Source: a virus. From it: a DNA stretch of 64,000 bases. How positions within the stretch are numbered: position 1 is the first letter of the stretch; every line of letters begins with the position of its first letter. The translations under genes were made by a program, and so were the position numbers. Positions 1 through 64,000 of the stretch are shown one piece after another. The notes beneath the pieces are model-generated. The model made no database searches. It was given only the letters and a program-made list of their open reading frames with translations, and was not told the origin of the DNA. The DNA lies in IMG/VR virus record IMGVR_UViG_3300045256_000753, positions 1 through 64,000 of that record. One strand, 5' to 3'.

Positions 1-340
1 TCGGCGCCGGGGCGGGAGGAACCGGTTCCACAACATCCCTCGGATCGACCCAAGAAGACGATGCCCCCGTGTTGATTTCAGGAGTGCGCCCCAAATCGAG
101 CGTCAGAAACTTCTGGGCCGTGATTGCAGGGTATCTGGGATCGTTGGGGTCCATCCTGGGGACCTTCTCGAAGAAACGTTCGTGCCATGTGGCCACACGC
201 TGGTCGAACTTCAACTTGCCGGTGAGGCTCCGCGTGCACTCCGGGTTGAAACAATTGGCACAGCACTCGCGCGTAAACACGTCGAGAGGCGCAGCCGTCC
301 CGTTGCATTCCGGGAGCAAGTCCAGCCTGTGCCGTTCCAT
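1..340 (-). CDS. Hypothetical Cys-cluster protein, truncated at the window edge (not in ORF track)
   Basis: Manual translation from ATG at 340: MERHRLDLLPECNGTAAPLDVFTRECCANCFNPECTRS..., open to position 1. Lies 31 nt downstream of the polymerase stop with GGAGG upstream. CCxxCxxxxC suggests metal binding. Confidence 0.7.
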   Translation of the reverse strand, partial: MERHRLDLLPECNGTAAPLDVFTRECCANCFNPECTRSLTGKLKFDQRVATWHERFFEKVPRMDPNDPRYPAITAQKFLTLDLGRTPEINTGASSSWVDPRDVVEPVPPAPAP

Positions 341-371
341 CCTAAACCCTACCTCCGTCCAGGCCTATCCG

Positions 372-3368
372 CTAGGTTTCCTCGACAAAACGGCCATCGC
401 TGAGGTTGAGCATGTCGAGCGCCTTTGCCAGTGCAGTGGGATCGACTCGGATACCCATTTCAGGATCGACCAGCACAACACCCACCTCGTCGGTGAGCTT
501 GAGGATCTTGCCGTTCTCCTTGTCGAGCGCATCCACGCATGCCTGGCGCACTTGCCGCACAGTCTGATCGGTCAATCGATTGATCTTCATGACCACGACC
601 CTGCCAGCCGGTTTGGCGAGCTTGACCGTGACGGGGGGAGGCGGTGTGGGTGTTTTGGGCGGACTTGGGGGTGCCGCTTTGGCTTCAGCCGGGGCCGTCG
701 ATGTGGATACAGCCGTGGAGGCTGGTGCTGCGGGCCCCGCAACATCATCCGTTTTCTGGACGCCGGCCAACCAAGGCGCGTTGAGAATGCGGATGTCCAC
801 CTTCTTCTTCTCGGCGAAGACCGCGTGCTCGACCTCGCCGTCCCCGGGCTTGTCCTTGCCGAGATCCACGGTCCGAATCGTCCCGTACACGAAGCCGTTG
901 ACGATGTACTCGCCTTCCTTCGGCTTGTAGCCGGGCTTCACACGCTCGCACTTGTAGCCCGTTCCCCAGTTGGGGCCCACGAGCGGCTCGGTGATAAGCG
1001 GCACCTGCCATTTCGGGTTTGTCATGTGGGCCGGCGACTCCATGATGCTGACGATGATCGGGACGACCTCCGTCACACGATCGTTTCTGACCTCGAACAC
1101 GATTTCGTCGTGCACGGTCAAGAGCATGCGAACGGAATTGTCACCCTCGTAGCCCGGGCCTTGACGGAGCCAGCCGCGCTTGTGGAATTCCTTGTGCAAG
1201 AGCACCATGCTGATCTTCATGATGTCCGCGCCGGAGCCCTGGATCGGATAGTTGACGGCGTACCGCTCGCAGGCAGCTTGAACGGCGCGATCGGGGTTGT
1301 TGGCGTCGGGGATGGCCAGCCAACGACGGAACGGCGTCCAGACGCCCTCTTCCTTTTTGACGCGTTGCTGCTGGGCCTTGATCCACTTGGCGAAGGTCGG
1401 CACCGCCTTGTCGAATGCCTGCTTGCGGCGCGAGGCTTCGAGCTTGTCGCATCCGGTTGCTCGAATGATCGCCTGCGGTCCGCCGCCGTAGAGGAGCGCG
1501 AAGTTGGCAATCTTTGCCATTTTGCGTTCGTCCTTGGAGACGTCCTTCTTGTTGAAGAAGGCTCGCGCGGTGATGGTGTGGAGATCGCCCTCGCCTTCGA
1601 GGAACTCCTTGAGCCACACGGGTTCGCCCGAGACGTTGGTTGCGATACGAAGCTCCTGGCCAGCGTAGTCGCACTTGACCATCGTGAAGCCAGGGCGCGC
1701 CTCGAACAGCTTTCGCATGTCCGATTCGTTCGGAATGCCGTGAATGGGGACGCCGGAGAATCCCTGATCGGGCTGCCCAGCGGGCGCACTGAAACGGCCT
1801 GTGCCCGCGCCGGTTTGTTTGAAGTTGAACCGCAGCTCGTTGTTCTCGTCCGGATTGTTGTGCAGTTGTTCGAGGTAGGTGCCGACGAGCTTTTCGACCT
1901 GACGGTACTCGACGATCCATTTGAGAATCGGAGGCGCGTGGGGGTTGTCCTCGACCATCGTTTCGAGGGTCTCGGCGTCCGTCTTGTATTGCCCGCTCGC
2001 TTCGTTCTTGATTGGCTTGGGCGAGATGTTGAGGCAACCTTCGCCATTGCCGAACAAGAACTCTGAGAGTTGAGCCGTTGAGGACGGGTCGAGTCCGCGC
2101 CAGCCCTTTTCCGCCGCAAAGCTCTGGATCTTCTCCAGGATTGCGGTCAGCTCGGTCTGTTGCATGTCGAGCAGCTCTTTGGCCTTGGCTCGATTGACCA
2201 TGCAGCGATACCGCTCCATGACGCGAACCACCTGGGAGACCTGCTTTTCCAATCGATACGTGAACTCGTACTTTGTCTTGGCGAGATGGACGTAATCCGG
2301 TCGGTCCTTCTCCGTCTCGCGCGGGCGTTCGCAGAGAAGGTACGTGCAGATGGCGTCGGAGCATCCGTACTTCACGACGCCGGGCTCGTCCGGCGCCAGC
2401 TTGTTGAATTGGATCTTCTTCGAACCGTGAACGAACAGCTCTTTCAGCTCGATCATCACGTAGGAGTTGCCGTCAGGATCGCGCAGCCATTGAGCCGCCT
2501 TCAACTTGAGCGAGAAGGCTTTGTCCGCCGAGTAGTGGCAGAAAGCGGCGAGCATTCCGTCTTCGAAGCTGTCCGGGTGCCACCAATCGAGGCCCGTGAT
2601 CGGGAAGAGGATCTCCTGGTCAAACTTGGCGTTCCAGAAGTAGATGATGACCTGCGGCGCTTTCGCGAAGTTTTCCTTTCGGAACGAGAGAGGATCTTTC
2701 GCGAGCCCTTCCTCGGTCGGGACCGGCTGGGAGGCGCGGCAAAGGCGCCGGATTTCGGCGTCCACCTCGTTGAGCGGCTTGACGTTCAAATCCGGTCCGC
2801 CGTCATCCGGGTAGTGACGAACCGGGATGTAGTACCCCGTGTGACCGTCGATCGAAATGCAGTAGCCGACGATCTGATGCACTGTCCTCGGGTTGCCGAG
2901 AGCGTCGAAGGTCATGCGGTTGTCGAGGCCCTCAGCCTCGATGTCGAGAGAGCACTTGCCGTGTTCGAGAGCGGCATCGACGATCGCGCGGACCTCTTCG
3001 ATCGTCTTCACCTGGACGAAGGTGTGGTGCTTCATCCACGGCTTGGTGATGTTCGGAACGGTCCTCTCGACTTGCTTGTCCGCCATGACGGATGCAACAT
3101 CGTCTCCGTCGTCCTCTTGAGGCGCAGCGGCCGGAGTCGCCGGCGGTGGCACAGCGTCGTTCAGGAACTCGCCAACATCCATCTCGCTGTCTTGAGCAGC
3201 GGGCGCGGGCTCTGCGGGTTTCTCTTCGACCGGCGCGGCTTGCGCAACCGGCTCGGGGGCCTTCTCCTGTTCTGGAGCTGTCTCCTGGACAGGAGCTTGC
3301 GGCATTGGGGGTTCGACTGCGTTCGAAAGGTCCGCGAGAATGTCATCGAAGTCGTTATCTTCCGGCAT
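372..3368 (-). CDS. polA: Family A DNA polymerase with 3'-5' exonuclease (phage)
   Basis: Exo I CSLDIEAEG; motif A KCDYAGQELR; motif B RKMAKIANFALLYG; motif C LTVHDEIV. Start moved to ATG 3368 (MPEDNDF), which has GGAG upstream and overlaps the end of the previous gene. Confidence 0.95.
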   Translation of the reverse strand: MPEDNDFDDILADLSNAVEPPMPQAPVQETAPEQEKAPEPVAQAAPVEEKPAEPAPAAQDSEMDVGEFLNDAVPPPATPAAAPQEDDGDDVASVMADKQVERTVPNITKPWMKHHTFVQVKTIEEVRAIVDAALEHGKCSLDIEAEGLDNRMTFDALGNPRTVHQIVGYCISIDGHTGYYIPVRHYPDDGGPDLNVKPLNEVDAEIRRLCRASQPVPTEEGLAKDPLSFRKENFAKAPQVIIYFWNAKFDQEILFPITGLDWWHPDSFEDGMLAAFCHYSADKAFSLKLKAAQWLRDPDGNSYVMIELKELFVHGSKKIQFNKLAPDEPGVVKYGCSDAICTYLLCERPRETEKDRPDYVHLAKTKYEFTYRLEKQVSQVVRVMERYRCMVNRAKAKELLDMQQTELTAILEKIQSFAAEKGWRGLDPSSTAQLSEFLFGNGEGCLNISPKPIKNEASGQYKTDAETLETMVEDNPHAPPILKWIVEYRQVEKLVGTYLEQLHNNPDENNELRFNFKQTGAGTGRFSAPAGQPDQGFSGVPIHGIPNESDMRKLFEARPGFTMVKCDYAGQELRIATNVSGEPVWLKEFLEGEGDLHTITARAFFNKKDVSKDERKMAKIANFALLYGGGPQAIIRATGCDKLEASRRKQAFDKAVPTFAKWIKAQQQRVKKEEGVWTPFRRWLAIPDANNPDRAVQAACERYAVNYPIQGSGADIMKISMVLLHKEFHKRGWLRQGPGYEGDNSVRMLLTVHDEIVFEVRNDRVTEVVPIIVSIMESPAHMTNPKWQVPLITEPLVGPNWGTGYKCERVKPGYKPKEGEYIVNGFVYGTIRTVDLGKDKPGDGEVEHAVFAEKKKVDIRILNAPWLAGVQKTDDVAGPAAPASTAVSTSTAPAEAKAAPPSPPKTPTPPPPVTVKLAKPAGRVVVMKINRLTDQTVRQVRQACVDALDKENGKILKLTDEVGVVLVDPEMGIRVDPTALAKALDMLNLSDGRFVEET

Positions 3369-3789
3369 CAATCGGCTCCTCGACGACGACCACGTACACC
3401 CCTTCGCGCCACATCCGGACGATTTCTGCAACCCGTGGGCGTACAGAAGAGTCGAAGCCATCGGGCTCGAAACACCACGGCATTTTCTTCGCCGTCGAGA
3501 GACAGTTGGGCGCTTCATACATCGAGCATGTCTTTGCGTGCGCACATGTCTTCGATGGGAGCTTCATGAGGCAGCCCTTCGGTTGTGTGCCGAGCGCGGT
3601 CACGAGCGGCTTCGACCACCCGCGAATGGCGCTTTCCACAACGTCGTGATCGACCATCGTGAAGAGTCGAGTCACATCCAGACCCTGCAAGCCGCGCCAC
3701 TCTTCTTCCCAAGTCCCCCCGTACGAGTAGATCAGGAACAGCTCGACCTGTCCCATCTCTCGCGTCGGGACCTTGATCCTACGGGACAT
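3355..3789 (-). CDS. Hypothetical protein with Cys cluster (possible Zn or Fe-S binding)
   Basis: Tightly packed between the primase zinc finger and polymerase genes; contains GC...CAHAKTC...NC...PWC. Confidence 0.75.
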   Translation of the reverse strand: MSRRIKVPTREMGQVELFLIYSYGGTWEEEWRGLQGLDVTRLFTMVDHDVVESAIRGWSKPLVTALGTQPKGCLMKLPSKTCAHAKTCSMYEAPNCLSTAKKMPWCFEPDGFDSSVRPRVAEIVRMWREGVYVVVVEEPIDAGR

Positions 3790-4411
3790 ACGCGCGTTCT
3801 TTTTCGGTGATCTTGGTCAAGACCTGCTGGAGGATGGTCTTGGTCTTCTCGGTCGAGAACGACGTCTGTTCGAAGTAGTAGCGCGTTCGATCGAGGATCG
3901 AACCAATCATCAGATAGCCCTTCATGTCGAAGGCGGGGCGCGAGTTGATGAGGAGCGATTCGCAGGTGGCAAAAAGCCGCTCACATTCGGCGACCTCCGG
4001 GTCCTCGTAATCCTCCATCTCTGCGGGTGTCGGCGGGCGCTCCGGAGGCAAGATCCCATACGCCTTTTCCATCTCGGCGAGAGCGCGAGTGAACTTCTCC
4101 TCGCCCGTGAATTTCTTCCACAGGCCGATGCAGTCCCAATGTTGCTGGCACACGAAGCACCATACGTGCGACGGGGACCGTGCTGTCTCCGTGTACACGC
4201 GAGCGGACGGCTTGCGGTCCACGCCGTGAAAGGGACACGAGATCTGCTCTTCCCGATCGCCGCCGTACCGAAGCTGTATCCCGTTCCTACGCAGCACATC
4301 GTGCGCAGTGATTCGATTTCGAATCGCTTCGACACGGGCGCGCACCCATCGCCGCATCGCCTCTCGGGCATCGGCTTCCCGAACGGCATCGTTGTAGAAG
4401 TCGCGCTGCAC
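3779..4411 (-). CDS. Stand-alone CHC2-type primase zinc-binding domain protein
   Basis: ISCPFHGVDRKPSARVY...VWCFVCQQHWD matches the DnaG zinc-finger pattern CPFH...CFxC. At 210 aa there is no room for a TOPRIM domain. Confidence 0.85.
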   Translation of the reverse strand: MQRDFYNDAVREADAREAMRRWVRARVEAIRNRITAHDVLRRNGIQLRYGGDREEQISCPFHGVDRKPSARVYTETARSPSHVWCFVCQQHWDCIGLWKKFTGEEKFTRALAEMEKAYGILPPERPPTPAEMEDYEDPEVAECERLFATCESLLINSRPAFDMKGYLMIGSILDRTRYYFEQTSFSTEKTKTILQQVLTKITEKERAYVP

Positions 4412-5878
4412 TCAGACATCCCCCAAGCTGCGCGCCATGATCTGCTGAGCATCATCGTCGTTCGCCATGCCGGGGCGTTCCAACGTCGTGCGGTTCATCG
4501 AGTACATGCGGCGGGACGTGAAGTCCACCATCGCATCGAACGGCTGGAAGGGTGGGTTGTCGCGGTTTTTCAGGCAGCCGAATCGGGTTGTCCCATTCCG
4601 GCGATGATCCTGGTTGAGGTAGGTCGTCGTGATGTAGTCGGCCGTCTTCTCGACCTCGTTCGCGTAGGTGAGCGCCTTGGCCTTGTAGAGACCATCGTTC
4701 TTGTCTGCGTCGTCTTTGCCTTCGCGATTGATCTGCCAGAGGAGGCAAACCGGAATGCCCTCGTTGTGATTGAACTGCATCGCGAAGCGCTTGGCGTCTC
4801 GGACGATCGAGTTCAACTCGATGACGTAATCCTTGCTCTTCTTCCCCTTGGCCGCCTCGACCCACTGGCCGTGGTCGATGACGACGAATCCAAGCTCCAT
4901 CTGCTTGTGGAGGAGTTCGGCCTCCATGCGGATGTCCGCCATCGTCATCTCTTTGTCGGGGTTGATGACTTCGAAATGGCAGTAGCCGGGGTTCGTGTTG
5001 AAGTCCGGAATGACGTGGTTGAAGTAGAACGCCTCTTCCTCGGGGGTCAGCTCGCCGTCACGGATCTTCCGGTAGTCGAGCGGCGCGTAACCCATTTGCG
5101 CCCACTTCGCGTTCGCCGTGTGCACCGTATAGATGTTGCGGCGGATCTGCTCGTAGGGCATTTCAAGCGAGACGTAGAGCACGTTCGTCTTGAAATGCGT
5201 GATGAGGTTGTAGCACCAGTTGACTGCGAAGGTGCTCTTCAACTCTCCAGGATAGGCCGCGTGAACCCAAAGTTCGCCGCGCTTGGCGCCCTTGCAGGTC
5301 CTGTCGATCTCGGCGATGCCGCACATGCGGCCCCACACCTTGTCCTTCGAATTCTTGGCGGTGATGTACTCCTTCTTCATCTCTTCGGCGTCCATGCGGA
5401 CGTCGCCTCGGAACCGAGCGTTGAAGTTGGGTACGATGAGATCGTTTGCCCGCTGCGTGAAGTGCATCAGGCCATCGCGAATGCCGAACTTGCGTTCGCC
5501 CTCGATCTCCATGCCACGAGTGATGATCTCGTTGGCCTCCTTGAGGAGCTGGACGGCCTTGAGCTTGCTCTGATCGTCGAGGATCTGCGTCAGGAGGTTG
5601 TTGAAGTTCGTGCGGATGTAGGGCTGCGCGACTTCGATGGCCTTGAGGCGTTCGAGGGTCTCGATGTCGTCGAGACGTTCGAAGTAGTCACGAACCGTTT
5701 GGAGAGCGGGAACTTCGAGCTGCGTCTGGAAATACTGGTAGACGAACTTGAATAGCTTGTCGTCGTCCTGCCGTCCCCATTCGATGCGGGAGTTCAGGAG
5801 CTTCGTGAAGTTGAAGACGAGGTTCTCTTGGGTGATCGCGCCATCGACGTCGATCACGGAGCGAAGGAGGCGCTTCAT
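4412..5878 (-). CDS. dnaB: DnaB-like (SF4) replicative helicase
   Basis: CGIAEIDRTCKGAKRGELWVHAAYPGELKST (H1), VLYVSLEM (H1a), FVVIDH (H2), LLWQINR (H3), EKTAD...LKNR (H4). Confidence 0.9.
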   Translation of the reverse strand: MKRLLRSVIDVDGAITQENLVFNFTKLLNSRIEWGRQDDDKLFKFVYQYFQTQLEVPALQTVRDYFERLDDIETLERLKAIEVAQPYIRTNFNNLLTQILDDQSKLKAVQLLKEANEIITRGMEIEGERKFGIRDGLMHFTQRANDLIVPNFNARFRGDVRMDAEEMKKEYITAKNSKDKVWGRMCGIAEIDRTCKGAKRGELWVHAAYPGELKSTFAVNWCYNLITHFKTNVLYVSLEMPYEQIRRNIYTVHTANAKWAQMGYAPLDYRKIRDGELTPEEEAFYFNHVIPDFNTNPGYCHFEVINPDKEMTMADIRMEAELLHKQMELGFVVIDHGQWVEAAKGKKSKDYVIELNSIVRDAKRFAMQFNHNEGIPVCLLWQINREGKDDADKNDGLYKAKALTYANEVEKTADYITTTYLNQDHRRNGTTRFGCLKNRDNPPFQPFDAMVDFTSRRMYSMNRTTLERPGMANDDDAQQIMARSLGDV

Positions 5879-6756
5879 AGGTTGAGCCCTCCAACAGGGC
5901 CCCCACCGCCACGCTTTCTCCAGTCCTTCTTCCAGCCGGGCTTGCCTTTGCCCGTTCGCTTCTGACCCACGGGATCCGCGCTATCGGACGGCACGAGATC
6001 CGCCATGGCTTCCTCTTCGGCGGGCGGTTCCGGCTGCGTCGATTCGACGTCCATGGCCGGCTTGGCGACGGGAGCCGGTGCGGGCCCACCGTGGCGCATG
6101 AAGTCCAGGATGTCGAAATGCTCGTCCACGTAGAGCGCAACATCCGAATCCCACGAGACCGGCTGGGCACCCCCAGGAGTTGGCACCTGCACGATCCAGG
6201 TCGGTTTGAGCGCGACCTCGCGGATCATGAGAGCCTGGCGGAGAACGCCGGGCGCCGCGATGTTCTTGTAGCCGATGTGTCCGAGCCGGATGATAACGAG
6301 ATCGAAGTTCTCGACCAGATCTCTCAGGCTGTTGTAGCTCTGCGTGTCATCACGGTCTCGTGTCTTCTTCGACTTGGACGTGTACTTCTCGTCCCCCAGC
6401 CATACGCTGAGAAGTCGCTCGTCGGTGACCATGCGGTAACGAAACGTCTGGTCTCGCCAGTAGCGGCATCCGAGTGACCAACGTGCGTGCATGCGGAAGT
6501 CCAGCCACGTGATCTTTAGGAAGAGATTCTCCGTTGTCCGATCGACGACCGGCGCCTTCGTGATGCTGCCCCCATCGGTCTGATAGAGTGGGCTCTCTGC
6601 CTTTCCAACGTGCGGAGCCGTGGCGAAGTCAGGACCAAGAAATACGTCCTGCATCTTGAATCGCAAACATCGGCAAGGCGCCGCCTGCAAATCGTCGATG
6701 ACAATCCGCCCGGAACCACCGCAAATGGGACAGGGCTTGGTCTCTTCGCCAGACAT
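5875..6756 (-). CDS. Degenerate DnaC/IstB-like helicase loader
   Basis: N-terminal CPICGGSG...CRC zinc knuckle typical of phage DnaC-like proteins; FDLVIIRLG at the Walker B position; directly upstream of the helicase. Start taken as ATG 6756 (MSGEETKPC). Confidence 0.55.
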   Translation of the reverse strand: MSGEETKPCPICGGSGRIVIDDLQAAPCRCLRFKMQDVFLGPDFATAPHVGKAESPLYQTDGGSITKAPVVDRTTENLFLKITWLDFRMHARWSLGCRYWRDQTFRYRMVTDERLLSVWLGDEKYTSKSKKTRDRDDTQSYNSLRDLVENFDLVIIRLGHIGYKNIAAPGVLRQALMIREVALKPTWIVQVPTPGGAQPVSWDSDVALYVDEHFDILDFMRHGGPAPAPVAKPAMDVESTQPEPPAEEEAMADLVPSDSADPVGQKRTGKGKPGWKKDWRKRGGGGPVGGLNL

Positions 6757-6772
6757 TCTTGGTGCTCGCGGA

Positions 6773-8542
6773 CTACACCGCAGGTTCTTCAATCACGTTG
6801 CTTTGGAGGCTCTGGACCAATTCGCGCGTGAAGCTGTTGTTCGAGAAATCCAGGGCTCCGACCGCCGCTTCACCGAGGACCTTATCGATAAGGTCCTTCT
6901 TCTTTTGGAGCAGCTCAAGTGTGTAGTGGTCGATCGTCTTTCGCGACGTTTTCCGTTCGCGCGGGCGTTCCGAGATGATGTGGTACGCGACGACGTGCTG
7001 GTGCGGCGATCCGATACGGATGGGTCGCCCGAGGAGCTGGACGTAGTTGCCCCAGGACCACGGGGCGTCGAAGAAGATCATCGCCGCCGCCGCTTGAAGG
7101 TTGATCGCTTCGCTGCCGGCATCGGTGATGAAGATCACTTGGACGCCCGATTCCATGTCCTGGAAGGCTTCCTTTGCCTTCTGGCGCGCCGGGTTCTTTG
7201 CCGTGTCCACGACGTCCCCGGTGATTGCCACGCTCTTGATGTTGCGATCCTCCAGGATTTTCTGGAGACGCGGAACGAGGCTGGAGAAGCGCGTGTAGAC
7301 GATCGTCTTTTCGCCTTCGAGGTCGCCTTCGAAGAGATCGACCAGCGCTTGTTCTTTCGCACCGAGGCTCTTGACCTCGACGGTCTCGTCTCGGAAGGCG
7401 TCGGTCTCGATTGCGGCGCCGCCTTCGAACTTGAGGAGGGCCAGCGAATTGACGATCTGCTGGCAGTAGATCAGCGCGACGAAGGCCTTGTGCTCTTCGA
7501 AGTCTCGGACCTCGCCATCCCCAAGTTGAAGGACGCCCGTGAGCGCTTCGGAATACTTGATGTCCTCTGCCTGGGACAGCTCGCACGTGATCTCCTTCGT
7601 GATGAGCTTCGGAAGCTCGTCGGAGACCTGATGCTTCGGACGACCGAGGAAGTACGGATCGATGCGTTCGCGGAACTGTTGCAGGTTCTTGTAGCCCACG
7701 ACGATCGGAATCTTTCTCGTCCGGCTAACGGCCTGAAGCTTCGTGACGCAGAAGTCGTTGAGGAATCGCGACTTCGTGGTGAAGACGGTCGGGTGCACGA
7801 CCTTGTAGATGGCGAAGCCCTCGATGAGGTTGTTCTTGAGCAGCGTCGCGGTGAGGCCGTAAACGCGATCGGAACGCACCGACAGAAAGCTGCACACCTG
7901 CCAGGTTTTGGTCCCCGTGTTCTTGAACGCGGTCGCCTCGTCGTAGATCGTGATGAGGTCCTTCTCCTTGTTCGTCAAACGGTCGAGCAGACCCGGCGTC
8001 ACCGGCTTCTTCGGGTCGGGTTGGCCGTTGGGAAGAAGCGGCTGCACTGAGCCCGCGCTCCAATCCTTCACGAGGGAGTGGTAGTTGAGGATGAGGACGG
8101 CCTTGTCCGGTCCTTTATGATTCGACCAGGCGTCGTAGACCTCGGCCCGCTCTTTCGGGTTTCCGGATACGACGTACGTCTTCACGCCGGTCGTGAACTT
8201 GTCGAACTCCGATGCCCATTGGCGGATGGCGCTTTTTGGCGAGACGACGATGACCTTGCGATCCGGGTACTTCTCCCAGAAGTAGCAGAGGGCGCCGATC
8301 ATCTCGACGGTCTTTCCAAGGCCGGTCCCGTCTCCGAGGACCATGCGCTTCACCATGAGGAGGTGAAGGATCCCCTGAACCTGGTAGTACCGAAGACGGA
8401 ACGGCTCAGCCTTGCCGGAGATCCCCACGATCTCGTTCTTGAGCATCGGGGTCGGGCGCAGCGAACACGTCTTCGACTTCCGGATCTCCAGAAGCTTCCC
8501 GTAGATGTTGTCCTGCGGCTTGGTTTCCTGCGGGTCCGGCAT
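6773..8542 (-). CDS. SNF2-family (SF2) helicase/ATPase
   Basis: LRYYQVQG (Q motif), GDGTGLGKT (I), IYDEAT (II), LTAT (III), SEAINLQ (V), QLLGRPIRIG (VI). Confidence 0.93.
   Translation of the reverse strand: MPDPQETKPQDNIYGKLLEIRKSKTCSLRPTPMLKNEIVGISGKAEPFRLRYYQVQGILHLLMVKRMVLGDGTGLGKTVEMIGALCYFWEKYPDRKVIVVSPKSAIRQWASEFDKFTTGVKTYVVSGNPKERAEVYDAWSNHKGPDKAVLILNYHSLVKDWSAGSVQPLLPNGQPDPKKPVTPGLLDRLTNKEKDLITIYDEATAFKNTGTKTWQVCSFLSVRSDRVYGLTATLLKNNLIEGFAIYKVVHPTVFTTKSRFLNDFCVTKLQAVSRTRKIPIVVGYKNLQQFRERIDPYFLGRPKHQVSDELPKLITKEITCELSQAEDIKYSEALTGVLQLGDGEVRDFEEHKAFVALIYCQQIVNSLALLKFEGGAAIETDAFRDETVEVKSLGAKEQALVDLFEGDLEGEKTIVYTRFSSLVPRLQKILEDRNIKSVAITGDVVDTAKNPARQKAKEAFQDMESGVQVIFITDAGSEAINLQAAAAMIFFDAPWSWGNYVQLLGRPIRIGSPHQHVVAYHIISERPRERKTSRKTIDHYTLELLQKKKDLIDKVLGEAAVGALDFSNNSFTRELVQSLQSNVIEEPAV
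6774..6780 (-). promoter_or_regulatory. CGGTGTA motif upstream of the DnaC-like gene
   Basis: 17 nt before ATG 6756; same motif precedes other non-structural genes. Confidence 0.45.
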
Positions 8543-8555
8543 TTCGGCGCCCGCT

Positions 8556-8562
8556 TACACCG
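8556..8562 (-). promoter_or_regulatory. CGGTGTA motif upstream of the SNF2 gene
   Basis: In a 26-nt intergenic gap, 13 nt before the ATG, with no Shine-Dalgarno. Confidence 0.5.
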
Positions 8563-8568
8563 GCCCGG

Positions 8569-9009
8569 TCAGACCTCGTAGAGCTTGACGTTCCGATCCT
8601 GCGAGGCTTCGTGCGGCTTGCGGCGCTTGATGACGACCGTGTTCTCCGACACGACGCCCAGCATCTTGCGCACGATGGATAGCGCCTTCTCGGCGTCGTA
8701 TTCCTTGCAGGAGAAAGCGTCGAGCGCGAAGTACCGTTGAAGCGGCCACGCGTGCAAGGAGAGGTGGCTCGTCGAGATCACTTGGATCGTCGAGATGCCG
8801 CCCTCGTCTTCGAATTGTCCGGTGAGCTTCACGCGCTCCAAGACGTCCGGATCGACCGGCACTTCGTAGACCTGCACGTCGTCGAGGGGTTTCATGTCGA
8901 GCGCCTTCACGACGTTCTCGAACATCTGAGTCAGCTTCTCACGCGTGAAAACGGATGGATCGGATACACGGGCGTCCATCACAATGTGCAAACCGGCCGA
9001 ACTGGACAT
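8569..9009 (-). CDS. speD: Pyruvoyl-dependent S-adenosylmethionine decarboxylase proenzyme-like protein
   Basis: GLHIVMD N-terminus; GGISTIQVISTSHLSLHAWP...ALDAFSC matches the SpeD signature SHxSxHxWP...DxFxC. Confidence 0.88.
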   Translation of the reverse strand: MSSSAGLHIVMDARVSDPSVFTREKLTQMFENVVKALDMKPLDDVQVYEVPVDPDVLERVKLTGQFEDEGGISTIQVISTSHLSLHAWPLQRYFALDAFSCKEYDAEKALSIVRKMLGVVSENTVVIKRRKPHEASQDRNVKLYEV

Positions 9010-9075
9010 CTCTCGCTAGTTCCTGTCGTGGAAAGAAGACACCTTCACGTGCCGTTCAACCGCTTCGGCCACGCG

Positions 9076-9096
9076 TACTCGATACACCGTCGAGTA
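9076..9096 (-). promoter_or_regulatory. CGGTGTA motif in the loop of a 7-bp inverted repeat upstream of speD
   Basis: TACTCGA-CGGTGTA-TCGAGTA on the minus strand. Confidence 0.5.
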
Positions 9097-9099
9097 TGA

Positions 9100-9708
9100 T
9101 CACCAGAACGAAAAGTAAAGCGCCGCTTCCGGATTCGAACGCCACGTACCCCATGCGAGAGCGTACCCAGCGTAGAGACCGAAGTTCTTGGTCACGTCGA
9201 AACCAAGACCGCCTCCGAATGATCGGACGCCAACGTAAGCGTTGAGGTTGAAATATCGAAAGAAGTAAAACGGCTCGAACATCAATCCAGCATCGAGGCC
9301 GCGTCCAGCGTCTTTTTCTTCGAGGGCTTCGACCGGAAGATATCCGACCGCCGCCTTGAGTCGAAAGCGGAAACCCCACGTCGGCGGAACTTCCCGCGCG
9401 ACTTGCAGCTTCACGTTCGCATTCGCGTCGATGTGGTAGTTGCACCAATCGACGTGCATCTTGTACGGCTTCGGATCGTTGCCCGATCCGTAGACCCGCC
9501 CGTCCTTGTCCACGACGATGACCACGGGGTCGAGCGCGAACGTCGGCGGATTCTCCGACCGGCACTTCTGATCTTTCAGAAGCTGGACGAAGACTTTCAC
9601 GTCTTCTGCCGGCACGCAGGTCGCGCCCGCCTCGCAGGTGCCCTGAGCGAGTGCTGGCCGGGCCAGGAACATGCTGAGAAGAGCGAGGAAGGCGAGAACG
9701 CGCTTCAC
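9100..9708 (-). CDS. Exported protein with C-terminal outer-membrane beta-strand region
   Basis: Sec signal MKRVLAFLALLSMFLARPALA; four Cys in the N-terminal half; alternating-hydrophobic strands in the C-terminal half ending ALYFSFW. Confidence 0.75.
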   Translation of the reverse strand: MKRVLAFLALLSMFLARPALAQGTCEAGATCVPAEDVKVFVQLLKDQKCRSENPPTFALDPVVIVVDKDGRVYGSGNDPKPYKMHVDWCNYHIDANANVKLQVAREVPPTWGFRFRLKAAVGYLPVEALEEKDAGRGLDAGLMFEPFYFFRYFNLNAYVGVRSFGGGLGFDVTKNFGLYAGYALAWGTWRSNPEAALYFSFW

Positions 9709-9992
9709 CGGAAGTTCCTCACCATGTGATCCATGTCCTTGAGGAGATGGTCGATCTGGTCGTCGATGTCGTCGAGTTGGTCGGCGAAGTGCTGAATCAT
9801 CTGCGCATTCTTTTTCGCATCGTGATCGGACATGTGCTTCGTCATCATGTCCATCTCTTTGGAGAGACCGTGAAGGACGGCTTTCGCCTGCTCGATCTGG
9901 CGGTCGCCGCCCTTGATGTACTGCTCCGCGTCCTTCAAACGGCTCGCGGGGCCCATGGCGACAACGGTGCGGCGGTCGTAGGAGTAGCTCAT
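9705..9992 (-). CDS. Small helical protein with N-terminal YSYDRR leader
   Basis: MSYSYDRRTVVA... followed by a coiled-coil-like body; 4-nt overlaps with both neighbours. Confidence 0.85.
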   Translation of the reverse strand: MSYSYDRRTVVAMGPASRLKDAEQYIKGGDRQIEQAKAVLHGLSKEMDMMTKHMSDHDAKKNAQMIQHFADQLDDIDDQIDHLLKDMDHMVRNFR

Positions 9993-10267
9993 TTCATCGA
10001 CGCCTTTCCAACAGCTTCGAGCAGCTTGTAGAACTCGGACGACATGCCCATCGCCTTCTCGATGTGCTTGAGCGCTTCCTCGTAAGCCTTCTTGGTCGCA
10101 CCATCGACCAGACCCGCGTGAATGGCATCGTGGAGATCGGTACGCACGTCCCAGTGCAGCGTGTACGCGGCGTCGAGATGGTTGCGAAGATCGGCAAGCC
10201 CTTTCTTCGCGTCCCCCACCGTGTCGGCGACGCGGCGATCGTACGAGTAGCGATCACTTGAAGACAT
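9989..10267 (-). CDS. Small helical protein with N-terminal YSYDRR leader
   Basis: Start moved to ATG 10267 (MSSSDRYSYDRRVA...) with GGAGG upstream; overlaps the previous gene end. Confidence 0.8.
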   Translation of the reverse strand: MSSSDRYSYDRRVADTVGDAKKGLADLRNHLDAAYTLHWDVRTDLHDAIHAGLVDGATKKAYEEALKHIEKAMGMSSEFYKLLEAVGKASMK

Positions 10268-10505
10268 GGCTGCCTCCCGGCTTGTGGCCCCACGTGCCGG
10301 TCTTCGGGTCGAAGCCGATGTTGAACGGACGAAGGCCCTCTTCGATGTGCTTCGCAAGATGGAGCTGGCTCGTCTCGGTCGGCATCGCCCAGCCGCTGCT
10401 CTTGCCGTACATCACGACCTGGTTTGCGATGTAGCCCGCGTCGAGGACGTCATCCTCGTACCGGTTCGGGGCAGCCCCGATCTTGCTACGATCGTACGAG
10501 TACAT
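10254..10505 (-). CDS. Small protein with N-terminal YSYDRS leader
   Basis: MYSYDRSKIGAA...; starts 1 nt after the upstream stop. Confidence 0.8.
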   Translation of the reverse strand: MYSYDRSKIGAAPNRYEDDVLDAGYIANQVVMYGKSSGWAMPTETSQLHLAKHIEEGLRPFNIGFDPKTGTWGHKPGGSHVFK

Positions 10506-10506
10506 C

Positions 10507-11070
10507 TCAACCCCCGTATTTCTTCAAAAGATCATCCACGGTCTGCGCCGGGATCTTCGAATCGTCCTTCACGGTCACGGCGATGACGCTCGGCTTGACG
10601 ATGACCACGGTATCCACGTCCTTCGCCTTCACTCCGTCCGGGAGTTGCACTTCGACCGGTTTGTCTGCGCCGGGCGGCGTGAAGGTCACGGTGTCCGGGT
10701 TCGAGAAGAGCCCGGGCTCGTCGATGGGAACGACTTGGGCTTGGACGTCGCCCTTCGAGTCGGGTTGTCCGATCGGAATGATCTTGCCATCCTTGTCCAC
10801 CCGCCCCTCGGGCACCGTGTTGGCGATGTCGATCGCCTTGTGCTCTGGATCCTTCTTGCCGAAGAGCTTGCCGAGCAGACCCCCAATCTGGAGTTCCTTC
10901 CAGCCAATCGCCACGAGCAGCACTGCCACGATGACGATGACCAAGGCCACCCCCGGTGCGACCAGCTTGGTGCCGATCCAACGGAGGATGGTCTTGATGT
11001 GCTCCCAAACCGTCGCCCAGAAGCCCGGGCCTTGCGGTTGCGGAGCCGGTTCGGGAGTCTGATCGGGCAT
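10507..11070 (-). CDS. Membrane-anchored protein with extracytoplasmic domain (candidate inner spanin-like)
   Basis: Start at ATG 11070 by TGATG coupling to the holin stop (MPDQTPEP...). One strong TM segment VAPGVALVIVIVAVLLVAIGW then a soluble beta-rich domain. Confidence 0.7.
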   Translation of the reverse strand: MPDQTPEPAPQPQGPGFWATVWEHIKTILRWIGTKLVAPGVALVIVIVAVLLVAIGWKELQIGGLLGKLFGKKDPEHKAIDIANTVPEGRVDKDGKIIPIGQPDSKGDVQAQVVPIDEPGLFSNPDTVTFTPPGADKPVEVQLPDGVKAKDVDTVVIVKPSVIAVTVKDDSKIPAQTVDDLLKKYGG

Positions 11071-11522
11071 CACTTCCCCTGAGCTTCGTCGGGCGGAAGT
11101 TCCTCGGCCTTGCCTGCGGCTGCCGGAGGCGGGGGATCCGAAGTCTTGCCGCCGAGGCGCTGAGCGATCTTCGACGCCATCGCCGATTGGCTGTCGGCCG
11201 CGATGTTCAACCAGGCGCGGAAGCGACCGTAAACCCAACCGCTCGCGCCGCCACAAATGAGGCCGTAGAACATGCGCGCCGCACCCGACTCGCCGAGCGG
11301 CTCGGGCCACGGGAATTTCTTGGCCACGAGAGCAATGATGAGGCCGGTTCCGATCGGTCCGAGATGCAGACCCAGCTCGTTCCAGAGAACGTTCTGCTTG
11401 GCACCCTTCCAGAAGGCCTCCACGATCGTCCGAACGACATACGTCAGCATGTAGACCCCGAGGCAGAACAGAGCTGTCTGCCACGTGGCGAAAATCTCGA
11501 AAGCCTTGTCGAACGACGGCAT
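11070..11522 (-). CDS. Holin-like membrane protein
   Basis: Start ATG 11522 (MPSFDKAF) with GAGGTGA upstream; three hydrophobic segments and a charged C-terminal tail; 150 aa; follows the tail genes. Confidence 0.6.
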   Translation of the reverse strand: MPSFDKAFEIFATWQTALFCLGVYMLTYVVRTIVEAFWKGAKQNVLWNELGLHLGPIGTGLIIALVAKKFPWPEPLGESGAARMFYGLICGGASGWVYGRFRAWLNIAADSQSAMASKIAQRLGGKTSDPPPPAAAGKAEELPPDEAQGK

Positions 11523-11549
11523 TTCACTCACCTCTGTGGGTGTCCGCCG

Positions 11550-11559
11550 ATAAGAAGAA
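11550..11559 (-). promoter_or_regulatory. Candidate late promoter TTCTTCTTAT upstream of the holin
   Basis: Identical 10-mer at 28754-28763; 27 nt from the start codon. Confidence 0.55.
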
Positions 11560-11568
11560 GCGCGGCTG

Positions 11569-11913
11569 TTACCTACGGCGCTTCTTCTTGGGGGCCTCAA
11601 CGGGAGGCTCTTCCTGAGACTCTTCCGGAGCTGGCTCGTCCTTGGGGGCTTCGAGCATGGGCAAGTCGATCGACGGACCCGGAAGCGCCTTGAGGTCGGC
11701 GAGGAGCGGAGAGGGCTGACGAGGGGTCTCGACCGGAAGGAGGCCCGCTTCCCAACGGTCGATCTTCTCGGCCTGCTCTTGGAGGAGCTTGGCCTGGTCT
11801 GCCGTCATGAAGGGGTTGGCCAAGTGGCTGCGGAGACGCTCACGTGCCCGTCCCGCAGCCTGTTGGCGCTGTTCCGGAGAGAGATCGAGGTAGGTCAGAT
11901 GTCCGACGCCCAT
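11569..11913 (-). CDS. Hypothetical protein
   Basis: 114-aa ORF starting 1 nt after the upstream stop; Pro/Glu-rich tail ending KKKRRR. Confidence 0.7.
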   Translation of the reverse strand: MGVGHLTYLDLSPEQRQQAAGRARERLRSHLANPFMTADQAKLLQEQAEKIDRWEAGLLPVETPRQPSPLLADLKALPGPSIDLPMLEAPKDEPAPEESQEEPPVEAPKKKRRR

Positions 11914-11914
11914 G

Positions 11915-14900
11915 TCAGGTCACCCGGTTGGAAAGGGGAATCGAGTTCGGGTCGATGATCATCCGGATGTTGTCGTTGACGAGCGGGTGACCTTCGATGC
12001 GGTAGAGATCCGCCGCCGCATAGCCCTCGTTGGAACCGTTCGTTCCGATGAAGACGCTGCCGCTGTGCGCCGACGTGTCCTTGAGCATTTGGACAGTCGT
12101 GATGATGAGCATCATCAACTCGCCACCGGCCGAAACCTCCGTCGAGCCGACGTTCGTCACCGCGTTGCGAACGAGGTACGCGCGACCTTCGACGACGTTT
12201 GTGTGACCCGCCGCCGCTTGCACGCTCGGCTGCACGCACCCGACCTCACCGCCCGGGTGGGCGCCGTTGGCCGTGAACGCGGAGCCGCCGCGATTCGTGC
12301 GGAAGTTGACGAGTAGGGCGTAGTTCCCTTGCTCGCCATCGACGTGCACGATTGCATCGCCGGGGGCGCCGCTGGCGGTCGTCGAGGTGTCGAGGAGAAG
12401 CTCGTTCTGCTCGATCGACTTCGTGACCGCGAGGTTGCCCGCGATGCCGATCCCGTTTCCGTTGAGGAAGATGAGCGGGGCTCGCGAGCCTTCGCCCGAT
12501 CCGAGGAGGTTGCCTCGGAAGTCCTTGTCACGGAAGAGCGCACCCATGGGCAGCCGCTCCGTGCACCCGAGGTACTCCGTGCCGATCTCGTTGGCGTCGG
12601 CCGTTGCGAAGTTGCCCGGGAGGGTCTTCGGACGGGGAGCGACACCCGAAACGGGCGGGTACGCTGTCGGATCCTCGTAGCCAACATCTCGGAGGTCGAG
12701 TTGCTGCGTCGGATCCACATCGCCCGCGTAGCGGCCGGTGCCGAGCGTCGTCGCGAACCCAACCGAAGCGAGAACCTCCAGCACCTTCTGGTTCGGGCGC
12801 GTGAGGGCCGATTGGTTGAGGCTCGTCGAGGTGATCTGGAACGCCGTTCCGGAGAGCAGCGGACCAGGCTCGTACGGGATGTCGATGTAGTTCGTCTGGC
12901 TGCCCCACGCATCGCCCTGGTACGGCGTGCGCGAGTAGTTCACGACGATCTGATCGGAGTTCGTAGCCGGGCCCGGAACGACTCCGGTCGGGCCTGTGAT
13001 GACCACTCCGAGGTTGTTCGCACGAACGATGGTGTCTGCGGCCTGGTTGCGCATGAGCGTCGGCGACGTCGGGCGCGTGAGGACGAGACGGAACTCCTTC
13101 GTGATGTCGAAGCTTCCACGGTCGAAGCCGAAGATCGAAGCCTCGATGACGTAGTTGCCCGATGCGAAGGAAGCGATCGGGTTGACCGTCGAGCGCGTGA
13201 GGTCGATGGCTTTCGAGTTCAGGATGAACGTCGAGTCGCCGTCGTCATCGATCTCCACCCACATGACCGGACCATCGGCCGGATCCATGTTCTGCCGGAG
13301 GAGATTCTTCGCGCCGCCGCCCGTGGGGTTGCGGGTCGTGGCGTCGTAGGCCGAACCGTTCACCTTGTAGTCGTTGGCCTCGTACACTGCGAAGAGGCGA
13401 GCGACACCGTAGAACGGCGGAAGCTCCAGACCCGTTCGACCAAGGCCGCGCGAGTCCGTGAAGAACCGCATGCCGCCGTAGTTCTTGCCACCGAAGGTGA
13501 TCTCGGTGTTGTACGTGGCGGGGTTCGTGCCCGGGGGGTTGAAGTCGAGGGTCGTGAATGCGGCGTACGTGAGCGAACCGTTCGCGTACGGCACGTAGTT
13601 CTTGTCCCCATCGGCGAACGGCGGAGCGCCCTTCTTCGAGAGAGACATGTAGTTGACGCCCTCGGAGAAGACCGTGCTGTCGGCCGGCAGGATCGGAACG
13701 TTGAGTTCGCCCCATCCCGGAGAGAGATGGCGCGGCAACGTCACGTAGATGTTCTTCGTCGCGGCTTGCGCTTCCGTCGTGCCCGAGAAGAGTTGGAGCG
13801 GGTCGGTCGTCGTCCACTTGACCGTGGTGCCGTCCGGCTTGTTGAGCGGCATCAGGCCTTGTGCGTGCGCGATGCTGTAGGTGAGGTTCGTCGCCGGCGG
13901 AGCTGCGCCGCCGAAGATCGAGCGTTCGACGGTGAGCGTCGTCACGCCCACGGTGAGCACCGTGTATCGACCCGGAGCGAATCCGTTCGTGATGGTGAGA
14001 GCGTCACCCGGGGTCACGCCGGCCGCGCCGAAGTTGACCGTGGTGTCCGTGAACGTGGTCGAGCCGTTTGCTTGACCTTGGGTACCCGTCATCACGTTTG
14101 CGGTGCGCGGGTTCGCAGCGGTGCCGTCGATCGTACGGATCTCGGTCGGCCACGTCACGCGGCGGAACGGGGTGACGACGAGGGTCTTGCTGCCGAGGTC
14201 GGCAAACATCTCGGAGGTGGAGGGCACGAGACGCTTGTACGTCGTGCTTCGGAAGCGGCTCCAAAGGAGCGCCCAGTTAACGCGGGTCCCTTGGTTGTTC
14301 GAAGGAATGCCCGACGACTGGACGAGAAGCTCCGTCGAGGGGTTGATGAACGCGACCGAGTGGATCGAGTCCGGACGACGCGAGAGACCTCGGCCGGGCC
14401 CGTACATCACGTTGAGGCTGATGAAGAGCTGCTTCGACGTGACCGGGAAGTTCGCACCGAGGGTGATCGTGAGATCGTCGGTCGAAGCGGGGTTGGCCGG
14501 GGTGACCGTGTACATCGTGGACGGGAGCGGCTGGCTCTCGCCATCGAGACGGATCGTCACCGCGCCCGACACGCCATCGTTCAACCAGCGAACCTGATCG
14601 GCGTCGCCGCCCGGGAGACCCGACTTGAGCTGGGCCACCGGAACGACGATGACATCGGTCGGGCTGAATTGGTTGTTGCTCGAACGAACCGTGTGGTTCG
14701 CCGTGAGCTGTAGCGACCACGGGACGTTGATCGGCGCCGGAAGGGCGACTGAGTTCGCTTTCACGATGACATCGACGCTTTGGACGGTCGCTGCATCCGA
14801 GAAGGCGAGGCGAATGTTGTCCGGAGCATCGAGCTTCGTGACGCCGAGCGCGACGGAGCCTGCCGCGATCTTGTCCTGGTACGGAACGAACGGACCCTGG

Positions 14901-16258
14901 GGTCCCGCGCCCGTGCGCTTCCAGTTGGCGCGAAGCTGACCGCGAAGGACGCGATCGAGGTTCTCGCGGAGAAGCGCCGTGTAGTCGAACCCGTTGGGGT
15001 TGACGAGGTGACGAAGATCGAGGACGTCCGTCTTGGCGATCTGGTCGGAATACAGACCATCGGGGCGACCCGAGATGACCTTCACCGTTGCGCCCGCCTT
15101 GTGGAACTCGGCGCGGGTGCCGTTGGTTCCGCGAACGAGGCCCGTGATCATCGGAGGAACGCCGGTCGTGACGGCCGTGTACGTCATCAACTCGTCGCCG
15201 ATCTGAATGAGGACCGGGCTTGCGGGGCTGATGGGGAGCGGGATGTTCAACGCCGAGACGAGCTGTGCCGAAACCGCCACCGACGAAAGGTCGGCTGCGA
15301 GCGTCGCCGTCGTGGAGAACGTCTTGATGCCCGTGCGATCGACTGCCGTGGGGTTGCGGTTGAAGCCGCCGTTGAGGTTCTGGCTGGGATCGCCGTTCCA
15401 GGAGATGCTGTTTCGGCGGAAGACTGCCGCGATCGGGATCGCGTACGAGAACCCATCGACGGTGCCGAGCGCCGCTTGGGCGGTGTTCGAGCCGTCACCC
15501 GCGCGCCAAAGCCCGGCGTCGCCGAGAGCCTGTCGCATGTTGGTGAACGTGTAGCTCGTGGGGGCTCCCGCTGCGCCTTGCGCCTTGACGACGACCGGAT
15601 CGAAGCCGTCCGGGGCGCTCGTGAGGCCGACGAGACCCTTCACGACGCGAATGCGGTACTGGAGTTGGACACGCTCACTCGTCTCGAAGCCGAGAGCCGG
15701 ATCGATCAAGTCATCCGGAATGAACGTGTAGCCGCCTTCGACGTTGCCGTAGCGCCACACGGCGCTGGCTGCCGGCTTGTTGAGCGCGGACGGGTTCGGC
15801 GGGATGCGGGCAAGCCACGCCTCCAAGAACACGTAGTCGATGCGGAAGTCGCCCGAGTTCGCCGGAGGCGGGTCGAGCGCGATGACGTTGTATGTGTCCG
15901 CGTCGTCGGGGCTGCCGGGCGGGGTGCCCGTGCGCGTGCCAGTGACCGGAATCAGCCACCCGTTGACCACGGCCCACATGACAGCTTTTTGCTCACCCGT
16001 GCGCTGCGGGCCGAACTTCATCCAGTTCGACCAGATCGGGCTCGTGATGAAGTCCGCGCTCGGATTTGTCTCGTTGCCGAGAAAACCCGAGGGGCTTCCA
16101 CGAAGCACGATGCGACGGGAGAAATCCGTCGCCAGCTCTTGCAGGAGGTTGAACTCCGCATCCAACGGGGGCTTTCCCTGCTGGAGGATTGTGAGCGTGT
16201 ATGCTGTCCCGTTGGGGTCGAGGACGCGGGAGACGCCACTACCGAGATTCTCACCCAT
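11915..16258 (-). CDS. Large virion (baseplate/fibre-attachment) protein, 1447 aa; paralog of 25455..28055
   Basis: N-terminal QQGKPPLDAEFNLLQ motif typical of phage baseplate/fibre proteins; shares ETxxRVQxQYRxRV, GLWxAGDG, LGTVDGFxYAIP, VFRRN and RPDGL blocks with 25455..28055. Confidence 0.8.
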   Translation of the reverse strand: MGENLGSGVSRVLDPNGTAYTLTILQQGKPPLDAEFNLLQELATDFSRRIVLRGSPSGFLGNETNPSADFITSPIWSNWMKFGPQRTGEQKAVMWAVVNGWLIPVTGTRTGTPPGSPDDADTYNVIALDPPPANSGDFRIDYVFLEAWLARIPPNPSALNKPAASAVWRYGNVEGGYTFIPDDLIDPALGFETSERVQLQYRIRVVKGLVGLTSAPDGFDPVVVKAQGAAGAPTSYTFTNMRQALGDAGLWRAGDGSNTAQAALGTVDGFSYAIPIAAVFRRNSISWNGDPSQNLNGGFNRNPTAVDRTGIKTFSTTATLAADLSSVAVSAQLVSALNIPLPISPASPVLIQIGDELMTYTAVTTGVPPMITGLVRGTNGTRAEFHKAGATVKVISGRPDGLYSDQIAKTDVLDLRHLVNPNGFDYTALLRENLDRVLRGQLRANWKRTGAGPQGPFVPYQDKIAAGSVALGVTKLDAPDNIRLAFSDAATVQSVDVIVKANSVALPAPINVPWSLQLTANHTVRSSNNQFSPTDVIVVPVAQLKSGLPGGDADQVRWLNDGVSGAVTIRLDGESQPLPSTMYTVTPANPASTDDLTITLGANFPVTSKQLFISLNVMYGPGRGLSRRPDSIHSVAFINPSTELLVQSSGIPSNNQGTRVNWALLWSRFRSTTYKRLVPSTSEMFADLGSKTLVVTPFRRVTWPTEIRTIDGTAANPRTANVMTGTQGQANGSTTFTDTTVNFGAAGVTPGDALTITNGFAPGRYTVLTVGVTTLTVERSIFGGAAPPATNLTYSIAHAQGLMPLNKPDGTTVKWTTTDPLQLFSGTTEAQAATKNIYVTLPRHLSPGWGELNVPILPADSTVFSEGVNYMSLSKKGAPPFADGDKNYVPYANGSLTYAAFTTLDFNPPGTNPATYNTEITFGGKNYGGMRFFTDSRGLGRTGLELPPFYGVARLFAVYEANDYKVNGSAYDATTRNPTGGGAKNLLRQNMDPADGPVMWVEIDDDGDSTFILNSKAIDLTRSTVNPIASFASGNYVIEASIFGFDRGSFDITKEFRLVLTRPTSPTLMRNQAADTIVRANNLGVVITGPTGVVPGPATNSDQIVVNYSRTPYQGDAWGSQTNYIDIPYEPGPLLSGTAFQITSTSLNQSALTRPNQKVLEVLASVGFATTLGTGRYAGDVDPTQQLDLRDVGYEDPTAYPPVSGVAPRPKTLPGNFATADANEIGTEYLGCTERLPMGALFRDKDFRGNLLGSGEGSRAPLIFLNGNGIGIAGNLAVTKSIEQNELLLDTSTTASGAPGDAIVHVDGEQGNYALLVNFRTNRGGSAFTANGAHPGGEVGCVQPSVQAAAGHTNVVEGRAYLVRNAVTNVGSTEVSAGGELMMLIITTVQMLKDTSAHSGSVFIGTNGSNEGYAAADLYRIEGHPLVNDNIRMIIDPNSIPLSNRVT

Positions 16259-16326
16259 GTGATCTACATCCCTCGTCCTCGCCCGCTTATCAGTGTTTTA
16301 GAGAGGGTCGGGGTGTAAGAGCGCCC

Positions 16327-16647
16327 ATGGCGACGAGTAGCTGGTCCGAGGCAGGTCACCGGGTTTGCGCGGTTTTTTGTGGAACCGTGATCACCTTCAC
16401 GTGCGAGGCGCGGCTTCTCATCATTGAAAATGGCAGCACGCACTGGCAAACATGGCCGCTCTCGCAGTTGACGATCGGCGGCCCTTTCACGAATTCAGAG
16501 CGTCTGATTCGTACCTGGCTGGGTTTTTACCAGGACCCGCAGCTTCAGGATGCCGGCGCCGGCCTTCTCCAATTGATCCTGGGCAGCATCCCGGAAGCGC
16601 GCCCGCCGCAGCCTCCCCCGCCACCATCGAGCAAAAACCCGAACTAG
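16327..16647 (+). CDS. Hypothetical protein, accessory island
   Basis: ATG 16327 (MATSSWSEAGH...) 9 nt after a GGGTGTA motif; ends at TAG 16647. Confidence 0.6.
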   Translation: MATSSWSEAGHRVCAVFCGTVITFTCEARLLIIENGSTHWQTWPLSQLTIGGPFTNSERLIRTWLGFYQDPQLQDAGAGLLQLILGSIPEARPPQPPPPPSSKNPN

Positions 16648-16739
16648 GGGCCCCACTTCGACGGAAACGTCTTCGAAGCGATGATCGTGACCACGGTGAG
16701 GAGGCCCACCAATAGGATCGTGGGTAGCGTGCTCAACAT
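16644..16739 (-). CDS. 31-aa single-TM peptide (not in ORF track)
   Basis: Manual translation MLSTLPTILLVGLLTVVTIIASKTFPSKWGP*; stop shares CTAG with the convergent gene; GGGTGTA motif at 16783..16777 upstream. Confidence 0.5.
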   Translation of the reverse strand: MLSTLPTILLVGLLTVVTIIASKTFPSKWGP

Positions 16740-16880
16740 GGCCCAGACCCTTTCGCTTGCCGGTGACAGTCCCTAGTACACCCGGCAAACTGTAAGAAAA
16801 CCAAGCATGTAGGACATGTAGGTACAACTCATCTGTAGAAAAACGATTTGATCCGTGTCACCCTCGCCTGTATGGGGGAC

Positions 16881-18146
16881 ATGAAGACGCAAGTTTTTGC
16901 AATTTTCGCGTTCGTTTCGGTCGCCCTGACTGGCCTCACCGGCTGCGTGACCGACGTTCTTCCCTACCAGACGGCGCCGGATAGCGGCGACCCGACCAAG
17001 GATTCGGGCAATGCCCCGGATGTTGGGGAGGGTGGTATGGGAGCCGATTCCGCTGACGGTGGAATGGGGTCCGACACCGGCATGGGTCAGGACGGCTCGA
17101 TGGGCCAGGACGGGTCATCGACCGATGGCTCGATGGGCCAAGACAGTGGGACGGACTCCGGCATGGGTTGCGACGGTGGCAACCTGATGTGCGGTAACGT
17201 CTGCGTCGATTCGCTGACCGACAACAACAACTGCGGCGGTTGCGGGATCGCGTGCGGCGGTGGAGACACGTGCAACGCTGGCTACTGCACGCAAACGCTG
17301 GTCTTCGAGGCAACGAATCAGCTCGCGCTCTCGCTCAGCGGCAACAACGTCTACTTCTCGAACTCGGCGAACAAAGTCGAGAAGTGCGGAAAGAATGGAT
17401 GCGGCAATCAGCCGACCGTCCTCTCCACGAACCAGAACAACCCGACAAGCCTCGCGACGGATTCGACCGACGCCTACTGGACGAACTACCAAGGCGGATC
17501 GCTTTCGACTGTTCCTCTTGGGGGTGGCTCGACGACGAACCTGGCTACGAACCAGATGCAGCCGTACAGCGTCGCGGTCGATGCGAACGGCGTCTACCTG
17601 TACTGGGCAGAATCGATCTTCAACGGCACCGTCAAGAGGTGCTTGGCGGCCAACTGCGCGAACACGACGACGGCTCTGGCGACGGGCACTCAGGCGAGCG
17701 CCATCTCCGTCGATTCGACCAATGTTTACTGGTATGACTTCGCGGCGAAGCGGATTCTGAAATGCGCCGTTGGGGGTTGCAGCGGCAATCCAACCATCCT
17801 CGTCAACAATCAGAGTTCGACGAACTACACGTTCACGGACGGCTCGAATCTCTACTGGGCTTCGCTCACGTCGGTCTACAAGTGCGCGACTAACGGATGC
17901 GGCGGAAATCCGACCGTCTTGGCTTCGAATCAGAACGCCAACGCGATTGCTGTCGTCTCGGACGGCACGAACGCCTACTGGACCGACAAGGGTGGCACGG
18001 TGCAAAAGTGCGCCCTCAACAACTGCGCGAACACGATCACTCTGCTCGCGGTGAATCAGAACCAGCCGTACGCCATCGCGGTCGATTCGCAGCACGTCTT
18101 CTGGACGAACTACGCGGGCGGCCAGATCATGCGGGCCCCCAAATGA
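16881..18146 (+). CDS. Myxobacterial-style lipoprotein: D/G/S linker, Cys-rich repeat, beta-propeller
   Basis: Signal MKTQVFAIFAFVSVALTGLTG-C with lipobox; GMGQDGS repeats; CGNVCVDSLTDNNNCGGCGIACGGGDTCNAGYC; about seven xxDxxxxYW blades with KCxxxxC loops. Start ATG 16881. Confidence 0.85.
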   Translation: MKTQVFAIFAFVSVALTGLTGCVTDVLPYQTAPDSGDPTKDSGNAPDVGEGGMGADSADGGMGSDTGMGQDGSMGQDGSSTDGSMGQDSGTDSGMGCDGGNLMCGNVCVDSLTDNNNCGGCGIACGGGDTCNAGYCTQTLVFEATNQLALSLSGNNVYFSNSANKVEKCGKNGCGNQPTVLSTNQNNPTSLATDSTDAYWTNYQGGSLSTVPLGGGSTTNLATNQMQPYSVAVDANGVYLYWAESIFNGTVKRCLAANCANTTTALATGTQASAISVDSTNVYWYDFAAKRILKCAVGGCSGNPTILVNNQSSTNYTFTDGSNLYWASLTSVYKCATNGCGGNPTVLASNQNANAIAVVSDGTNAYWTDKGGTVQKCALNNCANTITLLAVNQNQPYAIAVDSQHVFWTNYAGGQIMRAPK

Positions 18147-18307
18147 ACCCGGCCCTCAAACGTGGACGCGTTGTCTACGATTCCTGGTGGCCCTGGCGAG
18201 TTGGCAGCATTACCAAGCGAAACAAGTCGTCTGTGTACGTGCAGTGGTCGGACGGCAAGACGTGGCGATACGACCGAGCCCACACCCAATTCCTGAGGAC
18301 CCGATGA
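18143..18307 (+). CDS. 54-aa basic, Trp-rich protein (SH3-like beta pattern)
   Basis: ATGA coupling at both ends; MNPALKRGRVVYDSWWPWRVGSITKRNKSSVYVQWSDGKTWRYDRAHTQFLRTR. Confidence 0.7.
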   Translation: MNPALKRGRVVYDSWWPWRVGSITKRNKSSVYVQWSDGKTWRYDRAHTQFLRTR

Positions 18308-18483
18308 TCGACAGACCTTACCGACCGACTCTTTTTGAAATCATCCTCGGGCGTCACGCCTACAGCATGGAGCCCGAGGAGGAGACGGCATGGTGTAGAG
18401 CGTTTCTCGTTATGGGTTTCGTCGCCGGCATCCTCTTCTGCGGACTCGTCAGCGACTTCATGGGACGGTTGCTCCATGGGTAA
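18304..18483 (+). CDS. 59-aa single-TM membrane protein
   Basis: ATGA coupling; MIDRPYRP...AFLVMGFVAGILFCGLV hydrophobic segment. Confidence 0.65.
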   Translation: MIDRPYRPTLFEIILGRHAYSMEPEEETAWCRAFLVMGFVAGILFCGLVSDFMGRLLHG

Positions 18484-18766
18484 GCTAAAATGGCGCACCC
18501 GAAGAGGAAACGCGATCTCGGCGCCTCTGTCGTACGCTGGAGACTTCGTGATCTCTCACCGCCACGAATGGCATACGGCTTCATACCGTCCTCCGGGCAA
18601 GCACGTCCACCTCGGGGTATTCCTCACGAAGAAAGCCGCACGTGAATTTTGCGAGTCTCTGGATGTCACCACGATAGAGATCGTCGGCGAAGGATTCACC
18701 CAGTTCCTTCGTGACCACCAGCGTCTCCACGCGGAGCGGGTCGCGGCCGGAATCTCGCCGCGTTGA
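18476..18766 (+). CDS. Hypothetical 96-aa protein
   Basis: ATG 18476 overlaps the previous stop; HLGVFLTKKAAREFCE resembles the LGxFxTxxxA motif common in small phage proteins. Confidence 0.65.
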   Translation: MGKLKWRTRRGNAISAPLSYAGDFVISHRHEWHTASYRPPGKHVHLGVFLTKKAAREFCESLDVTTIEIVGEGFTQFLRDHQRLHAERVAAGISPR

Positions 18767-18770
18767 CCGT

Positions 18771-18836
18771 TATACGTAGAGACGAACGAACCTACGTATA
18801 GTTTGCCGATCTGCGTCGATTTGCTCAGATCGGCAA
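18771..18836. terminator. Two adjacent hairpins between convergent genes (candidate bidirectional terminator)
   Basis: TATACGTAG/CTACGTATA (18771-18779, 18792-18800) and TTGCCGATCTG/CAGATCGGCAA (18803-18813, 18826-18836). No long U-tract. Confidence 0.6.
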
Positions 18837-18843
18837 GGACCGT

Positions 18844-19470
18844 TCAGTAGATCACAGCCCACGAACCGAGCCAGAGGCGGTTCGCAGAGGCGTTCGTGAG
18901 CCGGATGATGAAGTTCGTTCCCTGGCCGAGCCCAGGGATGTTCGTGACACCCCCATCGAGCGCGCTGTTGAACGTCACGCCCCCATCACAAGAGACGGAG
19001 CATGTAATGTTCAAGGGAGAGGACGCGACCTCGGCATACGTGCGCTGGTAACGATCCGTTTTGGCATCGGAGGCCGTGTACTGGAAGGTCTCCCACGTCA
19101 CGATGACGGCTGGCGGGGCGCCCGGGGTCAGACCGATGACGTTCGATTGCAGAACCCCGCCCGGGAAGAGCGAGATCGAGCCGCGTTCACCGAGCGTGAT
19201 ACCCGAGGAGTTCGCCGCGTCGATGCCCGAGGCGTTCACGAGATCGTCGAACGTGATTCGTGTGAAGCCAGCGTAGAAGGCAAGCAGCCCCGTGTATTTC
19301 TGCGTGATGAGGTTCGAGAAGCTTGAGGGACGAACGACCTGGACGCCATCCGGCACGCGAACGACGAAGCAACCATTCGTGAGCGACTGGAAGTTCGTCG
19401 GGTCGCGAACATCGATGAGGGCGGAGTTCGCCAAGATCGCGTTGTGCAGGTCAACGAGGTAGTGAGCCAT
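18844..19470 (-). CDS. Putative virion protein downstream of tailspike
   Basis: 208 aa, beta-rich, GGAG upstream, co-oriented with the tail genes. Confidence 0.7.
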   Translation of the reverse strand: MAHYLVDLHNAILANSALIDVRDPTNFQSLTNGCFVVRVPDGVQVVRPSSFSNLITQKYTGLLAFYAGFTRITFDDLVNASGIDAANSSGITLGERGSISLFPGGVLQSNVIGLTPGAPPAVIVTWETFQYTASDAKTDRYQRTYAEVASSPLNITCSVSCDGGVTFNSALDGGVTNIPGLGQGTNFIIRLTNASANRLWLGSWAVIY

Positions 19471-19481
19471 TTACATCTCCA

Positions 19482-22400
19482 TCATGTCGCGAAGATCGCC
19501 GTGTTGAACAGCATCGTCCCACCGTTCGCGTAGAGACGAGTGTCGGCGCCAGCGCCAACCGTCTGCCAACCACGCAAGTTGTAGGTAAGGTTCGCGTTCG
19601 GCGAGACGAACGCGCCGGTTCCCGACACTTGCATTTGACCGAGCGTGCCGAGAAGATCCGTGTTGTTGTTCATGGCCACCGACACGATTCCGCCGACGCG
19701 GCTGATCGTGTGGCAGTCGATCTTGATTTGCACGTTGGCGGCTGCACCGTTGTTGCCGGCTGCCGTGTTGTTGAGCAACCAGACACATCCGAGCCAAGAC
19801 TCGCCACCGGCATTGTCCGTCTCGACAAGGATGCCTTCCTGCGTGCAAGACCGAATGACGTTCTGCTCGATGGTGATGCCGTCCTCATCGATGATGTGCC
19901 CGGACACCCAGATGCCGCGCCCCAAGCCTCCGGAACCGAGGGAGTAGAAACGGCAGCGGCGAATGTAGAGGCCGGAGATGTTGAGCGACGTTGATGCGAG
20001 GATTCCGCCACGCAAAGACGAACCGGCCAAGTCTTCGATCTCGACACCGATGATGTTGCCCGACACGGCGTTGAGAAACAGGGCGTAATAACCGCCGACT
20101 GCGCCACCGCCGTTGAGGAAGCCGTGGACGCGCCCGCCAGAGAAGACGACATGGCGGTTGTCGTTCGACTCCCAGTTGAGCATGCAGATGATGCTGTCCA
20201 CGGCCCACGCGCCGCCGCCCGCCGTCTGACCATCCATTTGGATGTTGCGGATACGTCCACCGGAGTGAAATCCGTTGCCGTACCCCGAGAAGAGGAGGCG
20301 GTGGATCGGTGTGGAGCCCGTTCCGCCGTCCGAAAACGACGAGAGCTGGAGGTCATCGACATCGATGTCTTGCGTGCGAATCGAGATGTCGCCTGCGGTG
20401 GAGAGCTGCTTGAAGCCCGTGCCCTTGATCTTCTTTGCGGTCACCTTGTCGGCAAGGATGTTGACCGTTCCGTAGAAGAAGACGGACGGGGGTGCGCCGC
20501 CACCCGTGTACCAGAACGCGGTGTCGTCCGGGATCAAACAACCGGGCTGTGCGGCAGTCGGCACCATGGTGAACACGACATCATTCAACTCGAAGTGCTT
20601 GGCGCCCTGAGCGACGTTGAACGGCGTGAGCTGGTTCGGCGGAATCGGGTCACCGAGCTGGCAGATGATGCGCGAGTTTCGGATGACGAAGTGTTGGACT
20701 TGGAGGTACGGCCCCACGCCCGCCCCGTTCACCCCGTTGCCCGAAGGCGTGAGGTGGAGGATGACGTTGACGAAGCCGGAGGGCACGTTCGGATTCGGCG
20801 TCGAGATGATGCAGTTCTCGAAGACGACATCCTGAATCGTTGCGCCGTTGCCCGTTCGAGCGTCCTGGGCGTTCGGGTCGAGATCCACGATGCCCGTGTT
20901 CTGCGCGAGCACGCCGTTCGTGAAACCACCGGGGGTTGCCGTGGTGGTCTGGTTGAGAACGAACTTGCTGCGGCTGACGTGGATGCCTTCGATGGTTCCG
21001 ATTGCGCCAGCCAGAGCGCGGATTCGAATCGCAGGGACCGTGAAGCCCATCGAGAACGAGCACTCGTCCACGAAGACGCGCTTGCAGTCGGTCGTTCCAC
21101 CGCCCTCGATCGTGATTGCCGCGTCGTTTGCCGTGCCATCGAAGAGGCATCGGGTGAAGACGCTCGGGGCGTCGTCTCCGGAAAGCGACGACAGGATCAC
21201 GTTGTCGAACGAGCAGTCTTGGGCGATCACTCGGCCGCTGTCCGATGCGCGAACCGAGTAGACGCCGGCGGCGCCGTTCGAGATGACGTGAATGCCCTTG
21301 AGATACAGCGTGTTGCCGCTGTGGACGTACATCGAGTCGATGGCCGCAGCCGGAGCGGAGAGAGTCGAGCCCGAGCCACCCTGCCCGGAGCCGTAGCCCT
21401 CGATCGTGAGGAAGCCGGGCCCGAACGCGCCGAGGTTGATCGTCGCGTTCATCGAGTGGAAGCCGCGCTTGAGGAAGATCGTGGCCGAGTTGATGTTCAG
21501 GCCTGCCGATTGGATGCAGGCCATCGCTGCGTTGATGGCGTTCGTTCCGTTGAAGTCGCCGAACGAGTTCGTTCCGTCGCCGATCGAGCAGTAGAACCGA
21601 CCGTTGAGGTTTTTGAGAAGCTGCTCGGCCACCGGGACAACCGATCCGCCCGTGGACATCGTTCCGGTACCGCCCGTGCACCCCGTGAAGGTCGTGCTCG
21701 TCGTGCCCGTGTAGGTCACGAACTGCGGGCCCGCCGACGTGTTGACGATGAGCGATCCCGTGGCTGGGAACTTGGCCGTGCTCGCGACGTTGATGGTACC
21801 AGTCGGGAGAGAGACGCCGTTCGAGCCGGCTGCGATCGTTGTCGTGAACTGACCCCAGCCCTTGTCGAAGATGCGAACGATCTTCGCGCCATCCGCTGTC
21901 GTCGTGGACGAGAAGCGCATGAACTTGCCGCCGTTGTTGCCGGCGTTCGCAACCGTCTGCGCGTCGTAGAAGGCGAGGATGTCATCGGAGCCGATCGACG
22001 AGCCGTTCTGCGTCGTCGGGCTGAAGGTACCCGTGCTCCATCCGATGCCATCGAAGTAGAGCTTCGAGCCTGCGGATGCCACGATGTCCGTGCCGCGCGT
22101 CGCGTAGAGCAAACGTGCGGAGCCCTTGGTCAGGGTCGAATCGACGGCCCAGAAAACCGCGTAGAGATTGAGACGGCCCGTGACGCCGTTGACGCCACCG
22201 ACAACCTTGATGTTGCCGCCGATCTTCGGGGCACACGAGAAGCGAATGACGCCGGCCTTGTAGTCGATCGTCAGGCGTTGATCGCCGGGGGCGATGGCCG
22301 GATCGATGACCGGGTTGAGCGACGTGATCGGCTGCGTGAGATCCGGTCCGGTTCCGAGACCGTTGTCCGGATAGAGGACGACGCGGTACCCGAGCTTGTC

Positions 22401-23195
22401 GAGCGAGGTCCGGGGCGCCGGGGCATCGAATACCGAGTCGGCACGATCCACGGTCGAATCGAGGCCGTAGGCGGACGGAACGAGGCTCTTGACGCGATCG
22501 GCGTTGATCTGATCGACGGTCGGGGCGACGTTGCTGTGGAGCGTCGAGCCCGGAATGACCGCGAGGAATGTTTGCTCCTGGCCAGTCGGACCGGAGCCCG
22601 GGACCGCGAAGAGCTGCACCGCCAGGGGACGGACGATGACGTACGGGTAGAGATCCGCCGCAACGTTGAATTGGTTTGTCGGTGCGGAGACCCTGTGGAT
22701 GTTGGTGCACGTGAGGGTCGTCGCGCCAACGACCGAGATCGTGCCGACGAGGTTGGCGTTCGCGCTGCTCGTCGGGCCGTTCCGAACGAGGAGGAGGTCA
22801 CCTGCTTGGACGCCAGCAACGATGAAGCTTGCCGTCGAGTCGGTGAACTGGTTGACGGCAGTGCCGGCACCCTGAGTTCCGCTCACGATGTGCGTCGGGC
22901 CGTACCACTTGGCCGTATCGGCCGTGAGGTCCGAGGTCTGCGTCAACGTGCCGATGTACTTGCCCGGCTGGGTCGGAGGCGTCTGGCTGTAGACGTCATC
23001 GAGGAGGACGTTTGGTCCAGTGAGATAGGGCTCGGCATTGATGTCGCCCTTTCCGACGACACCTTCCGGAGGCAAAGCGGAATCGCCAACCGTGAGAGCC
23101 TTGCTGCCCGCAAAGAAGTCCGCTTTGCGGAGCTGTTCCAGCTCCAGACGGGTGAGGTTCGAGTACGAACCAGTCGGCGTGAAAGACGCTGCCAT
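19482..23195 (-). CDS. Tailspike / receptor-binding protein with C-terminal parallel beta-helix
   Basis: SIGDGTNSFGDFNGTNAINAA...ATIFLKRG is the usual beta-helix cap, followed by right-handed beta-helix repeats (VVFENCII, FVIRNSRI, YIRRCRF, ITIEQNVI). Confidence 0.8.
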   Translation of the reverse strand: MAASFTPTGSYSNLTRLELEQLRKADFFAGSKALTVGDSALPPEGVVGKGDINAEPYLTGPNVLLDDVYSQTPPTQPGKYIGTLTQTSDLTADTAKWYGPTHIVSGTQGAGTAVNQFTDSTASFIVAGVQAGDLLLVRNGPTSSANANLVGTISVVGATTLTCTNIHRVSAPTNQFNVAADLYPYVIVRPLAVQLFAVPGSGPTGQEQTFLAVIPGSTLHSNVAPTVDQINADRVKSLVPSAYGLDSTVDRADSVFDAPAPRTSLDKLGYRVVLYPDNGLGTGPDLTQPITSLNPVIDPAIAPGDQRLTIDYKAGVIRFSCAPKIGGNIKVVGGVNGVTGRLNLYAVFWAVDSTLTKGSARLLYATRGTDIVASAGSKLYFDGIGWSTGTFSPTTQNGSSIGSDDILAFYDAQTVANAGNNGGKFMRFSSTTTADGAKIVRIFDKGWGQFTTTIAAGSNGVSLPTGTINVASTAKFPATGSLIVNTSAGPQFVTYTGTTSTTFTGCTGGTGTMSTGGSVVPVAEQLLKNLNGRFYCSIGDGTNSFGDFNGTNAINAAMACIQSAGLNINSATIFLKRGFHSMNATINLGAFGPGFLTIEGYGSGQGGSGSTLSAPAAAIDSMYVHSGNTLYLKGIHVISNGAAGVYSVRASDSGRVIAQDCSFDNVILSSLSGDDAPSVFTRCLFDGTANDAAITIEGGGTTDCKRVFVDECSFSMGFTVPAIRIRALAGAIGTIEGIHVSRSKFVLNQTTTATPGGFTNGVLAQNTGIVDLDPNAQDARTGNGATIQDVVFENCIISTPNPNVPSGFVNVILHLTPSGNGVNGAGVGPYLQVQHFVIRNSRIICQLGDPIPPNQLTPFNVAQGAKHFELNDVVFTMVPTAAQPGCLIPDDTAFWYTGGGAPPSVFFYGTVNILADKVTAKKIKGTGFKQLSTAGDISIRTQDIDVDDLQLSSFSDGGTGSTPIHRLLFSGYGNGFHSGGRIRNIQMDGQTAGGGAWAVDSIICMLNWESNDNRHVVFSGGRVHGFLNGGGAVGGYYALFLNAVSGNIIGVEIEDLAGSSLRGGILASTSLNISGLYIRRCRFYSLGSGGLGRGIWVSGHIIDEDGITIEQNVIRSCTQEGILVETDNAGGESWLGCVWLLNNTAAGNNGAAANVQIKIDCHTISRVGGIVSVAMNNNTDLLGTLGQMQVSGTGAFVSPNANLTYNLRGWQTVGAGADTRLYANGGTMLFNTAIFAT

Positions 23196-23250
23196 GTGAT
23201 CTTAATCCCTGTCTGACTGCCTCGATAAAAGCCCTACGGTTGCGACCCCA

Positions 23251-25455
23251 TCACGGCGGGAGCCACTCCAGCTCGTCGATGGTGAGCGCCGTGCCCGCGC
23301 CATTGATGAGCGACACACGCACGAAGAGGAGGAAGTTGCCCGAACCGTTGTTCGAAGTGAATGCCGTCGTGTTGAACGTGACGAACACGTCCGGACCCAC
23401 CGTCGTGATGCCCGTGGCGCAACCATAGAAGTCGGTTGTCGCGATGCCGGGGTCACCGTACGCACGGCCGAGGTCGAGCCAACCGGTTCCGCCACCGCCC
23501 GGGACCTTGAGCTGGATGATGGCACCCCCAACGAGGTGGCCCGTGGTTTCCGTGCCGTTGTATGCGGCGTTCGTCTGGATCGCCGCGTAGGCGAGACCAC
23601 GAATGCGAAGCTTGCCGGTGTTGCGCGGAACGCCCGTGTCGAAGGCACGCTGGTAGCGCCGGAGGTGGTTGGCACCGTCGCCGGCCGGGAAGCCCGAGTA
23701 GTCCGGCTGGCCCACCGGACGGTATGCCGCCGCGCCGTAGTTCACTTGGGGGTAAGCGAGAACGTTTCCGACCTCTTGGAGGTCCGGTCCCGTCACCAAC
23801 AAGGCGGCGTTCGAGGCGTAGATGTTGCCGCCACCCGGAACGATCGGAACGGCAGCCGAAGTGGTCGGATCGAAGCTGAGCGCGTAGCGGTACTTCTCGT
23901 CCACGAACGGTTCGAGCGTGGTCGTCGAAGCCGTGCCGCCACCCGACTGCGGGTAGGAGTTGAAGAGGTAGCGCGTCGTGTCCAAGAACTGGACGGCCGC
24001 GTTGAAGGGATCCTTCAGATCGGCACGGAGAAGACCGTAGCCGTTCGCGGGGCTTGCGGGGCCGGCACCCGGGATCGCCAACGCAGCGTTGATGTACTGC
24101 GCGATGTCCGCTGCCTGCGGCGAGTTGATGTTGCTGTAGTTGCCGACGATCGTGGCCTTCCGCAGGTCGGAGTACGGAACCAGCGTGGTCGTGCCGCCGA
24201 ACGCGTTGAAGTTCAGGACCATCGGATCGTTGGCCGATTGGAACTGGTTCGGAACGAGCGGCGGGTTGGCGACCGATCCCGTATCGAAGCTGTTGCTGAA
24301 CAGGTCGCTCGCGCGGATGTCCACGTTCCAGTGAAGCGGCGTGCCGCCGTTGTCGTAGAACTGGACGCCCGAGAGGAAGACCGTCGTCGGAACTGCAACC
24401 TGTGCAGAGGAGAACAACGTCCCCGCCGGCGACGTGCCGGATCCAGCATCGCGGAAGACGTGGTGACGGTTGACGTTGTAGACCGGCGTCGTGTTGTCGT
24501 CGAAGTTGCCTCCGGCCGGAACCGCCGAGTAGCACTTGCTGGCCACGAGGTTGCCGATCGTGAGGTTCGCCGGCTGGATCGAGGCGAGCGTCGTCGCGTA
24601 CGTCTCTTTCCAGTGGACGACGAGGTAGTTCTGCGCGTCGCCGGCCGCGAGGGCCTGCGTGAGGAGCGAGAACACGGCGAGCTGGTAGCGGTAGAAGTTG
24701 ATCGAGAACGGTCCGTACGGTGTGCCGGGGTACGCCGTGTAGTTCGACAGATACGGAAGACGGAACGTCAGACCGAACTGATCGAGGCCGACGCCGGAGG
24801 CGACGTAGTTCGCCTGCTGGACTTTGCGGTTCGCTTCAACGAAGTTGGCACCAGGGATGCCGCCCGGAGGTGGGTTGCTTCCGAGGTAGAGCGCAGCGAC
24901 GAGGGTCGTGGCACCGGCGTTGAAGAAGTTGCCGTCCGTGTTCTTGTAGAACGCGACCACGCCGCGATCGGCCGGGAAGAGAAGGCCGCTCATCGCGAAG
25001 TTCGCGGTGCCGTTCGGAACGAGGAAGTGGCTGAATTCGACGTTCGCGCCGTTGGGGTAGCCACCCGTTCGAGACGTGCCGGACCCGATACCGAAGGCAT
25101 CGAGCAACCCCCAAGACGGGATGCCCGAGCTGATACCCTCGGGGAGGTTGAAGCCGATCGAATTCGGACGAACGGGGATGAGGTCCTTGAACTCGTCGAT
25201 GAAGTCGAGGACGCTCTCGCCATCGATCACGCCGCCCACGCTTGTGAGGAGCGCCTCTCCGGTCGGTGGGTAGAACGGGTTGATGCCGATGGCGCTCGCC
25301 ATGTGTGCGTCGATCGGATCGGTGATGTGCGCTTGCAAGGCGGCGTTCGAGCCCCCGCCAGGCGGGAAGAGAAGAGCGCCGGCCGGAACGACACCGGCAG
25401 AGAGCCGGCCCGGTCCCGGGTTGACAACGACGGTGGGGTCTTTGGTGGACGGCAT
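23251..25455 (-). CDS. Virion structural protein, 734 aa
   Basis: LQAHITDPIDAHMASAI His-type trimer motif seen in fibres; TGATG coupling with the upstream gene. Confidence 0.7.
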   Translation of the reverse strand: MPSTKDPTVVVNPGPGRLSAGVVPAGALLFPPGGGSNAALQAHITDPIDAHMASAIGINPFYPPTGEALLTSVGGVIDGESVLDFIDEFKDLIPVRPNSIGFNLPEGISSGIPSWGLLDAFGIGSGTSRTGGYPNGANVEFSHFLVPNGTANFAMSGLLFPADRGVVAFYKNTDGNFFNAGATTLVAALYLGSNPPPGGIPGANFVEANRKVQQANYVASGVGLDQFGLTFRLPYLSNYTAYPGTPYGPFSINFYRYQLAVFSLLTQALAAGDAQNYLVVHWKETYATTLASIQPANLTIGNLVASKCYSAVPAGGNFDDNTTPVYNVNRHHVFRDAGSGTSPAGTLFSSAQVAVPTTVFLSGVQFYDNGGTPLHWNVDIRASDLFSNSFDTGSVANPPLVPNQFQSANDPMVLNFNAFGGTTTLVPYSDLRKATIVGNYSNINSPQAADIAQYINAALAIPGAGPASPANGYGLLRADLKDPFNAAVQFLDTTRYLFNSYPQSGGGTASTTTLEPFVDEKYRYALSFDPTTSAAVPIVPGGGNIYASNAALLVTGPDLQEVGNVLAYPQVNYGAAAYRPVGQPDYSGFPAGDGANHLRRYQRAFDTGVPRNTGKLRIRGLAYAAIQTNAAYNGTETTGHLVGGAIIQLKVPGGGGTGWLDLGRAYGDPGIATTDFYGCATGITTVGPDVFVTFNTTAFTSNNGSGNFLLFVRVSLINGAGTALTIDELEWLPP

Positions 25456-28055
25456 CAGACAGCCCTCTTGTCGAGCAGGTTGCCCTTGATGCGGAACACG
25501 GCAGCGGTCGTGGTGTTCTGCGTCAAGTTCGCATTGAAGAACACGCCATCGGTTTCATCGAAGAGCGCGTATCGGATGAGAAGAACGAGCACGAGCTGAC
25601 CGCGATGCCCGAGCGTCGAGTCCGCTGCAAGCTCGCAAATCATCGGGAGCACGTCTTTGTGGCGTTTCGGATCCGAGAGGTCTTGGGCGTAGGCGTTGGG
25701 AACGTATCCGCCCGGCACGGTCTTGAAGTAGCTTCGACCTTCGACGTCGATGTCACCGAGGCCGCGTTGGAAGGTCAGACCCTCCGGGGCTGCGACCATC
25801 GGAATGAACGTCGGGAGACGGAGGAAACCGGTTGTCGCGTTGAACTCTGCGACGGAAACATCTCCGCGCGCCGAGAGTTCGGCTTCGCCCGTATACGTGC
25901 CCGCCGAGGTCGGATAAATTCCGCCCGTCTGCACGTAGGCCATGGGGAACGGATAGCCCTCGTCTTGCGAGCCGCTGCCCGTCGTGATCACGAACATGGC
26001 CGGGCCCACGTACTTCGGGATGACCTGGAGGCTCGTGCCGAGCATCGATCCACGTGCAGCCTGCGGGGCGCGGGCCGCGTAGTAGATCGTCATCTGCTCG
26101 CCGTTTTGCGGCATGGGACGAATGCCCGTGTACGTGATCGTCAGCGTGTCACCGGGGTTCGTGAAGTCCGCCGCGTTGGTGAACGTGACGATGCGTCCGG
26201 TTGCGTCGATGACTGTGCCGCCGACGATGGGCACCGCGTTCTTGAGAACCGACACGATCGTTTGGGCGCGCTCCGGCAAACGGAACGTCGAATCGTTGTT
26301 GACGACCGTATCGGCCGCCTGGATGATCGTGATGTTCGCCGTCTGGTATTCGAGCTGCACTTCACGGTGCGTCGAGTCGATCGCCTGGTTCTGGAAGGAA
26401 CCGAACGAGACAGGGGCGCCGACCGGCATCTGACCGGGGTTGTTGATGAAGAAGCTGTTCGAGCCGAAGGTGTTGGTTGCCGTCTTCGACATGCCCACGC
26501 CGGTCGGGTACTCGATGAGAAGATCGACGTAGAGGGTCTCGTTCGTCAAAGCGAGCGGCGCCACCGTTCCGACTTTCAGCGTCAGAGAGACCGTGGGTAC
26601 GGCACCGAGATTCGTCACGCTGGCGATGTAAGGCATCGCGTTGGTTGTCTTCTTGCCGGCCGCACCCAACCACCAAGCATCCACGATGTCGTGGAGAACG
26701 ACGGTCGCGGGGGCAAAGCTTGCCCAGTTGAATGCGAGGTACGGGTAGATGGGAAGCGCGGTCGGATCGATGGTTCGGGTTGACCCGTTCGCCCATCCGC
26801 CGCCCGGCGCCGGAACAGCGACGGTGACGACTTCCATGATGGCGCGACCCGAGAAGCGTCGCCGCACGGCATCGAACTCGCCGAGGAACTGGCCCACGCC
26901 CGTGGTTCCGGTCGTGATGCCATCACCGCCGTGCGCGTTCGACAAGCCGATCTCGTCTGCGCAGAAGACCGTCGCACCACGGTAACCGCCACCGAACGGA
27001 GAGGTGTCGGTCCAGTCCGTGTAGAGCTGGTTGTCGAAGAGGTACTGGACGCTCTTGTCGAGAATCTCGGTGTACGACCAGCCTGTTGTCGAGACACCCA
27101 GACGAAGATCGATGATGTCTCGTGCAACGAAGACGTCCGCGAAGAGGCCATCCGGACGATCCGAAGGTCCCGGGGTCGCAACGCCACCGTTCTGATTGAG
27201 GCGGCGATCGAAGGCCGTCGTGTTGCGGCGGAAGACCGCAAGGAGCGGGATGGCGTACATGAAGCCGTCCACCGTCCCGAGAGCGTTCGCCGGGTTTCCG
27301 TCGCCGGCTACCCAGAGACCAGGATCGCCGTTCGACGACTGGTTGGTGTACGTGAAGATCGTCGCGTTGCCATCGGGGGTCGCGGCGTTCGGCGGAACCG
27401 ATCGCGCAACGACCGTGGGATCTTCCAACCCGTAGGGATAGGCGAAAACGTCCACGTTCTGAATGACGCGAAGGCGGTACTGGATCTGGACGCGTTTCGT
27501 TGTCTCGGCGCCGACGTTCACATCCTTGAGGTCGTCGGCAAAGTTGAGGACGAGATCGTTGGCCGGATCCGTCTTGACGTTGCCTTGCTGCCAGATGCGG
27601 CCACCGGCGCTCTTGCCGTCCGTGCTCGGCGCAGCGGAGATGAGCTTTCGCCAGACTTCGAGGACGACGAGATCATTGCGTCGCGCGCCTTGTCCGACCG
27701 GACCGGCGCCGAGATCGAGAATGTTCGAACCGGTGTTGTTCGTCTGCTGAATCTTGAGGAGCCAGCCGTTGACGTGGGCAACCAGTCCGTTCGGGACGAT
27801 GAGCTGGTTCGAGATTGCGCTTGCAGTGAAGATCGCCGCAGCCGGGTCCGAGGAGGTGAGGAAGTCGTCCGAGAGCCACCCGCTCGGGATCTGTCGCTTG
27901 AGGCCGGTCTCTGCCTGACCCCCATCGATGTCCTGTCCAAGGTTCAGCTCCTTGTCGAGGACGGGCTTTCCCGCTTGGAAGACTGCTGTCTCCCAATTAC
28001 GCCCCGTGGGGTCGAGGTACCCAGAGACGGCCGGTCCGAAATTCTTCCCACTCAT
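25455..28055 (-). CDS. Virion (baseplate/fibre-attachment) protein, 866 aa; paralog of 11915..16258
   Basis: FQAGKPVLDKELNLGQ N-terminal motif and shared blocks with 11915..16258. Confidence 0.8.
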   Translation of the reverse strand: MSGKNFGPAVSGYLDPTGRNWETAVFQAGKPVLDKELNLGQDIDGGQAETGLKRQIPSGWLSDDFLTSSDPAAAIFTASAISNQLIVPNGLVAHVNGWLLKIQQTNNTGSNILDLGAGPVGQGARRNDLVVLEVWRKLISAAPSTDGKSAGGRIWQQGNVKTDPANDLVLNFADDLKDVNVGAETTKRVQIQYRLRVIQNVDVFAYPYGLEDPTVVARSVPPNAATPDGNATIFTYTNQSSNGDPGLWVAGDGNPANALGTVDGFMYAIPLLAVFRRNTTAFDRRLNQNGGVATPGPSDRPDGLFADVFVARDIIDLRLGVSTTGWSYTEILDKSVQYLFDNQLYTDWTDTSPFGGGYRGATVFCADEIGLSNAHGGDGITTGTTGVGQFLGEFDAVRRRFSGRAIMEVVTVAVPAPGGGWANGSTRTIDPTALPIYPYLAFNWASFAPATVVLHDIVDAWWLGAAGKKTTNAMPYIASVTNLGAVPTVSLTLKVGTVAPLALTNETLYVDLLIEYPTGVGMSKTATNTFGSNSFFINNPGQMPVGAPVSFGSFQNQAIDSTHREVQLEYQTANITIIQAADTVVNNDSTFRLPERAQTIVSVLKNAVPIVGGTVIDATGRIVTFTNAADFTNPGDTLTITYTGIRPMPQNGEQMTIYYAARAPQAARGSMLGTSLQVIPKYVGPAMFVITTGSGSQDEGYPFPMAYVQTGGIYPTSAGTYTGEAELSARGDVSVAEFNATTGFLRLPTFIPMVAAPEGLTFQRGLGDIDVEGRSYFKTVPGGYVPNAYAQDLSDPKRHKDVLPMICELAADSTLGHRGQLVLVLLIRYALFDETDGVFFNANLTQNTTTAAVFRIKGNLLDKRAV

Positions 28056-28065
28056 CTCGCGGTCC

Positions 28066-28728
28066 TCAGAAGGTCAGACGCCACACGATGGTGAGCGTCG
28101 AGGTCGGGGGCTTGTTGATCACCGGGAAGGTCAGGTAGTTGACCAGAGTGTCGAACTGCGTGAGATCCACGGTCGGGTTGTACGACCCGTTGGGAGGCAT
28201 CACGGGGTTGCGGATGCTCATGTTCGAGTTGATGTTGCCGCCAAGGAGGCCCATCTCGTCGAGCGGGCCGACCGCTTCGGCTTCGGCGAAGGTCGTCGTG
28301 AAGTCCACGACGTGGGTCGGAATCGCCGTGGGAACACCGCCCGCATCGACGAAGGCCGTGCTGGCGAACGTCTTTCGAGCGAGTTCGCTCCACAACGACC
28401 GCTGAGTGTTCGTGGCTGCCGGAGGGGACATCGGGTTCCAGCCGACGTCGCCGGTTCCAACCGCCAAGGCGAAGATGCCGTGCGGCGGCTCCTGGTTGTT
28501 CTTCATCAAGCGGGCGATGAGGATGGACGCGTCGAGCACGACCAGGTTGCGAAGTTCGCGATGTTCTTGGAGTTCTCCGGACTTCCCGTCGTGGAGATCG
28601 AGGAAGACATCGCCACGGATCTTGTATCCGCCGCTCTTGAAGTCCTCTTGGCAAAAGGGGCGCACCGCGAAGGCGGGCGGCGTCACCTCTTGAACTCGGC
28701 GAAAGGCCTCGCCGTTCTTCATCTTCAT
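28066..28728 (-). CDS. Baseplate wedge / tail-collar-like protein
   Basis: ALAVGTG...LWSELARK...FTTTFAEAEAVGPLDEMGLLGG...LTIVWRLTF is a recognisable phage baseplate small-protein pattern. Confidence 0.7.
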   Translation of the reverse strand: MKMKNGEAFRRVQEVTPPAFAVRPFCQEDFKSGGYKIRGDVFLDLHDGKSGELQEHRELRNLVVLDASILIARLMKNNQEPPHGIFALAVGTGDVGWNPMSPPAATNTQRSLWSELARKTFASTAFVDAGGVPTAIPTHVVDFTTTFAEAEAVGPLDEMGLLGGNINSNMSIRNPVMPPNGSYNPTVDLTQFDTLVNYLTFPVINKPPTSTLTIVWRLTF

Positions 28729-28730
28729 CT

Positions 28731-28763
28731 CCTCCGTTCAAACGGAGGCTTTCATAAGAAGAA
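28731..28763 (-). promoter_or_regulatory. Candidate late promoter TTCTTCTTAT plus RBS-occluding hairpin
   Basis: TTCTTCTTAT-GAAAG-CCTCCGTT-TG-AACGGAGG-AG-ATG. Confidence 0.6.
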
Positions 28764-28772
28764 ACAGGCGAC

Positions 28773-30050
28773 CTAGGTGGGTGTGGCCTTCACTGTGGAA
28801 TTGCCCGGCAAAGTAGCCGCGATGGCCTGTCGAGTCGTCGGCTTGGCGACCGCCATGCCGGAGTCAGCAACCAGGTGCTCGTGCAACACGATGATGGTGT
28901 TCGGGCCGGCAGGGATCGGACCAGCCGCGTTGTTGGCGGTGATGAACACCGGAGGCGTGACCAAACCCGTGTTATTGAAGAGGTACCAAGCCGTGTCGTT
29001 GAGGAGTGCGACTTGGGAGGGGTCAAACGGCTGCCGGAGGACGACCGAACATGATGTGTCATCGGCAGGCGGAACCACATCCACGGTGAGCTGCGGCGAG
29101 AACCCAAGGTCGAACTTGGCCTCGAAGTTTCGGGGGAAGGGCGCCCAAAGGACCGAGGTCGCTCCGATTGTCGTGTGAACTGCCCCGCCGAACGTATACA
29201 GGGTCGGCGGGTCGATGGGCTGCGGGGGCGTGTAGGTGTCGTACGCCCGTGTGCAAACATCCACCTCATCGACCTGGATGATCGAGTTGCCGATGGGGGT
29301 GATGAGGGCCGGCGAGAAGAACACGAGCCCAGCGTGGAGCCCGTAAAGCCCGCCCTGAACCTCTCCCGAGAAAGCGTCGATCGGTATGGCTACGGTCCCA
29401 ACGCCCGAAACCCACTGGAATGCCGACGACGCCGGGCTGACCGATTCGTTCGTTTCGGTTTTGACCGAAGCCGAAACGGTCAACTGGTAGAAGGCCTCGT
29501 CGTGTAGAGCAGACCCCAAGATGAGGATGACCGATAGCGGATGGGTCGCTTGCTCCGGCGTGGCGGATAGTACGGTGACGGAGGTCCCCGCCAGGTCCGT
29601 GAGCGTGTAGTTCGCTGGATTCGAGAGGTTCGAATCATTCAACATGGGCACGTCGAAGACGGCCCTCACGCGCGTAGGCGAGGTCGCGACGGCGAAGAAG
29701 GACGGCGTAGTCGAGATGCCGTTGAACGTCGCCTCGTTGTTGTTGATGTCGAGGAGCTGACCGTTGAGGGACTTGCCCTGCTGGACTGAGACTGTATATA
29801 CACCCGCTGCTTGGGGAGCGGTCCCCAAGACGACCGTCTGCGCGCTTTCCTGGGCGACGGAGTTGACGACCAGGCCGGGCGAGATTGTGTAGTTGGCCGC
29901 ATTGAGGATGGGGCCGAACGTGAAATCGATGAGGTCTGTGAAGCGGACACGGACAGACGTGTGCGAGAGAGCAATCGCGCTCTCGACCGCAAAGGGCGGA
30001 TTGCCTCCTCCGAGGGAACTACCGCCTAGACCGCCGCCACCAAGACCCAT
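28773..30050 (-). CDS. Virion protein with two Ig-like domains
   Basis: VRVRFTD...NAANYTI and VRAVFDVPM...NPANYTL repeats. Confidence 0.7.
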   Translation of the reverse strand: MGLGGGGLGGSSLGGGNPPFAVESAIALSHTSVRVRFTDLIDFTFGPILNAANYTISPGLVVNSVAQESAQTVVLGTAPQAAGVYTVSVQQGKSLNGQLLDINNNEATFNGISTTPSFFAVATSPTRVRAVFDVPMLNDSNLSNPANYTLTDLAGTSVTVLSATPEQATHPLSVILILGSALHDEAFYQLTVSASVKTETNESVSPASSAFQWVSGVGTVAIPIDAFSGEVQGGLYGLHAGLVFFSPALITPIGNSIIQVDEVDVCTRAYDTYTPPQPIDPPTLYTFGGAVHTTIGATSVLWAPFPRNFEAKFDLGFSPQLTVDVVPPADDTSCSVVLRQPFDPSQVALLNDTAWYLFNNTGLVTPPVFITANNAAGPIPAGPNTIIVLHEHLVADSGMAVAKPTTRQAIAATLPGNSTVKATPT

Positions 30051-30058
30051 ACTTCCTC

Positions 30059-33000
30059 TCAGCTATCGATGAAAACCTGGACCGTGGCCGTTGCCGGGTC
30101 GCGGACCAAGCGATAAACGTGGTAGTTGCCGTCGTTGAAGTCGAAGGGCAACCCGCCCACGACCAAGAGGCTGTTGAGATCGTAGACGAGGACATAACGC
30201 TGTCCAAGTGGGCTGGTCACGAAGGCGAGTGCCATCGTGAGGCCCGGCGATGAGAAGCCAAAGCGGATGTGCGAATCGCCCAAGCCCCCGCTCGCGTCGT
30301 TCAAGACCTTGAGGCGGAACTTCACCTCTGTCTGAAGAGAGATCTGGTCGGTCAGTGGCGTCGCGTTCCGGTAGATCGTTCGCGTTCCCGTGGGATCGGT
30401 TCCGTACGTCAGGATGCCAGCAAACGCCGTGGCGAACGCATGCGAATCGTCGTCGCTTTGGCGCGACCACGGGGTTGGGGCACTCGTGTCGTTTTCCGGA
30501 AGAACATCGCCCGTGTAGGTCAAACACGTCGTGTGCTGGAAGGATAGCGTGCCGAGATCGATCGGGTTCGTTTCGTCATCGAACGGGGCGATGTGGTTCG
30601 GCTCGCCAGTGTCTCGCTCGATGACCTGGAGGGAGTTGTAGAGGACGTCGTTTGGAACCAGTAGTTCCACGCGCTGCTCGGACTCGTTCATGACGAACGA
30701 TTGCGAATTGAGCAGATCCTCCGGACGGTTGAAGCCGACCACCGAGACGAGCTGGGGCGTCGGGCGACGAACTTCGTACGTCTGCGTGCTCGGCACGAGA
30801 GGGGTGCCCTCGTTGAGCAGCGTGTAGGCCTGGAGGTTCGTGTTCTTCAGGAAGTCCGGATCCGTTTGCGGCGGGATACCTTCCGACTCACTCCAGAAAT
30901 CGGTGTGCGAGTGCGGGATGTTCGTCAGGTGGTGCTCGAACGACGCCATCACGTTGCGCTGGTTCATCACCTGGTGATGGGGGACGATCTGCAATTCCGA
31001 CTGCGGCCGAGTGATGCCGTAGCGAACGTAGTCCCAGGCGGTCTGAGACAAGTTCATCGGATCGAATGCGCCCCAGACCATCGAGGGCAAGCCTCCCGCC
31101 AGCCCGGACGGAAGACCAGCGGAGCTGGGGGGAAGGAGAGAATTGTTGTAGTCGAGCGCGATGAGCGGAAGCGGTTGCGTATCGAGGAAGAGGGCGACTC
31201 CGCCCGAGGGGTCTCGGAGGAGACGATACCGGTGCGGCGTCGTCCAATCGACATCCTTTGGGATTCGATAATCGACGGCAGACGGCTGGAACGGGAAGGG
31301 CGCGGTGATCGTCAAGTTGTTGGCATCGACAACTGTCGCGACCCTGTACACGCCCTCGTTGGGTCCGACATCGACCACGATGTCATCGCCGATCGCGACG
31401 CCCGCAGTGAGGAAGTTCACGTTGGTGTCGGTGAGCGTGTTTCCAACGATCGTCGCACCCCGACCTCCCGCCTTGAGGGGAAGGTGGTAGCCGATGAGCG
31501 AGTTTGGGTTGGTTCCCTTCCAAATGCCCACGTAATGGTGAGCAACCGTGTTCACGCGCCACACGTTGCAGTAGGCCCAATCGGCCACCGACGTGGACTG
31601 GACGCTGATCGGAGTGGTAGAGCCGAAAGAGATGACACCGACTGCGGACGGCGCCGGCACGCTGAAGCTGCTGTAGGCGGCCGTTCCGATCAACACCGTG
31701 TCGATGAAGAGCGTGACGAGGTTTCCGCCCGTGCTCTTGACCATGCGGTACGTGTGGAATTGACCGTCGTCCCAATTGAACGCGAAGTTGGCGACGACCG
31801 TTCCTTCCGAGTGAAGCGCGACCGATTTGACGCCGGCCACGTCTCGAAGGATCACGCCAAGATCGCGAAGGCTGTCGTAGACCTCGCCGTTGACGCCAGC
31901 AAAACCTCCGACGTCCGCCGCGTGCGAATTCACCCGCACGCGGAACTCCAGGACGTAATCGTTCAGGGACGAAACGACGCGGGTTGTGGCGCTCGGGGTC
32001 GAGGTGTCGTCGATGAAGTAGAGAAGGCCGTCCGTCGTGCTGCCATCGGTGATCCGCAGGATCTGGCCGACCATGCTCGGGGTCTCTCCGCCGAGCTTGC
32101 TCCACGTGTACGGTTGGAACGCATCCGGGAAAGACCGCCCGCCGTAGGAAAAGAGGGGCGAAGACGTGTCCGGGAAGAAGCACGTCTGGATGAGAAGGTT
32201 CCCGTCATCGACGGCGAACATCGCAGCATTCGGGGCGATACCGTGCGTGAACGTGCGGAGCTGGACGTTCACATCCAGAGCGACGCTGGAAGCTGCTTGG
32301 AGTAGCGGTTCGAGACGAACGAACCCTCGGAAGTCCCCATCGACGAGGCCGGCCAGCGTTTCGGTCGGTTGATCGGTCGCGCTCGTCGAATCGAGAATGA
32401 GGAGATCGTCGTTGAGGATGGTTTCCGTACCGTGCGAACCAACCGGAGTCCACGGCATCGTGGCCTGCTCGGGCAGGATGTCCGCTTCGTACGTGACGAA
32501 AACAGACGGTGCGCTTTGAGCCGGGTTCGTCGGGAGGATTTCGTAACGGAGAAAGTCCCAGGCCGTCGTGTTTGCCACGAGCCGCGACATCGATCCGAAG
32601 AAGACGCCTTGCAATTCGTTGAAGGGTTCGTTCAGCTCAGAGAGGAACGGAAGCTCGTCTTCGAGGACACGAAGCGTGTTGACGACGCTGCCGTCCACGA
32701 ACACGTGGATGATGCCGGACGTGTCCTGGAAGAGGCGGTAGCTGTGGATGATGGACCAATCGAAGGGGACAGGGGCGTTCGTGGGGTTGCCGCTGCCATC
32801 GACACCACCGGTCCAAGCGGAGATGTTTGACGGATCGTTTCCGGCGCCGGCCTTGAGGATGCCGATCTTCTTCGTGCCGGCATCGTCGAGGAAGCCGACG
32901 ACCACACACTTCTCACCGTCCGAGAATCCGGCTGCAACGCCCGTGAAAACGCCATCCGTCGTCGGCGTGGCCGTGAGGGTCATGCGCCAAGAGGACGCAA

Positions 33001-34840
33001 AGACGTGCGGGAACGTGAGATCGATCGGCCGCGTCCAGAAGATGGGCTCGCCCGTGGGGAACGGACCCGGGGAATTCGCCGAGACGATCAGTTCGTTGTT
33101 GACGATGTTCGCCGAGCCAGACCCGTGAAGCGTCCAAGGGTTCGTCGGCTCGTTTTGGGGAAGAACCGTCGCCTGGTAGTTGATGAAGACGGGTTCGAGC
33201 GGGCGGGAGAGGGGCGGGAACGCAATCCGCTGCGTGGGCGAGTTGAACAGCAGGAGGTGTGGGTCGTTCATGACCGCCGTGTACGCACGCTCGTAAGCGC
33301 GGTACTTCAAGTCGCGCTGGAGGGGCTGCGCGAGAACAGCCCGCATGTCGAGCGGAACGAACGACGACGGCTGCACCATCGTGTTGTTGAAGCGGTACTT
33401 GTGACGGCTGGGATCGTTCGGCCGACCGACGTCCCGATTCCAGTTGTTGAATCGGAATTCCCGCGAGTTCATGCGCCGGAAATCCACGGTGGGGTTGGCC
33501 ATCCAGTGGTAGTCCACGGCAACGGTCGAACCGTGCGCCGGCGGGGAGGCCATCACGATCTGACCGAGAAGGCCGATGACCGATTGAGCCGGAGTGGGCA
33601 CGCCGTTGATGCGCACCGTGACGTCCAGGGGATCGTCCGCGATTTCCCCATCCCGAGGATCGAAGACTTCCCATGTGATGGAGCCGTTCGAAGGATCGGG
33701 CAGATGGAAGCTCGCGGTCACTTTCGCTCTCGTGGCGCTGACAATCGACTTGATGAGGTAGGTGCCGCCGTTGGTTGCGGTGCCCGTGAGCTTCAGACTG
33801 AGCCCCACCATCGACGGAACGAGTGAAGCCGTGGGCATGCTCACGGTCGTCGCATCGAGGATGGTGGCCGTTGCGCCCGTTTGGAGGCTGAGCGGCGGCT
33901 TCGTGATCGGTCCCTTGTTCACGAAGATGCTGCGTGCCGTCAGAGGCAAGGAGCCCGTGAAGACCGCCTGGTTGAAGGTCGGGTCCATCGGGTTGCCGGA
34001 GCTGTCGTGCGGCGTTCCGTTTGCGTTGACCGTAACCGTGTAAGAGCCCGCACCCATGCCGATCGTGGTGAGCAGCACCTGGTTCGGCGACAGCGTGTTC
34101 ACCGAGACGACCTTGACCGACGTGGGTCCCGTCACCGTGTATTCGGTGGGGTTCGTCAGCGTCGGGTTGTCGAGCATCGGATCCGTAAACGTGACGACGA
34201 TCTGACCGTCAGCGAACGGCGTTGCCGAAACGACTTGGGGTTTCGGGGCAACGCCGATGAAGAGAGAATCGAAGCTGACGAGGTTGCCCGACTGCGCCTC
34301 GTGCAGGTCTTCCGCGTGGAGCGTGTAGAAGCCCGCGTTCGTGAGCTTGGTCGTCTCCATCGTCACGCCGGTGACTGCCGTCGTGATGTGCCACGGGATC
34401 GTCCCGTTCATCGGATCCGAAACGATGAGCGGCTTGTCCACTGTCACCACGCCCGGAGACGGGACCCCCGTGATTCGCAAGAAGTCGGTGGGGTTCAGAG
34501 GGCTGCCGAGGAAGACATAGTTGCCGACTTGGAGCGCGACGTTGTTCCCGGTCGGTAGAGACACCGTGTGCGGATCCACAACCGTGGCGTCGGCGCCGCT
34601 CTGAAGGAGCGCGATCTCTGCATCGATTCGAATGATCGAGACCGGGAAGGCTCCGTTGCCCGAAGCGAGGATGGCGTAGTTCCCGAGGTCGGCGATCCCA
34701 TCAACTCGAAGTTGCGTGTCGAAGACGACCGTGACGGTCGTTCCGTTCGACGTGATTGCGTGGAATGGAGGCGAGCCGCCGTAATGGCTGTCGCCATAGC
34801 GGTCCCCACCGAATGCTCCGAGCAGTGCGTCAGAAGTCAC
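30059..34840 (-). CDS. Large virion protein with Ig-like and repeated lectin-like (ConA/LamG-type) domains, 1593 aa
   Basis: VTFTDPM...NPTEYTV Ig-like unit; four repeats of the form FDWSIIHSYRL, FNWDDGQFHTYRM, VDWTTPHRYRL, FDFNDGNYHVYRL. Confidence 0.7.
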   Translation of the reverse strand: MTSDALLGAFGGDRYGDSHYGGSPPFHAITSNGTTVTVVFDTQLRVDGIADLGNYAILASGNGAFPVSIIRIDAEIALLQSGADATVVDPHTVSLPTGNNVALQVGNYVFLGSPLNPTDFLRITGVPSPGVVTVDKPLIVSDPMNGTIPWHITTAVTGVTMETTKLTNAGFYTLHAEDLHEAQSGNLVSFDSLFIGVAPKPQVVSATPFADGQIVVTFTDPMLDNPTLTNPTEYTVTGPTSVKVVSVNTLSPNQVLLTTIGMGAGSYTVTVNANGTPHDSSGNPMDPTFNQAVFTGSLPLTARSIFVNKGPITKPPLSLQTGATATILDATTVSMPTASLVPSMVGLSLKLTGTATNGGTYLIKSIVSATRAKVTASFHLPDPSNGSITWEVFDPRDGEIADDPLDVTVRINGVPTPAQSVIGLLGQIVMASPPAHGSTVAVDYHWMANPTVDFRRMNSREFRFNNWNRDVGRPNDPSRHKYRFNNTMVQPSSFVPLDMRAVLAQPLQRDLKYRAYERAYTAVMNDPHLLLFNSPTQRIAFPPLSRPLEPVFINYQATVLPQNEPTNPWTLHGSGSANIVNNELIVSANSPGPFPTGEPIFWTRPIDLTFPHVFASSWRMTLTATPTTDGVFTGVAAGFSDGEKCVVVGFLDDAGTKKIGILKAGAGNDPSNISAWTGGVDGSGNPTNAPVPFDWSIIHSYRLFQDTSGIIHVFVDGSVVNTLRVLEDELPFLSELNEPFNELQGVFFGSMSRLVANTTAWDFLRYEILPTNPAQSAPSVFVTYEADILPEQATMPWTPVGSHGTETILNDDLLILDSTSATDQPTETLAGLVDGDFRGFVRLEPLLQAASSVALDVNVQLRTFTHGIAPNAAMFAVDDGNLLIQTCFFPDTSSPLFSYGGRSFPDAFQPYTWSKLGGETPSMVGQILRITDGSTTDGLLYFIDDTSTPSATTRVVSSLNDYVLEFRVRVNSHAADVGGFAGVNGEVYDSLRDLGVILRDVAGVKSVALHSEGTVVANFAFNWDDGQFHTYRMVKSTGGNLVTLFIDTVLIGTAAYSSFSVPAPSAVGVISFGSTTPISVQSTSVADWAYCNVWRVNTVAHHYVGIWKGTNPNSLIGYHLPLKAGGRGATIVGNTLTDTNVNFLTAGVAIGDDIVVDVGPNEGVYRVATVVDANNLTITAPFPFQPSAVDYRIPKDVDWTTPHRYRLLRDPSGGVALFLDTQPLPLIALDYNNSLLPPSSAGLPSGLAGGLPSMVWGAFDPMNLSQTAWDYVRYGITRPQSELQIVPHHQVMNQRNVMASFEHHLTNIPHSHTDFWSESEGIPPQTDPDFLKNTNLQAYTLLNEGTPLVPSTQTYEVRRPTPQLVSVVGFNRPEDLLNSQSFVMNESEQRVELLVPNDVLYNSLQVIERDTGEPNHIAPFDDETNPIDLGTLSFQHTTCLTYTGDVLPENDTSAPTPWSRQSDDDSHAFATAFAGILTYGTDPTGTRTIYRNATPLTDQISLQTEVKFRLKVLNDASGGLGDSHIRFGFSSPGLTMALAFVTSPLGQRYVLVYDLNSLLVVGGLPFDFNDGNYHVYRLVRDPATATVQVFIDS

Positions 34841-35645
34841 CGGAGTGGTCCTCCCCTTGCACGGCTTGGTTCACCTTCTTGCCAAGACGATCCCGATTCT
34901 TGATGCCGCCCCAGTACGATCGGAAGTCTTCGTAGTAGTACGCGCCGAGCGTCCACTTCATCGCATCGAGGATGATGTGAAAGACGTCATTCGGGATGTA
35001 CGTGTCCGTGAAGATGTAGCGGATGCGGAAGATCGTGTGCGCCGGTCGAACGAGATCGAGAACGATGCGTGTCGCCGTGTCGTTGGCAAAGACATCGGGC
35101 GGGAAGCCGCCGCCCGGAGGCGCGGTCACGTCCACCTGAAACGTGAACTCGTCGGAGATGTCGTAGCCGGATGCCCCTTGTCGAACGAGGAGGAAATCTT
35201 CCGTCACCTTCACGTTGCCCGTAAAGAATTGACCGACAGCATCGGCCATCGACTTGGGGACCGATCCCTGAAAGTAGATCCGAATGAGGTTGAGGAGGAA
35301 GTTGCGGAAGGTCTCGTCGTCCCAATCGAGCGGCGGGATCTTGCTGTTGACGAGAACCAGGTACCCGATGATCGAGTAGAGGAAGTCGGAGCGGGTCGTC
35401 GCGAACTGGCGGTCGCGATCGACGTCTTCGAGGGCAAGCTCGATACGAGCAAGCTCGACGGCCATCGCCTTGAGAGCGTTCGTGTAGTTCGGGCCCTGCA
35501 CGGCCGAGATGTAGTTCGACGGAAGCAGGTTGAGCAGCGTCGTGAAGATGGTCTGCGCCCTTTGGAGCAGGCGAAGGTTGTATTCCTTCCCTTTCTGCTC
35601 TGTCGTGTAGTTGAGTCGGCTCGGGTCGAACTGGAAGCGGGCCAT
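34830..35645 (-). CDS. Baseplate wedge protein (P2 gpI / T4 gp7-like position)
   Basis: LLPSNY N-terminus, DDETFRNFL and LDLVRPAHT motifs; follows baseplate J. Confidence 0.75.
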   Translation of the reverse strand: MARFQFDPSRLNYTTEQKGKEYNLRLLQRAQTIFTTLLNLLPSNYISAVQGPNYTNALKAMAVELARIELALEDVDRDRQFATTRSDFLYSIIGYLVLVNSKIPPLDWDDETFRNFLLNLIRIYFQGSVPKSMADAVGQFFTGNVKVTEDFLLVRQGASGYDISDEFTFQVDVTAPPGGGFPPDVFANDTATRIVLDLVRPAHTIFRIRYIFTDTYIPNDVFHIILDAMKWTLGAYYYEDFRSYWGGIKNRDRLGKKVNQAVQGEDHSGDF

Positions 35646-35809
35646 CAGGTCCCCTTGCTCAGCTTCTCCACAAGTGACCTATACTCGTCTTCGGTCAGGG
35701 CCTTCCCATTCACCACGAATCGACCCCCTTCATTCTTGGGGGAGCCCATCCGTTTGATGATCTCAGCCTTGTCGCCTTCCGGCAGCTTCGCGAGGAAATT
35801 GGGGTCCAT
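35645..35809 (-). CDS. 54-aa protein between baseplate J and wedge genes (not in ORF track)
   Basis: MDPNFLAKLPEGDKAEIIKRMGSPKNEGGRFVVNGKALTEDEYRSLVEKLSKGT*; starts right after the upstream TAA and ends by TGATG coupling. Confidence 0.7.
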   Translation of the reverse strand: MDPNFLAKLPEGDKAEIIKRMGSPKNEGGRFVVNGKALTEDEYRSLVEKLSKGT

Positions 35810-38800
35810 TTATGATCCTGATGCGTTTCGATACGTGATCACGAAGTCGCCCAGATCGATGAACTCGACCTCGGCGGCCAGAATGTCGTGCGAGCCCGAG
35901 TCTCCACGGATGATGTAGCTCACCGCAAAGGCGTGCTTGCTCGGGTCGTCTTGGGGGATGCCGGCGCCGGTCAAAGAGACAAGGACGTGGTTGGCCGTCA
36001 ATTTGAGACGGGTCGCCGCGAGCTGGTCGGCCGGGACGCCCTGCGCGAGCAAGGTCGCGTCATCCGAGTATCCGGAGATGGTCGCGCCGCCCGATCCGAT
36101 GATCCATCCTTGGTTCGCCGCCGAGCCCACCGTGGACATGCTCGTTGCCATCGTGAGTCCAACGTCGTCCATGAAGACGCCCTTGTGCTCGGTGCTGACG
36201 CCGCCGCCGTCCGTGGTGGGGAACTCCAGGCCGGAGGTCAGAATGAAGACGCGATTGCCGCCGATGTCGAGGGAGCCGACGTGCGCGAACGACGAGCTGA
36301 CCGTCTCGCGCAACTTCTGGCTTCCGTCAGCGTAGGCCATGAGCGCCATGGGTAGAACGTTGAACGATACGCCGGCAGTGTCGGTGATCGCCGCATCGAC
36401 GTTCGATTGAGCGACACTCTCGCCGATGATCTTCCGGTTGAGTTCGAGTGACACAGCCGATCGCATGTTCGGATCGACGACATCTTTCGCAGCTCCGGCA
36501 GAGAGCTGCACCGTCGTCGAGATGTTCACGAAGTTTTGGATCGCCTGCTTGACGAGGACGTCCGCCGTCACGTGCCGTTTGCTGTTCACGACTTGTTGAA
36601 GCTGTTGGAGCAAGTCGTTGATGACGTACGTCACCGTGAAGTTCTCGTCCTTCACATAGTCCACCGAAACGGTGGCGCCGCTCGGGATCGTCGAGCTGGC
36701 CGTGCGAACGATCGATGCCGGGGTCGTCGGGGTACCCGCGATGATGTTGTAGTCCGGTGCCGGCGAGCCCGGACCGTCGTATTCGATCGTGCGAGCGGCG
36801 TTGAACACGCGGATGGTCAGCGTGTTGATGCCGATCGAATTGAGCGGGTCGGCCTGGAAGCCGATCATCACGTGGGTCTCGTTGTTGACCGGGATGGTGT
36901 TGCCGCTCGGTTTGCCGGCGAACTGGGTGAGCGTGAGATAGTCGTTCGCGATCGTAGACTCGCCCGTGAGGAGCGGGTCATCGGTCTTGAAGAGCTTGTA
37001 GTTGTTGTTTGGATCGAGCGGACCGGCGACTTCGCCAACAACCGAAACGACGCGGCGAACGGGTTGCAGCGTGAAGTGAAACTGGTTGACGACTCGGAAG
37101 CGGTAGTCCGCCGTGATGATGTCGTCGATGTGCGTGAGGGGCTGAGCGATGCCCGTGTTGATCTGGAACGTCTGGTAGTCGAGGATCGCGACGCCCGTAA
37201 GGTCGTAGTCGAGACCCGTCGTGACGTTGTGGACGCCCAGGTTTTGCGGGATGTTGTTGAGGATCTCGATGATCGGCGTGTTCGGGGTGACGCGCGAGTC
37301 GAGCACTCGGAAGATGAGATTGGTGAGGTCGATGATCTGGCACTGGATGCCAAGGGCGATCTCGAACGTGAAGGCGAACGTATCGGTGACTTGGCGCTCC
37401 TGAATGCCCTGCACCCAGATGTCCACCTTGCCGCCGATGTGCTTGTGCCGGAGGTCGTCGTAGTCCCTCATCATGAGGGCGTCGCCGCTCTTGACGATCT
37501 TCGCCTTGATGACGCCGATCTGCGATGCAGCGGTGCTTGCGTATCCGCCTTCGGTGCCCGTATCCACGGACGAGAAGGCAAGAATCGAACGCTCCGCGAG
37601 ATCGTGGTTCGTTTCCTGGTCGTCGCCGAAGACCGTTGCGCTCGTGTTCGTGACCGACACGCCCGAAACGCCAAGGATGTTCTTGATGCTTCCTGCGGGC
37701 AGATTTCCGGCGACGCCGACCTGCTGAGCAGTGATGTCCGCCACGATCTCGTAGCGCTTCGTGTTGAAGTTGAAGAACGCTTGTGCGTTCGCGGCCGAAA
37801 GGACGAACGAACCGCCGATGACGAATCGAATGGCCGGCGTGCCCGTCACCGGATCCGCGTCGGACGTGACGATGGTCCCGGCCGGGATGATGATGTCCTG
37901 CGTCGGTGCGGTCTCCGTGTAGATGACGACCTGGCCCACGGCGGGCCTGCCCGGCAAACGCGTCTTTTGGACGTTCGCGGAGAGCTTGTCGAATTGCTGG
38001 TCGATGAGCGATTGAACGGCGTCATCGCTCGTCAAACCGAGAGCTGCTTTGAGCGCCTGCTTGTACGCGCTGCCCGCAACGGAGTCGGACACACCGTTGC
38101 CACTCACGTTGTCGATCGGCAGGAGCGTCAAGAAGCTCTGGCTTCGGTGAACGAAGTCGAGCAAGAACCAGATGCGCTCCGCCTCGCTGGAGAACGGGTC
38201 GATGTCCACGTCGCGCGAGATGGAGCCGGGAATGAGCGAGATCTGGTTGTTGACTCGCTGCACGGCCTGCACGTAATCCGTGACGACCTGCGTCTGGTTG
38301 CGACCGGGGAGGTCCCGAATCGACGTGTCGATCGTGAGAGGCGTCCCGAGGATCTCCTGCGAGTAGGGCGTTTCGATCTCCGTATTCGTGAGGGGGTCGA
38401 AGTAGATGCCCGTCACCACGAAGTACAGGGGATCGTTCGCCTGGACGTTTGCGAAGAGATCCGTGTTGATGATGTTCGTCCCGCCCGCGCGGCTGAAATT
38501 GAACAGGACGAAGTTGTTGAGCTGGAAGTTCTCGACGGTGCTCGTGAACCGGAAGCGGCCGGTGAGCGGCGAGATGTTGTGGATGGAGTCCAGTTTGACC
38601 GCAAGCTCGTTGCCGAACTCGTCGAGGTCCGTCACGCGGATACGAACATTCTTGTGGAACTGCTCGTCCCAAGTTACGGTGTCCGTGATCGTTCCGAGAA
38701 CGTCTTCTTGAAATTGCGTCGCCGCCGAGACCGGGCTCTGGTTCACCTTGTGATAGCCGGTGACCGCTCCGCCAGGGTTCGCCGACGCGTAGTAATTGAA

Positions 38801-39265
38801 TCCGATGAAGGTCGGCTGCGGGATCGGAATGCCCGAGGAGTTCGTGAGGGGGACGGGCTTGGCCGCGAGGATGTCGATCGAGTCGATGTGACGGACGACG
38901 CGGATACCAGTCGGAATCTGCGCGGTCGTCTCGCTGATTGCGGCAACGCGCGTGACAGAAACCGTGGAGATGGGGCTCACGCCGCCAACGATGTCGATCG
39001 TTCGAATCTGGATCGTGTTGAGGCCCAGATTGAGCGGAAGTCCGCTCGGATAGTTCACCGGATTCGGAATGGTGAACGTCTGGAGGACGAAGCTGATGAG
39101 GGTCGGGTCCGTGACGAACGGGCTGCCGTTGATCGACACCTGGATGACCGAGGTGTTCACATCGACGGTGCCGGTGATGGTGATCGCATCCTCGTTCGTC
39201 GTGAAGACGAGGTTGGTCGTGAATCCACTACCGTCGCGAAGCGCGATTTGCGGTGCCGTTGCCAT
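35810..39265 (-). CDS. Baseplate J-like protein with N-terminal extension
   Basis: IIIPAGTIV, GVAGNLPAGSI, GDDQETNHDLAER, GGKVDIWV are baseplate J hallmarks. Confidence 0.88.
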   Translation of the reverse strand: MATAPQIALRDGSGFTTNLVFTTNEDAITITGTVDVNTSVIQVSINGSPFVTDPTLISFVLQTFTIPNPVNYPSGLPLNLGLNTIQIRTIDIVGGVSPISTVSVTRVAAISETTAQIPTGIRVVRHIDSIDILAAKPVPLTNSSGIPIPQPTFIGFNYYASANPGGAVTGYHKVNQSPVSAATQFQEDVLGTITDTVTWDEQFHKNVRIRVTDLDEFGNELAVKLDSIHNISPLTGRFRFTSTVENFQLNNFVLFNFSRAGGTNIINTDLFANVQANDPLYFVVTGIYFDPLTNTEIETPYSQEILGTPLTIDTSIRDLPGRNQTQVVTDYVQAVQRVNNQISLIPGSISRDVDIDPFSSEAERIWFLLDFVHRSQSFLTLLPIDNVSGNGVSDSVAGSAYKQALKAALGLTSDDAVQSLIDQQFDKLSANVQKTRLPGRPAVGQVVIYTETAPTQDIIIPAGTIVTSDADPVTGTPAIRFVIGGSFVLSAANAQAFFNFNTKRYEIVADITAQQVGVAGNLPAGSIKNILGVSGVSVTNTSATVFGDDQETNHDLAERSILAFSSVDTGTEGGYASTAASQIGVIKAKIVKSGDALMMRDYDDLRHKHIGGKVDIWVQGIQERQVTDTFAFTFEIALGIQCQIIDLTNLIFRVLDSRVTPNTPIIEILNNIPQNLGVHNVTTGLDYDLTGVAILDYQTFQINTGIAQPLTHIDDIITADYRFRVVNQFHFTLQPVRRVVSVVGEVAGPLDPNNNYKLFKTDDPLLTGESTIANDYLTLTQFAGKPSGNTIPVNNETHVMIGFQADPLNSIGINTLTIRVFNAARTIEYDGPGSPAPDYNIIAGTPTTPASIVRTASSTIPSGATVSVDYVKDENFTVTYVINDLLQQLQQVVNSKRHVTADVLVKQAIQNFVNISTTVQLSAGAAKDVVDPNMRSAVSLELNRKIIGESVAQSNVDAAITDTAGVSFNVLPMALMAYADGSQKLRETVSSSFAHVGSLDIGGNRVFILTSGLEFPTTDGGGVSTEHKGVFMDDVGLTMATSMSTVGSAANQGWIIGSGGATISGYSDDATLLAQGVPADQLAATRLKLTANHVLVSLTGAGIPQDDPSKHAFAVSYIIRGDSGSHDILAAEVEFIDLGDFVITYRNASGS

Positions 39266-39268
39266 CAA

Positions 39269-40411
39269 TCACCCTGCAAGTACGAAGTTGGTGAGGGACT
39301 GCCGAATCAGACCCTGCTGTTGCGTGGAGCCGAGGAGGTCGAGCGGAAGCGGGATGCGCAGACCCCGCTCGATTTGGATCGGCTCGGTCGAACGGTTTTG
39401 AATCGCGACTTGCACGAAGATGACCGTGGGGTCTTGCGTGCTCTGTTGGAGGTTGACGGACAAGAGACGGAACGGGTACTCCTTGTCAGAGACGACCTGT
39501 CCGACCTTTTGCTCTTGCTGCTGTTTGATTTGCTGCCAGCGTGTGAACGCCTGGTAGATGTCCGACACGATCAGGTTCTGAATGAAGCCACCCGCCGTGA
39601 GCTTCTTTCCGATGGTGTCGAGGAGCTGCGTCCCGTACCACGTGTGGAAAGGATTCGACCCCAACGTGGTGAAGAAGTCCTTCTGGACCTCCTGAATGAG
39701 CAGGGCTTCGTCCGAGACCGTGATCATCTGGCCGTTGCCTGCGTAGCGCCAATCGTGTTCGACGCCGACGCCACCGCATCGCCGGCACTCTTGGGCGACG
39801 GTCGCGTAGTCGATCTCCACGAAGTCAGTCGCGCTCTTGAGCGGCTCGTCGAAAATGATGTTGCGGCTCTGTCGTCCCGGCGTGATCGTCGTCGGGTCCA
39901 CGACAATCGTCCAGCCAGGAACGAGTTGCTGTCCTCGGAACTCACGTGTCGTGAGAAAGCCGAGAGACGATGCCAACGTGCTCGCCGAGGTGAACTGCAC
40001 CGTGGCGCCGCGACCGCTGCCGGTCGTTTGAAACATGACGCGACGCCCTGCGGCCGAGAAGTAGATGCCTTGGAGCTGCTCGTTCAGGAGGAACGCGAGC
40101 TTGTCGGCCGGCATTTGCTTCGAGGCAGGAAGCGTGGCCGTTTGCGTCACCATCCCATTCAGCGTGACGACGAGCGTGTCATTGACGGCCGCCGTGATGT
40201 TGAACGGGCCATCCTTGCTGCCCACGGCTTGCGCGGGAATGGTGACGCCCACCGAGGGGACTTCGATCTCTCGATTGAGGCGCATCTTCACCGAGGCGAT
40301 CGATGCAATTGGGCGAAGCGGACGAACCGTCTGCCGGTCGGTTGCGAGGAAGAGAGCTTCCTCCACAACCTCGTGCGGACAGATCTGATCGATCTGGCGG
40401 TCGTAGCTCAT
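39269..40411 (-). CDS. Baseplate wedge initiator with C-terminal gp25/GPW-like domain
   Basis: FTTLGSNPFHTWYGTQL motif (T..G..PF.P.YG type); CRRCGG zinc motif; directly upstream of baseplate J. Confidence 0.75.
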   Translation of the reverse strand: MSYDRQIDQICPHEVVEEALFLATDRQTVRPLRPIASIASVKMRLNREIEVPSVGVTIPAQAVGSKDGPFNITAAVNDTLVVTLNGMVTQTATLPASKQMPADKLAFLLNEQLQGIYFSAAGRRVMFQTTGSGRGATVQFTSASTLASSLGFLTTREFRGQQLVPGWTIVVDPTTITPGRQSRNIIFDEPLKSATDFVEIDYATVAQECRRCGGVGVEHDWRYAGNGQMITVSDEALLIQEVQKDFFTTLGSNPFHTWYGTQLLDTIGKKLTAGGFIQNLIVSDIYQAFTRWQQIKQQQEQKVGQVVSDKEYPFRLLSVNLQQSTQDPTVIFVQVAIQNRSTEPIQIERGLRIPLPLDLLGSTQQQGLIRQSLTNFVLAG

Positions 40412-41151
40412 TGACCGTCTCCCGTGGGCACGACCGGACCATCGTAGGTGCGCTCGAAGTCGGTGACGTTGGCGCGCTTCGGTCCCGGCATGTAAGAGGC
40501 GAACGGCGCGTACGCCATCTTGCCGTGCGGATCCGGTTTGCCGGAATCGTTCTGCGCGGCGAGGTACGTGCGATCCGAGATGAGCTGCTGGACGCCGTTG
40601 AGGATGAAACCGAGCGCACCCTGCACGGAGGCTTGCGCCTTGATTTGGTTGAGCGTGTCGATCTCTGCCTGCAATTGATCGGCGTAGTCGATCATGCGAC
40701 GGATTTTCCGTTCGAGGTACTCTCGGCGGTAGAAGAGCGCGTCGTAGGTCCAGTCGCGTGCCGATCGAACAAGCTCCGCCGACTCCTGGTCCGAGAGACC
40801 CGGGGTCCCCAATATTTCCCCGTTCGACATTTGCTGCGGCATTCCGTTCTCGGAACCTTCAAGCCGGAAGACCGCTTGGTTCATCGAACGGATCTGGAGG
40901 TCGTAGAAGGCGTCACCCCCAAGAGCCTCGTAGGCCAGGAAGAGCTTGCCGGCGTAGGTCTCGCTGTCCCCAGAGGACAGGTTGGTCGGGACACCCCCAG
41001 AATCGAAGGCGAAGGCAATCGCCCCGATGCGGTCCAGCTCGGCCTGGAGGTGGAGAACCCGGTCGTCAATTTGGGCAGTCTGCGCCCGCACCCAATCGGA
41101 AAACCGAGTGAATTGCGACGCTGTGAAGGTGCCCAGGAAGTCGAACGACAA
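40408..41151 (-). CDS. Coiled-coil hypothetical protein in the baseplate operon
   Basis: TTG start; 247 aa; heptad-like segments. Confidence 0.7.
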   Translation of the reverse strand: MSFDFLGTFTASQFTRFSDWVRAQTAQIDDRVLHLQAELDRIGAIAFAFDSGGVPTNLSSGDSETYAGKLFLAYEALGGDAFYDLQIRSMNQAVFRLEGSENGMPQQMSNGEILGTPGLSDQESAELVRSARDWTYDALFYRREYLERKIRRMIDYADQLQAEIDTLNQIKAQASVQGALGFILNGVQQLISDRTYLAAQNDSGKPDPHGKMAYAPFASYMPGPKRANVTDFERTYDGPVVPTGDGQ

Positions 41152-41202
41152 ACTTCTGCCTCTACCCCTGCGGGCCTTACAAGAAGCAAAACGCAGCCTT
41201 TC

Positions 41203-43377
41203 TCAGAAGATGAGCTGTAGGGCGCTGGCGAACGAAGAAACGTCGGGCGCGATGTAGGCGAAGGCCACCCCGGCCGTGTACCCGCCCGGGCCGCTCGGCG
41301 GCTTGGTCCCCCCGGCGCTGTCCACTGCCTGCATCCACTCGCCCACATCCCCCGTGCTCGACGGGACGAAAAGGACGAAGAACCCGACCTGGAGACCGAT
41401 GATGAAATCCAGTAGTTCGATGAGGTACTTGAGGAACTTTTCGAGGGTGTTGATCTTGCGCTCGATGAGGTCGATGTAGGCCTTGATCTCGTCGAAGACC
41501 CCCTGGAAGCCGTTGAGGAGGGCCTGAATCTTGGCGAGAAGCTCGTAGAGGAGCTGGCCCGCCCACGGCACGATGTCGCGAAGAACGCTGACCTGAATCC
41601 AGTCCGGGGGCGCTCCGCCCAACGTGAACGACTTGCAGAAGTTGACCGCGTTGAGGACGTTCAGGCGAAGGTTCGCATCGTTGGCGAACGCGTCCCCGTA
41701 AACCGTCATGACATCGCGCATCACGTTGGGATCCGTGCTGTCGGTCGTCAGATGGAAGCACACCGCCGAGAGACTCGTGTCTCCCGCCAAACCGCTCGTC
41801 GTCGGATTGCCCTTGACGAAGGGGCCGATCATGAGCTGCCGGAAGGCATCCGCGTTGTTTGCGCTCAAGATGGCGCCGGCCACAATCGTCGCAAGACGGG
41901 TAGCACTCCGTTTTACGCGAGAGGTCTGCCACGGCGCTTGCGGGAACTTCCCGGTCGCCGGATCCGCAACGAAGCCGCTCACGTTTCCGAGGCCAGCGGC
42001 AGCGCCAAGGATCGGGACCGACGTGAACGCCACTAGCGCGCCCGCCTGTTGCGTGAGCGAACCCTCGCCGATGTTCGAGATATGCGTGTCCGCGTTGCCG
42101 GGCAACCCTTGCGCATTGAACTGGGCGCCGGCCGGAAGCGGGAGATGGAAGTTCAACGAGAACGCAAGCTCGAAGAGCCGCTTGAGGTTTTCCACGACGT
42201 CGAAGAACGGGCCTGTCGGATAGACCGGGATGCGCTGCGAAGCGATTGGGCTCGCCCGACCCATGACGGGGTTGTCGCCGGGCCACTTCACGAGCCATTG
42301 CTGCGTAACCGGATCTTGTTCCGGCTGATCGAAGCTAATCGTCCCATCCGAGTTGACCGTGAGATCGCCGCTGTACGCTCGAACGCGGTAGAAGTAGACC
42401 TTGCCCTGTTCGACGTCACTATCGATGTAGCGGAACTTCCCGAGTTGCCCGAGGAAGAACGTCCCAGAGTTGTGTGACGGATCGACGACGATGTACTTCT
42501 GGAATTTGATGAACGGGTCGTTGTAGATGTCCTTGATCGCGAGTTTGCGGGAGATGGTCTTCCCGGGCTCGCCACGGACCTCGAAGTTCGTGGGCACGGT
42601 TGCCGTGACCTGACCCACTGCGCTTGCGTCGCCGATCTTCGTCGCGTCGAGTTCGACGTTCGGATTGGCGGCGCTCTTTTCGATGAGGAAGCGCGGCGGC
42701 ACGAACTCGGTCGCAAACGAGGAGAACACGTCCGAGAAACCCGGGTCGCCAACATTCTGCGTCGTGGGCAGGGCCCATTCGACGACGAGCGACTTCGGTT
42801 GCGACTGGAAGATCTTGACGACCGAAAGAACCGGGTCGCCTTGATCGCCGACCGGCAGAACCTTCACGTTTGCTGGCGCAGCATAGTGCGGAGCGAGGAA
42901 GTCCTTGCCGAAGAAGCGGAGCAAAAGGGTAAGGCGCCGGAGCAGAACTTGAACGTTCTCTGCATCGACGACAAGGAGGATGAATCCGCTCTGCGTTGCT
43001 CCGGCGATCGGCTGCGGTCTGTTCGGGTCTCTCGAATCGACGAGGGACCCTTTGAATCTTGTGACGAATCCTTGGTAGCCGCCCGCCACTCGGTTGAAGT
43101 TCGGATCACCGAGCGTGTCCGGGACGTCGTAAAGGGCGTAGAGACCCGTCTTCTTGAGGGTCTCGAACAACGTGTTGATGAGACTGATCAACGCTTGGAC
43201 GAGCGCGATGATCGGGTTCGGGAACGAGATGAGAAGCGCCTTGACGATATCGAGGAGCGTCTTGAGGATTTCCAGAAACGTGACGAGCGTTTCGAGGATG
43301 TTCCTCGCCCCTTCGAGCAGATCCTTCCCCGGGAGCTGGAGAGAGAACGAGTTCCAGGTGGGGGTCGGCGTCGCCAT
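41203..43377 (-). CDS. Virion-associated protein with amphipathic helical termini and central beta domain
   Basis: 724 aa; Leu/Ile-rich helices at both ends; DVEQGKVYFYRVRA resembles the end of an FN3-like domain. Confidence 0.7.
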   Translation of the reverse strand: MATPTPTWNSFSLQLPGKDLLEGARNILETLVTFLEILKTLLDIVKALLISFPNPIIALVQALISLINTLFETLKKTGLYALYDVPDTLGDPNFNRVAGGYQGFVTRFKGSLVDSRDPNRPQPIAGATQSGFILLVVDAENVQVLLRRLTLLLRFFGKDFLAPHYAAPANVKVLPVGDQGDPVLSVVKIFQSQPKSLVVEWALPTTQNVGDPGFSDVFSSFATEFVPPRFLIEKSAANPNVELDATKIGDASAVGQVTATVPTNFEVRGEPGKTISRKLAIKDIYNDPFIKFQKYIVVDPSHNSGTFFLGQLGKFRYIDSDVEQGKVYFYRVRAYSGDLTVNSDGTISFDQPEQDPVTQQWLVKWPGDNPVMGRASPIASQRIPVYPTGPFFDVVENLKRLFELAFSLNFHLPLPAGAQFNAQGLPGNADTHISNIGEGSLTQQAGALVAFTSVPILGAAAGLGNVSGFVADPATGKFPQAPWQTSRVKRSATRLATIVAGAILSANNADAFRQLMIGPFVKGNPTTSGLAGDTSLSAVCFHLTTDSTDPNVMRDVMTVYGDAFANDANLRLNVLNAVNFCKSFTLGGAPPDWIQVSVLRDIVPWAGQLLYELLAKIQALLNGFQGVFDEIKAYIDLIERKINTLEKFLKYLIELLDFIIGLQVGFFVLFVPSSTGDVGEWMQAVDSAGGTKPPSGPGGYTAGVAFAYIAPDVSSFASALQLIF

Positions 43378-43382
43378 TCAGT

Positions 43383-43577
43383 TCAGGCTCCGTATTGGAG
43401 CTTCTCCAGCTTCTTCCGGAGGTGCGAGAGTTCGGCTTCGGTCGCTTCCACCGTCTTCTCGATGACCTCTTTCATCTTGTTGTTGATCCCGAAATTCTGT
43501 CGGTACTCCCACTTCGGGGGCTCCGGCTTCTTCTCTTCAGACTGGGCTTCGGGAGCCTTGTTCTCTTCGGTTTCCAT
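43383..43577 (-). CDS. Small coiled-coil protein
   Basis: ATG 43577 via TGATG coupling; 64 aa. Confidence 0.7.
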   Translation of the reverse strand: METEENKAPEAQSEEKKPEPPKWEYRQNFGINNKMKEVIEKTVEATEAELSHLRKKLEKLQYGA

Positions 43578-46500
43578 CACGAGCCTTCCACTGTGAGAAG
43601 TTTGATGAGTTGATTGAACACGTCCTGCTGTTGCTTGACGCGATTTGCGGCTGCCGTCTGTTGCAAGACGAGGTACCCCGACTGCAAGTTAATGCGCGCA
43701 TCGATCCACGTGAATCGCTTGTCGTACAGACGTTCGGATGAGGCGAGAGCGCTCTGGAGGATGGCCCTCGGACCAACGCCCGGATCGGCGAGGTAGGTCA
43801 GCCGTGCCTGCACTTGCGCACTTCGCGTATCCAAATCGGCCGTCTGCAACCCGATGGCGAATTCGGCCGGATCCGGCACGCCGCTGAGGAGCACCGGCAC
43901 TTGGGTGTTGAGCACCGGTTGGAATGCTTGCGTTTGGGTGAGGAAGGTCGCGTTCTGTCCGAGGATTCCGAAGATCGCTTGCAGCGTGGCGAGCGACACT
44001 CCGAACGCCTTGACGATCTGGTACGTCACTGCGCCCGCCAACGGGAAAGTCGTCGCGATGGTGATTTGGTGCGCGGTGACGTTGCCGATTCCGTAGATGC
44101 CCGCGTTCGTACCCGTTGGGATGTAGACGAAGTGTGACGTGGTGACGCCCGACGTGAGGAAATTCACCGTACCATCGTTGAGGAGAGAAGAGCCGGGGCT
44201 GGGAACAGAGCCCGCTGCACTCGAAAGCACCGTCGTGAAGACCGTCGTGAAGAAGTTGAAGATCGACGTTTGTTCCGACTTGGGGTTGGTCGAGATGGTC
44301 GCGATCTCGGTCGCCACTGCCGTTTGCACGCCCGTGTAGATCGGGCCCGAGTACGTATCGAGCGGGTTGTCGATGCGGTACGTTCCGCCAGCGGGGTTCG
44401 GGAAGGCGCTGTCCAGAGTCAGAGTCGTCGCCGACGTGATGGCCACGATCTGCCGTCGCAATCCAATGTTCGGACCGCCCGTCATCACCACCGTGTAGCC
44501 AACCTCCGTGCCGTTCCCGAGGAAGTTGGCGAGGAGATCCGTCAGCGTGGTGCCGGCTAGAGTGGCTGTTCCCGTGATGGCCGTCCCACTGACTGCCACC
44601 GTGAATTGGAAATTGGTGTCCACCGAGGCGAAGGCGTCGGCGAGACCCACGGTGACGGAGTTCGGGGTGACAGCCGTGATGCGTCGCCAGCTCGTTGCGC
44701 CGTTCGTTCCAGAAAGGATGCGAACGAGATCGTGGACTTTCGGGACGGGCGAAGGAAAGTTGCCGGCCGTGAGCGTGATGATCGTCTTGGTTACATCGAG
44801 GTTGCCCGTTCCCAAGAATGGGGCTGTCGTGTTCGTGCGCAGCGTGCCCGTGATGGGGGTCTCCGCCTGGGCCTCGACGTTGAGCGGGCCGCCGCCAGAG
44901 GGGGTCAGCTCTCCGTCGAAGGTCGGGCCCACGATCGGAACCGACTGGTCGCCATCGTCGTTCAACGTGCCACCAAAGAGGGCCGAGAACTTGAACGGAG
45001 CCGTGTAGTTGACGTTCACCCCGGCGCCGTTGGCTTGGAGAACGTCCCCGTTCTGGATGGGATAGATGTCTGCCGACTTCGGGATGATGTTCGCGGGCGG
45101 GGGCAGAGAGCTAATGATGCCGTCGAAGGGAAACTTTCTTGTGATGTAGAGAAGCTCGCCCGTGCTCAGGTTCGCATCCACGTCTTTCCCGATGGGGTAG
45201 ATCATCATGTACGCGCCGTTCGAGCTTGGAGTGGGCGGCGGGGCGTTACCGTCCTTGAGCATCGAGTTCGCGTCGCTTGGCGAGACGTAGATGGTCGAAC
45301 CGGCCGGAACGAAACCCGGATCGGGACCCGGCGTGGGCGAATGTGCCCCAAGGCTGATCGTGATCGTCGTAGGAGTGACGCCGAGCACCGTCGCGGTGTC
45401 GGCATCGGTGATGTAGAAGCGGCCTTGTGGATCCTCGATGACCACGCGCATCTGCGTGATGAAGGCTGGCCGCTGAAGGGCGTCGCTCGTGCCGTTCGCA
45501 TTGTCCACGGTAAAGACCGTGGTTCCGTACGGGTAGTCGAATTGAATTTGTGCGCGCGGCCACCGCTTGAAGATCGAGGGAGGCAGAGAGAAAAGGCTCG
45601 TGTAGTTGAACTTCGCGATGATGTCGCCGTCGTGAGGGCTTCCTCCGACTTGGGCCGGCGACGGCGTGAAAATGTTCCGCCTGTTCTTGAAGAAGCGGCT
45701 GTGGGGCCCGGGGAGATAAATCTGTTGGACGAATCCGCCCGGAATAGGGAACGGAGAAGCGACGAGGAGATCGTCGATTTGGTTCGTCACCTGAGAGACG
45801 CTCGTACGGACCGGGTTGTTGATGTTTCCGTCGAAGAGGAATCGGCCGTCCGAGTCGCCAACAACGCGGCCATCGATCGCGTGAAGGACGTCTTCCAAAT
45901 CGTTGACCGCATCGTTGAAGAACTTGAGGCAAGTCCTGGCGATGATGTCCACGTTCGCCAGGTGCCCTTCCTGGAAGTAGACGGAATCACGGCCCTGGTT
46001 GAAGAGTTGGGGCGACGACGAGTTCGAGGTCATCGGCCCGCTTGAGGGTGACCCGGCTTGGGCAGCGGCCTGAATCGTTTGCTGCACCTCGCCCTTGAAA
46101 TTCGTCATCGTCTCGACGCGGTAGTAGAAGTTGTCCGGCGAGAAGACTGTGTAGTCCGCGTTGAGGACCTGGCCGAGAAGGCCATTCAATTGGTTCGGCG
46201 CGATCGTGCACGTGTAGGACGCTTTCAGATTCAGGCCAGCCGAGACCGTTCGGTGCTCGGTATCGAAGATCGAAAACTCCTCGTTCGGCAAGAGGGGCGA
46301 CGCGTACACGATGGTTCCAGAGTCGTCGATTGTGTAATCCGTGGGGGACGTGAGCAGCTTCCCGACCTGGCCGGCGATGCGCCGGAAGACCGTGATCGGT
46401 TGAGTGGTCACCGGAACCCCACGTGTGTGGACAACCGTGGGCGCCTTTTCGAAGATCGGTCGGATCGAATACGAAAGGAACTGCTGGCCAAAGACGTACT

Positions 46501-49500
46501 GCCGGATGGCGTTCGACGCCAAGGTGAGCGTCGTCTGGTTGACCGTCTCGTCGAACGTCGCTGCCGTGACGATGTAAAAGTCACGGAAGGACACGAGGCC
46601 ATCGGTAAATTCGACGATCGTGTTCGTCGAATACGCGGACGTGCGGTCCCCTTGAAGGACGATCGCGTTCATGCCCCGCGCGACCGAACCGAACGCTTGA
46701 AGCTCTTGCACGAAGTAGGCAGGAGCGCTCGTGGGGGTCGGGCCAGAGACGATGTAGAGATTCGGGTTGATGTAGTCGTTTTGGAATGTCTGCGTACCGG
46801 ACAGCGTGACCGTCGTCTGGTTCGCACCGGAGTCGTAGCTCGACGAGCCGATCTGGTAGACCTCAACCTGCTCGATACGGAGCAAGAAGTTCGGTTGGAA
46901 GATCGAAGTCTGGTCCCCGGAGATGATGACCGAATTCTGTCCTTGGGTGATGGCGACCTGAGCCGTCAGCATCGGCGGGTTGAGGACCGTGATCGACTTC
47001 TCGCCGCCATTCGCCTCGTAGACGAAGTAGTCGATGAGGACGCGTTCGGTCGGAGCGACAACTGCTCCGTGCGGAAGGGCATCCGTGAGCTGATTGTCCG
47101 GAAGGAACGTGATCGTCGATGCAGCCGTGTTGACAACGACTTGCGAGCTATCTTGCGGACGGCCGCCTCGGTAAACCTTCGGCGCCGGGTTGCTTGCCAC
47201 CGTCTTCCCAGTGGGGTTGAAGGTGAGAACGCTCGTCGGCGACGGGTGGGGCTGCGTCAGTTCCTTGCGAACGAGGAAGGTTCCGGGCTCTCCGACGATC
47301 GGCGGCGCCGGGGGTGTCGGTGGCGACGTGATGGGCGGTGCCTCGACATACGTGAGAAGGATCTCCTCGTTGGCCAACATGCGCTGCGCGAACGTGATGA
47401 ACCCCAGCGCCGGCTGGACCTGGTAATCCGTCCCCAGCGTCAGCTTTCGCACCCAGTAGAAGATGCGCGGCGGAGCAAGGTCGCCCGAGTTGAAGTTGAG
47501 GTTGCCCGTTGCCTGGCTGACTTCGACGTGGCCCGCAGGGAGGATCGACGGATTGGTGAATCCCGTGTCCGTCGAAACGGTCGTGACGACAGAAGAAAAC
47601 GTCGCCCCGCTACCATTTCCGAATCGGATTCGCGACACGCCAATGGCGCTCTTCGGAATGTGCAAGCGCCGGTACACACGGTACGTGCTGGACGACAGAG
47701 TGACGAAGGGTTGACCGGAGTCCACCGTCAGAGCGTGCTGGGCCACGCTGGTCACCGAGCGACTGCTACCGGAGTCCGGTCCGGATGTGATCCGAATGGT
47801 GTCCCCGATCTGCACGCCCGATACAATGAAGTCCGTTGCCCCATCGCTGAGGGTGACGAAATCCGGGTAGGTTGCGGTGCCAGAGGAGACGATAGAAGTC
47901 TCGTTCTGCCCGGTGCCGAGAGCGACGATTCGTTCGACCGACGTGTTCGGATCGATGAGCTGGACCTTTTGGAAGAACCGGTCGGCGAGGATCTCTTTCC
48001 CGCTCAAGATCTCGTACGAGAGAGGCCCGGAGCCAGCGGGGGGCGGAACGTCAGTGTCAACGCTGGTCGCGGCGACCGACGTAATCGTGTAGACGCCCTT
48101 TGCATATCCGGCGAGCCCGACCAAGTAGTCCCCAGCGACAACGCCGTCAGAGATGAAGTTCGCGCCCGTGTCCGTGAAAGTCGTTCCGCTGAATGCGCCG
48201 GTCGATCCGACAGCACGGTTGACGCCCGATGTCGTCGTGAAAAGGACGATGCCGGCAGTGGGATCGAAGAGGCAATCGGTGCCGATCGTGAGGGGCGAGT
48301 AGATCCCAGTGCCCGGCGACGTTTCGAGCGAGAGCTGTACGTTACCCGCGAGTACGAGTGGATCCGAGAGCTGCGCGGCGCCGGCCGGCTTCTGGAGCGG
48401 GATGAGGATGTTGTTCTTGCGCTGCGCGAACTGGAACGTCCCCGAATCGAAGTCGATCGTGTAGCCGAGACCGGCCGGTGGGCTCGTGAGGTCCAAACGC
48501 GGAAGCGTGCCAGTGAAGGTTCCCTGCCCTTGGTTGACCGTAACGATGAGGGTGTTGTCGTCCACTGGAACGGACGGCAAGAAGACTTGAGGCGAGCCAA
48601 TGATCGGGTTGGCCCAAACGGCATCCGTCACCGTGTAGAGCGCCGTGACGTCTTTCACACCCGCCGTCTGCGCATCGAGGTTCACCGGGGATCGGAAGAA
48701 GCGCATTGAGATGCCGTTCTCGATGGCGAGATCGCCGAAGATGACTTGAACTTGCGCGGCGCCGAAACGCGCCTTGTCCGCAAGCGAGAACTGCACTCCT
48801 CCCGTTCCAGGATTCACCTGCACGGTGCCCGCTTGCCCGATAGGATCGAAGCTCGACGTGTAGACGAACTGGGGGAACTGGTAGTACGGGTTGGCATTCG
48901 GCAAAGCGAAAATGAGGTCTCCGCCAGCAGGAGGAACGCTGCCGATCACACCCGGTGCCGTGATGGTGTTGAGCGCCTGCCTTGGAAGGAGGAGATCACG
49001 AGCAAGGAGCGTCCCGTCGAAGTAGACACCAAGTCCAGGGTTGGCGATGATATCGGCGTTGCTGAAATTCAGCTTGCCAGTCGTGCGCGCCCACTGGACG
49101 GTGCCGGCCGGAGGGCTGCCAAAGCTACCCTCGTTCGGAACCTCGACGGTGAGAAGCCACCTGTGAGATCCGATCCGGATGAGCGGGTACTGGGTTGTCG
49201 CCGGGAGCGGGTTGAGCAGGATCGTCTGGTCGCCGATCGTTCCGATGCGGCCCGTCGATTTGCTGAACGGGAAATATTGCTGCTGTTGCCAGCGAACCGT
49301 TTGACCGTTGTAGGTCGTGAGGTCGGCCGGGTTCCAATTGAGGTGGCCGGTCGAGAGCGAAAGCTCCGTCGTGCCGGCCGGAGGACTGCCGAAGTCTCCG
49401 TCCGTGAGGACAAGAGCAACCGTCTGCGTCGTGCCGCTGCCCACGCTTCCGATCGACAGACGGTAGGGTGCGGTTGCGAGAAGCTGGAGGGGCGGTGTGA

Positions 49501-49852
49501 CGGTGAGGCGCTGTGAGTTCGAGTTCGGGCCTAGGGTGCCCGCGACCGTGATCTGCCCACCGGGCAACGTGCGGAAGCGGCCATTCTTCGACTCGTAGTC
49601 GAAACGTTGAACGATTTCGTTCTTGGTCCATCCGAACTTGGCGTGGGCGATCAGGCCGTCCACGTTCGGAAGATCGCCCTCCGAGGTGACGATGACGAGA
49701 TAGTCGTCCCGGGGGTTGGCTTCACTCGATGGATAGGCAGCGTTGAACGCGCCCGAGTTCGAGATGAAGTTGTTGGGCGTGCTTGTGAACGGCGAGTTGG
49801 ACTGCCCTACGCGGGGCGGTTCAAGCACATACCCTGTGATCGAGAAGCCCAT
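43577..49852 (-). CDS. Giant virion structural protein, 2091 aa
   Basis: Beta-rich, T/G/S-rich; repeated DYxI/VDxxxGxIxF units and at least four TxTDxxxNFxxxGVxxGD modules. Confidence 0.8.
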   Translation of the reverse strand: MGFSITGYVLEPPRVGQSNSPFTSTPNNFISNSGAFNAAYPSSEANPRDDYLVIVTSEGDLPNVDGLIAHAKFGWTKNEIVQRFDYESKNGRFRTLPGGQITVAGTLGPNSNSQRLTVTPPLQLLATAPYRLSIGSVGSGTTQTVALVLTDGDFGSPPAGTTELSLSTGHLNWNPADLTTYNGQTVRWQQQQYFPFSKSTGRIGTIGDQTILLNPLPATTQYPLIRIGSHRWLLTVEVPNEGSFGSPPAGTVQWARTTGKLNFSNADIIANPGLGVYFDGTLLARDLLLPRQALNTITAPGVIGSVPPAGGDLIFALPNANPYYQFPQFVYTSSFDPIGQAGTVQVNPGTGGVQFSLADKARFGAAQVQVIFGDLAIENGISMRFFRSPVNLDAQTAGVKDVTALYTVTDAVWANPIIGSPQVFLPSVPVDDNTLIVTVNQGQGTFTGTLPRLDLTSPPAGLGYTIDFDSGTFQFAQRKNNILIPLQKPAGAAQLSDPLVLAGNVQLSLETSPGTGIYSPLTIGTDCLFDPTAGIVLFTTTSGVNRAVGSTGAFSGTTFTDTGANFISDGVVAGDYLVGLAGYAKGVYTITSVAATSVDTDVPPPAGSGPLSYEILSGKEILADRFFQKVQLIDPNTSVERIVALGTGQNETSIVSSGTATYPDFVTLSDGATDFIVSGVQIGDTIRITSGPDSGSSRSVTSVAQHALTVDSGQPFVTLSSSTYRVYRRLHIPKSAIGVSRIRFGNGSGATFSSVVTTVSTDTGFTNPSILPAGHVEVSQATGNLNFNSGDLAPPRIFYWVRKLTLGTDYQVQPALGFITFAQRMLANEEILLTYVEAPPITSPPTPPAPPIVGEPGTFLVRKELTQPHPSPTSVLTFNPTGKTVASNPAPKVYRGGRPQDSSQVVVNTAASTITFLPDNQLTDALPHGAVVAPTERVLIDYFVYEANGGEKSITVLNPPMLTAQVAITQGQNSVIISGDQTSIFQPNFLLRIEQVEVYQIGSSSYDSGANQTTVTLSGTQTFQNDYINPNLYIVSGPTPTSAPAYFVQELQAFGSVARGMNAIVLQGDRTSAYSTNTIVEFTDGLVSFRDFYIVTAATFDETVNQTTLTLASNAIRQYVFGQQFLSYSIRPIFEKAPTVVHTRGVPVTTQPITVFRRIAGQVGKLLTSPTDYTIDDSGTIVYASPLLPNEEFSIFDTEHRTVSAGLNLKASYTCTIAPNQLNGLLGQVLNADYTVFSPDNFYYRVETMTNFKGEVQQTIQAAAQAGSPSSGPMTSNSSSPQLFNQGRDSVYFQEGHLANVDIIARTCLKFFNDAVNDLEDVLHAIDGRVVGDSDGRFLFDGNINNPVRTSVSQVTNQIDDLLVASPFPIPGGFVQQIYLPGPHSRFFKNRRNIFTPSPAQVGGSPHDGDIIAKFNYTSLFSLPPSIFKRWPRAQIQFDYPYGTTVFTVDNANGTSDALQRPAFITQMRVVIEDPQGRFYITDADTATVLGVTPTTITISLGAHSPTPGPDPGFVPAGSTIYVSPSDANSMLKDGNAPPPTPSSNGAYMMIYPIGKDVDANLSTGELLYITRKFPFDGIISSLPPPANIIPKSADIYPIQNGDVLQANGAGVNVNYTAPFKFSALFGGTLNDDGDQSVPIVGPTFDGELTPSGGGPLNVEAQAETPITGTLRTNTTAPFLGTGNLDVTKTIITLTAGNFPSPVPKVHDLVRILSGTNGATSWRRITAVTPNSVTVGLADAFASVDTNFQFTVAVSGTAITGTATLAGTTLTDLLANFLGNGTEVGYTVVMTGGPNIGLRRQIVAITSATTLTLDSAFPNPAGGTYRIDNPLDTYSGPIYTGVQTAVATEIATISTNPKSEQTSIFNFFTTVFTTVLSSAAGSVPSPGSSLLNDGTVNFLTSGVTTSHFVYIPTGTNAGIYGIGNVTAHQITIATTFPLAGAVTYQIVKAFGVSLATLQAIFGILGQNATFLTQTQAFQPVLNTQVPVLLSGVPDPAEFAIGLQTADLDTRSAQVQARLTYLADPGVGPRAILQSALASSERLYDKRFTWIDARINLQSGYLVLQQTAAANRVKQQQDVFNQLIKLLTVEGS

Positions 49853-49864
49853 TCGATTCCTTCT

Positions 49865-50437
49865 TCATACGATCTTGCCAACGCCCACCCCGGTTCCCCC
49901 GACCGGCGTCGGCGCCCCCATAATGGCGACCGGAATAGCAAAATCCTTGAACACATGATCCAAAGCCATGCCGATTGCTGTCGCCTTCTTGACCGTTCCC
50001 TGACCTTTCAAATCCACGCTCTCGAAGCCCTGAATCATCAAAGGTACCGCAGAGCCTGCCCCGACGATTCGCGCTACACCGGCTCCCGCCCCGACTCCGG
50101 CGTGTGTCGTCACAAGGATGGCCTGGGCAAAGCCGGCCGAAAGGCCCGCAGCGATGCCTGCGGCCAACAGAGGAGCCATGGGCCCCAAAATCTGCTGGGA
50201 CTGCATGCCGAGCAGAAGGCTGGCCAGGAGGAGGGGCGGCGGGACAATCAGCGGAGTGACACCGGCCCCAACGCCGAGTGTGCCGGTGTCGATCGTAACG
50301 ACCGTGGCGGACCCGGCGAACAAGACCGTACCAGTCGCGATTCCGAGCGCGAGCTTCGGCATACCGGCGCCGATTTGGCCCGTGCCCGCCATCGCAGGAA
50401 CGAGAGTCCCAGTGAGACCCACCGGAGTGAGCGGCAT
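49865..50437 (-). CDS. Gly/Ala-rich hydrophobic protein downstream of the spike
   Basis: Start ATG 50437 (MPLTPVGL) via TGATG coupling; internal two-fold repeat (GTLGVGAG, AGVGAGAG, GTGVGVG). Confidence 0.75.
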   Translation of the reverse strand: MPLTPVGLTGTLVPAMAGTGQIGAGMPKLALGIATGTVLFAGSATVVTIDTGTLGVGAGVTPLIVPPPLLLASLLLGMQSQQILGPMAPLLAAGIAAGLSAGFAQAILVTTHAGVGAGAGVARIVGAGSAVPLMIQGFESVDLKGQGTVKKATAIGMALDHVFKDFAIPVAIMGAPTPVGGTGVGVGKIV

Positions 50438-52605
50438 CAGAACGACCTCGAAACCGCACACCCTTGAAGTGGGAGACCCGTGATCCAATCGAGGGATGGC
50501 GTGCCGGGAGGCATCATGGGCAGACCACGAGCGATACCGAAGACCGCTGCGGGACCCCCAAGAAGGACTTGAGGAGCAATCAAGGACACGGCAACACCCG
50601 CGACCATGGTTGCAGCCAAGCCCGCTGTCAGCGTGATGGCCCCGCCGGCGATCGTGGAGTACGCGCCACCGGCGAGCTGGGAGAGCGCTCCGCCTACGGT
50701 GAATGAAGCGGAAGCGCCAGCGACGAGGGAGTACGCCGCACCAACGTTGTCACTCATGGCACCCGCGCCGGCTGTCGTGACGATTGCGCCCGCCGCCACC
50801 GTTTGGATCAAACCGCCTGCCAGGATGGTCGAGACCTTGCCGCCAGCGCTGATATTCTCCAGCACCTGGAGAGCGTATTGGTACTGGCTCTTTCCTGCGA
50901 TCGTGCTGCTCAAATCGGACGCGTTCACGGAGTAGCCGTTGTTCGCGTTGATGTTCATGCGGTCCGTGTGGATGTTGTAGCCACCGTTGACCGTCGTCAC
51001 TTTGGCGCCGCCGACGTTCTGGATGTTGTCTCCAGAGCAGAAGGTTTGCCTCACGCCCTGAATGTCTTCGGACAGGGCTACGTCGTTCGTGTCGGGCACG
51101 CCCTGGTAGCTCGCTTGAACCGACGAGTGATACCGAACGTCGATGGCCTTGCCTTCCGAGCTAGACCCGATGTCGAGCACGACGCCACCAACGCAGGTGA
51201 GATTGATCGAGACGTTGCTGGGGCTTGCCGCACCGATGTACGCCTTGAGCGCGCCGGACAACATGGCCTCGACCGAGACGTTCTTCGTTCCGGACGGGTA
51301 CCTTTCGAAGGACGAGCCCGGGATGTTCAGAAAGAGCTTCCCCTGCTTCGACACGGCTGCGGCGAAATAGTTGTCGGTCGTGCTGCGCGGGGGATGGATT
51401 GCGAGGAGCGCGGCGCCAGCGGTCGTGAACACTTCCAGGTCATCGAGCGGAGAGCGCGGAACCTCGTCCATCGAAAAGGTGCCGGCTGCTTGGCTGGTGA
51501 AATCGTCGAAGAGCTTGGGCTTCGTGACACGGGAATAGGTGCGCTGCCCGAGCGAGGTAGAGAGGTCGTTGCCGACCGTCGTTCCAAGGACGTGCTCGAT
51601 GTATGGACGCTTGCGGTCGATTTGGAAACCATCGATCTCGTCGAGCACCTGTTGTGTGAGGTCCGACGTATGATTGATCTGCATGCGGTATTCGACGAAA
51701 GGCTCCGCGCCGGCTCCGTTGTTCGGATCCTCGAAGTTCACCGCAGGGAATGTTGAGGGATAGAAGACGCGGCGACCGTTCGAGTAGGTCGTAGGCGGGA
51801 ATTCGTTCGTGTCGTTGAATGCATCCAGCAACTTGCCGGTTGCGTCAGCGAGCTTGTTCGAGCTTCCAGCAAATCCAGGTCCGGCGCTCTGATAGACCGA
51901 ACGACCAAAGTACCGCTCACTGCCAGCGTCCTTGAGCGTCTTGCCATCTGCGTGAAGGATGTCCGGATACGTGAAGTAACCGCCTCGACGAATCGGGCCG
52001 GAGATGCGGGTGACGCCGCTCTCGTTCTCCACACGATGGATCGACTGAGCAACAAGGGTCCGATCCGTGTCCCTCAACTCGATGAGGTCTCCGGCACGGT
52101 TGGCCATTCGCACGTCTTTGGTCAGCGCGAACTCGGCACCAGCGGCAGACATGCCTCCGACGTCGCCGGGGCGGAGCTTCAGGCGTTTGACGCGGTAGCT
52201 CGGGCCAAGAATCTGGCGGACGTTGGTTGCGTCCGTGGGATCGATTCCACCGGGATCGGTCGGGGCAAACGGATCGAACCGATTGCCAAGACGCTGCCCT
52301 GTCGGGATGTACCCGAGAATCATCGCCTCGAAGAGCTGTTTGTGCCGGCGTCGGTACCCCAGGATGACGATCGAGTTGACCTCGGGGATGCCTCCGAAGA
52401 AGCTTCGCGGGCCGCACATGGCTTGTGTGAGATCGATCTCGAAACGATCTCCGCCGCCCGTGAGGACCCTCACGTCGGCTTTCATCGTCACCTCATCCAC
52501 GCGCGTGATGAGGCCGAGCTTCAGGCCAAACGGATCGCCCGTGCTAACGAATTCCTTCCCGGGCGTGTGCCCGAGAGGGTGCTTCGGAATGTGTTCATTG
52601 GGCAT
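50437..52605 (-). CDS. Central spike protein (gp5/gpV/VgrG-like)
   Basis: OB-fold start LGLITRVD...GIPEVNSIVILGY; C-terminal 8-residue beta-helix repeats (VAAGAIVT, VGAAYSLV, AGGAYSTI). Confidence 0.82.
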   Translation of the reverse strand: MPNEHIPKHPLGHTPGKEFVSTGDPFGLKLGLITRVDEVTMKADVRVLTGGGDRFEIDLTQAMCGPRSFFGGIPEVNSIVILGYRRRHKQLFEAMILGYIPTGQRLGNRFDPFAPTDPGGIDPTDATNVRQILGPSYRVKRLKLRPGDVGGMSAAGAEFALTKDVRMANRAGDLIELRDTDRTLVAQSIHRVENESGVTRISGPIRRGGYFTYPDILHADGKTLKDAGSERYFGRSVYQSAGPGFAGSSNKLADATGKLLDAFNDTNEFPPTTYSNGRRVFYPSTFPAVNFEDPNNGAGAEPFVEYRMQINHTSDLTQQVLDEIDGFQIDRKRPYIEHVLGTTVGNDLSTSLGQRTYSRVTKPKLFDDFTSQAAGTFSMDEVPRSPLDDLEVFTTAGAALLAIHPPRSTTDNYFAAAVSKQGKLFLNIPGSSFERYPSGTKNVSVEAMLSGALKAYIGAASPSNVSINLTCVGGVVLDIGSSSEGKAIDVRYHSSVQASYQGVPDTNDVALSEDIQGVRQTFCSGDNIQNVGGAKVTTVNGGYNIHTDRMNINANNGYSVNASDLSSTIAGKSQYQYALQVLENISAGGKVSTILAGGLIQTVAAGAIVTTAGAGAMSDNVGAAYSLVAGASASFTVGGALSQLAGGAYSTIAGGAITLTAGLAATMVAGVAVSLIAPQVLLGGPAAVFGIARGLPMMPPGTPSLDWITGLPLQGCAVSRSF

Positions 52606-52608
52606 GGG

Positions 52609-55600
52609 TCACTTTGGCAGCGTGGCGAGTTTGGCTTGGTTGTTCGCGACGTTTTGTTTGAGCTGGCCGATCTGTTGCTGCAAAGAAGAAATCTGACCGG
52701 CCGGGTCCCCGCTCGTCGAGGTGCCCGAGGAAAGTTGCTTCTGCAACGTTTGAACTTGCCCTTCCAGGCGGGTGATTTGCGTGATGTCCGCGCTGATTTG
52801 GTTCGAAAGTGTGGCCTTGTCCGATGCGGCCTTCAATTGGTCGCCGAACTTCGTCCACTGACGTTGCAGGTCGTTTTCGGCGCTGTTCACGGCACCGGCG
52901 ATGGCGTTGGGATCCCCAAGCGCCGCGCGGTTGTTCGGCGCGAACGGCGGAGCGAATGCGGGCGGATTGTTGGGGGTGAACGAATCTGGGCTGTTCGAGA
53001 GCTTTCCTCCTGGCAGATAGTCGCCACGGATCGCTCCTTCGAACTGCTGGTGCGGACCGTCAAGTGCCTTGTAGAGACGTGCCAAGAATTGTTCGACGCG
53101 GGAGATGACCTCTTCACGCGACGGCGCGAGAGTGTGATGCTGGGTCTGCACCTGTTGGAGCTGCCCTTGAAGGTCCGCGAGCTGGCGCTGGTCTTCTTCG
53201 AGGTGGACTTGAAGATCGTTCACGTACTGAATCGCGCGTCGCACGTTCACGTCGTCCGGCCCCTGCGGTTTCAGCGCTTGTAGATCCGCTTGCGCTTGGG
53301 TGATGAATCCTTGCGTGTTGGCGATATCCGTTTGGAGCTGGGCGATCTGGTTCTCCAAGTCCGCCGTCTGGAAGCTTCCCCCGACCGGCTGACCAAGAAG
53401 GACCGCCGCTGCCGTCGTCCTGTCTCCCCCGATCGCAGCGGTTTGCTGTGCTGACGCAAACGCGGGCGACTGATTGAACAGGCTGGTGCTGTCTTGGGTA
53501 GCCTGATTGAGCGTGCGCACCTGGTAGCCAACGTTGATGAAGGCGAGGTCCGAACGGCCGAGGAGGCAGGGGCACTTGTCGTCGGGATCTTGCTCTTGCT
53601 GACGAATCGACATCTCGGCCAACGTCAAGGCACTCGACAATTGCGACGCTTCGACGCTCGCAATTGCCCCCTCTTGTTCGGGGGAACCGAGAGGTGCGGC
53701 ATCCACGAAGTTGTCACCGACGTCGGTGAACTGACCGGGCGTCCCATCCGGATTGATGACGGCCGACGTCTGGAGATCCTCCGGAGCGAGGCGCGCCACG
53801 GCATCGGCCGGATTCGAGTAGGCGCTTGCGATAGCCGTGAGGCCTTGCGATTGGGCGTTGAGGGTTTCGAACAGACCGCCGCCCAAGGCAAGCTGCATGT
53901 CGATGTTGGCGGGAGAGTTGACGTTGCCCGTGAGCACGAGACGCCCATCCCTGAGTGACACGCGCCGGCCATAGCGGAAGTGCCCCACGACTTCGAAGCC
54001 TCGCTCGTCCGAGACAGGGCGGATCATGCTCGTCTTGCCGCGAAGAAGCTTGTCGTCCGAGGACGACGGCGTGACGTTCACGTTGCTCGATGGGAGGAGG
54101 ACAATCTCGCCAATGACGCCCTTGCCCTCGTCGGACGAGTCATGCGCGTAGACGTAAACGCCGGCAGAGTTGAGACCATACTGGTAACGGTTCGTCGTGT
54201 ACTTCTCTTTGATGCGATCGAAGTCCAGGTCTCGCGTCGCCTTGTCGAGGGTCGCAAGCTCTTGCTGCGCGACGTTTTGGAGTTTTTGCTCGTTTTGCTG
54301 CGAGACGTTCGAGTTGGTCCCAGGTGCCTTTTGGCCCTTCAACGTGTCGAGGTCGGTGTTCGCGGGCGCAAACGGGCGCGTGTACACCATGACAACGTTT
54401 GGGTATCCAACGATGCGGCCAGTCTTCGGGTGGCGAAGAATGACCGGCTCGTAGGGGTTGTCGGTGCCAGCGGCGACAGCAGTGGAGGCGGCCGGCAACG
54501 TCGCAGCGTTGTTCAACTTGAGATCGAACACTCCACGTGCAGACAGCTCACGCGACGTGTACTTGAACGACAGGTTCGCTTTGGCCCGGACGGACTGAGC
54601 GGAAGGCTGCGGTCCGGTAACTGTTTTGAGATTGATCGACGCGATGCCGCGAGGAGCCTTGAACTTCTCCCTGAGCGCCGTGAGCGTCAAGCTCGTTGTC
54701 GCACGACCGCCAAACGCGATGTTGTGCGAGATTCCTTGGACGTACCAGATCTGATCCTTAGGAGCGAGGTAGATCGGGAACCCGAGACGCATTTCCGAGC
54801 GCATCGGGATGGTCACCGTGGCCCTGTGCCGACGCGAATTGATGCGGTCGAGCAGGTCGAGCCCATGGTAGAACATGAGCTGCTCGTTTCCGAGGAACTC
54901 GCTGTTGTAGCTTTGCGGGCGCCAGCCGTACTTGCGAAGGAGGTGGTAATCCGTGACGGACGTGAAGGGCGTTAGTTCTTCGGAGAAACCGTAGTCCACG
55001 TTGCCGTAGAGCGCGCCCTGCATCGTGAGCTGCGTCACAACTTCGGCTTCCGACTCCGATAGACCCCAGTCGATGATGTCGATGTCTTGAATCCACGACA
55101 CCGGCTTGTTCGCGAGGATGTCGAGGTTGTAAAAGGGCGGTTTGAAAACGATGTCGCCCGAGGGATCCATGAAGAACTCGAACCCGGCCGCTTCTTTGGC
55201 CGCGTGCGCGAGTTCGAGCTTCGTCTGGTATTCGCTCTGCCAGAAGTTGATTTGCCCGGCCTGAGTGAACTGAGTGCGGAAGGCCGTGACGCTCGGATCG
55301 GTCGGATCGAACACCATCTGGCCGGCGTCGGGACCGCCGTTTGCGTTTCGGACCGCCGAGGATGCGTAAGGTCTTCCGGGTGTCCCCTTCGATTTGCGCG
55401 AGTAGAACTGGTAGAGCGAGTCGCCACGAACCGCGACGCCGTTGATGCCGTAGAGCATCAAATTCGAGCGGATCTTCTGGAACCTCTGCTCCCAGTAGAG
55501 CATGAGATCCGAGAGCGCCGCATCGAAGGTGGGCCTTTGCTGTTGCTCCTTGTAGAGCGACACAAGCGACCCCGTTCCGATCACGACGTCTCCGTACGAC

Positions 55601-56154
55601 TGGAGAGCAAGCGACCAAATGACGTCGTACGGATTCATGCCGTAGAAGACGTTGCCGAAGATGCTCCTGCCTTGCTGACCACTCGGCGCCGTGTACGCCG
55701 GGTTGATGTTCATGCGGCAGAGTTCCCACCACTTTAGGATGTCGGCGCAGTTGATGCTGACCGTGTGCTCGCCGCCCGAGTAGTTGTCCGTGACCTCGGT
55801 TACGAGTCCCCAAAAGATGGGGTAGTATTGCGGCACGCCCTCGACCAAGTAGTACCCCTTGGCGAAGATCTCGATCTCCATCATCGGCGTGATGACCGGC
55901 CGACCGTCGAAGAAGAAATCATCCACCGTATGCCTGGGGATGGAGAGCGAAACCGAGGCGCTTCCGGGCACGCTGTCGATGTTGAGATCGACCTGAATGC
56001 TCGTGATGTACTTGTTGAGATCGAACGTGCGGTTGCACGAGGGGCAGCCGGTCACGTCCATCTCGCCGTTGATGTAGACAATCGCATCCGGCGCGGTGAC
56101 CACCGTGGGGCGAACGTTCGGCTGATAGGTTCCTTGGAACGGACTACGTGCCAT
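52609..56154 (-). CDS. Baseplate hub protein (gp27/gpD-like) with long coiled-coil C-terminal extension
   Basis: FEFFMDPSGDIVFKPP, KYGWR and EMRLGFPI...YVQGISHN hub-type motifs; directly upstream of the spike. Confidence 0.78.
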   Translation of the reverse strand: MARSPFQGTYQPNVRPTVVTAPDAIVYINGEMDVTGCPSCNRTFDLNKYITSIQVDLNIDSVPGSASVSLSIPRHTVDDFFFDGRPVITPMMEIEIFAKGYYLVEGVPQYYPIFWGLVTEVTDNYSGGEHTVSINCADILKWWELCRMNINPAYTAPSGQQGRSIFGNVFYGMNPYDVIWSLALQSYGDVVIGTGSLVSLYKEQQQRPTFDAALSDLMLYWEQRFQKIRSNLMLYGINGVAVRGDSLYQFYSRKSKGTPGRPYASSAVRNANGGPDAGQMVFDPTDPSVTAFRTQFTQAGQINFWQSEYQTKLELAHAAKEAAGFEFFMDPSGDIVFKPPFYNLDILANKPVSWIQDIDIIDWGLSESEAEVVTQLTMQGALYGNVDYGFSEELTPFTSVTDYHLLRKYGWRPQSYNSEFLGNEQLMFYHGLDLLDRINSRRHRATVTIPMRSEMRLGFPIYLAPKDQIWYVQGISHNIAFGGRATTSLTLTALREKFKAPRGIASINLKTVTGPQPSAQSVRAKANLSFKYTSRELSARGVFDLKLNNAATLPAASTAVAAGTDNPYEPVILRHPKTGRIVGYPNVVMVYTRPFAPANTDLDTLKGQKAPGTNSNVSQQNEQKLQNVAQQELATLDKATRDLDFDRIKEKYTTNRYQYGLNSAGVYVYAHDSSDEGKGVIGEIVLLPSSNVNVTPSSSDDKLLRGKTSMIRPVSDERGFEVVGHFRYGRRVSLRDGRLVLTGNVNSPANIDMQLALGGGLFETLNAQSQGLTAIASAYSNPADAVARLAPEDLQTSAVINPDGTPGQFTDVGDNFVDAAPLGSPEQEGAIASVEASQLSSALTLAEMSIRQQEQDPDDKCPCLLGRSDLAFINVGYQVRTLNQATQDSTSLFNQSPAFASAQQTAAIGGDRTTAAAVLLGQPVGGSFQTADLENQIAQLQTDIANTQGFITQAQADLQALKPQGPDDVNVRRAIQYVNDLQVHLEEDQRQLADLQGQLQQVQTQHHTLAPSREEVISRVEQFLARLYKALDGPHQQFEGAIRGDYLPGGKLSNSPDSFTPNNPPAFAPPFAPNNRAALGDPNAIAGAVNSAENDLQRQWTKFGDQLKAASDKATLSNQISADITQITRLEGQVQTLQKQLSSGTSTSGDPAGQISSLQQQIGQLKQNVANNQAKLATLPK

Positions 56155-57872
56155 CACGTCCCCCTATTCGTCGGAGCGGGCGGCACGGTCGGCGACGGCT
56201 GCGCGTTCACGTTGGGGCCGAGCGCGTTCGGGGTCGTGTTCACCTGGTTCGTGGGAGCGTTGCCCTGCATGAAGCCCGGCGCGCCGTATGTGAGGGACTG
56301 GGCGTCGAGCTGGTCCAAGAGGAACGACGCGCGAACGGTGAATGTGAAGTTGTATTCGAGGGTGAACGGCGCAGTGTCGGTCTCGGCGATGCTGAAATTG
56401 TCGAACGAGCCGAGGTAAAGCGTCCCGTCGTAGTAGATGTAAATCGAACCGACTGCCGAAAGGTTCGTCGTCCTCGAACTCGACGTGTTGATGAAGTCGT
56501 TGAGCCAGACCCCTCCGTTGTTCTTGTAGAGGAGCCAGAGCGACAGGAAGTTCTGGTAGCTCTTCGAGAATTGGCGCGCGATACGTGTGAGGCCGGGGCT
56601 GTTCCCTGCCGACCCGACACGACTCGGGGAGTTCTGCGGAATGAAAGCGCCCGCCACTGCATCGATGGAGTAGAAGCCAGCGATCTTTCCGCTTGCTTCG
56701 ATCTTGTCTTGGTTCTCGCCCCAGTGCTCGACGATCGGCCCGTTGCGGCCCCAGCTTCCGTCCGCGATGATCTTTTCGGGCGCGATGCGGAACGATTGCG
56801 GATTGACGAGCATCCGCAGCGGCGGCGTGTTCTTCATCCGGTCGATGGCCGCGAGCGTGGATTTGATGATCGCCGCCTGGGCCGCCAAGAAGCGGCTGCC
56901 GAGGTTCGTGCGATTCAGGTTCTTGTTCGATGCTTTTGAGGCATCCTTCTGCGCCTGGTTGGCGTTGTCCGATCCGGACGTCTGCCACGAGGTGGAGGAA
57001 AGAGAGTCGCCTCCGATTTGCTGCTTGAGGGGTGGCGGCAGGCTGTTCGGGTCGAGGTTCGCGACGTTCCCAACCTGTGCCTGGATGAAGGAGAGGTTGG
57101 GGAAGGCCGCTGCGTAGACGTCGGGGCTCGGAGGGCCGTAGTAGTGATGATCGAAGAGCGCCTGGGCGTACGCCTGCACGTCTCCGTTCTGAGCCGCTTC
57201 CAACCCACCCGAGGCGATGATTTGGGTGAGGAATCCGGACGCCCCGTCTTGAGCGCTTTGGTACGAGTTGAAGTAACGCGTGAAGCCTTCCGGAGTTCCG
57301 CCCGGATGCCACGCGAAGGTCTCGCGATTGTTCGGCGGCGTCGTGTAGTTGCCGATGAAGCCGAAGTTGTAGTTCGGAAGGTTGCCGCCCGTCTCGACCT
57401 GCGAATGGGCGACGAGGAGCGCCAAAGTGGCCGATGAGGGATCCGTGTGGAATCGTGCGCGCCACGCATCACGAATGGCCGTCGCTCTCTGCTGGAAGCT
57501 GAGTTGGTTCATGATGGGCGGGGCCGCGTTCGTGCCCGGTACACCCGTCCCGAGATTCGGTCCGCCATCTTTCACCTGAAGGGCGTTGATCTCCTGGCCC
57601 GGGTCTCCGGTGATTCGGGCGACGCTGGCCGATCGATCGAGCAGACGTCCAGTGACGTTCGACGACGGCGGCAGCACTCCCACCGCGAAGATGAGGGTCT
57701 GGTGCGCGCTCTTGTAGGGAACGGACGTGAGCGGAATGAATTGCCCGTCGAGTTCGTCCGGCTCGTTTTGCAGCGACGAGTAGAACGAGAGAAGCTCATA
57801 GATCGCCGGCTCGTAGTAGTCCGCCGACTGTTGAATCTGCTGGTAAACCCTCTGGTCTGAGCTGTCCGGCAT
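56154..57872 (-). CDS. Tail-tube-initiator-like protein with internal GH73/FlgJ-like muramidase domain
   Basis: AHSQVETG...NYNFG...YFNSYQSAQDG...YAQAL...YY...DVYA resembles GH73; C-terminal LVNPQSF...EHWG...YLGSFDNFSIAET...LEYNFTF domain is paralogous to 57876..58805. Confidence 0.68.
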   Translation of the reverse strand: MPDSSDQRVYQQIQQSADYYEPAIYELLSFYSSLQNEPDELDGQFIPLTSVPYKSAHQTLIFAVGVLPPSSNVTGRLLDRSASVARITGDPGQEINALQVKDGGPNLGTGVPGTNAAPPIMNQLSFQQRATAIRDAWRARFHTDPSSATLALLVAHSQVETGGNLPNYNFGFIGNYTTPPNNRETFAWHPGGTPEGFTRYFNSYQSAQDGASGFLTQIIASGGLEAAQNGDVQAYAQALFDHHYYGPPSPDVYAAAFPNLSFIQAQVGNVANLDPNSLPPPLKQQIGGDSLSSTSWQTSGSDNANQAQKDASKASNKNLNRTNLGSRFLAAQAAIIKSTLAAIDRMKNTPPLRMLVNPQSFRIAPEKIIADGSWGRNGPIVEHWGENQDKIEASGKIAGFYSIDAVAGAFIPQNSPSRVGSAGNSPGLTRIARQFSKSYQNFLSLWLLYKNNGGVWLNDFINTSSSRTTNLSAVGSIYIYYDGTLYLGSFDNFSIAETDTAPFTLEYNFTFTVRASFLLDQLDAQSLTYGAPGFMQGNAPTNQVNTTPNALGPNVNAQPSPTVPPAPTNRGT

Positions 57873-57875
57873 GGC

Positions 57876-58805
57876 TCACTGCCCCCTGAGGATGTTGGTG
57901 ACTTGTTGGTTGGTTCGTTGCAGGGTTTGGAACGCCTGGGTGACGTTGCCCTGATTGAAGTGCGCTTGGGCTTCCTGAATCCCCTGGTTGGCGGCGCTCA
58001 CGGCGTTTGGATTCACCGGTGCACCCTGGTTCGAGGAGACAGCATTCGTCATGACGGCGTTGACGCGCTGATTGAACGCGTCCTGTTGGACGGAGTTGAG
58101 CTGCCCGATCGCCGTTTCGGTGGTCCCCTGAATGCCGTTTGCGCTTTGCAGAGCGTTTTGGGATTGGAATGGCGGCGCCGTCCCGGTCTTGTACATGCCG
58201 CGCGCAGCCGGATTCGAAATGAGGTTCGGGAGCTTCATGATCTCCTCCTGAACCTTGAACGACCACGAGATGCGGAAAGCGAAAGGCTGGTCGTCCGTCT
58301 CTTCGACCGAGAACGTACGGAAGTAGCCGATGTACGTCCCCCGGTCGTACATCATCATGATGTTCCCCTGGAGAACGATGTTGCCGTAGGGGTCGTGAAG
58401 CGATCCGTTGTTTCGGTAGAGGTCCAAAAGATCTCGATAGCGATCCCACGCGATCGTGCGCTGACGTAGTAGCGACGTGAGTCCCGTGTAGATGTTCATG
58501 AAGGCGCCGGTCGAGCCTTCCGCCGTGACCTCGGTGAGGTCGTCTCCCCAGTGCTGCTCGACGAAACCCCCTCGGGTCTGGATCCTCTCGATCTTCTTGG
58601 CGTGCTGCTCGTTGTAGTTCGAGGGGTTCACGTGCATCACGAGAGCGTGGGGGAGAAGGACTCGCCGCGTGTTGAATGGACTCGTGACCTGGAAGGCCAG
58701 AGGGATGAAGCTCTTCCTGCTAGCCAGACCATGTGTGTAAGTCGGCTTTTCCGAGGGGACTTCGACGATCGGGAAGTCCGGGTTGGCGGAGTTGATGCGC
58801 GGCAT
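57876..58805 (-). CDS. Tail-tube-initiator-like baseplate protein
   Basis: MHVNPSNY...IQTRGGFVEQHWG...YIGYFRTFSVEET...ISWSF; directly after the tape measure gene. Confidence 0.7.
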   Translation of the reverse strand: MPRINSANPDFPIVEVPSEKPTYTHGLASRKSFIPLAFQVTSPFNTRRVLLPHALVMHVNPSNYNEQHAKKIERIQTRGGFVEQHWGDDLTEVTAEGSTGAFMNIYTGLTSLLRQRTIAWDRYRDLLDLYRNNGSLHDPYGNIVLQGNIMMMYDRGTYIGYFRTFSVEETDDQPFAFRISWSFKVQEEIMKLPNLISNPAARGMYKTGTAPPFQSQNALQSANGIQGTTETAIGQLNSVQQDAFNQRVNAVMTNAVSSNQGAPVNPNAVSAANQGIQEAQAHFNQGNVTQAFQTLQRTNQQVTNILRGQ

Positions 58806-58812
58806 TGGTCAC

Positions 58813-61800
58813 TCAGCGCAACGGCCTCCGTCGATCGTGATCGTTGATGGTGTCCATCGCCTGGGCACGGATGATCTGCTTGAGCATGTCGCCCTTGAGT
58901 TCGAGAACGACCTTGACCGGTCCGCCTCCCGCTCCGCCCGCAGGGACGATGTGCTCACCCGGTGCAACGGAAGCGATGACTTCGCCCGGCGCCGGTTGGA
59001 GAACCGTGCCACCTTGCGCGTTACCGCGAAGAACCTGGACGGCATCGAGAATGGCTTGGTCACCAGCGGCTCCGCTCTTTTGCATGGCCGCGACGACGTT
59101 CTCTCCGAAGTTGCGTCCGGTCATCCCGGCCTGAAGGCTCTTGAGGGCGATCGAGCGATTCGTTTGGCTGTAGAGCCAATACTCGAAGAGGGCGCGAGCC
59201 GATCCGTAATAGACCGACTCCTCCATCTGCGTGCCGAACTGGTTCTTGAGGAAGGCCGTGTTGAGGACAACACCGCTGGCGGACGTTTTCAGATCCTTGG
59301 CGAGGCTGTCGCTGGCGGCCTGCGTGGACTCGACCTGATTGTCCATGACCTTCTTGTCGTAAGTCGGGTCTCCGCGCTGGAAGGACAGCGCCTTGCGCGG
59401 TGCGGCTCCGCCTGTATCGGGGGAGCCGGCCGTTCGCTGTTGCGCTTTTGCTTGCTCGCCCCCGCCGCCTTGTTGCGTGGCCGAAGAAACAAGGCCCTCA
59501 TTCTTCTTCAAACGGCTGTAGAAGATCGCCTGCTCGGCCGGGTCGAAGCCCTCGACTGCCGACTTCATGGCGAACATCTGCTTGTTGAATTCGGCGCCCG
59601 ATTCGGAAAGAGCCTTGGAAAAGTCCTTGCCCTGTGCCAGAGCGTCCGTGACTTTCTGTTGCTGCTCGGCGCTCATACCCGCAGCACCCATGGCTTTGCG
59701 CGCCTTGTCGATTTGATGTACGTCGAAGCGCATCGACGTGTTGATGCTCTCCACAATGGCGTTCATCGCATCGTGCAGCGGGCCCGCCATCTTCTCGGTA
59801 GGATCGGCCTCGACCCACTGCTTCATGATCTTGGGCACGTCCGTGTAGACCGGAGACTTGAGCATTTCCGCTCGGAACTTGGCCGCGTCGCCTCCCGACT
59901 TTTCGAGTGCGTCCATCAGATCCTTGTCCTTCGACAGACGAATCTGCTTTCGCTGCGACGTAGACAGCGAGTTCGTGTCCAGCGGATTCTTGATGATGGT
60001 TTCGATGCCCTCGACGGCATCGATGAGCACGTTGTAGATCTGGTTCATCACGAAGTCCACGAGGACTCCGATCTTGTCCATGATCGTCTGGGTGAACTCG
60101 CCGACGCGCTTGTTGAGTTCCTCGGTCTTGGCCGCCTTGGTCAACTCGTCCTGCTGGGTCTTGCTCATGTTCTCCCAGACTTTGCGGGCGTCGATCTTTT
60201 CGAGGGCCTCGGCTTGGTCTTTGCCATTGGCCTTCATGTCGATGCCGAGCTTCTCCAGGAGGCGCGTTTCATCCTCGGTGAGCTGGGTTCCGGCTTCGAG
60301 CTTCCCGACGAGCGTCTCCTTTGTGAGATCGAGGGATGCCTTGAACTTCGTGAGCTGATCGAGTTGCTCGTCGTTGACCCCTGTGATTTGCTCGAACGCC
60401 ACACGCTCGACATCGGAGAGATCTTCGACGGGCTTCTTGAAGAAGTTCTTCGCGATGTCGTCGAGGTGGTCCATGGCCGCCATCGGGCTCGCGTCTTTGA
60501 GAGCGCTCGCGACGTCCACGAGGCCACCCTTCGTGAGCTTGCTCGACATGCGCGAAGCATCGAGGAGGGCTTCACGGGTTGCCCCGTCGAGCTTGTCACG
60601 GGTTGCCCCGTCGAGCTTGTCCCCTTGCTTCGCCATCCACTTCATGAGGTCCTTCGGCTTCTTGATGACCTTCTTCAACTCCTCGCCCGTTCCCTTGCCG
60701 AGCTTGGTGTCAATGTCTTCCGCGAGACCGTCGATCTTCGTATTGAGATCGCGCTGAAGAAGATCGGTCGTCTTGCCTTTGCCGCCGAGGAGCGTGCTCT
60801 TCGTCCGATCCATCAACCCCATGCCCTTGAACATGTGGGTGATGGTTTGCATGAACTGCGCAGCGTTGCGCGGGCTCATGACCTTGCCGATCTGGCCAAG
60901 GAGTTTGGCCGCGTCGGCCATTCGCAGATTGAAGAGCGACATGTCCGACGAGATGCCACGGATGATGGCGAAGAACTTGTTGCTGGCGATGCCCGACTCA
61001 CGCGCGCCGTCGAGGAGTCGCTGGAACGACCCTTTCACCATGTCGAAGTTCATGCCCATCTCGGTCATCATTTCGCCTTGGAACTGACCGATTTCGCCTA
61101 GGCTCACGCCGAAGGCTCGCGAGAATGCGACGGACATCTGGACCATCGAGCCCCAGTCCTTCACGTATCCGGTTGCCGTTGCGGCGCCGTTCTTCACGTC
61201 TTCGAAGTAGGTCGCCATCTTGTCGATCGCGACGCCCTCTGCCGTGAGAGAGGAGATGACCGCCGTGTGGGTCTCTTTGCTGATGCCCCATCGGAGGTTG
61301 TCAAGAGAGGTTGCCGCGTCGTACATGTCGCGGAGCGTGGATTCGAGATCCGAAGCGGCACCAACGGCCGAATCGAAATTGCGGGCCATGAAGCCCGCAG
61401 AGCCGGCCGTCGCCAAGACTTCCTTGTTGAAGTCCTTCGCCGCTGCATCTGCATCGATGAGGATCTTGACGATGCCAACGAGCACGGAGCTGAGCGTCGT
61501 GACAATCGGGCCGAGCTTCGATGCAAAGTTGAGGATGGGTCCGATTTTTCCAAGGATGCCGCCGATCGCACCAAGGGCCTTGCCGCCCGCGCCTCCGGAC
61601 TCCATGCCCTTGGCCTGCATGCGAAGGCCCGCACCTTCGAGGTATTTGCCTGCGGCGCCCATGCCTTTGACGACGCTGCTCGCGAATCCGAAGACGTCGC
61701 GTCCCGAGACGGAACTGAGGGCATCGACGAAGGACTCCGCGAGATCCTCGCCTGCCTGACGACCGCCGTAGCCAACGGTCTCGGCGATCTTGGAGAACTT

Positions 61801-62238
61801 GCGTTCCTCCTCTTCCTGGCGGAGCTTCATGGCCGCGACCTTGGCCATCTGGAGAGTCTTCACGTAGTCCTTCGCACCACGGATGCCGACCTTGTAGCGC
61901 TCTTGGACGACTTCGATTTCCTTCTCGATCTCGCGACGCTCCTTGCCGTACGATCGGACAAGGCGCTCTTCGAGGTCCACGAGTTCCTCGGCGTGGGCCA
62001 AGGAGTCTCGCATCATGCGATCTTGGGCGTCGTTCTGGCGGGTCGCGTCACGGCGCCACTTCTTGAGGCCATCCCCAAGTTTCTTGGTGGCGTCGGTCAG
62101 CTTCTTCGTCGCCTTCGACATGATGCCGAAGCGCTTCGAGAAGGCCTTCTCGCTGGCAGCAACGTCGCGCTCGAACTTCCGCCGATCGAGTCTCGGCTCG
62201 AATTCAAGACCAACGCGCTCCTTCGAATCCGTCGCCAT
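58813..62238 (-). CDS. Tape measure protein
   Basis: About 1140 aa, helical, A/K/M/G-rich with a hydrophobic segment near residues 220-265; located before the hub and spike genes; start ATG 62238 via TGATG. Confidence 0.85.
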   Translation of the reverse strand: MATDSKERVGLEFEPRLDRRKFERDVAASEKAFSKRFGIMSKATKKLTDATKKLGDGLKKWRRDATRQNDAQDRMMRDSLAHAEELVDLEERLVRSYGKERREIEKEIEVVQERYKVGIRGAKDYVKTLQMAKVAAMKLRQEEEERKFSKIAETVGYGGRQAGEDLAESFVDALSSVSGRDVFGFASSVVKGMGAAGKYLEGAGLRMQAKGMESGGAGGKALGAIGGILGKIGPILNFASKLGPIVTTLSSVLVGIVKILIDADAAAKDFNKEVLATAGSAGFMARNFDSAVGAASDLESTLRDMYDAATSLDNLRWGISKETHTAVISSLTAEGVAIDKMATYFEDVKNGAATATGYVKDWGSMVQMSVAFSRAFGVSLGEIGQFQGEMMTEMGMNFDMVKGSFQRLLDGARESGIASNKFFAIIRGISSDMSLFNLRMADAAKLLGQIGKVMSPRNAAQFMQTITHMFKGMGLMDRTKSTLLGGKGKTTDLLQRDLNTKIDGLAEDIDTKLGKGTGEELKKVIKKPKDLMKWMAKQGDKLDGATRDKLDGATREALLDASRMSSKLTKGGLVDVASALKDASPMAAMDHLDDIAKNFFKKPVEDLSDVERVAFEQITGVNDEQLDQLTKFKASLDLTKETLVGKLEAGTQLTEDETRLLEKLGIDMKANGKDQAEALEKIDARKVWENMSKTQQDELTKAAKTEELNKRVGEFTQTIMDKIGVLVDFVMNQIYNVLIDAVEGIETIIKNPLDTNSLSTSQRKQIRLSKDKDLMDALEKSGGDAAKFRAEMLKSPVYTDVPKIMKQWVEADPTEKMAGPLHDAMNAIVESINTSMRFDVHQIDKARKAMGAAGMSAEQQQKVTDALAQGKDFSKALSESGAEFNKQMFAMKSAVEGFDPAEQAIFYSRLKKNEGLVSSATQQGGGGEQAKAQQRTAGSPDTGGAAPRKALSFQRGDPTYDKKVMDNQVESTQAASDSLAKDLKTSASGVVLNTAFLKNQFGTQMEESVYYGSARALFEYWLYSQTNRSIALKSLQAGMTGRNFGENVVAAMQKSGAAGDQAILDAVQVLRGNAQGGTVLQPAPGEVIASVAPGEHIVPAGGAGGGPVKVVLELKGDMLKQIIRAQAMDTINDHDRRRPLR
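60572..60621. repeat. Perfect 24-bp tandem duplication in the tape measure gene
   Basis: TCACGGGTTGCCCCGTCGAGCTTG twice, encoding DKLDGATR-DKLDGATR. Confidence 0.95.
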
Positions 62239-63509
62239 CACTTCCTCCCGAAGGGCGTGCCGCCCTGTTTACGCGGGACGATAGGAACAGCAGTGGAGGG
62301 ATCCCTGTCCGTCTCCTCGACCTTGAAGTCCACCTCGGAGCCCGTCATCCCCCATTTATCGAGGAATTCACTGGTCTTGGGGTCGGACAGTTCGGGATAG
62401 ACCATCGCACGGGCGGCCGTCTGGGCCTCGATCTGCTTGCGACGCCGGATCGCCTCCTCAACCTCAGCCGGAGTGAGCCCACGGAAGTCCGTGCCGCCGA
62501 TGAGCTTCTTGTCGCCGAACTCCTCTTCGTGCGACTTGACGATTTCCTTGATTTGGTTCTGCCGGGCCTGGAAGTTCTCTCGGACCCGTTTCTCGTGCTC
62601 CTCGATCACCTGGTCGTGCCAGTCCTTGTCGCCTTTGAGGTCCTTTTCGAGCTGGCTCGCGAGTTCCTCTGCCGTACGCGCGCTGGTGACGACTGCCCCT
62701 TGGATCTGGAAGACGTTCTCCTGCGGCTTCTCCCCCATAAGGACCTGCCGGAGCACCTTGTCCTTGCGGGTGAACCGCTCCTCTTTCTCCTTGCGGCGTC
62801 GCTCGGTATCTTGGTGGTAGACCTTCTGAAGGCTCTTGCCGGCAAAGCATGAGCCGACGAACTTGGCGTTCTCCCAGTTGCGCTCGATTTCCTCATTCCG
62901 ATCCTCGAAGTGATTGAGAGCGCGCCACGCGAGCTGCGCCCAGTTCAACCCCAAACGCTCCGAACCCGGAAAGCCCGTGACCGTTGGACTGGAGAGGTCC
63001 AGCCCCCGAAGCTGCGCCCACCGATAGCGCGAGTACGTCTCGGTGAAGTAGCACTCGGTGAGGATGACGGCGTTGCTCGCCCGACGATTGATCTCACTCA
63101 GATACCGAATGACACGCTGCTTGGGCTTGTTGTCCATCTCGGCGAACATCTTGGTGATCTGAGGAAGCCACCGGTCCCGATCGGGCAGTACGTTTTGCCC
63201 GTCGATCATCGCGACGCCGTAAGCGAGAAACGCGTCCCAGAACTTGTATGTGATGTTCTTCTCAAAGGCGCCGCTCAGACGAAGAAGCTCGAACTCGTGC
63301 TGGTTCAAGCTCTTGAAGACGAACACCACTTCGTTGATCTCTGCTGGTAGGGTGATGAACCCCCGGAACAGCATCGGTTCAACGTCGCGATAGACCTCGG
63401 GCTTGACCTCCGGTTCTTTGGGGGCCTCGATGTGAATATCAGGATCGCCTTCCACCCTGCGGCGAAGTGCTTCCTGTTCCTTCTCGTAGGACACAGCGGG
63501 CTCACCCAT
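62238..63509 (-). CDS. Putative tail assembly chaperone
   Basis: Directly upstream of the tape measure gene; FVFKSLNQHE and acidic helical composition fit that role. Positional inference. Confidence 0.55.
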   Translation of the reverse strand: MGEPAVSYEKEQEALRRRVEGDPDIHIEAPKEPEVKPEVYRDVEPMLFRGFITLPAEINEVVFVFKSLNQHEFELLRLSGAFEKNITYKFWDAFLAYGVAMIDGQNVLPDRDRWLPQITKMFAEMDNKPKQRVIRYLSEINRRASNAVILTECYFTETYSRYRWAQLRGLDLSSPTVTGFPGSERLGLNWAQLAWRALNHFEDRNEEIERNWENAKFVGSCFAGKSLQKVYHQDTERRRKEKEERFTRKDKVLRQVLMGEKPQENVFQIQGAVVTSARTAEELASQLEKDLKGDKDWHDQVIEEHEKRVRENFQARQNQIKEIVKSHEEEFGDKKLIGGTDFRGLTPAEVEEAIRRRKQIEAQTAARAMVYPELSDPKTSEFLDKWGMTGSEVDFKVEETDRDPSTAVPIVPRKQGGTPFGRK

Positions 63510-63515
63510 CGTTCA

Positions 63516-64000
63516 TCACGGCATCTTCTGCGGCGGACGGAACCTGGGGTTGATCCCAGCGCTCGGTGGCTTCTCGACGATCGCCGAGAACTGCTTGACG
63601 TCCACTTGTTCTTTGCCCTTGACGCCAATCGTCGCGACCTCCTCCGGTACCGGGGGCGGTTTGACGGCGGGATCTCCGGGGAGCGGAAGCGGGACCTCCA
63701 TGCCCAACGCGCCTTGCTCCATTTCGGCGATGTCTCGAACGCGCTTGGCTACACGCGGATCCGAGGCGATTTGGTGCGCCGGCGGAATGACGGGCGGGGG
63801 CCCAGCAGGCTGGATGTTCGGCGGCACAGTCGGTGTCGGAACCGGAACGCTGACGGCCTGCCGATTGAGCGGGGTCCGGCGCGCCATGGCTTCTTCGGCT
63901 GCCGTGGGACGAGCCTGAGCGGACGGCGGCGCTTGGGGAGGTGGAGCTGCCGGCGCCGTTGGCGGTGCCGCAGGAGCAGCGGGCGGCGTTCCCCCACCTT
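63516..64000 (-). CDS. Pro/Ala-rich C-terminus of a gene starting outside the window
   Basis: The frame of ORF 63516..63887 stays open to 64000 (GGGTPPAAPAAPPTAP...). Confidence 0.75.
   Translation of the reverse strand, partial: GGGTPPAAPAAPPTAPAAPPPQAPPSAQARPTAAEEAMARRTPLNRQAVSVPVPTPTVPPNIQPAGPPPVIPPAHQIASDPRVAKRVRDIAEMEQGALGMEVPLPLPGDPAVKPPPVPEEVATIGVKGKEQVDVKQFSAIVEKPPSAGINPRFRPPQKMP

Follow-up and report, generated by a model that had tools for sequence, protein, structure and literature searches.

The window, a 64,000-nucleotide stretch of the virus record IMGVR_UViG_3300045256_000753, carries on its minus strand three small consecutive genes, here called A, B and C, in a variable slot bordered by two conserved genes (Table 1). 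The three genes are coupled, with A and B overlapping by 14 nt, B and C sharing ATGA, and C sharing GTGA with the next gene. A purine-rich, Shine-Dalgarno-like stretch lies 5′ of each of them, as in the case of B, where GGGAGG stands 6 nt 5′ of the ATG at 10267. An earlier note on this DNA had claimed that the three proteins share an N-terminal motif, and M-x(0-5)-YSYDR(R/S) indeed starts A, B and C, with the tag codons that the note had given and with an alanine shortly after the tag in all three.

Table 1 Features of the A-B-C slot and its surroundings
Feature	Position	Strand	Basis
Gene A, 83 aa, start M-YSYDRS-KIGA	10254-10505	minus	ORF and translation
Gene B, 92 aa, start MSSSDR-YSYDRR-VA	9989-10267	minus	ORF and translation
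Gene C, 95 aa, start MS-YSYDRR-TVVA	9705-9992	minus	ORF and translation
Tag codons of A (Y-S-Y-D-R-S), immediately 3′ of the ATG	10485..10502	minus	codon reading
Tag codons of B (Y-S-Y-D-R-R)	10232..10249	minus	codon reading
Tag codons of C (Y-S-Y-D-R-R)	9969..9986	minus	codon reading
Degenerate half-copy of the tag in B (S-S-S-D-R), directly before the full copy	10250..10264	minus	read from the sequence
Conserved single-pass membrane protein, upstream border of the slot, adjoining A	10507..11067	minus	hydrophobic stretch in the translation; 64% identical homologue in G003
Conserved protein with a signal-peptide-like start, downstream border of the slot, adjoining C	9100..9708	minus	48% identical homologue in G003
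CTTCTTAT, promoter-like motif	11550..11557	minus	~25 nt before the membrane-protein gene ATG at 11525

The tag in A, B and C is real and beyond chance. A six-frame search of the 101,637-bp record for Y[STA]YD[RK] gives three matches, all at the starts of A, B and C, where residue frequencies predict 0.03 and Markov simulations 0.025. What the earlier note had called the full genome is a fragment that CheckV rates as ~21% complete, a piece of a ~450-kb jumbo phage, so that a count of three copies only covers one fifth of the phage.

The bodies that follow the tag are mutually dissimilar, as the earlier note had observed, both by BLASTP and by profile comparison and, for A versus C, also by predicted fold. 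BLASTP finds no similarity among A, B and C outside the tag, while hhalign aligns 14 N-terminal columns between the A and C families, 11 N-terminal columns between B and C, and nothing more. The A family has four database relatives at 56–63% identity that keep the tag and the C family has six at 47–61% identity, and the sole relative found for B is the copy in the sister phage, at 31% identity. All database homologues of A and C are tagged, with changes of Y/F/H at position 1, S/D at position 2 and R/T at position 6; in one A homologue, with the start M-TYDRR, the first aromatic is missing.

The AlphaFold (AF2) model of A (pLDDT 65) has a small body of two helices and a β-hairpin, with residues 1–17 unstructured and below 50, and the A body ends in a conserved C-terminal W-x-HKPGGSH. 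C is modelled (pLDDT 85) as a helical hairpin with helices at residues 15–51 and 57–94 and with residues 1–5 below 50, and B is helical, judged by sequence. A and C were modelled separately, and the fold comparison is that of A with C. In both models the tag is outside the predicted fold and is disordered, as read from its low pLDDT. A, B and C have no match in Pfam or PHROG, and neither the protein atlas nor a Foldseek search of BFVD gave a usable lead for A or C. Full-length tandem paralogy of A, B and C was rejected, given that the profiles align over 11–14 N-terminal columns and that the folds of A and C differ.

Distribution of the tag and selection on the peptide

As relatives we used five IMG/VR genomes of 350–435 kb, whose baseplate wedge protein is 57–65% identical to that of the window. 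The complete relative genome G003, which has terminal repeats, is syntenic with the record, the whole of which matches 120–213 kb of G003. TAYNNNTAYGAYCGN, the DNA pattern for Y-x-Y-D-R, has 3, 4, 6, 12 and 5 matches in the five genomes and 0 for the backward control, and ~25 of the 30 matches follow an in-frame ATG or GTG at a distance of 1–3 codons, in ORFs of 69–506 aa. The search of relatives for the N-terminal motif, which the earlier note had proposed as a check, thus returned 3–12 tagged genes per related genome and ~45 body families, and confirmed a strictly N-terminal tag on many unrelated bodies. Three exact-pattern scans of IMG/VR gave N-terminal matches in 17 of 42, 10 of 46 and 11 of 46 cases, all of them on contigs of 75–450 kb with 52–65% GC; the remaining matches are scattered and attributed to chance.

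The ~45 tagged body families, of 70–506 aa and with no mutual BLASTP similarity, were counted after duplicates and three false positives had been dropped. One of the latter, L197, comes from an unrelated small phage, where YSYDRR is internal to a protease-scaffold-capsid fusion, and in the other two, L011 and L025, the start is weak or the match internal; all three were set aside as chance matches. The consensus is M-x(0-2)-Y-[S>D,T,N]-Y-D-R-[R>T], after which there is a weak enrichment of Ala/Ser/Thr and no fixed residue. In three proteins, including B, the full tag is preceded by a degenerate second copy; the doubled tags of relatives are those of L081 (M-YTYDRT-TF-YSYDRR) and L069 (SYERR...YDYDRR). 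The doubling suggests that the tag may be a binding epitope, which it fits better than a precise cut site.

More distant phages have chance-level, non-N-terminal matches only, both in the 485-kb uncultured phage LR745208.1 (34% baseplate identity) and in the cultured Tunturiibacter phage Tunturi_5 (28% baseplate identity). By these searches the tag is a property of one clade, of phages of roughly 350–480 kb, and is not carried by its distant relatives. An N-terminal tag of a different kind, M-x-R-[YF]-D-I, is absent from G000 and G003. The GenBank phage collection (DNA and protein) and the genome contig collection gave no match, no cultured member of the clade was found, and the PHROGs match none of the tagged bodies and almost nothing in the rest of the phage. 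A literature search did not find the motif in any phage context, and the tag looks like an undescribed address tag.

Conservation of the tag acts on the peptide. Among the window and its closest relatives, each of the six tag codons varies at its third position and is constant at its first and second; some genes spell the tag serines with TCN, others with AGY. At the peptide level, position 2 is free (S, D, T, N, H, V or L) and Y, Y, D, R and R are fixed, the tag is always in frame with the start, and orthologues at 47–63% identity retain it. The earlier claim that the peptide rather than the DNA is conserved holds well here, with synonymous variation at every codon and serine specified by both TCN and AGY. 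We regard it as very probable that the tag exists as a selected, peptide-level N-terminal signal.

Rearranged copies of the tagged genes bear on its position. The A body of the sister phage G001 sits behind a 140-aa extension that has a coding-type codon bias, and it has no tag. In another relative, represented by two assemblies (L002 and L003), A and C are fused, with the first tag kept and the C tag replaced by an unrelated linker. These arrangements show that the tag depends on its N-terminal position, and the fused gene hints that A and C work together. One database homologue, P0014, called at 394 aa, has the tag at residue ~136, which could be either a true internal tag or the result of a miscalled start.

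Tagged bodies, a second leader and genomic context

Most tagged bodies are orphans, among them A, B and C, for which neither Pfam nor PHROG gives a polyvalent domain. Among the tagged proteins of relatives, L065 matches ART-PolyVal (PF18760) with 44.6 bits against a cut-off of 31.2 (E 3e-11), and L079 matches the SprT-like peptidase (zincin) PF10263 with 30.5 bits against a cut-off of 25.6 (E 4e-7). A joint scan of 18 tagged proteins also gave one ART-PolyVal match above the Pfam cut-off (E 5e-9), which we take to be L132, as its start resembles that of L065. Polyvalent proteins are predicted to be packaged and injected together with phage DNA (Iyer et al. 2017, PMC5512222). The idea that the tagged proteins are effector cargo gains from these matches, as ART-PolyVal and the SprT-like peptidase belong to a kind of protein that is predicted to be injected (PMC5512222).

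An exhaustive search with the ART body yielded 186 relatives, many of which are embedded in polyvalent proteins of 2,000–5,500 aa. Among the solo ART relatives, two more carry a Y-x-Y-D-R-R tag, and ~9 carry in the same place another N-terminal peptide, [RK]-[VI]-A-x-[RK]-aromatic-[LI]. This second peptide starts four proteins of G003, and its reversed control is found at no start. One of the four is a Lys/Glu-rich protein of 1,095 aa in the head gene cluster of G003, a few genes from a Gln-rich scaffold-like protein and the HK97-type capsid protein. The same ART body is thus joined to interchangeable leaders, one of them tied to the head module, and this arrangement is the best indirect support for the proposal that the tag may serve as an address label.

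The slot between the two conserved genes holds A-B-C here, extended A, B′ and C′ in G001, and a single protein of 533 aa in G003. Such a variable slot resembles the internal-protein loci of T4-type phages, a likeness that does not in itself point to late expression. The tagged genes of relatives are spread over the genome, some near early-looking genes and one among nucleotide-metabolism genes, and the late transcription unit proposed in the earlier note is not supported. A promoter-like motif, [CT]T[CT]TT[AG]T, is located 10–20 nt 5′ of 26 gene starts in G003 compared with 3 in the control, and it precedes 8 of 42 tagged genes versus ~4% of G003 genes. It stands before structural-region and metabolism genes alike and so gives no timing. 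In the window, CTTCTTAT is a candidate for the start of the unit to which A, B and C belong.

Candidate roles of the tag

In phage T4, the capsid-targeting sequence (CTS) is an N-terminal peptide of the internal proteins IPI, IPII and IPIII and of Alt, and it has an L/I-x-E motif that is cut by the prohead protease. Alt is an ADP-ribosyltransferase and a classical CTS cargo. The best single reading of our data, which we hold tentatively, is that the tag is a portable N-terminal signal that loads cargo into the virion and works like the T4 CTS. According to this reading, M-x(0-2)-Y-x-Y-D-R-[RT] would form a flexible peptide at the start of unrelated proteins, a common phage-encoded partner would read it, the tagged proteins would be loaded into the assembling virion, and the cargo would enter the next host along with the DNA. 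A, B and C would be three such cargoes, placed in a variable slot between conserved membrane/envelope-type genes.

The likeness to the T4 CTS lies in a short N-terminal peptide on unrelated, fast-changing small proteins and on an ADP-ribosyltransferase, in the variable slots and in the proposed role of head loading for co-injection. Unlike the T4 CTS, the tag has no sequence similarity to that peptide and no L/I-x-E, and the clade has neither a T4-type protease nor a gp23-type capsid: Peptidase_S77 (PF03420), the T4-type prohead protease, is absent from G000–G005, and the gp23-type capsid protein (PF07068) is absent from G000, G003 and G005. The capsid protein of the clade is HK97-type. The tag would as such be an analogue of the T4 CTS, working in a similar way, and not its homologue. 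The comparison with polyvalent proteins (PMC5512222) is similarly divided. The same effector domains, ART-PolyVal and a zincin peptidase, are present in tagged proteins of relatives, but here they belong to separate small tagged proteins rather than to domains strung together in one polypeptide.

It is nearly as likely that the tag docks the proteins to another partner and acts as a degradation or timing signal, as a handle for a chaperone, an adaptor or a host factor, or as a signal for localisation in the infected cell. Docking of this kind would equally explain the conservation of the peptide, the dependence on N-terminal position, the unrelated bodies and the disorder of the tag, and it is consistent with the scatter of the tagged genes, which in places have metabolism genes as neighbours, as well as with the finding of neither a head protease nor a cleavage motif. 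However, no conserved candidate partner was identified; a ClpP-like gene is present in G003 only, one of three genomes, and far from the head genes. Particular forms of the proposal fare less well. A Tat- or Sec-type signal is disfavoured by the residues after R-R, which are polar or small in most of 33 families and provide no hydrophobic core of 12 or more residues, and a classic N-end-rule degron by the varying offset of the tag from the initiator methionine. The ART-PolyVal and SprT-like bodies, moreover, fit injected effectors better.

Encapsulin cargo-loading peptides are short, disordered and usually C-terminal, and they dock without cleavage inside the HK97-fold shell of bacterial nanocompartments. 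The tag resembles them in being a short, disordered terminal peptide that is combined with an HK97-type shell, where its docking would be hypothetical, and differs from them in being N-terminal, in its consensus and in belonging to a phage rather than a nanocompartment. Along these lines the tag could be the cargo-loading signal of a new packaging route in HK97-capsid megaphages, in which capsid, portal or scaffold would be bound directly and no proteolysis would be needed, a proposal that we consider unlikely as it stands. In that case, what these 350–480 kb phages inject, ADP-ribosyltransferases and peptidases included, could be read from sequence.

Improbable, and unsupported by the data, is the view of the earlier note that the tag is a leader cut by the prohead protease, as in T4, at an alanine 2–4 residues after the motif. 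Alanine is indeed the commonest residue at +2 to +4 (~30% of 33 families) and is found there in all three window proteins, but the enrichment, which extends to serine and threonine, is weak and its position is not fixed, and no conserved cleavage motif, nor any L/I-x-E, follows the tag. The S77 protease and the HK97-type head protease (S78) were not detected in the genomes searched. In the complete relative G003 the tag is absent from both the HK97-type capsid protein and the scaffold-like protein, unlike the T4-type and phiKZ-type cleavage motifs, and tandem tags point to a binding epitope more than to an exact site of cleavage. Nothing in the data points to proteolytic removal of the tag.

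The shared start might instead be a passenger, namely a promoter/start cassette, a recombination anchor or a relic of tandem paralogy. The adjacency of A, B and C and the promoter-like motif 5′ of some tagged genes would fit such an origin, but upstream DNA differs between tagged genes, the two serine codon families and the synonymous variation indicate selection on amino acids, orthologues at ~50–60% identity keep the tag, and the bodies differ by profile and fold, which together make this explanation highly improbable. An RNA-level element, such as a translational operator or a start-region structure, would account for a tag that is always at the start of the coding region, but it can be put aside almost entirely given that the tag is always in frame, that peptide position 2 is free with the other residues fixed, and that wobble positions and serine codons vary. 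Taken together, synonymous variation, two serine codon families, a free position 2 and a constant frame leave no room for an RNA element and little for a passenger DNA cassette.

Should the tag serve another purpose, it would still mark a co-handled set of ~45 families, and as a short linear motif it would ease the search for its receptor. If our preferred reading is right and tagged proteins are loaded into the virion, all the host-delivered proteins of an uncultured giant-phage clade could be listed from six residues, which would provide a catalogue of candidate effectors of host takeover or counter-defence, most of them without a known fold. Capsid-targeting tags would then not be peculiar to T4-type heads and their protease, and the peptide would offer a minimal means of bringing foreign proteins into HK97-type capsids.

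The genome fragment and its variable slot

The 101.6-kb record G000, of which the window is positions 1–64,000, makes up about 21% of a jumbo phage genome of about 450 kb, and the whole of it is syntenic with 120–213 kb of the related complete 435-kb genome G003. Among cultured phages, its closest relative infects Acidobacteriota and has a baseplate protein of 28% identity. G000 is present in DNA sequencing runs of metagenomes from hot springs, microbial mats and soil.

The tagged genes A, B and C lie in a slot bordered by a conserved membrane-protein gene and a conserved gene with a signal-peptide-like start, and the gene content between these borders differs among the window, the sister phage and G003. 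All homologues of A share an invariant C-terminal W-x-H-K-P-G-G-S-H. The S-adenosylmethionine decarboxylase gene adjoins the slot in the window phage and lies about 185 kb from it in G003. In the sister phage, a GIY-YIG homing endonuclease-like gene is placed between a beta-barrel-like gene and speD, and no such gene occurs at the corresponding place in the window. A simple holin role for the holin-like multi-pass membrane protein is doubtful, because the G003 homologue (577 aa) continues beyond the holin-like part into a long fused C-terminal region with an H-P-D motif like that of J-domains.

Coordinates of the slot, neighboring genes, motifs and peptides
Feature	Location	Coordinates	Remarks
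Variable slot	Window	9709-10506	
Variable slot, matching place	L001 (sister phage)	9551-10867	
Variable slot, matching place	L089 (G003)	16002-17603	
C-terminus of A	Window	10254-10300	
S-adenosylmethionine decarboxylase gene	Window	8569-9009	
S-adenosylmethionine decarboxylase gene	G003	315256-315615	
Holin-like membrane protein	Window	11070-11525	
Holin-like membrane protein, fused form	L089 (G003)	18157-19890	Homologue of window 11070-11525
GIY-YIG homing endonuclease-like gene	L001 (sister phage)	11473-12258	Resemblance by sequence
ClpP-like protease gene	G003	274091-274564	
[CT]T[CT]TT[AG]T	Window	11550-11557	Minus strand
[CT]T[CT]TT[AG]T	Window	28754-28761	Minus strand
Second peptide	G003 (loci L088, L094, L098)	103160, 108723, 224285, 287552	Genome positions
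Second peptide	ART homologues		P0015, P0016, P0032, P0034, P0056, P0067, P0072
691-aa protein	L197 (unrelated small phage)	4690-6765	Single protein

A candidate promoter and a ClpP-like gene

The motif [CT]T[CT]TT[AG]T, whose 3′ end lies 10–20 nt upstream of start codons, precedes 26 gene starts genome-wide in G003 versus 3 in the reversed-sequence control. It is found upstream of 8 of the 42 tagged genes and is a candidate promoter. G003 also encodes a ClpP-like protease, 3.5 kb from a tagged gene; the related genomes G002 and G005 lack this gene.

N-terminal peptides on unrelated proteins

One YSYDRR, internal to a 691-aa protein of an unrelated small phage, was rejected as a chance match to the tag. 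By sequence this protein resembles a fusion of protease, scaffold and capsid, and the YSYDRR lies about 20 residues upstream of its capsid-domain GGFLV motif. A second N-terminal peptide, [RK]-[VI]-A-x-[RK/A]-aromatic-[LI], is located 3–9 residues past Met on unrelated proteins, among them a 1,095-aa Lys/Glu-rich protein of the G003 head gene cluster, and its reversed control gave 0 matches at gene starts in G003. On homologous ADP-ribosyltransferase (ART-PolyVal) bodies, this second peptide stands in place of the Y-x-Y-D-R-R tag.

Follow-up and report, generated by a model that had tools for sequence, protein, structure and literature searches.

A conserved gene pair for a single-pass membrane protein and a predicted beta-barrel protein in a putative lysis cassette of huge phages

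Here we describe a gene cassette of an uncultured giant phage in which the genes for a single-pass transmembrane protein (the TM protein) and an exported beta-strand protein (the beta protein) are, on comparative sequence grounds, firmly supported as functionally coupled. Sequence patterns and structure models support the beta protein as a Sec-exported, beta-barrel-like non-lipoprotein of approximately six strands with a beta-signal-like end, from which we infer insertion into the outer membrane. A lysis role for this putative cassette is plausible, and the pair may represent an undescribed way of breaching the outer membrane.

Gene order, expression signals and the holin-like gene

The stretch analysed (the window, 64,000 nucleotides from IMG/VR record IMGVR_UViG_3300045256_000753) is part of a huge phage genome whose complete relatives measure 407-529 kb. 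The cassette lies on the minus strand, just beyond the tail-fibre genes (Table 1), and its gene order (1447-aa fibre-like, holin-like, TM, beta, SNF2) is found in 34 of 35 related viral loci. The same order recurs in distant relatives of low GC content; there, the TM gene and the beta gene either adjoin each other (9 nt) or share 4 or 20 nt. In the window, the two are parted by a 0.8-kb slot of three small genes, each opening with YSYDR, as the earlier note on this DNA had described; among relatives, this slot measures 0-2 kb and differs in gene content, and it is missing in the distant ones. Lipoprotein genes occur amid the fibre genes of the clade. Searches of Pfam and PHROGs with the eight genes at 8569-11913 returned AdoMetDC as the sole match. 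Nine more proteins at 11915-35645, seven of them longer than 400 aa, gave nothing convincing in Pfam, and PHROGs offered no name for those that were tried; Megablast of 8000-16500 against GenBank phages matched nothing.

Table 1. Features of the cassette, in window positions
Feature	Position	Strand	Basis or remark
Promoter-like motif TTCTTCTTAT	11550..11559	-	inside the 46-nt gap preceding the holin-like gene
Holin-like inner-membrane protein, 150 aa	11070..11522	-	gene model and GAGGTGAG ribosome site
Single-pass TM protein, 187 aa	10507..11070	-	gene model, homologue alignment, AlphaFold
Variable slot, three YSYDR-headed proteins (83, 92 and 95 aa)	9705..10505	-	gene models (10254-10505, 9989-10267, 9705-9992)
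Beta protein, 202 aa	9100-9708	-	GTG start; 4-nt overlap with the preceding stop
Beta-protein signal peptide, residues 1-21	9646..9708	-	sequence and alignment
Predicted periplasmic head of the beta protein, residues 22-107	9388..9645	-	alignment, AlphaFold secondary structure
Predicted six-stranded amphipathic beta domain, residues 108-202 plus stop codon	9100..9387	-	AlphaFold

The promoter-like motif TTCTTCTTAT has two exact copies within the window, where 0.83 would be expected with up to one mismatch allowed, and its core, TTCTTAT, occurs only three times in the 101-kb contig. All three copies are on the coding strand, approximately 25-45 nt ahead of start codons; one is upstream of a phrog_240 head-protein gene (E 6e-14) and another upstream of a gene in a block of large, presumably structural proteins. 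In most relatives, a T-rich element ending in TAT (judged by eye) precedes the holin-like homologue. Because the motif is common to the holin-like gene and the head-protein gene, it suggests that the cassette is expressed late. A sigma-70 scan found nothing, and a further motif, (C/G)GGTGTA, was rejected as not significant by itself (10 sites against 4.7 expected, with 4 of 100 shuffles reaching 10); one of its copies sits between the stop of the beta gene and the AdoMetDC gene.

Holins are small membrane proteins with at least one TM segment and a charged C-terminal tail that are linked to an endolysin and trigger lysis. The holin-like gene reported in the earlier note is present: its product has two strong hydrophobic segments plus a third, weaker, Gly/Ala-rich one, followed by a charged, Pro-rich tail of approximately 50 residues, and this architecture, the sole basis for the label, fits a holin. 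The protein has no Pfam or PHROG match, and in the ESM Atlas the closest of the named clusters are holin families (0.85, to be read as a lead only). Of 37 locus rows, 29 have a homologue upstream of the TM gene, and in distant relatives small multi-TM genes fill this position. T4 gene t directly follows the tail-fibre genes and encodes a single-pass product with a large C-terminal domain, and holin/antiholin pairs are typically small membrane proteins encoded side by side with translational coupling; unlike these, neither the holin-like nor the TM protein fits any Pfam holin family, Phage_holin_T included, at E up to 1.

The beta protein and its predicted barrel

The beta protein carries a signal peptide with an A-L-A cut site before Q22, has no lipobox (Cys25 comes after Q-G-T) and ends in ALYFSFW, in agreement with the Sec-exported, lipobox-free protein with this terminus that had been proposed. 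No member of the family has a lipobox at that position in our alignment (A1), and, by a hydropathy rule, an N-terminal hydrophobic segment is present in 150 of 157 full-length members; one distant homologue is without a signal peptide. In the head, Cys31, Cys49 and Cys89 are invariant and Cys25 nearly so in the same alignment. Among 185 members of at least 150 aa, the last residue is W in 66, F in 57 and N in 46, those ending in N mostly reading SFN, with Phe penultimate. Signal peptide, four Cys residues, strand pattern and aromatic end are thus all conserved across the family. The 116 representatives that an exhaustive profile search returned aligned over both domains in nearly every case and included no protein of a recognisably different kind.

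AlphaFold models the beta protein (pLDDT 87) with a disulfide-bearing head, in which one helix (34-52) accompanies a small sheet, followed by a closed barrel of six strands at pLDDT 90-98 (strands 111-123, 138-150, 153-160, 163-171, 176-185 and 191-200). Successive strand residues point to opposite faces, one hydrophobic and the other of Gly/Arg/Asn/Asp, a pattern conserved over 40 sequences. In the model, approximately 30 conserved hydrophobic and aromatic residues point outward, charged residues and a dominating set of invariant glycines point inward, and the variable, insertion-prone first loop is on the outer side. These results favour the barrel-like, lipobox-free outer component of the earlier note; its suggestion of an oligomer of protomers with 5-6 strands holds for the strand number, six, and is doubtful for the oligomer, since AlphaFold closes a monomeric barrel. 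The modelled monomer could nevertheless be one protomer of a larger barrel that the prediction has forced shut. To our knowledge, the smallest monomeric outer-membrane barrels have eight strands, and we know of no precedent for a natural six-stranded transmembrane barrel.

The structural matches are six- and eight-stranded up-and-down barrels and outer-membrane proteins (OMPs). The best match of residues 112-202 is the designed six-stranded barrel BBn6 (PDB 9xzt; Z 9.2, rmsd 2.4 A over 80 of 90 residues, 5% sequence identity), followed by designed transmembrane barrels and OMPs at Z 4-6. BBn6, a de novo protein, differs in that it is soluble and its core hydrophobic, a polarity opposite to that of the phage domain. 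In ESM, the nearest named clusters are PagL and OMP_b-brl (0.89, a lead only), and weak BFVD matches are enriched for OMP-like proteins of phages (uncultured ones, Vibrio phage nt-1 and Aeromonas phage phiAS5). Foldseek of the predicted structure against the PDB gave none at E<=0.001, with TM scores of approximately 0.2.

The small outer-membrane barrels OmpX/Ail/Lom, the OmpA N-domain, PagL, OmpW and the phage OMP-like proteins all share with the beta protein a Sec signal and amphipathic strands, and they resemble it further in their aromatic girdles, aromatic C-terminal beta-signal and polar interior, with structural matches at Z 4-5. Unlike them, the beta protein has six strands, a head N-terminal to the barrel and an inward face of mostly invariant glycine. 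As a predicted BAM substrate, it would combine a cleavable Sec signal, an even number of strands with the hydrophobic face outward, periplasmic termini and an aromatic end; against this, it has six strands instead of at least eight and belongs to no known OMP family (Pfam, NCBI-type or PDB).

The TM protein and its coupling to the beta protein

The ATG of the TM gene overlaps the TGA of the holin-like gene by one base, and the product contains a single, very hydrophobic segment of 22 residues (36-57), in keeping with the translationally coupled single-TM protein that had been noted. An acidic, Pro-rich N-terminal tail precedes this segment, and an invariant LQIGGLLGKLFGKK-type motif and a conserved C-terminal domain follow it. 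There are 298 homologues, on contigs up to 659 kb; the best 120 of the 298 show 58-78% identity. Across the clade, identity is 48-71%, equal to or above that of the neighbouring helicase, and such conservation exceeds what is usual in lysis proteins, which speaks against that role. AlphaFold (pLDDT 75) predicts a long helix (17-55), a disordered stretch (76-85), a small beta domain and a C-terminal helix. A fold search matched the long helix alone, at Z 4.1 or lower, and BFVD gave weak rows at most, with no fold match. Neither the TM nor the beta protein has Pfam, PHROG or PDB relatives, and PDB sequence profiles gave none below E 0.5 for either family.

The pairing of these genes in the earlier note is borne out by their synteny in 34 of 35 related viral loci and by their in-frame fusion in at least eight divergent lineages, on contigs up to 113 kb. 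In the fusions, which are known from protein sequences, alignments place the TM family on the N-terminal half (probability 99.7%) and the beta family on the C-terminal half (100%). Synteny, the abutting or overlapping arrangement and the in-frame fusions together link the pair functionally; because the region belongs to the syntenic core genome, co-conservation by itself is a weak argument, and it is the fusions that carry the case.

Common descent of the two proteins, by contrast, is rejected as an explanation of the peptide VDKDG, which occurs in both and had been singled out as shared between them. Shuffling gives P ~0.03 for the single pair, uncorrected, the orthologue consensus at this site differs between the families (R-V-[DG]-x-x-G vs V-V-D-x-x-G-R), and profile-profile comparison of the families gives a probability of 0.4%; the match is thus at chance level and not conserved.

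After the TM-protein domain, the fusions still show a hydrophobic, signal-like stretch together with a small-x-small site and the Cys pairs, and an internal start codon may lie within the fused genes. One fusion, P0218, a singleton on a 1.3-kb contig, has no second hydrophobic segment. Since export of the beta part from such a chain requires the TM-protein domain to be in the cytoplasm, the fusions suggest a cytoplasmic orientation for the conserved domain, which counts against a spanin-like bridge. The pair would then be coupled in synthesis or regulation, without a physical periplasmic bridge. Accordingly, of the non-canonical envelope-bridging pair envisaged in the earlier note, the coupled pair stands and the bridging is doubtful.

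Candidate role in envelope breach

No endolysin adjoins the cassette, and six endolysin-related families found none in the 101-kb fragment. PF00959, PF01510 and PF00182 matched nothing in the contig and four complete relatives, the PF00182 control being without a match too, and PF01464 gave one match, inside a 635-aa frame of one relative. PF13539 and PF01471 marked one 309-aa gene in relative G001, and a protein search with it returned a homologue in G005 only. A cytoplasmic-type endolysin (PG_binding_1 plus Peptidase_M15_4, no N-terminal hydrophobic segment) is encoded in two complete relatives, approximately 50 kb from the cassette in the one whose surroundings were read; being cytoplasmic-type, it would need a holin. 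Lipobox scans found no lipoprotein o-spanin beside a TM-protein gene in the 101-kb contig or a complete 407-kb relative: the coding strand of the contig holds no credible lipoprotein of up to 250 aa, and G001 has two orphan lipoproteins, neither adjoining a TM-protein gene, under a crude rule that unusual lipoboxes may escape.

Two-component spanins consist of an i-spanin, which sits in the inner membrane in type II (N-in, C-out) orientation and has a periplasmic domain, and an o-spanin, a lipobox lipoprotein of the outer membrane; the two associate by the C-termini of their periplasmic domains. The cassette resembles such systems (lambda Rz/Rz1, T4 PseT.3/PseT.2) in linking phage genes for an inner-membrane and a predicted outer-membrane partner, with a holin-like gene nearby, where the late region ends, and in variable arrangement; spanin genes themselves may be separated, abutting or overlapping (PMC6139136). 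It differs in that the beta protein has a signal peptidase I-type site and a barrel-like anchor in place of a lipobox and lipid anchor, and in that the TM protein lacks a coiled coil and perhaps faces the cytoplasm; neither sequence nor profiles connect these spanins with either protein. A unimolecular spanin combines a lipoprotein signal at the N-terminus with a transmembrane domain at the C-terminus in one chain. Like that of phage T1 (gp11), the fused chains of some lineages carry both an inner-membrane segment and a predicted outer-membrane anchor, with beta-rich soluble parts, but the order is reversed (TM N-terminal, barrel C-terminal) and a lipoylation signal is absent. Because most fusions keep an internal signal peptide, they resemble polyproteins cut by signal peptidase, not a bridging chain.

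Our preferred reading, held tentatively and at somewhat under an even chance, is that the cassette is a conserved, late-expressed envelope module of a huge-phage clade, which would serve to breach the envelope as infection comes to its end. The promoter-like element would drive a packed run of holin-like protein, single-pass protein, variable small genes and beta protein. Sec would export the beta protein, with cleavage after Ala21; its 85-residue head, oxidised and probably holding two disulfides, would remain periplasmic while the last 95 residues formed a tiny barrel of six strands in the outer membrane. The single-pass protein would reside in the inner membrane and act with the beta protein; the two genes never part in evolution and form one frame in several lineages. 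For an envelope breach at the end of infection, the most likely job, the holin-like protein would open the inner membrane, an endolysin encoded elsewhere would remove the wall, and the beta protein would perform the outer-membrane step done by lipoprotein spanins in other phages. The fuller proposal, that huge phages possess a natural six-stranded transmembrane barrel for spanin-independent lysis with a dedicated inner-membrane partner (a polyprotein in some), is speculative, and we consider it rather unlikely as a whole.

Two other readings concern the structure of the pair. The C-terminal domain could be a periplasmic beta domain, soluble or oligomeric, that buries its hydrophobic face in an assembly or binds lipid with it, as its six strands (fewer than in the known smallest monomeric barrels), its best structural match to a soluble designed barrel and the want of a Pfam OMP family match would allow; yet hydrophobic and aromatic residues facing outward, with glycine and charged residues inward, reverse the pattern of a soluble barrel, the aromatic C-terminus and signal peptide are conserved, and the variable first loop suits an extracellular loop, so that we regard this as quite improbable. 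A true spanin analogue, in which the TM protein would be N-in/C-out, its C-terminal domain would span the periplasm and bind the barrel-anchored head, and the complex would fuse or tear both membranes after wall loss, seems unlikely to us. At least eight divergent fusions keep a signal-like segment after the TM-protein domain, and the two families have no significant similarity or common motif. In its favour, the architecture of the pair fits, P0218 (the singleton already mentioned) would have its two parts on the same side, as in a unimolecular spanin of reversed polarity, and the near-balanced charges flanking the TM segment (N-flank K+R 3.17, D+E 0.31; C-flank 2.81, 0.70) lean slightly towards N-in. 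Moreover, over 120 of the known i-spanins are without a predicted coiled coil, and beta structure is abundant in the u-spanin of T1 (PMC6139136).

A different function altogether would be non-lytic remodelling, in which the barrel, placed in the host outer membrane, blocks superinfection, masks a receptor or stabilises the envelope over a long infection, with the single-pass protein as its inner-membrane partner. Some phages do encode small outer-membrane barrels with an OMP annotation, the high conservation suits contact with a conserved host component, and the lipoprotein genes among the clade's fibre genes point the same way. We nonetheless judge remodelling improbable: the motif shared with the head-protein gene and the position after the fibre-like gene indicate late expression, which is poor timing for exclusion, and a conserved holin-like gene lies directly upstream. 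A pair without a lytic role would still be an unexplained envelope device at the core of a large phage clade.

In one paper (bioRxiv 10.1101/515445), approximately 15% of phages of Gram-negative hosts are without a recognisable spanin, and the sole other outer-membrane disruptor described there is a cationic peptide. If the preferred reading of an envelope breach is true, the deeply conserved, barrel-anchored pair would be a third solution to outer-membrane disruption and would help to study how uncultured phages of 400-660 kb get out of their hosts. Separately, a natural six-stranded membrane barrel would be smaller than any known outer-membrane barrel, with a fold hitherto seen mainly in designed proteins, and would lower the known size limit of outer-membrane proteins and BAM substrates.

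Gene layout, timing and linkage of the TM and beta genes

The window covers the initial 64 kb of an IMG/VR virus record that is 101,637 bp long and, by CheckV, 21% complete; almost all genes of the window lie on the minus strand. Every sequence feature named in the earlier note was found in the cassette, a tightly packed run separated from a 114-aa gene by a 46-nt gap and comprising genes for a holin-like protein, a single-pass membrane (TM) protein, three small slot proteins and an exported beta protein; after 90 nt there follow genes for an S-adenosylmethionine decarboxylase (AdoMetDC) and an SNF2 helicase.

Features of the cassette region in the window
Feature	Coordinates	Strand	Remarks
Fibre-like gene	11915-16258		1447 aa; upstream of cassette
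114-aa gene			between the 1447-aa gene and the 46-nt gap
Holin-like gene	11070-11522	(-)	150 aa
Single-TM gene	10507-11070	(-)	187 aa; ATG shares one base with the holin-like TGA
Three small genes	10254-10505, 9989-10267, 9705-9992	(-)	products start YSYDR
Beta protein gene	9100-9708	(-)	202 aa; GTG start, 4-nt overlap with preceding stop
AdoMetDC homologue	8569-9009	(-)	PF02675, E 6e-17; phrog_3125

The sequence TTCTTCTTAT lies in the gap before the holin-like gene (11550-11559, minus strand), and its only other exact copy in the window (28754-28763, minus strand) precedes a gene of the large-protein block. The 101-kb contig has three copies of its core, TTCTTAT, each of them on the coding strand and 25-45 nt ahead of a start codon; the remaining one (contig ~96,062-96,069, minus strand) precedes a phrog_240 head-protein gene (E 6e-14). 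In most relatives a T-rich stretch with TAT as its last bases is seen, by eye, at the equivalent place before the holin-like gene. Together these motifs suggest, with moderate confidence, a candidate late promoter of the phage clade and a transcription unit that would begin with the holin-like gene and end with the beta gene.

When the window's proteins were compared by tblastn with 37 related viral locus rows, the same gene order was found throughout: fibre-like, (114-aa gene), holin-like, TM, a variable slot of 0-2 kb, beta, (AdoMetDC) and SNF2. The only row without a beta gene ends about 0.7 kb past the TM gene. As the region is syntenic throughout, gene order by itself is weak evidence for a link between TM and beta. 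Distant relatives of low GC content offer stronger support: in them the two genes either abut (9 nt) or share 4 or 20 nt, with a small multi-TM gene again directly upstream of the TM gene. The strongest evidence is provided by natural in-frame TM-beta fusions of 350-410 aa, recovered by the beta profile search, whose N-terminal half is matched by the TM family (profile-profile probability 99.7%, E 2e-26) and whose C-terminal half is matched by the beta family (probability 100%, E 9e-56). These fusions form at least eight clusters at <50% mutual identity, from four data sources and on contigs of up to 113 kb, and they supply a Rosetta-stone argument for a common function. The co-conservation of the two envelope genes, which the earlier note had proposed as a test, is thus borne out by order, adjacency and fusion, and the functional link between them is firm. 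The pentapeptide VDKDG, which that note took to be shared by the two proteins, was rejected as meaningful: the match has P ~0.03 by shuffling for this one pair, the peptide as such is conserved in neither family, and profile-profile comparison of the two families revealed no similarity (probability 0.4%).

Several features of the locus vary between lineages. The three slot proteins have nothing in common beyond the N-terminal YSYDR, and the slot of one relative (locus L003, 4817-6001) instead holds two proteins of 92 and 298 aa with a common N-terminal motif, PLDQFIA.RVK.RF; the slot seems to be a collector of small genes with lineage-specific common N-termini. The same locus encodes, between the holin-like and TM genes (2954-4252, plus strand), a protein of 432 aa in which a J-domain motif resembling that of DnaJ was recognised by reading of the sequence, an arrangement seen in one lineage. 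An AdoMetDC gene occupies the equivalent position in only about a third of related loci.

The predicted barrel of the beta protein

An alignment of 40 beta family members revealed a signal peptide, cysteines that are invariant at positions 31, 49 and 89 (numbering of the window's protein) and nearly invariant at 25, and a D67/R71 hairpin that does not vary; the C-terminal half is highly conserved. More widely, an N-terminal hydrophobic segment is present in 150 of 157 full-length members, and 169 of 185 members of at least 150 aa end in W, F or N (the N mostly within SFN). The AlphaFold model built from this alignment (mean pLDDT 87; 90-98 across the last 90 residues) comprises a helix (34-52), a small sheet (56-97) and six long strands within residues 111-200. 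According to the column statistics the strands alternate strictly: one face carries Trp, Phe, Leu, Val and Tyr, and the other carries invariant (112, 160, 165, 181) or nearly invariant (141, 167, 169) glycines, together with invariant or near-invariant Arg114, Arg116, Lys118, Asp139, Asn154, Asn156, Arg162 and Asp171. Such a polarity would be inside-out, as in a membrane barrel. Insertions are tolerated by the first loop only, which would face outward.

In an all-against-all structural search, the closest match was the designed six-stranded barrel BBn6 (9xzt; Z 9.2, rmsd 2.4 A, 80 of 90 residues aligned), followed by a designed eight-stranded transmembrane barrel (Z 6.2) and OmpW, OprF, OmpA, PagL, NspA and TamA (Z 4-5). 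BBn6 has six strands and a shear number of 8, a fold that its authors describe as "rarely if ever" sampled in nature (PMC12478100). Foldseek alone returned nothing significant for the barrel domain, and the BFVD matches were weak, with an enrichment of phage proteins whose annotation is outer-membrane barrel. The beta-barrel-like outer-membrane component proposed in the earlier note is upheld as a prediction that signal peptide, amphipathic strands and conserved aromatic end support well; its number of strands is unusual. The oligomeric assembly also suggested there is doubtful: the modelled domain has six strands, predicted to close as a monomer, and the glycines that line its inner face point to a narrow barrel rather than a wide pore formed by oligomers.

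A very distant low-GC relative (locus L057, 4862-5431, plus strand) encodes a beta homologue without a signal peptide, with just one cysteine and the ending F-D-F, still directly 3' of the TM-protein gene; it may be a degenerate copy or reflect a different mode of delivery.

Membrane topology and a possible role in lysis

The earlier note envisaged an envelope-bridging pair. The functional pairing stands, on fusions and synteny, but a TM protein acting as the periplasm-spanning arm of a spanin-like bridge is doubtful. The fusions keep the cysteine pairs of the beta protein as well as its hydrophobic signal-like segment, and in most of them a small-x-small site directly precedes Q-(D/E)-C-P. 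Since export of the beta part would need this segment to run N-in to C-out, the preceding conserved TM-protein domain would lie in the cytoplasm, with the acidic N-tail, nearly devoid of Lys and Arg, outside; the fusions would then be polyproteins cut by signal peptidase and the TM protein would not span the periplasm. Two observations speak for the spanning arm: the flank charges of 120 TM homologues, though nearly balanced, lean slightly N-in (3.17 K+R and 0.31 D+E on the N-flank versus 2.81 and 0.70 on the C-flank), and one fusion, P0218, which is a singleton from a contig of 1.3 kb, has no second hydrophobic segment. The arm would also be compatible with an internal start codon in the fusions, which are known here as protein sequences. 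With the retained segment weighed against these points, the bridge is the less likely arrangement.

For the cassette as a whole, lysis is the best guess, though a tentative one. Late timing is probable, and the cassette directly follows a fibre-like gene; T4 holin t and T7 gp17.5 occupy similar positions after fibre genes. The holin-like protein is directly upstream across deep divergence, the three envelope proteins would be directed to inner and outer membranes, and a simple lipobox scan of this contig and the complete 407-kb relative (G001) found no lipoprotein adjoining a TM-protein gene. Two complete relatives encode an endolysin-like protein of cytoplasmic type (PG_binding_1 + Peptidase_M15_4) that has no N-terminal hydrophobic segment and would therefore need a holin. 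Against lysis, a search for six families recovered no endolysin in the fragment or three other near-complete relatives, and the TM protein is at least as conserved as the helicase. The outer-membrane disruptors described in the literature searched are spanins and the cationic peptide disruptin, with no barrel-anchored equivalent among them.

In G001, the gene for the endolysin-like protein (307,407-308,336; locus L042, 5408-6337, minus strand) lies about 50 kb from the cassette, isolated among metabolic genes and on the opposite strand from its neighbours, which were named by reading of translations as NUDIX, vWA-like and adenylosuccinate synthetase-like genes. Of four other relatives searched, only one has a homologue of this protein, at 52% identity. 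The same genome encodes a 120-aa lipoprotein (48,122-48,484; locus L060, 8122-8484, minus strand) with lipobox LVGC and a Pro-rich and Cys-rich mature part; it lies between large genes resembling tail-fibre genes, resembles the lipoprotein island at 16848-18146 of the window, and has no TM-protein partner beside it.

Distribution among huge phages

The holin-like, TM and beta proteins have no match in Pfam or PHROGs, PDB sequence profiles returned nothing for the TM and beta families, and the cassette region has no nucleotide match among GenBank phages. For nine proteins encoded at 11915-35645, of which seven measure 425-1593 aa, no Pfam match passes a curated cut-off, and five large ones compared with PHROGs match no named family; profile libraries leave the clade's virion module essentially without annotation. 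A word-indexed search yielded 84 homologues of the beta protein, and 116 came from an exhaustive profile search through 1.84 billion representatives; almost all of the 116 are about 200 aa long and align across both domains, and none is recognisably of another kind. For the TM protein there are 298 homologues, and identity is 58-78% for the best 120. ESM Atlas taxon labels, one record each, hint at Myxococcota. TM and beta constitute a new protein family pair. Each of the two families occurs on contigs of up to 400-660 kb, and four relatives rated 100% complete measure 407, 437, 513 and 529 kb, three of them with direct terminal repeats; the two genes are therefore a core pair of a huge-phage clade.

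Follow-up and report, generated by a model that had tools for sequence, protein, structure and literature searches.

Why would a large phage carry, among its tail genes and on the strand opposite to them, a gene for a lipoprotein of myxobacterial type, and what might the protein do? The question is raised by a 64,000-nt stretch of viral DNA (positions 1 to 64,000 of the IMG/VR record IMGVR_UViG_3300045256_000753; hereafter, the window), which represents part of a jumbo-phage genome, as judged from its Baseplate_J domain, its helicases, and its similarity to huge phages. A first-pass annotation had singled out the ORF at 16881..18146 (plus strand, 421 aa) as a surface lipoprotein captured from the host lineage.

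Anatomy of the lipoprotein

We judge this ORF to be a genuine gene and no chance high-GC reading frame, because it has 206 homologs (E values down to 1e-71), because a wider search at E ≤ 1e-3 returns 18,705 cluster representatives, and because its GC3 (79%) is like that of neighboring genes. Three start codons are candidates (TTG at 16848, ATG at 16872, and ATG at 16881), and the lipobox Cys is identical for all of them.

The 421-aa protein is made of four parts: a lipoprotein signal peptide, a disordered linker of approximately 70 residues, an eight-Cys Stig1-like module, and a seven-bladed propeller. The predicted signal peptide (16881..16946, plus strand) reads MKTQVFAIFAFVSVALTGLTG up to the lipobox Cys, with Lys2, an 11-residue hydrophobic core, and L-T-G-C; it thus has the charged n-region, the hydrophobic h-region, and the lipobox ([LVI][ASTVI][GAS]C) by which bacterial lipoproteins are recognized. 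Cys22 would become residue +1 of a mature protein starting with CVTDVLPY, and the G-C of the lipobox is aligned in most homologs. Residues 23–95 (16947..17165) form the linker, which is rich in Gly, Asp, Ser, and Met, contains low-complexity repeats including those of GMGQDGS type, and is modeled by AF2 with pLDDT below 50 (36–45). The LTG-C lipobox and low-complexity linker of the first-pass annotation are thus both recovered.

The cysteine module (residues 96–137; 17166..17291) resembles Stig1 and MXAN_6577-like proteins, and carries the motif C104-GNV-C108-VDSLTDNNN-C118-GG-C121-GIA-C125. Its matches to Pfam Stig1 (PF04885; E = 6e-4, 20.6 bits against a cut-off of 24.1) and to NCBIfam NF041328 (E = 1.6e-8, 34.6 bits against a cut-off of 100) both lie below the curated cut-offs, although its Cys pattern aligns with homologs bearing PF04885. 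For this reason, we call the module Stig1-like and do not assign it as a certified member of either family. The module had been read as a CGxxCVDxxxDxxNCGGCGxxC repeat; the motif is there, but in a single copy, and only some homologs have 2–3 copies.

Residues 138–421 (17292..18143) are modeled with pLDDT above 90 as a beta-propeller with 28 strands and seven YW/YF repeats, and C-x4-C loops are found in 5 of the 7 blades (1, 3, 4, 5, and 6), which agrees with the disulfide-looped propeller proposed earlier. Foldseek matches of this model include the YWTD propellers of LRP6 and LDLR, the NHL-derived Pizza6, and virginiamycin B lyase, with E values down to 7e-15. YWTD (LDL-receptor class B) and NHL propellers are thus the best fold matches, and some homologs match Pfam Ldl_recept_b, while a Pfam search of the phage protein does not match this family (PF00058). 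The likeness is at the level of the fold only—i.e. the phage propeller has seven blades and not six, and bacterial C-x4-C loops. The protein had also been described as rich in Asn and Cys. This holds for Asn, which at 12.3% is the highest among 103 propellers of the family (median 5.1%), but not for Cys, which at 3.5% of the propeller is ordinary for the family; the Gly content of the phage copy is near the family minimum. Overall, we predict that the gene product is an exported, lipid-anchored binding protein.

A family expanded in Polyangiaceae

Homologs of the phage protein share its domain order, with E values of 1e-71 to 1e-40, query cover of 65–90%, and identity of 34–42%, and the phage copy keeps 6 of 6 invariant columns and all 24 nearly invariant ones. 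These features identify it as a member of an unnamed, Polyangiaceae-type family of Stig1-propeller lipoproteins. The family comprises a very large number of stand-alone lipoproteins, with an expansion in Polyangiaceae: approximately 90% of the best 80 genome loci belong to Myxococcota, and members are present in 60 of 121 Polyangiaceae genomes, compared with 10 of 301 evenly drawn Myxococcota and 0 of 300 other Acidobacteriota. For example, one Polyangiaceae MAG has approximately 30 matching stretches at E ≤ 1e-10, probably representing at least 20 genes. The idea that this architecture is common in myxobacteria of this type is therefore well borne out.

Family members carry the Pfam domains Stig1, DUF5050, Ldl_recept_b, and PF24684, and are related to the MXAN_6577-like cysteine-rich proteins of NCBIfam. 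The stretch of DNA that encodes the Stig1-like module (17166..17291) has 72–97% identity to many Polyangiaceae genomes, and accounts for the majority of matches in 167 of the 201 genomes searched. The Polyangiaceae proteins have the same order of parts as the phage copy, with a lipobox, a low-complexity linker, one or more CGxxCxDxxxDxxNCGxCGxxC modules, and YW-repeat blades with C-x4-C loops. Unlike them, the phage copy combines a single Cys module with the top Asn content, near-lowest Gly, and the codon composition of the phage. The location differs too, since the phage gene lies in a tail-fiber module and the cellular members sit among housekeeping genes, with no conserved gene context among the neighbors of 57 cellular homologs. 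Searches of phage and plasmid collections with the phage protein (tblastn) returned no match, and its sole PHROG match is one weak family of unknown function.

An inserted block at a variable site beside fiber genes

The gene had been presented as an inverted island of its own among the tail genes. Its opposite strand and fiber-gene setting stand, but the gene is not alone: it is part of a 2.5-kb inserted block (16305..18843) that runs from the stop of a 208-aa gene to approximately 45 nt upstream of the start of a 1447-aa fiber gene, and that also contains five further ORFs, of which four are small and on the plus strand and one, on the minus strand, is tiny. These are a 106-aa ORF at the beginning of the plus-strand run (16327..16647), a minus-strand ORF for a 31-aa hydrophobic peptide (16644..16739), a 54-aa ORF (18143..18307) whose start overlaps the lipoprotein stop (ATGA), a 59-aa ORF with one hydrophobic segment (18304..18483) that overlaps the 54-aa ORF in the same manner (ATGA), and a 96-aa ORF that ends the run (18476..18766). 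Pfam and PDB sequence searches gave no match for the small ORFs, and PADLOC matched no defense or exclusion family in the block. An AP2-like assignment of the 96-aa ORF was considered and is unsupported by the same two sequence searches.

Two adjacent hairpins (18771..18837; −30.4 kcal/mol, z = −2.6) lie where the block and the 208-aa gene converge, and form a candidate bidirectional terminator. Scanning for sigma-70 promoters and terminators yielded nothing informative at the lipoprotein gene, and SGGTGTA, a candidate early motif, shows no significant enrichment (10 matches where 4.7 are expected, a count reached in 4 of 100 shuffles). No RNA runs are listed with this region.

The block is flanked by large proteins for which PHROGs and Pfam find only Baseplate_J and a weak tail-tube initiator match. 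On one side, divergent from the block, lies the 1447-aa tail-fiber protein (11915..16258, minus strand), whose N-terminus matches an annotated tail fiber of Tunturiibacter phage Tunturi_5, and which has an N-terminal domain of approximately 300 aa in common with an 866-aa protein at 25455–28055. On the other side, convergent with the block, is the 208-aa gene (18844..19470, minus strand), a conserved part of the fiber module with homologs (32–60% identity) in 13 of 20 related loci. It is followed by a 1237-aa fiber or spike-type protein (19482..23195, minus strand), of which the distal ~880 residues are unlike those of the closest relative (L088).

Comparison with relatives indicates that the site is variable. 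The block is absent in L088, whose fiber protein is 76% identical, and in at least four other distinct relatives (L096/L100, L097, L099, and L102); in all of these, the flanking genes are 24–72 bp apart. Conservation in relatives covers the last 45 nt before the fiber ATG, and the DNA of the block has no match in any of them. Other relatives carry different genes at the same spot, including a 462-aa lipoprotein propeller (L003/L004), opposite-strand lipoproteins of 774–822 aa with Cys repeats and a propeller (L089, L090, and L091), a small lipoprotein (L105), and secreted proteins encoded on the fiber-gene strand (L093, L094, and L098). The site beside the fiber genes is therefore a hot spot, which is either empty or filled with varied exported proteins and lipoproteins, including distant members of the family. 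A variant of the phage that bears the block and is approximately 95% identical is found in a soil metagenome, with a different habitat label. One soil contig has a 2-nt insertion at 17695/17696, and this contig may stem from another organism.

Origin of the gene and probable hosts

Capture from the host lineage, with nesting of the phage copy within Myxococcota, had been the expectation for this gene. Homologs are indeed overwhelmingly from Myxococcota, but the closest cellular homolog has only ~42% identity, and quick trees (FastTree and IQ-TREE) are star-like and place the phage copy on a long branch with no supported sister; nesting is compatible with these trees and is not demonstrated by them. 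The GC and GC3 of the gene also equal those of the phage. Because identity does not exceed ~42%, the tree is without resolution, and composition is phage-like, the data point to an old exchange with a Polyangia-type myxobacterial lineage and not to a recent capture. We infer that this copy entered the phage lineage long enough ago to have acquired the composition of the phage. Exchange also appears to have been repeated, since each phage copy is nearer to myxobacterial proteins (39–42% identity; 30–33% for the long type) than to other phage copies (25–29%), which argues against a single capture.

Polyangia-type myxobacteria are also the probable hosts of the phage. Specifically, and as indirect evidence, relatives of its DnaB-type helicase occur in 3 of 201 Polyangiaceae genomes (57, 44, and 36% identity) and in 0 of 301 Acidobacteriota, and the source runs also contain organisms with Stig1 repeats. 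Against this, the 201 Polyangiaceae genomes gave no match to the baseplate protein, and the GC of phage relatives ranges from 44 to 60%. A search of 20 kb of DNA against these genomes found no spacer-like match, although with two candidates scored per genome it is too narrow to serve as a CRISPR test; its short matches (90–97%) fall mostly within the sequence that encodes the Stig1 module or within recurrent coding segments near 810–1130.

Possible function of the lipoprotein

Phage T5 (NC_005859) offers a layout with which the locus can be compared. There, a pair of back-to-back promoters drives oad (the receptor-binding protein) and llp in opposite directions, with small ORFs of one TM segment after llp; here, the lipoprotein block (plus strand) diverges from the fiber gene at 11915–16258 (minus strand), and small membrane ORFs lie downstream. 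Llp of T5 is unrelated to that of BF23, and each is paired with its own receptor-binding protein (PMC4728585; PMC9586334). The present lipoprotein is, like them, variable or missing among relatives. Because the layout mirrors that of oad and llp, receptor masking or superinfection exclusion is our best guess for function, offered as a tentative possibility.

The comparison does not extend to the proteins themselves. Processed Llp is a protein of approximately 60 aa whose target is a TonB-dependent transporter, on which it acts from the periplasmic side (PMC9586334). In contrast to Llp/Cor proteins (T5, BF23, and T1/phi80; ~60–80 aa, periplasmic face), the protein described here has ~400 residues in a linker, a cysteine knot, and a propeller, and neither its size (421 aa) nor its sequence, which has no similarity to theirs, makes it one of them. 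A role as a spanin was also considered and rejected, as the protein is far too large. Outer-membrane lipoproteins of the LpoA/LpoB type have long disordered linkers, and the likeness to these is architectural only, as they are unrelated to the phage protein in sequence and fold: a lipid anchor and a linker of ~70 residues could carry the globular domain across the periplasm.

Under the explanation that we favor, the block would be transcribed independently of the adjacent fiber gene and divergently from it, and the protein would be made in the infected cell, exported through Sec, and lipidated. In Myxococcus xanthus, Lys or Asp at +2 and Ala at +7 are the signals for the inner membrane and the matrix (PMC3222651). 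Judged by these M. xanthus rules, the predicted mature protein has neither Lys nor Asp at +2, nor Ala at +7; lacking known retention signals, it may be directed to the outer membrane. The tethered propeller may then bind an envelope component used in adsorption and mask this receptor, so that superinfecting phages would be excluded and progeny spared from adhering to debris, as with T5 Llp. The lipoprotein thus probably acts on the envelope of the infected cell, and perhaps blocks further phage attachment. Taken as a whole—i.e. an accessory lipoprotein at a hot spot, exchanged repeatedly with myxobacteria, that masks a receptor from the outer membrane—this account is plausible, although we hold it with less than even confidence.

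Relatives provide counterpoints to receptor masking. Several close ones manage without any such gene, which is therefore dispensable. In favor of the comparison with T5, on the other hand, the closest differs twice, as it has no block and another distal part in the 1237-aa spike-type protein, the N-terminal 350 aa being 59% identical and the remainder essentially unrelated. Given that the adjacent 1447-aa fiber protein is conserved with or without the lipoprotein, a receptor-matching partner, if any, would be the 1237-aa protein, as judged from this single comparison. It also counts against receptor masking that the cellular family has neither a known function nor a conserved gene neighborhood, and that no defense or exclusion family matches.

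An accessory factor acting on the envelope for purposes unrelated to adsorption would account for part of these observations. Its propeller could bind peptidoglycan, exopolysaccharide, or a host surface protein, and thereby alter motility, cell–cell contact, outer-membrane exchange, predation, or lysis timing, or the protein could mimic a host lipoprotein. A lipobox, a long linker, and a globular binder fit many envelope roles, the family consists of paralog-rich surface or periplasmic lipoproteins of the host with no conserved neighborhood, and the fold neighbors are ligand-binding YWTD/NHL modules. Such a factor would, however, leave two things unexplained, the T5-like layout and the recurrence of these genes, opposite in strand, specifically beside the fiber genes of several related phages, and we see it as somewhat unlikely.

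More improbable is that the gene confers no benefit and is a passenger—i.e. a host lipoprotein gene brought by illegitimate recombination to a permissive intergenic site and not yet lost. The closest relatives do without the block, the site tolerates varied inserts, and the ORFs that accompany the gene are tiny and without family matches. Yet the ORF is intact with all invariant and nearly invariant positions kept, its codon composition is fully phage-like with an Asn-rich drift that implies long residence, a second population with a different habitat label retains the block at ~95% identity, and the gene type recurs in other members of the clade. There is even less to be expected from a component of the virion or of its assembly, such as a receptor-binding or chaperone protein associated with the fiber, in which the lipobox would be incidental; we regard this as very improbable. 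The gene does lie inside the fiber module, propellers are known in phage receptor-binding proteins, and three relatives (L093, L094, and L098) encode signal-bearing proteins on the fiber strand at the same spot. But the signal peptide is canonical for lipoproteins and common to most cellular homologs and other phage copies, and the eight plus ten cysteines imply an oxidizing folding compartment, while virions assemble in the cytoplasm. Moreover, the gene is encoded opposite to the fiber genes and runs toward the 208-aa gene, with the candidate terminator between the two, and close relatives lack it.

Receptor masking could be extended further, since myxobacteria exchange outer-membrane lipoproteins with one another through TraAB. 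TraAB is present in Sorangium (PMC6372800). The propeller lipoprotein might be a masking factor drawn from the surface-lipoprotein repertoire of the host and passed through TraAB to uninfected kin, an idea to which we give hardly any weight; that exclusion, or manipulation by the phage, would then spread past the infected cell is pure speculation. We rank the reading without the transfer step as likelier, in which large, host-derived propeller lipoproteins would be a new fiber-linked class of exclusion proteins in huge myxobacterial phages, although this too is unlikely.

Significance for phages and hosts

If these interpretations are correct, they would provide a probable host lineage, Polyangia-type myxobacteria, for an uncultured clade of phage contigs of 100–540 kb. 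To our knowledge, no jumbo phage of Polyangia-type myxobacteria has been described. The phages would also maintain a site beside their fiber genes that is repeatedly stocked with exported proteins from lipoprotein families of the host, and the protein studied here would be a concrete candidate for receptor masking, built quite unlike the small Llp/Cor proteins. For the myxobacteria, it would open a first way into the function of a very large lipoprotein family, with thousands of clusters, that has had no known role.

The lipoprotein and its tail-gene setting

The plus-strand ORF at 16881–18146 encodes 421 aa counted from the ATG at 16881, and the lipobox is the same whichever of three candidate starts (16848, 16872, and 16881) is used. 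Specifically, a lipoprotein signal peptide (MKTQVFAIFAFVSVALTGLTG followed by C) precedes a linker of ~70 residues that is rich in G, D, S, and M and disordered in the AlphaFold2 model (pLDDT 36–45), an eight-cysteine module (C97 to C136, including CGNVCVDSLTDNNNCGGCGIAC), and a propeller of seven blades and 28 strands (pLDDT above 90), with a C-x4-C loop in 5 of the 7 blades. The cysteine module matches Pfam Stig1 (E = 6e-4) and NCBIfam MXAN_6577-like (E = 1.6e-8), both below the curated cut-off, and Foldseek neighbours of the propeller are YWTD propellers (LRP6, LDLR), the NHL-derived Pizza6, and virginiamycin B lyase. Translation, model, and profile matches thus bear out, with small corrections, the four-part lipoprotein described in the first-pass annotation. 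The ORF is a real gene, given 206 homologues in 90% clusters (best E = 1e-71), 18,705 cluster representatives at E ≤ 1e-3 in an exhaustive search, and a GC3 (79%) similar to that of neighbouring genes.

The window is the initial 64 kb of a virus record that spans 101.6 kb and is an estimated 21% complete. The window encodes a Baseplate_J protein (35810–39268), DnaB-type and SNF2 helicases, and a series of very large minus-strand proteins. In database searches, Baseplate_J is most similar to proteins of an uncultured 485-kb phage (34%), Tunturiibacter phage Tunturi_5, and Bacillus phage G. Left of the lipoprotein gene, the N-terminus of a 1447-aa protein (11915–16258, minus strand) matches the annotated tail fibre of Tunturi_5 and has a domain of ~300 residues in common with an 866-aa protein (25455–28055, minus strand; 38% identity), the two being probably paralogous anchors that join different fibres to the baseplate. 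The lipoprotein gene is therefore phage-borne and lies among tail genes, as proposed. It is also on the opposite strand to the flanking fibre genes, but it is not the sole plus-strand gene, as further plus-strand ORFs adjoin it. A 106-aa ORF (16327–16647) and a 31-aa hydrophobic minus-strand ORF lie 5′ of it within the same block, and ORFs of 54, 59 (with one hydrophobic segment), and 96 aa lie 3′. The first two of these each share an ATGA overlap with the preceding ORF, the third has an 8-nt overlap with the second, and two hairpins lie between the end of the plus-strand run and a convergent 208-aa gene (18844–19470, minus strand).

Around their starts, the 1447-aa gene and a 1237-aa spike-type gene have a nearly identical stretch in common (AGGGAT.TAGATCACATGG; 16240–16262 and 23180–23200, minus strand), and a related version is kept upstream of the fibre gene in L088, the closest phage relative.

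An insertion hot spot beside the fibre genes

The locus was compared with 18 related viral contigs (37 to 536 kb) recruited by the fibre-protein N-terminus and 2 more recruited by the lipoprotein family. L088, whose fibre protein is 76% identical to that of the window, has no insert, nor do L096/L100, L097, L099, and L102; in these, 24–72 bp separate the end of the 208-aa gene from the fibre gene, and conservation with the window extends over ~45 nt just 5′ of the fibre ATG. None of the related contigs compared has a counterpart of the 2.5 kb from 16305 to 18843. Judging from these sequences, the lipoprotein block was inserted at a hot spot.

Other contigs carry lipoproteins in similar positions. 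For example, L090 encodes, at this same junction, a 783-aa lipoprotein on the opposite strand; those of L089 and L091 (822 and 774 aa), orthologous to each other, lie immediately upstream of the fibre gene, and L092 has one downstream of it. L003/L004, in which the baseplate protein shares 64% identity with that of the window, encode a 462-aa lipoprotein propeller on the opposite strand, on the far side of the 208-aa gene. Near the hot spot, L105 encodes a small lipoprotein as well as a signal-peptide-bearing TPR protein, and L093, L094, and L098 encode secreted proteins on the same strand. The long phage lipoproteins also combine linker, cysteine repeats, and propeller; their likeness to the window's is weak (25–27% identity in pairwise matches, where detectable). 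The window and L003 lipoproteins are 29% identical to each other, whereas each is 39–42% identical to myxobacterial proteins. Within the fibre module, the first 350 residues of the 1237-aa protein (19482–23195, minus strand) are 59% identical to L088:5581–9276 and the distal ~880 are essentially unrelated, as if the receptor-binding part had been swapped.

Three contigs encode small proteins (L093:6534–7031, L094:7066–7491, and L092:7277–7663) in the interval from the 208-aa gene to the hot-spot gene; these start ...GRHLLVEY(I/A)GC, a motif that may be that of S-adenosylmethionine decarboxylase. Upstream of its opposite-strand lipoprotein, L091 has seven same-strand ORFs in a row (227–7024) whose N-terminal sequences resemble radical-SAM, methyltransferase, epimerase, and glycosyltransferase proteins, and which might constitute a cassette for glycan modification next to the fibre genes. 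The baseplate J homologues of L087 and L086 (G002:C1:143847–147332 and G003:C1:68917–72402; 64% identical to the window's) span one in-frame TGA, which could reflect an assembly error, two genes, or recoding.

A myxobacterial family with probable old exchange

Among the best 80 loci from species-representative genomes, ~90% are labelled Myxococcota (Polyangiaceae, Sorangium, Labilithrix, "Myxococcales", and "delta proteobacterium" MAGs), with single ones from Acidobacteriaceae, Nitrospinota, Nitrospirota, and Micrarchaeota. A census with one query and one threshold (E ≤ 1e-15) finds the family in 60 of 121 Polyangiaceae genomes, mostly in several copies each, in 10 of 301 evenly drawn Myxococcota genomes, and, besides one member found before, in none of 300 Acidobacteriota. 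One Polyangiaceae MAG holds ~30 matching stretches (E ≤ 1e-10). An embedding-based atlas search returned only clusters with Myxococcota as the commonest phylum, a lead only, since scores were below 0.9. The proposed link to myxobacteria is thus strong.

The proposed capture from the host needs rewording. The trees are star-like, and the phage copy forms a long branch of unusual composition that has no sister with support. Among 103 family propellers, its own is the richest in Asn (12.3%; median 5.1%) and almost the poorest in Gly, and the GC and GC3 of the gene are those of the flanking phage genes. Cellular copies lie among housekeeping genes, where we found no conserved neighbour and no gene of the window's phage. 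Overall, we infer that the family is myxobacterial, that the phage copy is not a recent capture, and that the phage clade gained or replaced such genes more than once; capture from the host is better described as exchange with a probable host lineage that was old and repeated.

Members outside Myxococcota are L014 (Acidobacteriaceae MAG), L051/L054 (Nitrospinota), L067/L084 (Micrarchaeota), and L072 (Nitrospirota). Those placed in the tree (Nitrospinota, Nitrospirota, and one Micrarchaeota) cluster inside the myxobacterial radiation with the copy of viral contig L005, which could reflect transfer or mis-binning.

Host and occurrence

From indirect evidence, we consider a Polyangia-type host moderately probable. 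In a DNA search, the phage DnaB-type helicase gene has a match of 66% nucleotide identity in a Polyangiaceae MAG, adjoined by a relative (35% aa identity) of the loader-like gene next to the phage DnaB. A Polyangiaceae contig of 3.2 Mb has a more distant second relative (69% nucleotide identity across 258 nt) within a low-GC island. At the protein level, 3 of 201 Polyangiaceae genomes have DnaB relatives (57, 44, and 36% identical), against none of 301 Acidobacteriota at the same threshold. Stig1-type repeat DNA is also present on several further contigs in the runs that contain the window, which are labelled hot-spring or microbial-mat metagenomes. Two results count against such a host: a search of 201 Polyangiaceae genomes did not find the baseplate gene, and related phages range in GC from 44 to 60%. 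The 57 and 44% identical relatives of the helicase (4412–6792, minus strand), at G656:C84:18093–19538 and G284:C2:1944975–1946333 (Polyangiaceae), lie in stretches that look like mobile elements or prophage remnants because their GC is lower than that of their surroundings.

Public runs labelled hot-spring or microbial-mat metagenome contain positions 15500–19500 almost completely and may be where the sequence came from. A soil metagenome contains a variant ~95% identical (about 89–98% over that stretch), block included, in which the lipoprotein gene has diverged by ~5% vs ~11% for the 208-aa gene, a weak argument that the lipoprotein gene is retained.

Possible function at the cell surface

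In Myxococcus xanthus, Lys at +2 is an inner-membrane signal and Ala at +7 a matrix signal, and the E. coli signal is Asp at +2 (PMC3222651). Since the mature N-terminus (CVTDVLPY) has none of these, the default prediction is an outer-membrane lipoprotein whose binding domain, stabilised by disulfides, would sit on a long tether.

The divergent fibre and lipoprotein genes closely parallel phage T5, in which back-to-back promoters drive oad (encoding the receptor-binding protein) and llp in opposite directions, with four tiny one-TM ORFs after llp. T5 Llp blocks its receptor FhuA (PMC9586334), and BF23 Llp, unrelated in sequence, does the same job for BtuB, so that receptor-binding protein and Llp form a module (PMC4728585). 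Given this parallel and the recurrence of opposite-strand lipoproteins beside the clade's fibre genes, our best single guess is that the lipoprotein would mask the receptor or exclude superinfecting phage. The size and fold of the protein, and the close relatives without the gene, leave room for another envelope role or for a passenger gene. Masking or exclusion, as originally suggested, is plausible by analogy, and TraAB-mediated transfer of the lipoprotein to neighbouring cells is speculation. The protein would extend a known kind, phage lipoproteins encoded beside receptor-binding genes, with one built on a large host-type propeller.
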